Shown: piece after piece, positions 1 through 32,089 of the stretch
Position numbering within the stretch: the stretch's first letter is position 1
Layout of the letters: the number at the start of each line of letters is the position of its first letter
Source of the DNA: an uncultured delta proteobacterium
GTDB lineage: Bacteria > Desulfobacterota > Desulfuromonadia > Geobacterales > DSM-12255
Length of the DNA stretch: 32,089 nt
NCBI GenBank assembly: GCA_963787125.1
Contig: CAWBBV010000008.1
Coordinates: 1 to 32,089 of the forward strand
Direction: 5' to 3'
Notes under the pieces: model-generated
Told to the model about the DNA's origin: nothing
What the model saw: the letters and a program-made list of their open reading frames with translations, nothing else
The model's database searches: none
Position numbers and translations under genes: made by a program

Positions 1-9
1 GCGTTGTAG

Positions 10-762
10 TTAATCTGCTGACGGTTTTTGAGGTCTTGTTTTCTTTCTAAATGACTCTCCTTTCATAGCAATGTGATGAGCCCGGTGTGCCAGTCGGTCC
101 ATTGCCGAATTGGCCATCACCTGATCCGGGAAGAGCGACAGCCAGTCACCTGGCGGACGGTTTGAAGTGATAATTATAGAGCCTCGCTGGTGGCGTTCGG
201 CAATGATTTCATAGAACTCCTCAGCCTGTGGCATGGTCATGGCGCTGAGGCCGAAGTCGTCAATTATCAGAAGGTCCGGAGCGAGGAGTTTTCTCAAGGC
301 TTTCTCCCAAGTGCCGTCAGCCCTTGCTGTGTTGAGGTTTCGAAACAGCTTGGTTCCCTTGATAAACAGGGTGGAATGACCGATGCGACATGCCCGGTTG
401 CCCAGTGCCTGAGCAAGGTGGGTCTTGCCGACTCCTGGCGGGCCGTAAAGAATCACATGCTCTTTTTTCCTGATGAACAGACCGGTCGCTAGATCCTTGA
501 TGGCCGCCACATTGACCCCGGTCAACTGGGCGAACTGAAACTCTTCGATACACTTCGGCTCTTCAAAGGAAGCTTTCTTAAGCCGCTGATTAAGGGTATT
601 CGCTTCCCGGCGTTCAGTCTCATCCTGAACAATCAGTTCCATAAACTCCAGATAACCGAGATTGTTGCTTCGTGCCTGCTCAAGCCGCAGGTCCAGTGAT
701 TCGAGAATGCCGGAGAGTCTGAGCAGCTTCAAGCGGGACGTTAGTAGTGGGGAGATGCTCAT
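10..762 (-). CDS. istB: IS21 helper ATPase IstB
   Basis: Walker A GPPGVGKT, Walker B LLIIDDFG, TSN and DRLAH motifs. ATG overlaps the istA stop (ATGA at 762-759). Confidence 0.95.
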   Translation of the reverse strand: MSISPLLTSRLKLLRLSGILESLDLRLEQARSNNLGYLEFMELIVQDETERREANTLNQRLKKASFEEPKCIEEFQFAQLTGVNVAAIKDLATGLFIRKKEHVILYGPPGVGKTHLAQALGNRACRIGHSTLFIKGTKLFRNLNTARADGTWEKALRKLLAPDLLIIDDFGLSAMTMPQAEEFYEIIAERHQRGSIIITSNRPPGDWLSLFPDQVMANSAMDRLAHRAHHIAMKGESFRKKTRPQKPSAD

Positions 763-2309
763 GCTGCCACCTCCCCGAAACTGGTTGCCGGATGCAGGCA
801 CTGTTCACCTTCAGTGGAAATGGCCGGGACGGTCGGCAACTCCTGTTGCCTGGGGATACCGTTCTCCAGAATCCTTTGCAGGCTCTGTCTTGATGTGGAG
901 CCAAAAGAGAGCAGATGCCGGCAGGCATCATTGAGTTTGGCAGCACCATACTTATCGGCAAATCTGAGGACTGCCTGAGCCTTGCGTAGATTCTGGAGAG
1001 AGTGAGGTTCCAGAACTTCTCGCACCATGCGGCCCACATCTTCGCCGAATGTCTCAGCCTGCTGGCGGCACCAGGTGGGGTGAGCAAAAAGAAACGCCTT
1101 GGCTTTTTCCGGATAATCGTTTTCGTCTGTACGCCATGTGCCGGGTTTGTGTGCCCGAACATGGCACTTGATCAACTCTCCCTCAAGGAAGATCTCGGTC
1201 AAGCGGAAGGTGCCCCGCGCCCAGACTTTTTTGCCCACATATCTGGTCGGAACAGAATAGTAGCTCTTGTCAAAGACCAGATGGTGATCAGGGTGAACTG
1301 TGCACTCTTTCCAGAGTGGGGTCTCGAACCTGCTGCCCGGCAAAGGGATAAGGGTGTTCTTCTCGTCCCGCTCAAAGCGCAGCAGCGGTTCTTCTTTAGT
1401 GGTGCCGTGCTTTTCCTTGCCAATGCCGGTTAGTGACCAGGCAAGCGCCTTTTCGTTGGCGTCGGCAAGATCCTGATACTGCCGCCCGGCAGCCAGCTGC
1501 TGCCGCACCGTGGGCATGGAGCGCTCAACTTTCCCTTTGTGCTCCGGAGTTCTCACTTTGGCCGGATCGGCAACAAAGCCGTAATGCCGCTCTAGTTCTG
1601 CATACGCCCGGTTGATGATCGGGTCATACAGGTCGGCTTTGACAACACCAGCCTTGAGGTTGTCCAAAAGGACGGTTCTGGGGCAACCGCCAAAGAATTC
1701 AAAGGCCCGGATATGACAGTCAAGCCAGTTCGTTGTGTCCTGGCGTTCAACGAAGCGGACAAAGCGATGGCGACTGTAAGAAAGGGTCATGACAAAGGCC
1801 CAGACCCTCTTCTTCTGGTCACCCAGAGTAAGGGCTACCTGACCAAAGTCAACCTGGGCCTGTTCTCCGGCGGATGTTTCCAACCGGACAGTTACTCTCT
1901 GGGAATTATCCGGTTTAAGCTTTTTTACGTATCGTTTGAGACTGGAGTAGTTGAAAGGGTAGCCCTGTTCTTCAAGTAGGCGACAGATCTGCTTGGCAGT
2001 CATATTCGGCTCATCGAGCCAGCTGATTATCTGCTCTTTGTGCAGGCCTATGACCTCCTGCACCGCACCGACAGCAGATGAAGCAGGTTTGGCTGCCTTG
2101 GCTACTGCGGCCATGACGTTCTCCGCAATGGCAGCGGGTGTTTCACCATCTTCTCTGGTAAGACCGGCAGCCTTTGCCGCGTCAAGATACTTTCTGACGG
2201 TTGGCCGGGAAATGCCGAGACTTCTGGCAATTTGACTATTGTTCTGCCCTTTTTGCCAGTGATAGACAACTTCGTTCAATTCGATCATGGGGATTCTCCT
2301 TCGCGACAT
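759..2309 (-). CDS. istA: IS21 DDE transposase IstA
   Basis: N-terminal HTH, QVDFG, DNLK, KGKVER and YYSVP motifs. Confidence 0.95.
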   Translation of the reverse strand: MSRRRIPMIELNEVVYHWQKGQNNSQIARSLGISRPTVRKYLDAAKAAGLTREDGETPAAIAENVMAAVAKAAKPASSAVGAVQEVIGLHKEQIISWLDEPNMTAKQICRLLEEQGYPFNYSSLKRYVKKLKPDNSQRVTVRLETSAGEQAQVDFGQVALTLGDQKKRVWAFVMTLSYSRHRFVRFVERQDTTNWLDCHIRAFEFFGGCPRTVLLDNLKAGVVKADLYDPIINRAYAELERHYGFVADPAKVRTPEHKGKVERSMPTVRQQLAAGRQYQDLADANEKALAWSLTGIGKEKHGTTKEEPLLRFERDEKNTLIPLPGSRFETPLWKECTVHPDHHLVFDKSYYSVPTRYVGKKVWARGTFRLTEIFLEGELIKCHVRAHKPGTWRTDENDYPEKAKAFLFAHPTWCRQQAETFGEDVGRMVREVLEPHSLQNLRKAQAVLRFADKYGAAKLNDACRHLLSFGSTSRQSLQRILENGIPRQQELPTVPAISTEGEQCLHPATSFGEVAA

Positions 2310-2498
2310 AGCAGCTCCTGTCTGGAAATAATTCCATGCAGAATACTGTCATGCTGGTTGGCTCCCCTAAAAAATCCAAAGTGGCAAATAACTCTGGTCC
2401 CGGTATCGACTAAACTGGCAAATTAAGTTGACCCAGGGGGTGGCAAATAACTTTGGTCACACCTTGTCTAAAGTGGAAATTTACCATGGTCCTCGACA

Positions 2499-2730
2499 CA
2501 ACAGAGACTGAATCATCATGAAGTGATAAAAATAATGATGATACAAATTCATAAACTCCTTCAGGGCCAAAGTTTGGACTAGAGCCATGTTGTTGCTTAA
2601 ACTTATTATAATAAGCAACAGTAGTTCGAATGATTGTATCAGAGCTTAACGTTGTAATTGATTTTAAGTAAGTAGCACCAGATTGAGTTTGGTTCATTTG
2701 AACTCCATATTTTTGAACATGTAATCTCAC
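2499..2730 (-). pseudogene. 5' part of an AT-rich hypothetical gene interrupted by the IS21 end
   Basis: ORF 2410..2730 reads across the IS terminus at 2498, so only ~77 codons are non-IS sequence. Confidence 0.4.
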
Positions 2731-2865
2731 CTAACGATTTAAACATTGAAAACTATGACTTACAGTCCGGATCATTGATCTTTTTGCCTTTGTACTTTTA
2801 GGCACAGCATCCATACTTATGCATCCGGCACAGATGATTTAACTTTTTGATTATGCTGCATTCTA

Positions 2866-4007
2866 GTGTTTAGTTGCAATAGTTAATATAAGTATTATAC
2901 TGTCTCCATCCCACTAGAGATGGAGGTGTCATATGCCCAGGGTTGCAATAGCGCTAACTTGTGAGCCCAAGGTCGTGCAAGAGCTAGAGCGCATAAGCAG
3001 AAGCCGGACCGAAGAAATACGCATTGTGGAGCGAGTTAAAATCATACTTTACTGTCTGTCCGGTAAGCGCAATGATGAGGTCGCAGCCGAGCTTGATACG
3101 CAAGCGCTGACTGTGGGCATCTGGCGTAAACGCTTTGCGGCTCATGGTCTTTCGGGTTTATACGACAAACCCCGTTCCGGCAAGCCAGCTAAATATCCAG
3201 CATTAGAGTTAAGGCAGCGCATACTCGCCAAGCTGGAAGAGTCTCCGCCAGCAGGTCTGGCGGCATGGGATGGCGGTGCACTGGCTAAAGCATTGGCGGT
3301 CTCAGATGATGTTGTCTGGCGCATACTGCGTAAAAACGGCATTCAGTTGCGGCGACACCGTTCGTGGTGTGTCAGCACTGATCCTGAATTCTCGGTAAAG
3401 TCAGCCGACATAATCGGCTTATACCTGGCACCGCCACAGAAAGCATTGGTACTCTGTATTGACGAGAAACCATCTATACAGGCCTTGGAGCGGTCAACCG
3501 GTTATGTGCAGACAAGCAGCGGTAAAATTGTTCGCGGCCTGAAGAGCACCTATAAGCGGCATGGCGTCATCAATCTATTTGCAGCACTAGATGTTGCCGC
3601 CGGAACTATCCAGTCGAAAACAACTGTAACTAAAAAACGACCGGACTTTCAGGCGTTTCTCGATGATATAGTGTCAACGGTTCCAGATGGTGAAGATATT
3701 CATGTAATTCTCGACAACTACTGTACACACAAGAAAAATGAAGATTGGCTGGCCTTACATCCCAATGTCCACTTCCACTTTACGCCGACCTCGGCCAGTT
3801 GGCTCAATCAGGTAGAAATATGGTTTGGGATACTTAGCCGTAAAACCTTATCTGGAGCCAGTTTCTCAAGCACGGAACAGTTGACGAATTCAATCGAAGC
3901 ATTTATTGCCAGCTACAACGAAACCGCTTCTCCTTTTGTTTGGCGCAAACGAGAAGTCAGAGGCGCTCAGCTTAGAAATACAATAGCTAACTTATGCAAT
4001 TAAACAC
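2866..4007 (+). mobile_element. IS630-family insertion sequence
   Basis: Inverted ends GTGTTTAGTTGCA / TGCAATTAAACAC. Flanking TA duplication (2864-2865, 4008-4009) in a CTAG context. Confidence 0.95.
2933..4003 (+). CDS. IS630 transposase
   Basis: HTH N-terminus, IDEK, YKRHG, LDNY and SWLNQVEIWF motifs. GGAGG SD upstream. Confidence 0.95.
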   Translation: MPRVAIALTCEPKVVQELERISRSRTEEIRIVERVKIILYCLSGKRNDEVAAELDTQALTVGIWRKRFAAHGLSGLYDKPRSGKPAKYPALELRQRILAKLEESPPAGLAAWDGGALAKALAVSDDVVWRILRKNGIQLRRHRSWCVSTDPEFSVKSADIIGLYLAPPQKALVLCIDEKPSIQALERSTGYVQTSSGKIVRGLKSTYKRHGVINLFAALDVAAGTIQSKTTVTKKRPDFQAFLDDIVSTVPDGEDIHVILDNYCTHKKNEDWLALHPNVHFHFTPTSASWLNQVEIWFGILSRKTLSGASFSSTEQLTNSIEAFIASYNETASPFVWRKREVRGAQLRNTIANLCN

Positions 4008-4141
4008 TAGCTTTTTCAAATCAAGCTTCTTGACCGTTTGTAACCCACTACATTAGAATATACAAGCCATATCATTTCTAATCTGCATATATGGTTACAT
4101 GCAACCCGTAGTTGTATTCTTCTGCACAAGGAAGGTGCGCT

Positions 4142-4483
4142 ATGGGCTTGGTGGATTCCAAAGAGATAGGTAAGCGTATAAGACAATACAGGCAGGATGC
4201 TGGCTTATCACAAGAGGCTCTTGCTGAGTTAGTAGGTGTATCTTTCCAGCAGGTTCAGAAGTACGAGTCAGGACATACTACCCTTAATATCCTTAAGCTC
4301 CAGCATGTATCAGATGCTCTCAAGGTCCAAGTGTCAGACTTCTTTGATGCTACTCCGGTTAAAAATGTAAGGCTTACTGGTGAAGAGGATCAATTGCTAC
4401 AGGCATATAGGAAGGTTAAGAATAGTGAGATGAGAGATTGTATCCTGAAGCTGGTAGGTAATTTGAATAAGAGAGTGAAGTGA
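4142..4483 (+). CDS. XRE/Cro-C1 HTH transcriptional regulator
   Basis: LSQEALAELVGVSFQQVQKYESG helix-turn-helix. GGAAGG SD before the ATG at 4142. Confidence 0.9.
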   Translation: MGLVDSKEIGKRIRQYRQDAGLSQEALAELVGVSFQQVQKYESGHTTLNILKLQHVSDALKVQVSDFFDATPVKNVRLTGEEDQLLQAYRKVKNSEMRDCILKLVGNLNKRVK

Positions 4484-4489
4484 GTTACT

Positions 4490-5206
4490 TTAGCTGCATC
4501 CTAATAATTTCAAGGCTTGATTGCCAATCTGTATTAAATTCATAGCAACTGTAGTCAGATTGTCTGCTCTTGACAAGATGCTCCACAAGGACTTCACTTC
4601 TTCCTTATCCTTGTTTGTGTCAAACAGGCCGTAAAGCCGTAATGTTTTTCCATAACAGTATGCCACTTCATCATGTATACCTTTAGCGCCTCTTATTCTG
4701 TACTCAGATATTGCCCTCCTGATTATTTCAATCTGTTCTAAGATGACAATTTTTAGAACTTCTTGTAAATCACTAGAATGTAGGCGCTCTGCCAATTCAT
4801 GAATATCCTGAGTTAATTTGGTAAGCTCGTCCTCGTCTATTGGTTGTTCATCATATTGAGTTAATGCTTCAGCACAATATTCTAAATTCAACATAGCGGC
4901 TTCATTTAACTGAGACTTGTGGTTGTCCCAAGCTGTATCATAATTCGTTGTTTTAATGACATTTTCTATAATTGGTAGGCGTGATAGATATAATTCAGTT
5001 TTGATCCCATTTATCCCCGTAATTTTAGTCTTAATTTCATCAACTAAATTATGAAGCAGGAAGATGCGTCTAAACAATTCAGATTTATCAGCAGCAGAAA
5101 CATCTAGCACGTTCGCCCACATTTGAAATGTACCCATATTACCAATACTTAAAGCTTGAGTTAAAACATTGTGCAATCTACCTGCAGCGTTATTTCTTGA
5201 TGCCAT
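4490..5206 (-). CDS. Hypothetical helical protein (238 aa)
   Basis: Long AT-rich ORF directly downstream of the R-M gene stop. G-rich SD-like run before the ATG at 5206. No recognised motif. Confidence 0.75.
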   Translation of the reverse strand: MASRNNAAGRLHNVLTQALSIGNMGTFQMWANVLDVSAADKSELFRRIFLLHNLVDEIKTKITGINGIKTELYLSRLPIIENVIKTTNYDTAWDNHKSQLNEAAMLNLEYCAEALTQYDEQPIDEDELTKLTQDIHELAERLHSSDLQEVLKIVILEQIEIIRRAISEYRIRGAKGIHDEVAYCYGKTLRLYGLFDTNKDKEEVKSLWSILSRADNLTTVAMNLIQIGNQALKLLGCS

Positions 5207-5226
5207 AATATACAACCCCCTATTAA

Positions 5227-6053
5227 TCAGACTACAGGCCATCCACCATGATTATCAATTACTGCATCAATATTATTCATCAGCTTCAAAGTTCCTGCTA
5301 ATGCTGAAACAATCTGCTGATAATGTGATAGGTCATCATAAGTAAGCTGTCTGCCCTTGCGATCTTTTAACCACTTATCACAGACCTGATAACCGCCAAT
5401 GCAGAACTCCCATACATATTCAGGAATACCTTCAAAATACTGGGTGCTATTGATCCAGACTCTTCCTTTAACATCATCAAGTGGTTCCTGATAACGTACC
5501 TTTTCCACTGTGTTATCACCTGCAACTGGATAACCAGTTATCTTGGGAGCTTTTGTCTCCATCAGATGCAGATCAACAAGCTGTTGGCCTAATGTGCATA
5601 GTTCTCTGAATAGTTGTGCATTCGAAGTTAATGGTAATCTTGGGAAATCAATTTTCAAGAACTCTGCATATCTGGTTCTGTAGGTTGGTGAGTGGAATAC
5701 AGCATACATATAGTTGAATATATCTTCAGGGCCAATTGTATGCTCTCTGTCTCCTTTGCCATCCTGGATGAACAGCATGGATAACTTGGCTGTAAAGTCT
5801 GCTATGAACTTTGGTGCAATGTTGGGCTTTCGTCCTCCTGGCGCATCGGTCTGTGAATCCATGTCAAATAGAGTGGCTTTGGGTGTTGTGTCTGATGGGT
5901 AGAGGTAAAGTGGAAATACTTGATTAGCCTCACGACTTCTTGTAGAAACTACACAATCATTAGCAGGAACATTTGCGACCCAACTATGCCTGTAACCTAA
6001 TGTACCTTGTTGACGGGAGCTTAATAGGCACAGATTATCTTTACCTGCTACAT
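5227..6053 (-). pseudogene. 3' fragment of a type IIG/ISP-like restriction-modification gene (C-terminal specificity region)
   Basis: IFNYMYAVFHSPTYRTRYAEFLKIDFPRLP and IGGYQVCDKWLKDRK motifs. Joins in frame with 9525..10352 once the IS is removed (ELLDHV-AGKDNL). Confidence 0.88.
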
Positions 6054-6203
6054 TGCGTATTCCGGTGAATCCGACCAAGGAAACTGACGTGATGGCGACC
6101 GGTGTTCCGCTGTGAATCCGACCAGCGTTCCGGCGAAAGCGACCAAGTGGAGTTATAGTCGCAAGGTATGGGGTGTCACAGTCTGTAGCTTAATGCCGAA
6201 TCG

Positions 6204-6968
6204 TCACCATGAGTATCTGATAACTGCGGCGTTGAAAAATATTTTATTTGCATATTCGTCTGCTTTATTTGGGTCATACCCGCCAAAAAACAATCGAATG
6301 CCTGCATCTACTGAGTTACCTGACTTAAGATGTGTTTTTACCCCAATAAAGACATCAAAGAGACCGTCCAAAAATACATTGCCAGAAGGCGATGGTAAAA
6401 AGTCAGCCCGAGTGAAGAAACTATGATTTGACGTAATTGCAGCTTCCCCTTCAATATTGAACAATGGGAATACAATAAAGTTTGTGTCATGAAATGAATC
6501 CGACGTAGTTTTAAAGTTTAAATCAGCATAACGTGCGATGACTGACCCTCCAAGCCGAAGGTAGTTGCCGGTAATATCTGATGAAAGCACGGGATAGTTT
6601 GCTGTTGCCCGAGCTGAATGAAATTGATAGTCAAGGGTTCCATGCTGTCCTGCATGATATACTGTGCCTTTAAAATTGAGGTCATTAGTAAGCGTATCAG
6701 AGTAATGAGCATATAGAGGTTGTAAGACGCCTCCAAAATTCCACCCATCCTTTTTGACCGACCAGAATTCAAAACGTGCGGTTGGCTCAATTGCGTCCCA
6801 GTCCGAAGTCGCATTTTCTTGCTTGTATCCATGAATTTCCATGTTTTTGGTTCCAAGGACACCGGCTTCTACTTCGAATCGATTAATCCTTTCATTCCCA
6901 GCAAAAGCATAACAAGGGGAAGTAAGTAATATGGTGAAAATAACCAGAAAAAATTTATTCATAGTCAT
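6204..6968 (-). CDS. Passenger gene: predicted secreted / outer-membrane beta-barrel protein
   Basis: Signal peptide (MNKFFLVIFTILLTSPCYAFA), alternating amphipathic strands, C-terminal aromatic (VIRYSW). GGAG SD at 6976-6973. Confidence 0.7.
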   Translation of the reverse strand: MTMNKFFLVIFTILLTSPCYAFAGNERINRFEVEAGVLGTKNMEIHGYKQENATSDWDAIEPTARFEFWSVKKDGWNFGGVLQPLYAHYSDTLTNDLNFKGTVYHAGQHGTLDYQFHSARATANYPVLSSDITGNYLRLGGSVIARYADLNFKTTSDSFHDTNFIVFPLFNIEGEAAITSNHSFFTRADFLPSPSGNVFLDGLFDVFIGVKTHLKSGNSVDAGIRLFFGGYDPNKADEYANKIFFNAAVIRYSW

Positions 6969-7008
6969 CTTGCTCCGTTAGTCAGGTTTATTATGGTTTG
7001 TAATAGCA

Positions 7009-7017
7009 ATTATAGCA
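7009..7017 (-). promoter_or_regulatory. Extended -10 element (TGCTATAAT) for the passenger gene
   Basis: Perfect TGnTATAAT about 40 bp upstream of the start codon. Confidence 0.5.
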
Positions 7018-7051
7018 TTCATGTTAAATTGTCACATATCTACTGTTTCGG

Positions 7052-7787
7052 TCAAGTAATTGTCCGTCGCTTCCGCATAGATTCACCCTTCAGCTCGACC
7101 TTGTAGGCATTATGCACCAGCCTATCCAGAATAGCGTCAGCCAGCGTTGGGTCTTGCATGGCATCGTGCCAAGCCTTAATGGGTAACTGACTGGTAACAA
7201 TAGTCGCTTTCCGGTCGTAACGTTCCTCGACGATTTCCAGCAGTTCCCGCTGGTCATCCTGCGAGAGCGGCGAAATGAGCAGGTCATCAAGCACCAGCAC
7301 CTCGCACTTGGTCACCTGAGCCATAAGTTTCTGATAGCGACCATCGTGGCGGGCAATGGGAGATGTCCTGAAGCAATCGTGGCAGTCTCTGGTAGAGAGT
7401 TGTGTGTCCATCCCGGCACGCCTTCTGTGCCAGTGCACAGGCGAGATAACTCTTGCCAGCTCCGGTTGGTCCGGTGATGAGGATATTCTGATGGCTTCGC
7501 ACCCACTGATTCTGGGCAAGGGACATTACCTGTGACCGGTTCATACCTCGTGCATCTCTGAAGTCCAAGTCTTCGATTGATGCCGACAGGCGTAGCTTGG
7601 CAGTTCTCAGTCGATTCTGCATCCTACGGTTCTCCAGTTCTGTCATCTGGTGGTCTACAAGCAGACCAAAGCGTTCCTCAAAGGTGAGGGACGCCATGTC
7701 GGGACGTTGCATCTGCTCAGTGAATGCCTGAGCCATAGCGGTGAGCTTCATTACTTTGAGTTTCTCGATGGTCGGTTGTGTCAGCAT
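7052..7787 (-). pseudogene. istB: IstB ATPase with +1 frameshift
   Basis: GPTGAGKS in one frame and LVLDDL...DRLVHN in another. Removing one base from the GGG at 7358-7360 restores LLQDISIARHDG. Confidence 0.9.
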
Positions 7788-7800
7788 GGGGTTCCTTTGT

Positions 7801-9342
7801 TCATCCGTAATAATCCGTACCACGAATGTTATCGTGGGTAACGGTCAGCAGTTCCTGTTGTTTGGGGAGAGGTTTCTGGTCAAGGTTATTATTCAGAATC
7901 GACTTGATGCTGGCGTAACTAATCCCTTTTATGAACAGGGCACGTTCACAGGCTGCTTCCAGTCGTTCCTTGCCGAACTTTTTACCAAGGGAGATGATTC
8001 CCATACAGGAACGAAAGCCATGTTCCGCATAGGCTCTTCTGGAGAGAATGGATTCTACAACCGCCGCCGTTGCCTTGCCGGTCTGGGATGCCCAGGTGAC
8101 GAGGCGTTCCGGAGTCCACTCAGCATACTCCCGGTGGGCTGTTGGCATATGCTCGGGGTCAGTGGTGTGTTTCCCTTTTACAAACGAGCGAGGATGCGAG
8201 GCGATACGATTTCCCTTATGGAAACACTCCACAGTAGCAGACGTGTAGCGAACATCGACCTGTTCCCGTACCAGTCTGTACGGCACACTGTAGAAATGCC
8301 CTTCCACATCGACATGGTAATCAATGTGCACTCTGGCAATCTTCCATTGGGCATACTGGTAAGGGAGTTCCGGCAGTGGCAGCATTGCCGGACGGTCAAG
8401 TTCCTCGAACCGACTCTTGCGGGTACCGGGAAGTTTCCTGAAGGGACGGTTGTTCAGAAGTTCCAGCCGTTCTTTGATGGCAGCATTCGCTTCTGCCAGA
8501 CTGAAGAAGGTGTGATGTCGTAAACCGGCAAGGATGAACCGCTGCACGAACTGGACACCGGCTTCTACCTTGGGCTTGTCTCGTGGTTTGCGGACACGGG
8601 CGGGAACAACAGCGGTGCCGTAATGAGTCGCCATTTCCTGATAGGTGACATTGATGCCAGGTTCATATCGGCAGGTCTTGGTGACACCAGACAGTAAATT
8701 ATCTGGAACGAGACAATGAGGAACGGCACCGAAGTAGGAGAATGTTCTGACATGTGAACCAGTCCAATCAGCAAGGGACTGGCTCCATGTGGTTTCGGCA
8801 TAGGTGTAGTTGCTGGCTCCCATGACCGCAACAAACACCTGAGCGTCACGTATCTCTCCGGTGCTCGAGTCAACAATCGGAATAGTCTGACCACAGTAGT
8901 CCACGAACATCTTCTCGCCGGCACGATGTTCCTGACGCATGGACAGGTCGAGTTTGCCACGCCAGAACCGGAACAGGTCACAGAACTGACTGTACTGGTA
9001 ACCGGATGGCTCCCGTTCCTTATACTCTTGCCATAGAAGCATCAGCGTCAGGTTCTTGTGGGAGAGTAGTTCGTTATGCAGGGATGCCCAGTCGGGAGGT
9101 GTCCGCCTACTGGTTATGGCACGAGGATGTTGAGGATAGAGAAGGCGTTCCAGCCGTTCATCATCGAGGTCGGCTGGCAAGGGATAGGACAGACCGGCAG
9201 CAGAAGCCCGGTATAGAGTATCGGTGACGGTTGTCTTGCCGATACCGCAACTGTCGGAAATGGATTGTCTGGTCTGATTGCAAGACCAGGCAAGACGGAG
9301 TATCTCTCGGATTTTACGCATAGTAACTCGATTCTGCGGCAT
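7801..9342 (-). CDS. istA: IS21 DDE transposase IstA
   Basis: MRKIREILRL start, FVDYCG, VPDNL, DKPKVE and FYSVPY motifs. Confidence 0.95.
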   Translation of the reverse strand: MPQNRVTMRKIREILRLAWSCNQTRQSISDSCGIGKTTVTDTLYRASAAGLSYPLPADLDDERLERLLYPQHPRAITSRRTPPDWASLHNELLSHKNLTLMLLWQEYKEREPSGYQYSQFCDLFRFWRGKLDLSMRQEHRAGEKMFVDYCGQTIPIVDSSTGEIRDAQVFVAVMGASNYTYAETTWSQSLADWTGSHVRTFSYFGAVPHCLVPDNLLSGVTKTCRYEPGINVTYQEMATHYGTAVVPARVRKPRDKPKVEAGVQFVQRFILAGLRHHTFFSLAEANAAIKERLELLNNRPFRKLPGTRKSRFEELDRPAMLPLPELPYQYAQWKIARVHIDYHVDVEGHFYSVPYRLVREQVDVRYTSATVECFHKGNRIASHPRSFVKGKHTTDPEHMPTAHREYAEWTPERLVTWASQTGKATAAVVESILSRRAYAEHGFRSCMGIISLGKKFGKERLEAACERALFIKGISYASIKSILNNNLDQKPLPKQQELLTVTHDNIRGTDYYG

Positions 9343-9524
9343 TGTGACCTCCTCAAATAAATGAGGGGTACAATACGCTGTTGAGTTACCTTGCGACTAC
9401 AAACTGTTGGTCGGATTCATTCCGGAACGCTGGTCGGATTGCCAGCGGAATGTTGGTCGGTTTCAAATCGGAATAGCGGTCGGTTTCACGCCGGAATCAT
9501 GGTCGGATTCCTCCGGAATATGCA

Positions 9525-10352
9525 TACATGATCCAACAACTCTCGGCGAGGATAATCCATTGAAACCTGACTGAAATAACAGGCTCTATTGTCAAATGGT
9601 CTATAGCTGCAAACTATGAGTTTTGACTCCCAAATCTTATCATCTCTGAGGACTTTCCTCGCAGATGAAATCTGCCAGTCTCTATTGTCCTTAAGATGGT
9701 ATTTATCCTGAAAAGCATCATCTGTAATAGAGACATCATGCATATCTCGTATGCGTTTTAGAATCGTGCTTCTATCAAAATCAACAGCGAAATGATCTCT
9801 ATGCGTCTGGAAACCAAGCACATTAATAGGCATAATATCAGTAACTTTATGCCATGCGTCATACTCAACAGCCAATGTCTTGTTTTGAGGTACAAATAGA
9901 TAAAATGGTGCTTGAGGCTTCAGCTTTAACCATTCAGTAGAAGCAAGATCATTTTCCCATAACCAATGATACTTGCCACCTACAAGCTTATAATCGCTGC
10001 CGGCTTTTTCAAAGACCTCACGTTTTCCCCATAGGTCAGTAAGGTGAACAGTTGCAAGTCCTTCTCTGCTCTTGGTGCGCTTAACAAATATCCCTATTGC
10101 AACTCCCTGCATAATGTCAAAGACATTCTTATCCTCTGTACCATCTGGGCATTTCTCTTTCTTCTTGCTGTTGCCATGGAGATCAACAATATAAATATCA
10201 TCAAAGGTCTGCATTAAGCTCTGACGCATACCTCTAAAAGTAGGGTTATCTAGGTAGCCATTATTACTGATGAAAGCCAGCACACCATATCCTGTTTGTT
10301 CTATGCGCCACTGTGCAAACCTGATGAACTTTACATAATCATCATTCAACCA
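9525..10352 (-). pseudogene. Middle fragment of a type IIG/ISP-like adenine methyltransferase/restriction gene, 5'-truncated
   Basis: WLNDDYVKFIRFAQ, NNGYLDNPTFRGMR, DLHG and NVFDIMQGV motifs. The upstream FxGxG/NPPY region is absent. Confidence 0.85.
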
Positions 10353-10472
10353 TTGACTTAGAATAAATCTGCTGCAAATCCGTCTGAACGGTCCATATTT
10401 CACCGCTTTATTGGTCAATAGAACAACTGTGGTTCGTGGACATTTTATGCAGCTGAAATGATGTGTCTGCCG

Positions 10473-11240
10473 TCATCGACTTCTGAACCCGTTGCACTCC
10501 GGAAAGCCGGAGCAACCCCAGAAAGACTCGCCGGCATGGGGGCCGGTTTTGGCAGTACGCTGCCGCATCGGTTTATTGCATTTAGGACAGCCTGGGCTTT
10601 TAACGTCCGACTTGTCAGACCGGTCCGACCCGTCCGACATAGCTGCTCTTGATTCCAGCCTGGCCCTGGTCATACGCTCACGCAGGCCTCCGTGAGCGAG
10701 AAACTCCTGTTCCAGCTGGCGAATCTGCCTGCCAAGCAGACTACTGGCCTGATTGATCAGGCAGAGGAGCGTGTTGGCGACTACTTCAGCCGAGGCAGTG
10801 CGAAAGGCATAAATGTCTGACAAGTCCGACGACTTATTGTCTGACATGTCAGACTTGTCCGACCGGTCAGACATATTATCCGACTTGTCCGACAGATAAA
10901 GATTCCTGATTTCTTTCGCCTCCGGCGAATCCATCCCCCACTGGCGCAAACCGCGCTGGCGCAGAAAATCCTCATAATCCAGCAGCAGCTCCCCCAGACT
11001 GGCGCGGGCCACATTGGTCAGCTTCACTTCCATTTCCTTGGAAGTGGCCGAGGCCAGACTCCCCTCGGCGATGTTCTGCACGCCGCTCCGGGCCGCCTGC
11101 ACCATCTGGTCATGGGTGCGGGAACGCTTGTTGATAAAACGGTCGCAGAAGATAACCGTACCGTCATAGGCAAGCTGGGCCGACTGAAAACTGCGCAGCT
11201 TGCGAAAACCGCCATGCTGAGGGATAAAACCTGTTGTCAT
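10473..11240 (-). CDS. Four-helix-bundle protein with suffix domain and C-terminal topoisomerase-type C4 zinc finger
   Basis: DQMVQAARSGVQNIAEG, ARASLGELLLDYEDFLR, GGLRERMTRAR and CPKC...FWGCSGFPEC. Confidence 0.88.
   Translation of the reverse strand: MTTGFIPQHGGFRKLRSFQSAQLAYDGTVIFCDRFINKRSRTHDQMVQAARSGVQNIAEGSLASATSKEMEVKLTNVARASLGELLLDYEDFLRQRGLRQWGMDSPEAKEIRNLYLSDKSDNMSDRSDKSDMSDNKSSDLSDIYAFRTASAEVVANTLLCLINQASSLLGRQIRQLEQEFLAHGGLRERMTRARLESRAAMSDGSDRSDKSDVKSPGCPKCNKPMRQRTAKTGPHAGESFWGCSGFPECNGFRSR
10605..10640. repeat. Four tandem 9-bp units GTCNGACNN
   Basis: gtccgactt gtcagaccg gtccgaccc gtccgacat, encoding SDx repeats. Confidence 0.9.
10815..10895. repeat. Cluster of about eight GTCNGACNN units
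   Basis: Palindromic heptamers encoding SDKSDNMSDRSDKSDMSDNKSSDLSD. Confidence 0.9.
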
Positions 11241-11264
11241 ATCAGAAACAGCCCCCTTTCATAA

Positions 11265-13097
11265 CTAGGCCACGGCCTGCTCGACAATGGTGTCGGCAAG
11301 GTGGATCTGGGTGGTTTGGGCGGCAGCGAGGCGCGCCTTGAGGGCGTCGCAGAGGGTCATGAGTTCGTTAACTTTGGCGACGATGCGGTGTTGCTCGGCG
11401 AGAGGGGGAATCGCAAATACAAATTGAGACATCTTGGTTGCATTGACATTTGGAACACCTACCGAAGTAGTATTCAAGCCAAGATAGCTTTGACCAAGCG
11501 GGCTCATTAACATTAACAATGTATATTCAGACGACATAGCCTTTGGTAGTCGAACGCGAATTAAATATGCGCTTGGGATTGCAATAATATCCAAATCATA
11601 AATTGCCATCGTTCCAATACTTCCAGATCTCGTGATTATCAAGTCACCTTTTTCTAGTCCATAAAGTGATAGTTTCGATTTATCTACCAGAACCTCTGGC
11701 GGGTCTTTCAAACAAATTTTCCCATCAGCAGTCATATCGGTTGTTCGTATTGTCGGATAACCTCCTTGGGCAACATACTCATCACTAGCAAATCGCGGTC
11801 CATAAAATGAATCATTCCAAACTGTTCCAAAACGACTCCACTCCCAGCCAGCCGGTAATTCATGAGGTATTTCTTCTATACCTATTTCCGGCAAAGGTTT
11901 CTCTTTTTTCAACAGTCCTTTGCTTATCAACAGCGTCTTTTCCTCAGCGATCTTCTCCAACAACACGCTTGCCGGCTCATCATTCGGCTCTTGCGGAACA
12001 AGTTTCCCCATAACAGCAAGCTGAAGAATAGTTTGTTTGAGCTGGTCGATGCTCTGTTCGGTGGTGAACAGGGTGTCGAAGTGGTTGGCGATGCGGGTCC
12101 AGTTCTCATCAAATTCCGTTAGCCCTGAGCCCATACTCCGTTCACCCTGAGCCTGTCGAAGGGTGTTGGGGCGTGCTTCGACAAGCTCAGCACGAACGGG
12201 GGCGTTGGTGAGTGTACCGAGCAGGATTTCGACCAGGGTTTGGTGGGCTTCGATGTTGTTGGTTTGTTGTTGTTCCAGTTGGTCGCACAGGGCCATGAGT
12301 TCATCGACTTTGGCGACGATGCGGTGTTGTTCTGCGAGAGGGGGCACAGGAAGAACTAAACTATTTAAATCACCCAGCGATACGTTGGGCATTGCTCCAC
12401 CACGGGCTTTTGCCCTTGTGGCTTCTGCCACAAAGGAATCCAACTGGATTAGCAGATATCTAGTATCAAATACTGTTGATGTGCCTCTTATTATTGCAAG
12501 AGCTTGATTCGTATTGGCCGGCAGGTCTTTTCCATAAACGATGCAAGTCTTGCCAATGGTTCCAGCAATTGAGAAAAGCACATCACCTTCTGCAAGCTGA
12601 GACCGTTCAAGAGCTTGATTTGTTTCTTTGTCGATGAACTGAGAAATTGTATCGCCTTGGATTTGCCCACGGTCAATATTCTCAATCTTTACAAAAGAAA
12701 CTCCTGAATCAACATACGCATATCCTAAAGACGTTGGAGTCGTCCCTTTAGTAATCAAATGAGAGACTGCCCCTAATCGTTCAACAGACCAATTGGTTGG
12801 GAGTACAAACGGTAGCTCATCAATAGTTATAGGATGAAGTTCTTTCTGTCTTCCAATCTCCCCTTTTTTGACGAGATGCGATTTTCCATTTGCGCTTCTT
12901 TCCAGTAAATAACATGCTGGTTCATCGCTTGGATCTTGCGCCACCAATTTCCCCCGCACCGCCAGCTCAAGAATCAACTCCTGCAGTTTCTTAATCCCAT
13001 ACGCTTCCACTCTGCCGCCACTCCCCCGGCCAGCAGTAGATTTGCTAAGCAGCGCCGAACTCCAGAGATCGATATTGTCGGTAATAACATCAGGCAT
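11265..13097 (-). CDS. hsdS: Type I R-M specificity subunit
   Basis: Two TRDs each followed by PPLAEQHRIVAKV(D/N)ELM. Lies directly downstream of hsdM. Confidence 0.95.
   Translation of the reverse strand: MPDVITDNIDLWSSALLSKSTAGRGSGGRVEAYGIKKLQELILELAVRGKLVAQDPSDEPACYLLERSANGKSHLVKKGEIGRQKELHPITIDELPFVLPTNWSVERLGAVSHLITKGTTPTSLGYAYVDSGVSFVKIENIDRGQIQGDTISQFIDKETNQALERSQLAEGDVLFSIAGTIGKTCIVYGKDLPANTNQALAIIRGTSTVFDTRYLLIQLDSFVAEATRAKARGGAMPNVSLGDLNSLVLPVPPLAEQHRIVAKVDELMALCDQLEQQQTNNIEAHQTLVEILLGTLTNAPVRAELVEARPNTLRQAQGERSMGSGLTEFDENWTRIANHFDTLFTTEQSIDQLKQTILQLAVMGKLVPQEPNDEPASVLLEKIAEEKTLLISKGLLKKEKPLPEIGIEEIPHELPAGWEWSRFGTVWNDSFYGPRFASDEYVAQGGYPTIRTTDMTADGKICLKDPPEVLVDKSKLSLYGLEKGDLIITRSGSIGTMAIYDLDIIAIPSAYLIRVRLPKAMSSEYTLLMLMSPLGQSYLGLNTTSVGVPNVNATKMSQFVFAIPPLAEQHRIVAKVNELMTLCDALKARLAAAQTTQIHLADTIVEQAVA
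12138..12199. repeat. REP-like hairpin inserted in frame in hsdS
   Basis: 24-bp arms ccgttcaccctgagcctgtcgaag / cttcgacaagctcagcacgaacgg (20/24 complementary). Same family as 14612-14638 and 14992-15018. Confidence 0.9.
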
Positions 13098-13099
13098 AA

Positions 13100-14578
13100 T
13101 TACGCCTCACCCCGGTGCAACGCCTGATGCAGAATATCCTTTAGCTGGCTGCGAACATCGGCAATCCCCTGTTGCTGCTCCTGATACAGCCGCAGCAGTT
13201 CATCGGGATCATGGCTGATCTGCTCGCCCACATGGGGGTTCTTGATGTCCAGGTTGTAGTTGCGGGCGATGATGTCGGCGACCGGCACCTTCCAGGCCTG
13301 CTCGGTCGGCACGCGGGCGGCAAAACCGTCGGCCTCACTCCCCCACCAGTCGATTTCGGTCTGGAACTCCTCGAAGCGCATCGGCTTGGTTTTGTTGTAG
13401 TTCTTGACCCCTGCCGGATAGGGGTGCTCGTAATACCAGACATGCCTGGTGGGCTGGCCCTTGGTGAAGAACAGCAGGTTGGTCTTGATGCCGGTGTAGG
13501 GGTTGAAGACCCCGTTGGGCAGCCGCACGATGGTGTGCAGGTTGCACTCTTCCAGTAGCGCCTGCTTGAGGCGGGTTTTCATCCCTTCGCCGAAGAGGAA
13601 ACCGTCGGGCAGCACCACGGCGGCGCGCCCCTGGACCTTGAGCAGTTTGATGATCAGCGCCAGAAACAGGTCTGCAGTTTCGCGGGTGCGGAAGTTGGCG
13701 GGAAAGTTGTTCTCGATACCGTCTTCTTCCATGCCGCCGAAGGGGGGATTGGTAACGATGACGTTGACCCGGTCGGCGTTGCCGTGGTCCTTGTAGGGGC
13801 GGCTCAGGGTGTTGTCATGACGGATATTGGTGGGAGTGTCGATGCCGTGGAGGATCATGTTGGTGACGGCCAGCATGTGGGGCATGGCCTTTTTCTCCAC
13901 GCCGCGGATGGAGGCAACCACGGTCTCTTCGTCTTCCCTGGTTTTGACGTAATGCTCGCGCTTGTGGTCGATGGTACAGGTGAGGAAACCGCCGGTGCCG
14001 CAGGCAGGGTCGAGCACGATGTCGTCCAGCTGGGGATCTACGCGATTGACGATGAAGCGGGTGACGGCGCGGGGGGTGTAGAACTCGCCCGCATTACCGG
14101 CGCTCTGCAGGTCGCGGAGGATCTGCTCGTAGATGCTGCCGAAGGTGTGACGGTCACCGCTGTTGTTGAAGTCGATTTCGCTGATCTTGTTGATCACCTG
14201 GCGCATCAGCGTGCCGGACTTCATATAGTTGTAGGCGTCCTCAAAGACGTTGCGCACCACTTTGGCGCGCTCACCTGCCGGGCCGTGGATGACCAGTTTA
14301 TCCTTTAATGTGGGGAAGAGCTGGCTGTTGACGAAGTCCGACAGGGCGTCGCCGGTAATCCCCTCGGAGTCCTTTGCCCAGGACCGCCAGCGCAGCGCCT
14401 CCGGCAGTGGTGATTTGTAGTTGTCTTCCAGCAGCTCCAGTTCGGATTCGCGGTCGTCGAAGATTTTGAGAAAAAACATCCAGACCAGCTGGCTGATCCG
14501 CTGGGCATCGCCGTCAACGCCCACATCCTTGCGCATAATGTCTTGTATGGATTTGATGATACCGGAAACATTACTCAT
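13100..14578 (-). CDS. hsdM: Type I R-M N6-adenine methyltransferase
   Basis: GEFYTPR, DPACGTGGF and NPPF motifs. Confidence 0.97.
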   Translation of the reverse strand: MSNVSGIIKSIQDIMRKDVGVDGDAQRISQLVWMFFLKIFDDRESELELLEDNYKSPLPEALRWRSWAKDSEGITGDALSDFVNSQLFPTLKDKLVIHGPAGERAKVVRNVFEDAYNYMKSGTLMRQVINKISEIDFNNSGDRHTFGSIYEQILRDLQSAGNAGEFYTPRAVTRFIVNRVDPQLDDIVLDPACGTGGFLTCTIDHKREHYVKTREDEETVVASIRGVEKKAMPHMLAVTNMILHGIDTPTNIRHDNTLSRPYKDHGNADRVNVIVTNPPFGGMEEDGIENNFPANFRTRETADLFLALIIKLLKVQGRAAVVLPDGFLFGEGMKTRLKQALLEECNLHTIVRLPNGVFNPYTGIKTNLLFFTKGQPTRHVWYYEHPYPAGVKNYNKTKPMRFEEFQTEIDWWGSEADGFAARVPTEQAWKVPVADIIARNYNLDIKNPHVGEQISHDPDELLRLYQEQQQGIADVRSQLKDILHQALHRGEA

Positions 14579-14599
14579 TTATGGAATCCTGAAATTAAT

Positions 14600-14914
14600 T
14601 TAGTTGCCATACCGTTCGCCCTGAGCCAGTCGAAGGGCGTTTTGCGCCAAACGCGAGACTTCGTTCCAGTCGCCGCGCATCATGGCTTCTTTCTTTCTTC
14701 TGCTCCAACCTTTTATCTGGCGCTCTGCTGCAAGCGCCTCTTCTCTGGTTGATAGTTCCTGGGAAAAGACTATCTCTATGGGCAAACGTGTTGCCGTATA
14801 ACAATTCGGAAATGTTTTACCTTTATGCTGCGCTATGCGCATTTCCAAATTGTCTGTGTGTCCTGTGTAGTAGCTGCCATCATGGCATTTCAATATGTAG
14901 ACCCAAAAGCCCAT
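14600..14914 (-). CDS. Small stand-alone GIY-YIG nuclease (UPF0213-like)
   Basis: VYILKC.DGSYYTGHT.NL..R..QH and EALAAERQIKGWSR.KK. Confidence 0.92.
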   Translation of the reverse strand: MGFWVYILKCHDGSYYTGHTDNLEMRIAQHKGKTFPNCYTATRLPIEIVFSQELSTREEALAAERQIKGWSRRKKEAMMRGDWNEVSRLAQNALRLAQGERYGN

Positions 14915-15018
14915 TTGTTTGTACCTGCTTTACGTATGCTATCCGTTTGTGGTGAGCTGTGAGCGTGTCGAACAGCGAACCATGAACGGATGCCCTTCGA
15001 CGAGCTCAGGGCGAACGG
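14612..15018. repeat. 27-bp inverted repeats (14612-14638, 14992-15018) bracketing the GIY-YIG gene, plus internal hairpin 14941-14991
   Basis: ccgttcgccctgagccagtcgaagggc versus the reverse complement ccgttcgccctgagctcgtcgaagggc (25/27). Confidence 0.9.
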
Positions 15019-15053
15019 CTTTTGTCTAAGTTACTTTTGCTAAATTCTGATTC

Positions 15054-17405
15054 TCATGCTGCACCTTCCTGTCTAAACAACTCGTGCTCCAGCTCCTGGA
15101 TGGCTTTGTCGAAACCATCCTTGCCGCCAAAGATGTTGTTGATGATTTCCACGGGGGTACCCATGGTTTTAAACGGGTCCAGACGCAGGACCTTGGCACT
15201 TTCCAGCGTGCCGACACCTTCATCGGCGTATTTGTCCAGCAGGGCGGTGAGTACGGCCCTGGCTTGTTCACCGTATTTAGTGAAGTAGTCGCGCTTTTTG
15301 ACCTTGTTAGCCCGCTCTTTACGGGTGAGCGGCGGCTGGCCGTAGGCAATATGGCAGATGAGGTCGAAATCGCCAAACTCCTTGCCAACCTCTGCAGCCA
15401 GGTTGGCAAGGATAATGCCATGCTCTTCCAGTTCATCGATGATGGCCTGTTTTTTCGTGGCGCCGTGCCAACGCTGCAGAAACTCATCAAGGGAAGCATA
15501 CTCGGCCTGAATCTGCTTGCGGGTGAAATCCTTATAGGATTCGGTAATGAGTTTGCCATCCATGTAGTAGGAAATGTGCTCGGCGATGATTCTGGCCGCT
15601 ACGCCGCTGACACGGATTTTTACGACTCCTTCGCCGGTATCGTCGCCCCCTTCGTCATCATTACCATCATCTGGTGGCGGATCGGGCGGCACTGGATCGT
15701 CGCCATCACCGGGTTCGTAGATCACCACCGGTTCACCATCAAAATCCGGATCACGGAACAGTTCGGTGGCCTTTTTAAAGTCCATGATGGTGAAGAACCA
15801 CTTGTTATTCTCTTCATCAATGCGGGTGCCGCGACCAATGATCTGCTTGAAAGTGGTCATGGAGCGGATGGTTTTATCCAGGACGATGAGCTTGCAGGTC
15901 TTGGCATCGACACCGGTGGTCAAAAGCTCCGAAGTGGTAGCGATGACCGGAAACCGGCTTTCCGGGTCGATGAAATTATCAAGCTCCGCCTTCCCTTCGA
16001 CGCTGTCGCCGGTGATCCGCATGACATATTTGGGGTTATCCAGGGCAATCTGTCCGGCGACGTTGACTATGGCGACGCGCATCCGCTCGGCATGGTCGAT
16101 ATCTTCGCAAAAAATAATGGTTTTGGAGAAAATATCGGTAGCTCGTAGATACTGCATGACCCGGTTGGCTACCAGTTTGGTGCGCTGATTCAGCACCAGC
16201 AGGCGGTCCATGTCTTTCTGGTTATATTCGCGCTGCTCAATCTCCTGGCCGAGGTCATCTTTCATCCCCGGCGACGGCGTCCAGCCGTGGATATCCTTGT
16301 CGATATCAATCCGCACGACTTTGTACGGCGCAAGAAAGCCGTCTTCAATCCCCTGCTTGAGACTGTAGGTATAAACCGGTTCTCCAAAGTAGGTGATGTT
16401 GGAAACGTATTCGGTTTCTTTCGGTGTGGCGGTGAGGCCGACTTGCACGGCACCGGAGAAATAGTCGAGGATTTCACGCCAGGCGGAATCATCCGCTGCG
16501 CTCCCCCGATGGCACTCGTCGATGACAATCATGTCGAAAAATTCACGCGAGACGTTCTTGAAAATCTTGTCTTCTTCATCGGGGCCGGTGATGGCTTGAT
16601 AAAGTCCCAGATAGACTTCGTAGGCCGGGTCGATCTTGCGGTTTTTGATCTTGGTCATGACCGAGCCGAAAGGTTTGAAGTCATTGACGAGGGTTTGGTC
16701 GACGAGAATGTTTCTGTCTACCAGGAACAGAACCCTTTTGACAGCACCGGCCTTCCACAACCTCCAGATAATCTGGAAGGTTGTATAGGTTTTACCGGTA
16801 CCGGTGGCCATAACAAGCAGTACGCGCCTTTGGCCACTGGCTACAGCCTCAACCGTTCGGTTGATGGCCTCAACCTGATAATAGCGGGGCTCTTTGCCGG
16901 AGAGGTCTTCATGGTAGGGTTGCACGACCAGTTTTTCCGCATCATCTTTGATGCCTCGAAACGTTTTATAACGCTGCCACAATTCTTGCGGTGGTGGAAA
17001 TGCTTCAAGGGGGAATTCCGTCTCGATATCTTCGCCTGCAACAGGGACCTTGTTGTGCGAGGCAAAGGCATCACCATTGGAACTGAAGGCGCTTGGCAGT
17101 TCAAGAATTTCCGCATAGCCGAGAGCCTGTTGCATACCGTGGCTGACAGTGTGATTATTGTCTTTGGCTTCAACGATGGCAAGGGGCACGCCCGGTTCCC
17201 AAGACAGGACATAATCAGCAAATTTCTTCTTTTTCTTGTTACGCGCGGACAGATTGCCGCGGACGATAACCGGACCGGGTGTGAGAGTCACTTCCCAGCG
17301 AATCTGCTTCATCGGGTCCCAGCCAGCGTTCTGTATCGCCGGGGTAATGAACAGATTGCAGATATCCGTTTCGCTCAGCTCTTTTTTCTCTTTGCTATTC
17401 AGCAT
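15054..17405 (-). CDS. hsdR: Type I restriction subunit, EcoAI/EcoEI-like
   Basis: ADY...VEAK nuclease motif, MATGTGKT, DECH and QIIGRGTR helicase motifs, EcoEI-like C-terminus. Confidence 0.96.
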   Translation of the reverse strand: MLNSKEKKELSETDICNLFITPAIQNAGWDPMKQIRWEVTLTPGPVIVRGNLSARNKKKKKFADYVLSWEPGVPLAIVEAKDNNHTVSHGMQQALGYAEILELPSAFSSNGDAFASHNKVPVAGEDIETEFPLEAFPPPQELWQRYKTFRGIKDDAEKLVVQPYHEDLSGKEPRYYQVEAINRTVEAVASGQRRVLLVMATGTGKTYTTFQIIWRLWKAGAVKRVLFLVDRNILVDQTLVNDFKPFGSVMTKIKNRKIDPAYEVYLGLYQAITGPDEEDKIFKNVSREFFDMIVIDECHRGSAADDSAWREILDYFSGAVQVGLTATPKETEYVSNITYFGEPVYTYSLKQGIEDGFLAPYKVVRIDIDKDIHGWTPSPGMKDDLGQEIEQREYNQKDMDRLLVLNQRTKLVANRVMQYLRATDIFSKTIIFCEDIDHAERMRVAIVNVAGQIALDNPKYVMRITGDSVEGKAELDNFIDPESRFPVIATTSELLTTGVDAKTCKLIVLDKTIRSMTTFKQIIGRGTRIDEENNKWFFTIMDFKKATELFRDPDFDGEPVVIYEPGDGDDPVPPDPPPDDGNDDEGGDDTGEGVVKIRVSGVAARIIAEHISYYMDGKLITESYKDFTRKQIQAEYASLDEFLQRWHGATKKQAIIDELEEHGIILANLAAEVGKEFGDFDLICHIAYGQPPLTRKERANKVKKRDYFTKYGEQARAVLTALLDKYADEGVGTLESAKVLRLDPFKTMGTPVEIINNIFGGKDGFDKAIQELEHELFRQEGAA

Positions 17406-17639
17406 AAGATATCCTGTAAAGAAGTTTTACTGTGGCCGCATTAAATCTTAACGGGGAATGTATAACCAGATAATAATCGGCTATCTTGTTATATTTCTGC
17501 CTTTAGAAGACAGCTGACTCATACTCTCCCCTACCCCCGCCGTAAAAAGCGGCACGTTTAAGGCAATTATGAAAAATGAAGTATGAACTATTTAAAGGAC
17601 TTTATTTCATCGGCAGCTTTCACCTGTTTTAAATCATAA

Positions 17640-17659
17640 AATTCCCGCCGGCGGGAATT
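17640..17659. repeat. Perfect 20-bp palindrome AATTCCCGCCGGCGGGAATT (candidate protein-binding site)
   Basis: Zero-spacer perfect inverted repeat, 65 bp past the parB-like stop. Confidence 0.8.
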
Positions 17660-17724
17660 CGGTCTTAAGTGGCTGTTTTATAACAGTTCACCTCGAAAAA
17701 CAGCCTAAATTTTTGCACCTTATA

Positions 17725-18501
17725 TCACTTGAGCAGTTTGATCTTTTGATAAGCCACGCCACGCAGTTTGGTCAACTCAATCAGCATGGTTGCCTTCTGG
17801 TCGGCGTCCAGCCTGCTGTAATCCAGCGTATCAAGCTTTTCGCTCCATGAGGGCAGAAAGGAGATATCCGGCGGCGCGTCTGCAGGTTTCGGTTTGGCTG
17901 TCTGCTTTCTGATTTCACCACGGGTAAGGCCGCTCTCTTTGTACTTAGCGTAGAGGGCAATCATCTTTGCCGGGGTTTTCAGTTTGGCAATTTCCACCAG
18001 AATGCTCCGGTTTACTTTTGGATCGTTGCGGCAATCATCCTTTACTTCAGCCGGCAGACGGTTCAAGGAGAGAATCGCTGAGATAGCTGTGTCTGACTTA
18101 CCAAGCGCTGTGGAAAGTTCACTCAGGCCGTAATCATGAATCGCCCGCAGCCGCTCAATCCCCTCTGCCTCTTCAATGGCAGTCAGATTTTCCCGCAGCA
18201 GATTTTCAATGATGGAAATCTCTGCCGGTTCACCGTCGGTGATTATAGCCGGGACACTTTCCAGTCCGGCATTGCGGGACGCCTGATAGCGGCGCTCGCC
18301 GGAAACAATGATAAACTTGCCACCCTCCCCTTCCCGCACCAGTATCGGCTGGAGCACACCATGACTGGCGATTGACGCCGCCAGTTCAGCTAATGCCTGC
18401 TCATCGAAGAATTTACGCGGCTGTTCCGGATCGGGACTGAGCTGAAACATGCTCAGTTGGTAAAGCTTGCCTTTCTCATAACTCGATTGATTATCTGCCA
18501 T
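17725..18501 (-). CDS. ParB/Spo0J-family protein
   Basis: QPRK.F, LQPILV, GERRYQA, ENLLRENL motifs followed by an HTH. Confidence 0.92.
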   Translation of the reverse strand: MADNQSSYEKGKLYQLSMFQLSPDPEQPRKFFDEQALAELAASIASHGVLQPILVREGEGGKFIIVSGERRYQASRNAGLESVPAIITDGEPAEISIIENLLRENLTAIEEAEGIERLRAIHDYGLSELSTALGKSDTAISAILSLNRLPAEVKDDCRNDPKVNRSILVEIAKLKTPAKMIALYAKYKESGLTRGEIRKQTAKPKPADAPPDISFLPSWSEKLDTLDYSRLDADQKATMLIELTKLRGVAYQKIKLLK

Positions 18502-18719
18502 AACATACCCTCACTGGAATTATCTTGAGTAAAGTTCTAAGCGCCAAATCTTTTGTCCACGAAACACACGAAAACACACGAAAACACACGAAAGAAATCT
18601 AAAACCTTTTTCTGGATAAAACCGGAGCTGTTGCTGTCTGTTGAATCAAAACCTTGAATCGCTTTAGATCGGTTTGTTCGTGTATTTTCATGTCGTTCGT
18701 GGATAAAGCCTTTCCTGCT

Positions 18720-19100
18720 TCACAGGACTATTCTTTCAACAGTTGCTTTTTGCTGGCAACCGAAATTCACCAGCAGTCCAAGCCTCAAATCAGTGGCCTT
18801 CAGGTAATTCAATACCTGGGAACGATGCTCACCGGAAAGATCGCGCAGAGCCTTCAACTCGACGATAATCTTGTCATAACAGATGATGTCCGGTTTGTAC
18901 GTCTGCTTCTACACTTCGCCCTTATAAAACAGCTTCAGCTCCTGCTGGGCAATGAAAGGTACCCCTCTTCTCCGGAACTCCTTTTCAAGACATTCCTGAT
19001 AGACCGCTTCGAGAAATCCGCAGCCCAGTTCGCGGTAAACCTCGAAGATTGCCCCCTGAATGGCATAACATTCATCCCTGAAGAGTAATTCGTTTTCCAT
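18720..19100 (-). pseudogene. GxxExxY protein (PD-(D/E)xK-like) with in-frame TAG at 18911-18909
   Basis: LGCGFLEAVYQECL. The frame continues past TAG as KQTYKPDIICYDKIIVELKA...QVLNYLKATDLRLGLLVNFG to TGA at 18722-18720. Confidence 0.9.
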
Positions 19101-19121
19101 TTTTAGTGTCCTTTTGCTGAC

Positions 19122-19167
19122 AAAAACAAAAAAGCCGCTCCACCGGCTATTTCCGGTACAGCGGCTT
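19122..19167 (-). terminator. Intrinsic terminator-like hairpin just upstream of the GxxExxY start
   Basis: AAGCCGCT...AGCGGCTT stem with inner ACCGG/CCGGT, followed by TTTTGTTTTT. Confidence 0.7.
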
Positions 19168-19224
19168 GCAGTCATCTACCAAACATCCACGCCATCACTC
19201 ACTCCATAAAAAAAGGTGGCTCAC

Positions 19225-19251
19225 ATTATAACGCCAGCAGCATAGTGTCAA
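19225..19251 (-). promoter_or_regulatory. Sigma70-like promoter TTGACA-15 bp-TATAAT
   Basis: Both hexamers are perfect consensus, but the spacer is shorter than optimal. Confidence 0.5.
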
Positions 19252-19401
19252 TTAATTAGAGTCAGTGAACGGAATAAGGATAAAAGCGAGGCATTTGCTT
19301 TCTGTTGAATCAAAACCCTGAACCGCTTTGGATCGGCTTGTTCGTGTATTTTCGTGTTGTTCGTGGACCAGCGTCTTTAAATATTTAACAATTCAAACCT
19401 G

Positions 19402-20643
19402 TCAGACGTGAGCGACATGGAGTTTTTTCGCCACCTGCCGGTCAATGACATACATCATACCGAGGGTGAACAGCATGGAGCAGACGGTAAGGTAGCCGAT
19501 GACATTGTAATGCTGCAGCGGTGCATTTTTAGCAGGCTGGTAGACAATTAGTCCGGCAACGAAAGCGGCAATCCCTCCTGAAATCTGCTGGATCGACGAG
19601 TTTATCCCCATGTACGCCCCCCGGTCCGTCAGGTTCGGGATTCCCGAAATCAGCGCCGAAGAAGAGATCATACGTGATGATATCCCTATCCAGAGAATGG
19701 TATTGGTCAGCATCACAACCCAGATGGGGTTAGGCCCAAGATTGGTGTAGACGACTACCATGGCCATGGAAAGGATGCTGCCGACAATAAACATCCGGTA
19801 CTTGCCGAACCTGTCAGTCAGCCTCCCCAGGAGCGGGCCTGTAAAAATAGAGACCATTCCGGTGACAAGGAAGATCAAAGACAATTCTGTTTCCGGAATA
19901 AGGACGTTGTTGACGAGAAATGCACTGCTGAAAGGCATGATCATGAACCCGCCGGTGGCGAGCAGCAGCGTTGCCGTGAAGCCTTGCAGATAATAGCGAT
20001 TCGAAGCGGTCTGCCAGATGTGCGAGAAGGCGCTTTTTTTGTCAGGTTTGCCCTGGAGGTGACCGGTGACCGGTTTTAGTTTCAGGGCGATGGCAATCCC
20101 GACCAGCATGGCAATGGCGGCTATCATCAGGAATGTGGCGTGCCAGCTGATACGGGTTGCCAGATAAAGGCCGATGGGAATACCGAGCACCTGGCTGGCT
20201 GAAAAAGCCATCTGCACAAATCCCATGACCCGGCCGCGGACTTCCATCCTGAATATGTCGGTTATAATCGCAAAAGAGATTGAGCCGATCACGCCGCCAA
20301 ATATCCCGGTGACAATCCTTGCCCAGAGCAGCGCCGGGTAGCTGTTGGCAATGCCGCAGAATAATGTGCCGAGAACAAAACCGACATAGAAGAAGAGCAG
20401 CATCTTCTTTCGATCGAACCTGTCGGCAAAGCCGGCAGCGCAGACCCCGGAAGCTCCGGCACTGAACGCGTAGGCGGATACCAGCAGTCCGAATTGAGAG
20501 GTGGAGATTCCTAACTCCGGCATCAGGATGGCTCCAAGCGGTGATAGAACCATGAAGTCAACGATGACGGTGAATTGAAGAAAAGCGAGAATCGCAATGA
20601 CGAATTTTTCGTAAGGCGTAAAGATGTGCCTGGGACTGTTCAA
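19402..20643 (-). CDS. MFS transporter (DHA1-like)
   Basis: About 12 hydrophobic segments, motif A GFADRFDRK, and RGRVMG. Confidence 0.93.
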   Translation of the reverse strand: MNSPRHIFTPYEKFVIAILAFLQFTVIVDFMVLSPLGAILMPELGISTSQFGLLVSAYAFSAGASGVCAAGFADRFDRKKMLLFFYVGFVLGTLFCGIANSYPALLWARIVTGIFGGVIGSISFAIITDIFRMEVRGRVMGFVQMAFSASQVLGIPIGLYLATRISWHATFLMIAAIAMLVGIAIALKLKPVTGHLQGKPDKKSAFSHIWQTASNRYYLQGFTATLLLATGGFMIMPFSSAFLVNNVLIPETELSLIFLVTGMVSIFTGPLLGRLTDRFGKYRMFIVGSILSMAMVVVYTNLGPNPIWVVMLTNTILWIGISSRMISSSALISGIPNLTDRGAYMGINSSIQQISGGIAAFVAGLIVYQPAKNAPLQHYNVIGYLTVCSMLFTLGMMYVIDRQVAKKLHVAHV

Positions 20644-20660
20644 TGGTGACCTTATATTTT

Positions 20661-21539
20661 TTAGCGCTCGGCTGATTTTCTTCTGACGACCAGACTTATG
20701 GCGGCAAAGTCAGCTTCGCCCAGGCCGCAGGCAAGTGCCTGCTTATACAGTTCGTTATTGGCAGCAGTGGTGAACAGCGGTTGTCCGACTTCTTCACCAA
20801 GCCGGAGAGCGAGGCGCAGATCCTTCTGCATATGCTTGAGAGGAAATGCTGGCGGAAATTCACTGTTGGCTGCCATGACAGGGCCTTTGAGGCGGAACAT
20901 GGGGTTGGCGACAGCGCCTGAATCAAGAATCTCAAGCAGTTGGGAAAGATCAAGCCCGCTCCCCTCTGCCAGAGCCATCCCCTCGGCCAATGCGGTCAGC
21001 ATGCCCCCCATGACAAGATTGTTGGCGAGCTTCATCCGGGCGGCGTTGCCTGCCTCACCAAGAAAGAGAATTTTTTTACCCATTGCTGCCAGTACAGAAT
21101 GTGCCTGGTCATACAGCTCCCTGTCGCCTGCTGCCATAATCGTCAAGGTGCCGTCTTCGGCAGGTTTTCTGCTACCTGCTACCGGAGCTTCCAGAAAGAG
21201 CGCCCCCATTTCCCTGGCCAGACTGGCTGACGTCATTGATGTTTCAGGGTCAACCGTCGACAGATCGATGTAGCCTTTACCAGGGGCAAGACCTGCTATG
21301 ATGCCATTACTGCCGTCGCGCACCGCCTCGACTGCAGCGGGTGTTGCCATCATGGCACAGATAATATCAGCCGACTCTGCGGCGCTGCGGGGTGACGTAG
21401 CAATCACAGCTCCTGCGGCAGCCAGCGGCCCACATTTATCAAGAGAGCGGTTCCATACTGTCAGGTGGTGTCCGGCTTTGAGCAGGTTGACTGCCATTGC
21501 GCTCCCCATGATTCCCAAACCTATAAAGCCGATGTTCAT
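20661..21539 (-). CDS. NAD(P)-dependent beta-hydroxyacid dehydrogenase family (glyoxylate/succinic semialdehyde reductase-like)
   Basis: GFIGLGIMG, WNRS, EAPVAGS, MKLANN and KDLRLA motifs. Confidence 0.92.
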   Translation of the reverse strand: MNIGFIGLGIMGSAMAVNLLKAGHHLTVWNRSLDKCGPLAAAGAVIATSPRSAAESADIICAMMATPAAVEAVRDGSNGIIAGLAPGKGYIDLSTVDPETSMTSASLAREMGALFLEAPVAGSRKPAEDGTLTIMAAGDRELYDQAHSVLAAMGKKILFLGEAGNAARMKLANNLVMGGMLTALAEGMALAEGSGLDLSQLLEILDSGAVANPMFRLKGPVMAANSEFPPAFPLKHMQKDLRLALRLGEEVGQPLFTTAANNELYKQALACGLGEADFAAISLVVRRKSAER

Positions 21540-21735
21540 AAAAATCTCCTTCTCTCTCTATTTCAGTCATGCTCTGGTTTCGTTTCGTCAAAAAGCTGCT
21601 GCTGCCCAGGTGTTTTCCACGATCGGAGACTGATTCTGTCAGGCCTTGAGCTTGCCGGAGTTGCCGGCCTTTTCTTGTCAGCCTGTGCAGCTGATCTCAC
21701 GCAGTTTGTCCGCCCTTTGCCGGACAGTGAATAAT

Positions 21736-21759
21736 AAAAAGCCCTCATCGCTGAGGGCC
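21736..21759 (-). terminator. ssrA intrinsic terminator
   Basis: GCCCTCA-gcga-TGAGGGC followed by TTTTT on the minus strand. Confidence 0.8.
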
Positions 21760-21765
21760 TTAAAT

Positions 21766-22123
21766 TGGTGGAGGTGAGGGGAATCGAACCCCTGTCCGAA
21801 AGTCATACGCCCAAGGCTTCTACATGCTTGTTTCAGTGTTTAGATTTAGCAGTTATTGTCTCCACTGAACAGGATACTCAAACCACGATCCTCTTTTGAT
21901 TTCGCTTTCCCGCCAAAGGCATACGGGGAAACTATCTCGAGTAAATGACGTCCATTCCTAACCCCCGAGAAGAGCGCGGATGGACGGTAACAGGGTATTA
22001 AGCTGCTACAGCGTAATCATAATTGTCGGCATTTAAAGCCGTGCGGGTTTTTTAACGAGGCCAACCCACATCCTCGGCATGCAACCTTTTGCTTCCTACC
22101 CCCGTCGAAACCTTTACACCCCC
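21766..22123 (-). ncRNA. ssrA: tmRNA
   Basis: 5' GGGGGTG pairs with 3' CACCTCCACCA (G3-U wobble), T-arm GGTTCGATTCC. Tag ORF ADNYDYAVAA* at 22030-21998. Adjacent to smpB. Confidence 0.97.
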
Positions 22124-22627
22124 AAAAAATATTAGATCATTACGTTTACAGGTCAAGGCTGAACTCACCACTTCCCTTTGTCTGCCCTTGAGTGCCTGGG
22201 CAATATCCCGTTTGCTATCCTTCTCTTTCATGTCTTCCCGCTTGTCATACAGCTTTTTCCCTTTTGCCAAACCCAGCTCTGCTTTTACCAGTCCGTCCTT
22301 GAAGTAGAGTCGCAGCGGAATAACAGTATACCCCTGCTCCCGTATTTTACTGTAGAGTTTAATGATCTCTTTTTTGTGCAGCAGAAGCTTTCTTGCTCTG
22401 TCGGCATCGTGGTTCGACCTGTTACCAAACTCATAAGGGGAGATGTGCAGGTTATTGAGAAAGGCCTCTCCAGTTTTAATCTGAGCGAAAGCGTCATTAA
22501 GATTAGCTTTACCCATCCTGAGAGATTTCACTTCAGTACCGGTCAATACCAAGCCGGCTTCAAACTTTTCCTCAACAAAGTAGTCGTGGTAAGCTTTCTT
22601 GTTGTTGCAGATCAGCTTTTCGCCCAT
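22052..22627 (-). CDS. smpB: SsrA-binding protein (true 3' end probably ~22166; frame as given runs into tmRNA)
   Basis: [33 protein letters not shown] and GKKLYDKR motifs. Confidence 0.95.
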
Positions 22628-22752
22628 AATTAGATAGTAGCAAATGCGGCTCTCTGGATACAATGTAAATCTGACCAGTGCAGCTATTATCCGCGTTATG
22701 CTGCGATTTTCTTTTTCGGTGGTACGCTTATGCCAAGTCATACGGAGGTGCG

Positions 22753-24612
22753 ATGAATAACGATAAGCTGGCACAACTGCTTCATGTTGATAGAAAGATA
22801 CTCCCGGCCAATGGTGGCGATCTGTACAACCGGCTCATCTTTGCGCGCAGCCCTTACCTGCTCCAACACGCCGAGAACCCTGTTGACTGGCGCGAATGGG
22901 GAGATGAGGCCTTTGCCGAGGCGAGAAGAAGAGATGTGCCACTGTTCGTCTCCATAGGTTATGCCACCTGTCACTGGTGCCATGTCATGGTGCAGGAATC
23001 GTTCAACGATGGAGAGGTCGCCGCTATTCTCAATGAATCATTTGTTCCGGTAAAAATTGACCGGGAGGAAAGGCCGGATCTTGACGATTTCTATATGACC
23101 GCTGCACGCGTCCTGACCGGTGGTGGCGGCTGGCCACTTAACGTTTTCATCGATCATGACAGCCGTCCGTTTTTTTCACTAACCTATTTGCCGAAATATC
23201 CACGGCACCGGACCCCCGGATTTATGGACCTGCTCAGGAATATTGCTACTCTTTGGCGCGAAAAAAGAGAGATGGTCTTCAGTAATGCAACGGAGATCGT
23301 CAGGTCACTGGCAGCTTACGCCTCGAATACTCCAGCGACCGGCAAAGACCTGGATTGGCTGTCAAAAGCAGCGTGCCAGCACCTTGCAGAAATGTATGAC
23401 CATGATTTCTGTGGCTTCGGCAGAGTGACCAAATTCCCGATGCCGCTGTATCTGCTCTTTCTGCTCAGCCGTGATAACAAAGTAAACGTTAATGCACCGG
23501 TTATGGCGCTAAAGACTCTGGAAAAAATGATGTGCGGCGGCATTCATGATCAGCTTGGAGGCGGCTTTCACCGTTATACTGTTGATCAAAAATGGAATAT
23601 TCCCCATTTTGAAAAGATGCTTTATGACCAGGCAATGCTGATTTTAGCTTATGTTGAAGCGTTTAAAGTCAGCGCAGACAGTAAGTTTCTTGAAACTGCC
23701 GAAAAAACAGCTGATTTTGCCTATAATGAGCTGCTGACAGATGAGGGTGCATTTTGTGCTGCCCTTGATGCCGACAGTGAGGGTGAGGAGGGGTTCTTCT
23801 ACACCTGGAGATATGAAGAGCTGACAGCAATCCTTGGCAGTGAATACAATTCGGTTCTGGACTTCTGGGGCGCGCGCTGTGAGGGTGACCTGGACGGACG
23901 TTGCATTCTGCACACAATTGGCGCTCCAGACAAATTTGCCGGGGAGAGGGGCATTTCAGAAGCAGATTTGAAAGAGTTAATTGTAAGCGCCACCCAAAAG
24001 CTCCTCATCGCGAGGGCTCTTCGCGAGAGGCCTCTGCGTGACTTAAAGGTGATCTGTGCCTGGAACGGTCTGATGATTGCTGCGCTTGTGCGGCTGTTCG
24101 CAGCTTCAGGCAAGAAAAAGTGGCTTGAGCGTGCGGAAAAGGCGGCCGGCTTTATTATTTCAAAAATGGTTAATTCAACAGGAATGCTCTGCAGAAACTG
24201 GCTCGGCACGCCGACACCGGTTGCGGCCTTTGCTGAAGATTACGCCTGTTTCTGCCTTGGGCTCACAGAGCTTGCCAACCAAAACCCTGACTCTCTTTGG
24301 AAGGACAGGCTTGAACATTTTGCCCATGAACTTTCAGTTCATTTCGTTACTGACGCGGGGGATGTTATCTTTTCCGGGATCGATGGGCATAAACTTCCGC
24401 AGAATATCCCGGCAGTGCAGGACGGGGTCATGCCTTCGGCCGCAGGTCTTTGCGCGGTTGTCTTGATACGGGCAGGGTTGATTCTTGACAACAGGGTATT
24501 TACTGAAAAAGGCAGGGAAATCATCGGCCGATACAGGGGGCTTACAGAGCAGAATCCGTCAGCCTGTCTGACACTCATAATGGCAGAAGAGGGGTTGTTT
24601 CTAAAACTTTAG
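22753..24612 (+). CDS. Thioredoxin-domain protein, YyaL/SSP411 (DUF255) family
   Basis: [26 protein letters not shown] and [10 protein letters not shown] motifs. GGAGG SD. Confidence 0.93.
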
Positions 24613-24615
24613 GAA

Positions 24616-25104
24616 CTATTGACCGTTATTCGTTATCTTTTTCAGATAGCTTTTTGCGTAAATCACCACTGCTGTAGAATAGTCGTCATAGCCGCCAACT
24701 TCAATCGCCGCCTTTGCCATGCTGATAGCCATGTCACGATCGCCAAGCCCTTCATACCCCTTTGCTGCTGTCATCATGCAGGAGTTGCAGCGGTTATCCA
24801 GCTCCAGACATTTTTTGCTGCTGTCGATTGCCGCTGAATAATTAGTCGTCATTAACTGGGCAACCGCCAGTGCATCATAGGCTTTTACGAGCTCTGCGCC
24901 CTGAACAAATGTAGGGCAGGCATTCAGCATCCGACTGTAGGTCTCTACCGATTTATCCCACTGCCGCCCTTCATCGGCACTCTTGCCTTGAACGACAAGA
25001 GCTTCATAGGATTGAAGCGTACATTCAGACGCATAAAGAGGGGAACTTACAAGCAGGATTGTAAAAATAAAAGCGAAAATGAAGCCGTAGATAGCTATCA
25101 CCAT
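24616..25104 (-). CDS. Secreted TPR-like protein
   Basis: Hydrophobic N-terminus and TPR-like helical patterns (NYSAAIDSSKKCLELD). Confidence 0.7.
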   Translation of the reverse strand: MVIAIYGFIFAFIFTILLVSSPLYASECTLQSYEALVVQGKSADEGRQWDKSVETYSRMLNACPTFVQGAELVKAYDALAVAQLMTTNYSAAIDSSKKCLELDNRCNSCMMTAAKGYEGLGDRDMAISMAKAAIEVGGYDDYSTAVVIYAKSYLKKITNNGQ

Positions 25105-25134
25105 AAAAAAAGGGCGGTCCGCTGACCGCCCTTT
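25105..25134 (-). terminator. Intrinsic terminator
   Basis: AAAGGGCGGTC-loop-GACCGCCCTTT followed by a T run on the minus strand. Confidence 0.7.
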
Positions 25135-25151
25135 CTCCTCAGGAAATGTAA

Positions 25152-25511
25152 TTATTTCTTTTTATCATCACCTTTAGCATGCTTGGCGATGATCTTGTCC
25201 TTGATCTTGTCATAAACTGCAGCAGGGATGATTTTCTTGCTTTTCAGCTGGTCCTTCTTGGCATAAGGCCTACCGGCGATAATCTTTTTAGAGTATTCGT
25301 CGCCGATGCCGGCGATCTTCTTCAGTTGCTCTTCTGTTGCGCTGTTTATATCCACCAACTCAACTGCAGCAGCTTTAACCGGCGCTGCATCAATCTTCTT
25401 TTCAGCCGGCGGCTTTGCTATTGGCGCTTTCTGCTCAGCGGCAAAGGAGAGTCCGACGGTCAGTGTAAAGGCCAGCATGATATTTGTTGCCAACAATATT
25501 ATTTTCTTCAT
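25152..25511 (-). CDS. ComEA-like helix-hairpin-helix exported DNA-binding protein
   Basis: Signal peptide; VDINSATEEQLKKIAGIG...KIIAGRPY. Confidence 0.88.
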   Translation of the reverse strand: MKKIILLATNIMLAFTLTVGLSFAAEQKAPIAKPPAEKKIDAAPVKAAAVELVDINSATEEQLKKIAGIGDEYSKKIIAGRPYAKKDQLKSKKIIPAAVYDKIKDKIIAKHAKGDDKKK

Positions 25512-25543
25512 TTTGAATCCCCCAGTAGATATTCCATCTCGAG

Positions 25544-26386
25544 CTAATAAGACGGCAGTTTGAAGTTTTCCTTGTAGCGCTTAAAGGTAGATACATGCAG
25601 ATCGTTTTTGACTGATTGTACGCCTTCTACCGAATTAACAATCTTCACCGCTTCAGCAAGCTCTGCTTCATTGTGAACATGGCCGGTTAGATGAATCTTG
25701 CCGTTATAAGAGGCTATTTTCAGATGCAAACTTTCAATTTTTCCTGATTTAAGTAACTCAGTCTCAATTTTTTTGGCGAGGATGATATCATCAAGAAAGC
25801 CTTCAGCGCCGGACTCCTGATCTTTAAGTTTAGGATCTTTCACTGCTGCCACAATACAGTCGATAATTGCCGATTCACTCAACACAGATGTATTAAACGT
25901 CAAGTCGTAACCAAGAGGATCATTCCAGTCGCGATCAAAATAAAAATGAATAAAACCAGCCCGTTGATGGTCACTTTTCCTGATAAAATCATGGGCAAGA
26001 TCAGGGTCGAGCCATTCGCGTTCGGCAAATTTTTCAACTCGCTCGTCAAAAGGGGCGGTGAACCTCAGCTTCAGGACGTTGCCAAGTCCGTTTAGTAGAT
26101 CCTGGCAACCGCGCCCGTAAAGAATCACATTCCCTGCTTTGGCAAAATCAAGCAGTATCAGTTCAACAATATTAAGATACGCAGCATGTAACCGGTCTTC
26201 TGCAGTAATATAAACAGGTGGTTTTTCATCCACCCGCAAAAGGATTTCATTGGTAAGTCCGTAGCGTTCTGCTACTTCGGCAATTTTAAGTCCATCAACA
26301 AGGGTGTATTTAAGTTTCTTTGCAACATCTTTTGCAATCTTGTAAGCACCCGTCCCCATTTCGCGGGAAATCGTAATAATTGCCAT
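25544..26386 (-). CDS. Cytidylate kinase-like family protein with C-terminal BON domain
   Basis: IITISREMGTG, GRG, YDLTFNT; LTGHV...VEGVQSVKNDL. Confidence 0.88.
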   Translation of the reverse strand: MAIITISREMGTGAYKIAKDVAKKLKYTLVDGLKIAEVAERYGLTNEILLRVDEKPPVYITAEDRLHAAYLNIVELILLDFAKAGNVILYGRGCQDLLNGLGNVLKLRFTAPFDERVEKFAEREWLDPDLAHDFIRKSDHQRAGFIHFYFDRDWNDPLGYDLTFNTSVLSESAIIDCIVAAVKDPKLKDQESGAEGFLDDIILAKKIETELLKSGKIESLHLKIASYNGKIHLTGHVHNEAELAEAVKIVNSVEGVQSVKNDLHVSTFKRYKENFKLPSY

Positions 26387-26618
26387 GCAAACTGCCTCCT
26401 AGTAACGAACTGTTAATTCGGGATAATAGCATCTAATTTTTCATTTCACAATAGGGTCGTAAGGGGTTTATGCCATTGAGCAGCATCAAGTTGAAGAGCA
26501 CTGCATCTATTGGTAAACTTGGATGCTTTAGAAATATGCTGACATTTCCTCAGCCTTACATGTAGCATACAGCAGCATTTTGTAGCGGTTATTAAAACTA
26601 AAAAGTGAGGTCTCCATC

Positions 26619-27209
26619 TTGGACGTTATTGTCAAGCATTTGCGGAAAACATTTATAGCCGGACTTTTTGTTATTATTCCAATAGGCATAACTATCTTCA
26701 TTCTCAAGTTTCTTTTCAATCTGGCTGACGGCATTCTAGGCAGTTACATCGACCATTTTTTCAGTCTGATCACTCATCATGAGCTGCACATACCTGGTCT
26801 TGGTATGATAACCGGTGCAGTAGTCGTATACCTAACCGGTTTCCTTGCCACCAATATAATCGGCAGCAGACTACTTAAGATCGGTGAAGCGCTCCTGAAC
26901 CGCATTCCGCTTGTCAAGTCGATCTACAGCTCCAGTAAGCAGTTGATCAAGGTTTTTCAGGAAGGGAAAAACTCTTACCGAAGGGCGGTTTTTGTGGAGT
27001 GGCCGCGTCCAGGTGTTAAAGCGCTCGGTTTTGTTACCGCAGAAGTTGAGCAGAACGGCGTACGTATGGTCGTTGTTTATCTGCCGACCATGCCAAATCC
27101 GACCTCTGGTTTTGCGCTCTATTTTCGTGCTGAAGATGTTGAGGATAGCGGCATGTCGGTAGAGGATGCAGTTAAATTTGTTGTTTCCGGTGGAGTTGTT
27201 TTACCTTAA
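26619..27209 (+). CDS. DUF502 membrane protein
   Basis: FIAGL, RIPLVKSIY, PTMPNPTSG and VVSGG motifs. Confidence 0.9.
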   Translation: MDVIVKHLRKTFIAGLFVIIPIGITIFILKFLFNLADGILGSYIDHFFSLITHHELHIPGLGMITGAVVVYLTGFLATNIIGSRLLKIGEALLNRIPLVKSIYSSSKQLIKVFQEGKNSYRRAVFVEWPRPGVKALGFVTAEVEQNGVRMVVVYLPTMPNPTSGFALYFRAEDVEDSGMSVEDAVKFVVSGGVVLP

Positions 27210-27342
27210 CAAGTATTAGCTTTTAAAGTCTGCTATTTCAGGTAGTTACACTGCTCGCCCTCCCCTTTAGCTTGCCGTTACAGAATTAGCATGCTATAAA
27301 GCAGCTTGCCCAGCACTGATAAACTACCAATAAGGAGGTGCC

Positions 27343-27798
27343 ATGGGAATATTGCACCTGCGGGGGAAGTTGCTTGTCTGCTGCATTTTAGCTCAGCTGT
27401 TCTTATCGTTTCAGCCAGGCATTCTTCAGGCTGAAGATATTATCAAAGAATATAGTGTGCCTACGGCTGTTGAACCAAATTCTGCTGCTACGGATGGCGA
27501 AGAAGGGCTTGCCTCCTATTATGCCAAACGCTATCAAAACAGACGCACCAATTCAGGGCAGCGCTACGATGCTGCCAAGTTGACGGCTGCTCACCCCACA
27601 CTTCCTCATGGCACCAGAGTCAGGGTTATCAATCTGGTCAACAGAAAAGAGGTTATCGTTACCATCAATGATCGCTGCAGGCCTCATGCTGGACCCTTCA
27701 TCGACCTGTCCCGCGCTGCGGCAAAACAGCTTGGTTTCCTTGGTAAAGGCAAAACCAGAGTCCGCATTATTCCCCTTGAAGCTGAAGAAGAAAGCTGA
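27343..27798 (+). CDS. rlpA: RlpA-family septal ring lytic transglycosylase (DPBB domain)
   Basis: GLASYY, TAAHPTLP, INDR and IDLSRAAA motifs. Confidence 0.88.
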   Translation: MGILHLRGKLLVCCILAQLFLSFQPGILQAEDIIKEYSVPTAVEPNSAATDGEEGLASYYAKRYQNRRTNSGQRYDAAKLTAAHPTLPHGTRVRVINLVNRKEVIVTINDRCRPHAGPFIDLSRAAAKQLGFLGKGKTRVRIIPLEAEEES

Positions 27799-27816
27799 TC
27801 ATTCAAACTGTTAATG

Positions 27817-27854
27817 ATACAAAGAGGCCGGGTAATTTCCCGGCCTCTTTGTAT
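27817..27854. terminator. Bidirectional terminator between convergent genes
   Basis: ATACAAAGAGGCCGGG-6 nt-CCCGGCCTCTTTGTAT. Confidence 0.85.
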
Positions 27855-27893
27855 TGTGTCTATAGACGGATATTTCAACTATCGATGTAAGCA

Positions 27894-30800
27894 TTATCTT
27901 AAAACATTTCCTTTGAGCCTCCGCTGAACCTGATCAAAGTAATAGTAGATAACCGGAGTGATGTAGAGCGTCAGCAGTTGCGAAACCAGTAGTCCGCCGA
28001 CAACCGCCAGCCCCAGAGGTCGGCGTGACTCGGCCCCTGCTCCCAGACCGAGCGCAATCGGCAGAGTCCCCATGAGGGCTGCCATAGTCGTCATCATGAT
28101 CGGCCGGAATCTAACGACAGCACCCTTGTAGATCGCCTCCATGGAGCTCTTGCCGCTGTGCCGCTCGGCTTCGAGTGCAAAGTCGATCATCATGATGGCA
28201 TTCTTTTTGACGATACCGACCAGCATGATGATACCGACAAAGGAGTAGAGATTCAGATCCTTGCCGAAGATAAGCAGGGTCAAGAGGGCCCCGAATCCTG
28301 CTGAGGGCAGACCGGAGAGGATTGTCAGCGGATGGACATAACTTTCGTAAAGAATCCCGAGAACAATGTAAATGACAACGATGGAGAGGATCAAAAGGAC
28401 GGCAAGACCTTTGGTTGAGGCCTGATAAACCTGGGCCGTCCCCTGGAAACCGGTGGTAACAGCGGCAGGAAGCGTTTTTGCCTCCTTTTCGATAGCGGTG
28501 ACAGCATCGCCGAGTGGAATGCCCGGCTTCAGATTGAAAGAGAGAGTGACGGCCGTAATCTGACCGAGATGGTTGACCGACAAAGGGCCGACCCCGGGCT
28601 TGAGACTCCCGAGTGCCGCCAGAGGCACCAGTTGGTTATTGTTGGAGCGGACATAAAGGAGTCCAAGTGCGGCAGGATCGAGCTGGTACTCGGGCAGCAG
28701 CTCCATGATTACCTGATACTGGTTTGAAGGTGAAAAGATGGTGGAAACCTGGCGGTTGCCGTAGGCGTAATAAAGGGCGTCCTCGATCTGCTGAGCGGTG
28801 ATGCCGTAAGAAGCGGCGCGATCCCTGTTTATTGTCATGTTGATCTGCGGGTTTTTAATCTGCAAATCGCTGGTCACATCCTGAAGCATGGGCAGTCCCC
28901 GCAGCTTCCCTTCAAATGCGGCGGCGCTCTTGTAAAGCTCCTCCGTATCGGGAGACTGGAGAACGAACTGGTACTGAGCTTTGGAGAGGGTCGCCTCCAG
29001 TCTTATGGGGGGCGGATTCTGCATGAACATGATCATGCCGGGAATCCCCATCACTTTTGGCCGGAGCTTCTGGATTATCTGATCGGCATTGAGTTTCCTC
29101 TCATGGCGCGGTTTTAGTTTCATAAACATGAAGCCGCTGTTTGAACCGACCCTTGAGCCACTGGCGCCGGCAGACGACATGAACGCTTCGACATTGGATT
29201 CCTGAAGAACAATTTCGGCCAGTTTCATCTGGTTGCGCTTCAACTCTTCAAAAGAGACCCCTTGTGCCCCTTCCGTGAATGCGAAGATCGCACCGATGTC
29301 GTCAGCAGGTAAAAGTCCCATCGGCATTTTAGTAAAGAGCCAGACCGTCACCAGGGTCATTGCCAGAGTCAGGACGACTGTCGTGCGGCGAAACTTCAGA
29401 ACAGCAGATAGGGATCTTTTATATAGATTAAGAACCCTGTCAAAAAATCGCTCCATGAGATTATAGAGCTTGCCGTGCTTTTCCTCACCATGGGGCTTTA
29501 AAAAGCGGCTGCAGAGCATGGGTGTCAAGGTCAGGGAAACCACTCCGGAGATGAGAATAGAGACGGTGATAGTAATAGCAAATTCATGGAGCATCCGGCC
29601 AAGCATCCCGGCCATAAAAAGTACCGGAATAAAAACCGCAATCAGCGAGATAGTCATGGAGAGAATCGTGAAACCGATCTCCTTGGAACCTTTATAGGCG
29701 GCCTCCATAGGTGTCTCACCCATTTCCATGTGCCTGACTATATTTTCCAGCATGACAATGGCATCATCAACGACAAACCCTACAGAAAGCGTCAACGCCA
29801 TGAGGGTGATATTATTAACAGAAAAGCCGAGGGCATACATGGCTGCAAAGGTGCCGATGATAGAGAGCGGCAGAGCCAGACTCGGTATTACGGTTGCAGA
29901 GAGATTGCGCAGAAAGAGGAAAATAACCAGAATAACCAGGCCGATAGTCAACAACAGGGTAAACTTGACATCACTGACAGACTCGCGAATCGTATCGGAG
30001 CGGTCAAAAAGGACGTTCAGTTCAACCGAGGCGGGGAGCGTGCTGCGAAAGGCGGGAACTTCCTTTTTAATCTTGTCGACAACTTCTATGGTGTTAGTTC
30101 CAGGCTGCCGCTGCACAGCCAGAACAATCGCCCTTGTCGAGACACCTTTGGTGTTATACCAGGCTGCAACCTTATCGTTCTCAACGCCGTCAGTAACCGT
30201 GCCGATATCCTGCAAGCGGATCGGAGAGCCGTTCCGGTAAGCAACGACCATCGGCCGGTACGCCTCAGCATTATAGAGCTGACCGGTCGCCTGAATAGTA
30301 AAAGCCTGATTCTTGCCATCCAGTTGGCCGGTCGGGATATTCACATTCCATTTGGCGAGGGCTGTGCCGACTTCATCTATCCCCAGCTTTTTTGAAGCGA
30401 GTGCTCTGGGATCCAGTTTCACTCTGACGGCATATTTCTGGGAACCATAGACCTGAACCTGCGCCACGCCATTAATCATCGATATCCGCGGTGATATAAC
30501 AGTGTCGGCAAACTCGTTGATTTCAGAGAGGGGCAGAGTTGGTGAACTCAGGGCCAGATAGATTACCGGTTGGTCAGCAGGATTAACCTTCTGGTAGGAA
30601 GGGGGTGTAGGCATGTTCTGCGGCAGCTGCCTGGCTGCCTTGGAGATAGCTGCCTGGACATCCTGGGCAGCCGCATCAATGCTTTTTTCAAGATTGAATT
30701 TGAGCGTAATGATCGACACGCCCTGACCGTTGGTGGAGGTCATGGAATCAAGGCCGGAGATAGTGGAGAACTGCCGCTCCAAAGGCGTTGCCACAGCAGA

Positions 30801-30979
30801 TGCCATTGTCTCCGGGTTGGCACCCGGGAGTGATGAATTTACCTGGATGGTCGGATAGTCGATGCTTGGGAGATCGTTTACCGGCAGAAGTCTGTAGGCA
30901 AAAAGACCAAAATCATGACGGCCATCATGATAAGGCTGGTCATGATGGGGCGCTTTATGAAAGGTTCAGAGATATGCAT
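27894..30979 (-). CDS. RND efflux permease (MdtB/MdtC-like) with a -1 frameshift near the 5' end
   Basis: VVDDAIVMLENI, KKNAIMMIDFA and RFRPIMMTT. Start MHISEPFIKRPI at 30979 joins the main frame if one base is added to the A4 run at 30909-30912. Confidence 0.92.
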
Positions 30980-30982
30980 CCC

Positions 30983-31402
30983 TTAAAGCCCCGCCTTTGC
31001 CTTTGCACCGCTATTGTTCTTCATTCCAGGTGTTTTTGCCGGATCAGTCTGGCCAGATTTGCGAATCTCGATCTTTGCGCCGGGACCAAGTCGTATCTGC
31101 CCGTCTGTGACGATCTGCTCACCGGCTGCAAGTCCCGCAAGTATCACAACCGCTCCTTCAGCCCGCGCACCTGTTTTTACCGGTCTGATATCAACAGTCA
31201 TATCTTCTTTGACAACGAAGACATACTCGCCTTTCTGGCCGGTCTGCACGGCCTGTGACGGGACGGTGACGGCATCTTTGAGAGAGGGAAACATTATCCG
31301 GACCGAAGCAAACTGTCCCGGCCAGAGGCGCTTTGTCCCGTTTGTAAAGAAGGCTTTCAGTTTGATGGTACCGGTCGAACTATCAACGTTGTTGTCAATA
31401 AA
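30983..31402 (-). pseudogene. 3' part of RND periplasmic adaptor (MdtA-like), interrupted by IS
   Basis: FIDNNVDSSTGTIKLKA, LWPGQF and VTDGQ motifs. Homology stops at ~31402. Confidence 0.88.
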
Positions 31403-32089
31403 CCCGAATCCGCAAATCTCTGCCGGACACATTCAGGCAGCGTGAGTTCGGGGGTATTTTTTCAGTGAGCTCCCTTTGATGGGAGTCGAAAACACATATT
31501 TTCTCTAAAATTCAAAAAGTGACGCGCTATTTGCCTCTTCAGACGATGTTTTTTGCCGGACTGAAGACGAACTGCCCCCTTGTTCTTGCTTTTTTGTTCT
31601 TTGACAATCTCGTTTTCAGCTTTTCTTTAGCAGGTTACCGGCTGAAGCCTGCCGATTCTTGCCTGAATCCTGTCAGGGCGAAGTTTCTCCAGCCACCAGC
31701 CGTTGACTTTCAGCAGGCTCTTGCGGGCATGATTGACCACGATTGCCGCACTACGCAGCAGATAATCCTGAATGGTCTTGATCCGCCGCCGTACCGGTGT
31801 TAAGTGACTGTCCATCTCTCCGTCACCAGCTTCATCCCGCCACTGCTGACCCAGCAGGATAAGCAGGTTGTAGGCCATGGTCCCCAAGGTAAGGAATACT
31901 TCGTTGACACTGAAGGTCTGGGAGGGGAGTCGCTCCAGATCCAGGTCGTGCTTGAGTTCCTTGTTCGCTTCTTCTGCAGCTCCACGCCCCCGATAGAGTT
32001 CGAATGCCCGCTGCGGGGTGACTTCTTTGGGTAGATTGGTGGCCAGTATGTGGTAGCGGACGTCATTGAGCAGCAGTGGCTGTCCTTTC
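31403..32089 (-). mobile_element. IS1380-family element, 3' end (partial)
   Basis: Transposase C-terminus. Candidate terminus CCCGAATCC at 31403 coincides with the adaptor breakpoint. Confidence 0.75.
31627..32088 (-). CDS. IS1380-family transposase, C-terminal part
   Basis: Open frame to the window edge: ATNL...YRGRGAAEEANKELKHDLDLERLPS...MAYNLL. Confidence 0.88.
   Translation of the reverse strand, partial: KGQPLLLNDVRYHILATNLPKEVTPQRAFELYRGRGAAEEANKELKHDLDLERLPSQTFSVNEVFLTLGTMAYNLLILLGQQWRDEAGDGEMDSHLTPVRRRIKTIQDYLLRSAAIVVNHARKSLLKVNGWWLEKLRPDRIQARIGRLQPVTC

Follow-up and report, generated by a model that had tools for sequence, protein, structure and literature searches.

The window (the whole 32,089-nucleotide stretch of DNA that was analysed) carries on its minus strand a type I restriction-modification (R-M) operon consisting of an EcoAI-type hsdR (15054..17405; NF046051, 1129 bits), hsdM for the methylase subunit (13100..14578; PF02384, E 1.1e-77) and an intact hsdS for a specificity subunit of 610 amino acids (11265..13097; PF01420, E 2.9e-27). 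The stretch is best explained as a horizontally acquired operon located on an island next to the tmRNA gene, which is the sole Rfam match in the window. Three small genes accompany the operon and each of them is associated with a repeat type for which the chance expectation in the window is 0.00. As the first-pass annotation had stated, no transposase could be identified within 10.4-19.4 kb in Pfam and NCBIfam profile scans or in the list of open reading frames. HUH/Y1 proteins are likewise missing from this region, for which the Pfam and NCBIfam scans give the GIY-YIG, PDDEXK_3 and four-helix-bundle genes only. An IS21 element is seen at 7801-9342, i.e. outside 10.4-19.4 kb.

The gene located between hsdR and hsdM (14600..14914, minus strand) encodes a single-domain GIY-YIG nuclease of 104 amino acids, in which PF01541 (E 6e-17) spans residues 3-75 and no further domain is found with Pfam or NCBIfam. 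The CTGAGC..GTCGAAG inverted repeats proposed earlier for this gene are present as a 3'-side arm (14612..14638), which extends over the terminal codons including the stop and supplies the final residues of the protein, and a 5'-side arm (14992..15018) pairing with it. The arms are 27 nt each, 93% complementary and separated by 353 nt. The palindrome core, CTGAGCNNGTCGAAG, has 4 matches in the window against 0.00 expected.

This cassette is carried by an insert of 474 bp (14579..15052, minus strand) between hsdR and hsdM, with about 33 nt of unrelated DNA beyond each arm. Cassette-free alleles of the operon could be localized both at this junction and in HsdS orthologues. The stop codon of hsdR and the start codon of hsdM overlap or abut in the 19 closest operons listed, and the gap between the two genes is at most 54 bp in 49 of the 70 loci where both gene ends are seen; it measures 478 bp in the window. 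A direct repeat of 5 bp, ATGAG on the minus strand, borders the insert on either side (15057..15053 and 14578..14574), but this is a single case for which selection preserving the stop and start codons could also account. The same cassette is present at a different junction of a related operon (L183), where the insertion shows no direct repeat and the homology to the window element extends from arm to arm only.

A gene-less member of the same palindrome family is found in hsdS, where an in-frame insert of 72 bp (PVRAELVEARPNTLRQAQGERSMG; 12129..12200, minus strand) in the central conserved region adds 24 residues and holds a 63-bp palindrome (12138-12200). The insert is predicted to fold with -21.6 kcal/mol (z -4.4). 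HsdS orthologues have a gap of 24 residues at this site (for example L228, L195, L185, L191 and L199), and related inserts occupy the same site in L181 and L183. The gene-less copy resembles two cassette ends joined together. The earlier remark that repeats land in coding sequence with the frame kept agrees with this insert, with the C-terminal residues of the GIY-YIG protein and with the arrays inside the four-helix-bundle reading frame described below.

Gene-less copies of the palindrome, anticipated in the first-pass annotation, do exist elsewhere and are numerous in some genomes: CTGAGCNNGTCGAAG occurs in 112 of 401 genomes of the phylum with up to 275, 222 and 124 copies per genome, reversed-pattern controls giving at most 3. 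Six close homologues of the GIY-YIG protein (64-74% identity, six families) are present outside this genome among 400 phylum genomes, and all six fall among the 14 genomes with at least 25 palindrome copies. A close homologue is absent from the remaining 8 of these 14, and two palindrome-rich genomes, G072 and G109 (90% and 92% complete), have no GIY-YIG match at E 1e-5. The arm-gene-arm arrangement is seen at 4 of the 6 close-homologue loci (L045-L048) as well as in L183, and both arms of one unit co-vary, CTGAGGCTCTCGAAG occurring twice in L045 and CTGAGGTATCGAAG twice in L048. Inverted arms are present at only 8 of 30 GIY-YIG homologue loci, with no convincing ones at the 21 more distant homologues (37-49% identity).

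The second small gene (18726..19100, minus strand) encodes a PD-(D/E)xK protein of the GxxExxY type. It has one in-frame TAG (18909-18911), and the window copy is therefore a pseudogene as it stands. Read through the TAG, it belongs to TIGR04256/PF13366, scoring 139.6 bits against TIGR04256 (cut-off 35) with the catalytic D, E and K present in the translation. D71, E81 and K83 as well as the G..E..Y motif show no variation across 65 GxxExxY sequences. The closest structural match of a model (pLDDT 94) is Cas4 SSO0001 (E 1.2e-4), Hjc resolvases also being similar.

The pattern CACGAA(N3-4)CACGAA has 5 matches in the window against 0.00 expected. The gene had been placed between CACGAA/TTCGTG inverted repeats, and these are present in a modified arrangement. 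An outer arm with four CACGAA words on the plus strand (18556..18594) is the inverted partner of the arm 18672-18702, whereas the upstream arm (19338-19368) is a direct copy of the latter. These two arms form the ends of a 75-bp direct repeat, of which copy 1 (18628..18702) is located downstream and copy 2 (19296..19368) upstream of the gene, with 90% identity over 42 nt and about 196 bp of other sequence between copy 2 and the start codon. The outer arm and copy 1 give a hairpin downstream of the gene (-25.6 kcal/mol, z -3.4). An extra internal arm or hairpin had been regarded as common to both nuclease units; in the GIY-YIG cassette this inner arm (approximately 14950-14980) is decayed and the fold of 14945-15025 is not significant (z -1.0).

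Among 79 GxxExxY relatives, internal stops are present in L079 and L082 and the listed range of L090 overruns a stop codon, the other 76 being read cleanly. Arrays of CACG(G)AA-type words with a 9-bp period are found at 75 of 76 usable loci, in many phyla: on both sides in inverted orientation at 51, one-sided or otherwise arranged at 24, and absent at 1. The two arms carry an identical word in 50 of the 51 two-sided loci, and the word density near the 79 relatives is 12.0 per kb within 300 bp versus 0.80 per kb farther off. L240 (empty) and L242 (filled) represent a GxxExxY pair at the hsdR|hsdM junction. Other GxxExxY paralogues in this genome use different words, each its own, and hairpins without a gene are dispersed with them. 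In the genomes richest in strict CACGAA arrays (G072, G223, G185 and G141), homologues of the window protein are distant, or none is found at E 1e-20.

The third gene (10473..11240, minus strand) encodes a protein of 255 amino acids that matches TIGR04258, TIGR02436 and PF01396 and consists of an N-terminal four-helix bundle, an SDxSD linker, a suffix domain, a second SDxSD stretch and a C-terminal Top1-type zinc ribbon (PF01396, E 1.9e-7). The suffix domain (residues 151-199; TIGR04258, 75.3 bits, cut-off 40) follows a TIGR02436 bundle (residues 37-86; 25.5 bits, cut-off 24), which makes the gene a TIGR04258 member; its PF05635 score of 22.7 is below the Pfam threshold of 33.8. The GTCNGAC arrays reported in the first pass are found in this gene; GTCNGACNNGTCNGAC matches the window 7 times, whereas 100 shuffles give 0.00. 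They lie inside the reading frame, are read as SDxSD and enclose the suffix-domain segment (10644..10790, minus strand; 147 bp, 49 residues) and not the whole gene. Array 1 (10605..10638), on the 3' side of this segment, has four units with a 9-bp period and a fold of z -1.7 (10600-10645). Array 2 (10815..10895), coding for the linker between bundle and suffix domain, has approximately 8 units of the same period and is strongly self-complementary; its fold (10810-10900) has -20.1 kcal/mol and z -5.35, with none as good in 200 shuffles.

An orthologue with 82% identity at the equivalent position after hsdS in L182 retains both arrays with fewer units. Triple GTCNGAC arrays are present in 8 of 300 other genomes; 7 of these 8 have the suffix domain versus 35 of the 300 overall, and in 5 of them the arrays adjoin it. 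They go with only a subset of the suffix-domain family, being found at only 4 of 30 suffix-domain loci, and many suffix-domain genes have plain linkers. Gene-less arrays are intergenic in genome G093 and also lie outside genes at C4:12895 in this genome, whose second four-helix-bundle copy has GTCCA arrays enclosing its bundle module. That repeats would track their cognate protein families is borne out as an association in other genomes, but only in minorities of the suffix-domain and GIY-YIG loci.

Recurrence of the window repeats throughout this genome, which the first-pass annotation had expected, was not observed: 7 of 9 GTCNGAC, 4 of 5 palindrome and 5 of 6 CACGAA matches fall inside the window. 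The window words are near-absent from the rest of the genome and therefore no within-genome spread is shown by the locus. The three window modules are probably passengers in this genome; their words are nearly confined to the stretch, the GxxExxY gene is interrupted and has a displaced upstream arm, and decay has affected the inner arm of the GIY-YIG cassette.

We read the window modules as cognate protein-repeat modules that were carried in horizontally and are inert here. It seems reasonably probable that three independent modules, each of a protein and its cognate repeat, have been added to the type I R-M operon and that the proteins read their own words. The anatomy of the modules, the insertions as compared to empty alleles and the association of gene and repeat across genomes are observed; binding or cutting of a repeat by its own protein, and the way in which the units move, are inferred. 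Each module would consist of a small DNA-acting protein (the single-domain GIY-YIG protein, the GxxExxY protein as a minimal PD-(D/E)xK nuclease similar to Cas4/RecB, or the four-helix bundle, which is Avd-like and carries a suffix domain) and short words that make up inverted arms or palindromic arrays, with a step of 9 bp or a length that is a multiple of three. Each protein most likely recognises its own words, either as a folded single-strand hairpin or as a duplex array, and the GIY-YIG and GxxExxY nucleases probably cut there, by analogy with the Ssn GIY-YIG nucleases at their hairpin repeats. Gene and arms may move jointly from genome to genome, and gene-less hairpins may multiply in permissive genomes. 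The filled and empty sites suggest that entry takes place by recombination dragging some flanking DNA, not by clean cut-and-paste. In the filled/empty pairs flanking sequence is replaced together with the cassette, and therefore recombination fits better than REPtron-style transposition. The interpretation in the first-pass annotation, that of REPtron-like hairpin-delimited units, is thus partly supported: the pairing of gene and repeat stands, but the GxxExxY nonsense codon, the bracketing of a domain by GTCNGAC and the replaced flanks do not conform to it.

Intervening sequences of 23S rRNA have a stem - small ORF - stem organisation with a four-helix-bundle ORF. It is conceivable, though rather unlikely, that the present cassettes act in the same way at the RNA level, the arms forming an RNA stem that is cut by RNase III and loops out the small gene, with proteins unrelated to the arms; looping out would make insertion into operons, rRNA and coding regions tolerable. 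The common layout (as given in the available text of PMC4990558), the position of cassettes exactly at gene junctions within polycistronic operons, the co-variation of arms, which preserves pairing, and the multiple-of-three lengths and in-frame copies, which show host tolerance, are in line with this possibility. However, it leaves unexplained why each protein clade or paralogue has its own word, why arms are made of three direct words with a 9-bp period and not of any complementary sequence, and why hairpins lacking a gene are concentrated around the cognate one. Looping out at the RNA level can also be compatible with the protein-repeat modules favoured here. The available text of PMC4990558 describes the intervening sequences (S23p/PF05635; Coxiella, Leptospira) as small ORFs of the same superfamily with complementary ends, regarded as selfish; in contrast, the window genes reside in an hsd operon, not in rRNA, and the arrays enclose a domain inside the ORF.

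It is improbable that the small genes are defence-linked cargo of the restriction system and the repeats are operators, terminators or transcript stabilisers that are not mobile. Accessory genes of many kinds (RhuM/Fic, YhcG, SIR2-like, Mrr-like, Abi_2 and toxin-antitoxin pairs) are indeed present at the hsd junctions of 80 related operons, type I operons house 19 of the 79 GxxExxY loci as well as the two four-helix-bundle genes of this genome, and direct words one helical turn apart resemble operator sites. Yet 60 of the 79 GxxExxY loci have no hsd homologue nearby, the same cassettes occur outside R-M systems, for example with toxin-antitoxin genes in L074 and L271 and in L081 (where a downstream ORF, judged by eye only, is putatively BREX-type), some gene-less hairpins are located a long way from genes of this kind, and the closest operon relatives function without inserts. 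The proposal that such units colonise R-M loci holds insofar as type I neighbourhoods are enriched; the three families are nevertheless a small minority among the accessory genes at the hsd junctions. Mere coincidence, with arrays serving as protein linkers and palindromes as unrelated REP-like host elements lying nearby by chance, is highly improbable and largely refuted by the cross-genome counts, for although GTCNGAC is translated as SDxSD linkers whose unit number varies among orthologues like ordinary tandem repeats, and plain linkers are common in suffix-domain genes, all three patterns have a chance expectation of 0.00, genes and repeats are associated across phyla, and GTCNGAC arrays are present outside genes too.

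SsnA GIY-YIG nucleases cut single-stranded DNA beside hairpin repeats flanking their own genes (Chenal et al., Nat Commun 2025, PMC11893778), and the Discussion of that paper likens the repeat-gene-repeat layout to insertion sequences and REP/RAYT. A REP/RAYT-like idea for GIY-YIG proteins is therefore not new, and the GIY-YIG cassette agrees with the published Ssn/hairpin concept in its general nature, not in motif. In both, on the available text of PMC11893778, a GIY-YIG-only protein of about 100 residues (Ssn approximately 94-100, window 104) is encoded by a gene flanked by its own palindromic repeat and tending to occur in repeat-rich genomes. The window gene differs in being located between the halves of one palindrome and not between complete hairpins, and among proteins of solved structure its product is closest to UPF0213 members (1zg2, E 1.6e-13; 1ywl). 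The published SRM motif has 0 matches in the window on either strand (shuffle mean 0.2), and among the rows listed in Supplementary Data 4 of that paper Geobacter, Desulfuromonas and Pelobacter have SRM at 0.70-1.05-fold, i.e. not enriched. Of its 14 supplementary files, 12 were searched and contain neither GTCGAAGG nor CCTTCGAC. For GxxExxY or four-helix-bundle proteins, no published account of repeat pairing was found in the literature.

As in REPtrons and REPIN-RAYT systems, to the extent described in the available text of PMC3116915, PMC5581495 and PMC8266576, a small gene is flanked by an inverted palindromic repeat, gene-less copies exist, some of them clustered, and the repeats are family-specific. 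RAYTs are, however, HUH (Y1) proteins, in contrast to the GIY-YIG, PD-(D/E)xK and four-helix-bundle proteins seen here. The GxxExxY and four-helix-bundle arms consist of at least three direct words with a 9-bp period and not of a GTAG- or CGTC-tagged hairpin, and the window words are low-copy in this genome, dispersal being seen for GxxExxY paralogue words here and for window words in other genomes. The 27-nt terminal inverted repeats, the 5-bp direct repeat at one delimitable insertion and the gene-less copy of end-joined appearance are reminiscent of insertion sequences and MITEs, but a known transposase is missing from 10.4-19.4 kb and other filled sites show replaced flanks, not clean insertions.

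More tentatively, GIY-YIG, Cas4-like PD-(D/E)xK and Avd-like four-helix-bundle proteins might represent the same minimal selfish unit, reached by independent evolution or scaffold exchange, and form a superclass of non-HUH, REPtron-like elements, a possibility that we regard as doubtful. The gene would then occupy the loop of a hairpin whose stem consists of the unit's own recognition words with a step of three codons; these words would be read by the protein, and recombination at hairpins would spread the unit to operon junctions, to structured RNAs and even to reading frames. If true, such a superclass would also explain rRNA intervening sequences and the palindrome-coded peptides littering metagenome proteins.

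GxxExxY (PF13366/TIGR04256) and four-helix-bundle intervening-sequence proteins form very large families of unassigned function, and the rule of an own short DNA word per clade, three times in inverted arms, offers a cheap direct test. If the proteins read their words, nature would supply in them a collection of small DNA binders and nucleases with specificity for sequence or structure, a proposal already made for Ssn. The locus is also a natural experiment, with the operon seen with and without the cassette and a palindrome tolerated in-frame in HsdS, which bears on the origin of repeats and the tolerance of gene-dense operons to insertions. A second such experiment is provided within one genome, where the inert immigrant copy is present alongside paralogues with thriving hairpin populations: the paralogue word CACGGAT has 45 arrays (control 0) and 22 hairpins, 15 clustered round its gene, and for GCGGAT there are 20 arrays (control 0), which include a gene-holding pair besides 5 hairpins that have no gene.

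The genome that holds the window (G000) comprises 4.2 Mb in 30 contigs, and the window is one entire contig of 32,089 bases (C8). In its left third, IS21 occurs twice (at 10-2309, and at 7052-9342 with istB split), along with an IS630-like transposase at 2933-4003. A Type ISP restriction enzyme is represented there by two fragments that lie apart (5227-6078 and 9486-10418), apparently the decayed remains of a defence gene that insertion sequences have disrupted. The EcoAI-type operon lies on the minus strand in the order hsdR (17405..15054), the GIY-YIG gene (14914..14600), hsdM (14578..13100), hsdS (13097..11265) and the four-helix-bundle gene (11240..10473), while the parB-like gene (18501..17725) and the GxxExxY gene (19100..18726) are located on the other side of hsdR from the GIY-YIG gene. 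To the right of the operon, a tmRNA gene on the minus strand (21766-22123, tag peptide ADNYDYAVAA) overlaps the annotated start of the smpB ORF (22052-22774). The IS-rich R-M stretch to the left of the tmRNA gene has the look of a defence island next to ssrA. A BLAST search for distant matches to 17500-20700 in 72,556 plasmids gave none. Contigs of one DNA run (X1) include pieces identical to the window, and many short ones match the palindrome arms only and then diverge, which is too weak a signal for habitat, copy number or empty sites.

The first-pass annotation had paired each of three small genes with its own repeat family, and these families are real. The GTCNGAC-type array pattern GTCNGACNNGTCNGAC has 7 matches in the window, the GIY-YIG palindrome pattern CTGAGCNNGTCGAAG has 4 and CACGAA(N3-4)CACGAA has 5, each against 0.00 expected from 100 dinucleotide-preserving shuffles. 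A chance origin of the repeats is excluded by these shuffles and by reversed-pattern controls in G000 and other genomes. Folded as single-stranded DNA, the gene-less palindrome in hsdS reaches -21.6 kcal/mol (z -4.4); the folds of the hairpin downstream of the GxxExxY gene and of the larger GTCNGAC array reach -25.6 kcal/mol (z -3.4) and -20.1 kcal/mol (z -5.35), respectively. An origin as integron cassettes seems unlikely, as Pfam scans of the window detected no integrase and the arms are built of direct words, from which integron attC-type sites differ.

Several details of the proposed layout had to be changed. The arms of the GIY-YIG gene are 27 nt each, 93% complementary and 353 nt apart; the extra inner arm proposed upstream of this gene has a non-significant fold (z -1.0). 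The GTCNGAC arrays enclose the suffix-domain segment within the ORF and not the whole four-helix-bundle gene. Arms are present at the GxxExxY gene, but the upstream one, described as inverted, repeats the first downstream arm in direct orientation, and 196 bp of other DNA lie between it and the start codon; the gene also carries an in-frame TAG that had gone unnoticed. A terminator-like hairpin at 19121-19178, in the interval from the displaced upstream arm to the start of the GxxExxY gene, has four copies elsewhere in the genome (C16:15096, C6:222510, C24:58948 and C4:1419; 86-92% identical) and therefore belongs to a small repeat family of its own. At 10443-10452, 20 bp past the four-helix-bundle stop, there is an isolated GTTCGTGGAC, which is the GxxExxY arms' terminal word. 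The GxxExxY unit is 8 kb away, and chance would give about 0.06 such matches in the window.

Cassette-free alleles of the hsd operon were found for the GIY-YIG insert. A metagenome scan with HsdM as query returned 80 related operons (62-90% identity), 70 of them with both gene ends visible. The hsdR-hsdM gap is at most 54 bp in 49 of these 70, and the tblastn matches to the two genes overlap by one base in 24. The 19 closest junctions among those listed all have the sequence ...GCATGAGTAATG..., exactly or with slight variation, so that the stop codon of hsdR overlaps or adjoins the start of hsdM. The gap in the window is 478 bp and holds a 474-bp insert (14579-15052) flanked by the 5-bp direct repeat ATGAG, by which the stop of hsdR and the start of hsdM are both restored. 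The operon at L183 (HsdM 87% identical) carries a GIY-YIG cassette of 76% identity, but at the hsdM/hsdS junction, and its DNA similarity to the window insert is limited to both arms and the gene; the shared unit is therefore arm-gene-arm. The segments of about 33 nt outside each arm of the window insert have no match among the loci compared or in the genome.

The palindrome in hsdS is likewise an insertion relative to empty alleles. Twenty-four HsdS residues of the window are missing in most orthologues among those listed (for example L228, L195, L185, L191, L199, L203 and L197), and palindrome-coded inserts at the same point are present, among the listed orthologues, only in the closest relatives L181 and L183. 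The simplest reading is one older insertion which later diverged. The four-helix-bundle gene has an orthologue of 82% identity at the same place after hsdS in L182, where both arrays are kept with fewer units, and it therefore looks inherited with the operon rather than newly inserted.

Across 401 sampled genomes of the phylum, the 15-nt palindrome core was detected in 112, with a very patchy distribution (top copy counts 275, 222, 124, 81, 79, 79 and 68; at most 3 for reversed-pattern controls). At a cut-off of E 1e-5, the GIY-YIG protein of the window has matches in 167 of the 401. Close homologues (64-74% identity) occur in only six genomes besides G000, which belong to six different families. 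Repeat abundance had been expected to follow the cognate protein family, and this holds in part: all six genomes with a close homologue are among the 14 with at least 25 core copies, but in the other eight of these 14 the homologues are distant or absent. Inverted arms exceeded shuffled controls in only 8 of 30 GIY-YIG homologue loci, namely the window, four of the six close homologues, two others of 42% identity and a single marginal locus; within a unit, the paired arms co-vary (L045, L048). From these comparisons of arms, core counts and homologues we conclude that this clade of small GIY-YIG genes has a cognate palindrome, and that the wider family in the phylum does not obviously have one. 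Thirty loci from a search with the core pattern were mostly single matches in repeat-poor genomes and uninformative.

Exact 15-nt halves of the CTGAGC..GTCGAAG core also fall within three structured RNAs matched by Rfam, namely a 16S rRNA gene, roughly 90 nt before its 3' end, and two cobalamin riboswitch aptamers. Their positions are about 1501 in L018 (G375:C77), about 234 in L016 and about 1501 in L017. In G000 itself, a CTGAGCTTGTCGAAGG core with CCGTTC-type flanks inside a 930-residue ORF (C6:79780-79860) may represent a degraded palindrome copy that has stayed in frame.

Among the closest known systems is that of SsnA, a 94-residue GIY-YIG protein which cuts single-stranded DNA beside hairpin repeats termed SRM (Chenal et al. 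2025, PMC11893778). The survey in that paper reports at least one hairpin repeat in 71% of homologue regions and repeats on both sides in 42%, and its authors noted the likeness of the layout to insertion sequences and to REP/RAYT; SsnA loci also serve as a benchmark in a preprint (10.64898/2026.09.22.753630). The GIY-YIG pair of the window is of the same kind but outside the published definition: the degenerate SRM motif has 0 matches in the window, and therefore we did not file the pair as a plain Ssn/SRM member. In Supplementary Data 4 of the same paper, the Geobacter, Desulfuromonas and Pelobacter rows consulted are without enrichment, and a cd10448 homologue appears only at the weaker criterion, in three of six rows. 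The palindrome core words are absent from the 12 of its 14 supplementary files that were searched.

A scan with one genome per species identified 79 GxxExxY loci at 64-86% identity, in Geobacter, Pelobacter, Desulfuromonadaceae, Gallionella, Methylobacter, Bacteroidia, Planctomycetes, Verrucomicrobia, Leptospiraceae and one archaeal bin; this degree of similarity between phyla speaks for horizontal transfer. The density of CACGAA/TTCGTG hexamers is 12.0 per kb up to 300 bp from the gene, compared to 0.80 per kb farther away. A typical arm, GTC-CACGAA-NNN-CACGAA-NNN-CACGAA, touches the start codon and its mirror image follows right after the stop. When the sister words CACGGAA and CGCGAA are admitted, arrays flank the gene on both sides in 51 of the 76 usable loci, whereas 24 have one-sided or otherwise arranged arrays and one has none; the commonest word is identical on both arms in 50 of the 51 two-sided loci. 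Most loci (76 of 79) read through cleanly, with internal stops in L079 and L082 and a listed range that passes the stop codon in L090. An alignment of 65 sequences shows no variation in the catalytic D, E and K or in the G..E..Y motif. Sequence searches detected no solved structure for this protein; its structure model (pLDDT 94) is closest to Cas4 SSO0001 (E 1.2e-4, TM 0.58), followed by another Cas4, RecE/lambda-type exonucleases and Hjc resolvases.

Two cases look like movement of the cassette along with flanking DNA. At an hsdR/hsdM junction with flanks 93.5% and 96% identical, L240 is empty and L242 carries a GxxExxY gene between CGCGAAG x3 arms; the two differ in the last ~35 nt of hsdR and in the spacer before hsdM. 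In G255, three cassettes (mutually 96% identical) lie amid toxin-antitoxin genes, and two of them also share a 130-bp vapC-like 3' end, as read from ORF translation, which gives a shared stretch of 609 bp at 94.6% identity. Strict CACGAA array totals do not neatly track close GxxExxY homologues at the genome level, and so the case rests on the adjacency of the words to the gene.

The best within-genome evidence for gene-repeat pairing comes from the other GxxExxY paralogues of G000, which has six such genes. The word of the broken window gene does not occur outside the window, in contrast to the words of two other paralogues, which also form hairpins away from their genes. Three of the five non-window paralogues are flanked by inverted arrays of their own 9-bp words (inverted-repeat scores for these three 20.5-33, shuffle maxima 10-13); of the remaining two, one is a borderline case and the other carries direct arrays. 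CACGGAT is the word of the C7 paralogue, and its 45 arrays in G000 (control 0) make up 22 hairpins of 86-173 bp. Fifteen of these, of about 100 bp each, are clustered in tandem at C7:230316-233768 around the gene (C7:231086-231430), and seven are dispersed on C1, C11, C16, C7 and C9. GCGGAT belongs to the C24 paralogue and is found in 20 arrays (control 0), including five gene-less hairpins on other contigs and a 459-bp pair which encloses the gene. No paper linking GxxExxY to a repeat partner was found in a literature judged mostly by titles and abstract openings, and the PDDEXK_3 / PF13366 papers found deal, in the parts consulted, with classification only.

The four-helix-bundle gene differs from the two nuclease cassettes in its geometry, as its arrays surround modules of one ORF. 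The suffix domain is present in 36 of 301 genomes, but only 4 of the 30 suffix-domain loci returned have GTCNGAC arrays, always beside the suffix segment; others have plain linkers or linkers of 9-bp period with TGGAC/GTCCA or CCTAT words. At least three exact repeats at 9-bp spacing occur in 9 of 30 linkers and 5 of 30 post-suffix stretches, and in none of the control stretches inside the bundle (29 of the 30 loci had one of sufficient length). Triple GTCNGAC arrays are present in 8 of 300 other genomes, seven of which contain the suffix domain (35 of 300 overall), and adjoin it in five. The claimed pairing with this family is real but limited to a subset. Gene-less copies exist here too: G093 has 31 array matches per strand, some in intergenic blocks between transporter genes, and a 30-nt perfect GTCNGAC palindrome lies in an intergenic spacer of G000 (C4:12895). 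A second bundle-suffix gene of G000 (C1:78394-80700) also belongs to a type I operon; as read from translations of the flanking ORFs, its neighbours there are hsdS on one side and hsdR on the other. Inverted GTCCA arrays flank its bundle module, and its linker is split by an IS3-like element (79316-80517, read from two ORFs). Sequence searches yielded no solved structure for the four-helix-bundle protein, and no paper linking bundle-suffix proteins to repeats was found, judged mostly from abstract openings. NCBI family notes on the GxxExxY and four-helix-bundle families mention rRNA intervening sequences and hsd contexts.

The anatomy of these units, with clade- or paralogue-specific words in matching arms, gene-less copies and preserved catalytic residues, is accompanied by a proposed mechanism in which each protein would recognise its own words and the two nucleases would cut at them. 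For the GIY-YIG protein this is suggested by analogy with SsnA, and for the GxxExxY protein by the fold and the invariant active site. Units may enter further sites through recombination in which flanking DNA is carried along, and hairpins without a gene may arise via gene loss between arms or by copying. The arms might also act as an RNA stem, which is compatible with recognition of the words by the proteins. We regard the reading of these units as cognate protein-repeat modules, taken as a whole, as fairly probable, and it is doubtful that the three families form one mechanistic class.

Colonisation of R-M loci, which the first-pass annotation had ascribed to these units, is partly upheld. 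An hsd homologue lies within about 4 kb of 19 of the 79 GxxExxY loci, probably an undercount as window proteins served as queries. The gaps in the 80 related operons yielded 140 ORFs, in which Pfam detected mostly other cargo (RhuM/Fic, YhcG/DUF1016, SIR2-like, Mrr-like, HipA-like, Abi_2 and toxin-antitoxin pairs), with one GIY-YIG gene, one PDDEXK_3 gene (a second by tblastn, L252) and two four-helix-bundle genes. The hsd junctions are general landing places, of which the three families are minor users. In a further genome (L044 / L152, G005:C23), a bundle-suffix gene is directly followed by a 69%-identical GIY-YIG gene with its palindrome, and the next ORF resembles, by eye, the start of hsdS, which makes this another R-M operon, with members of two of the three families as neighbours.
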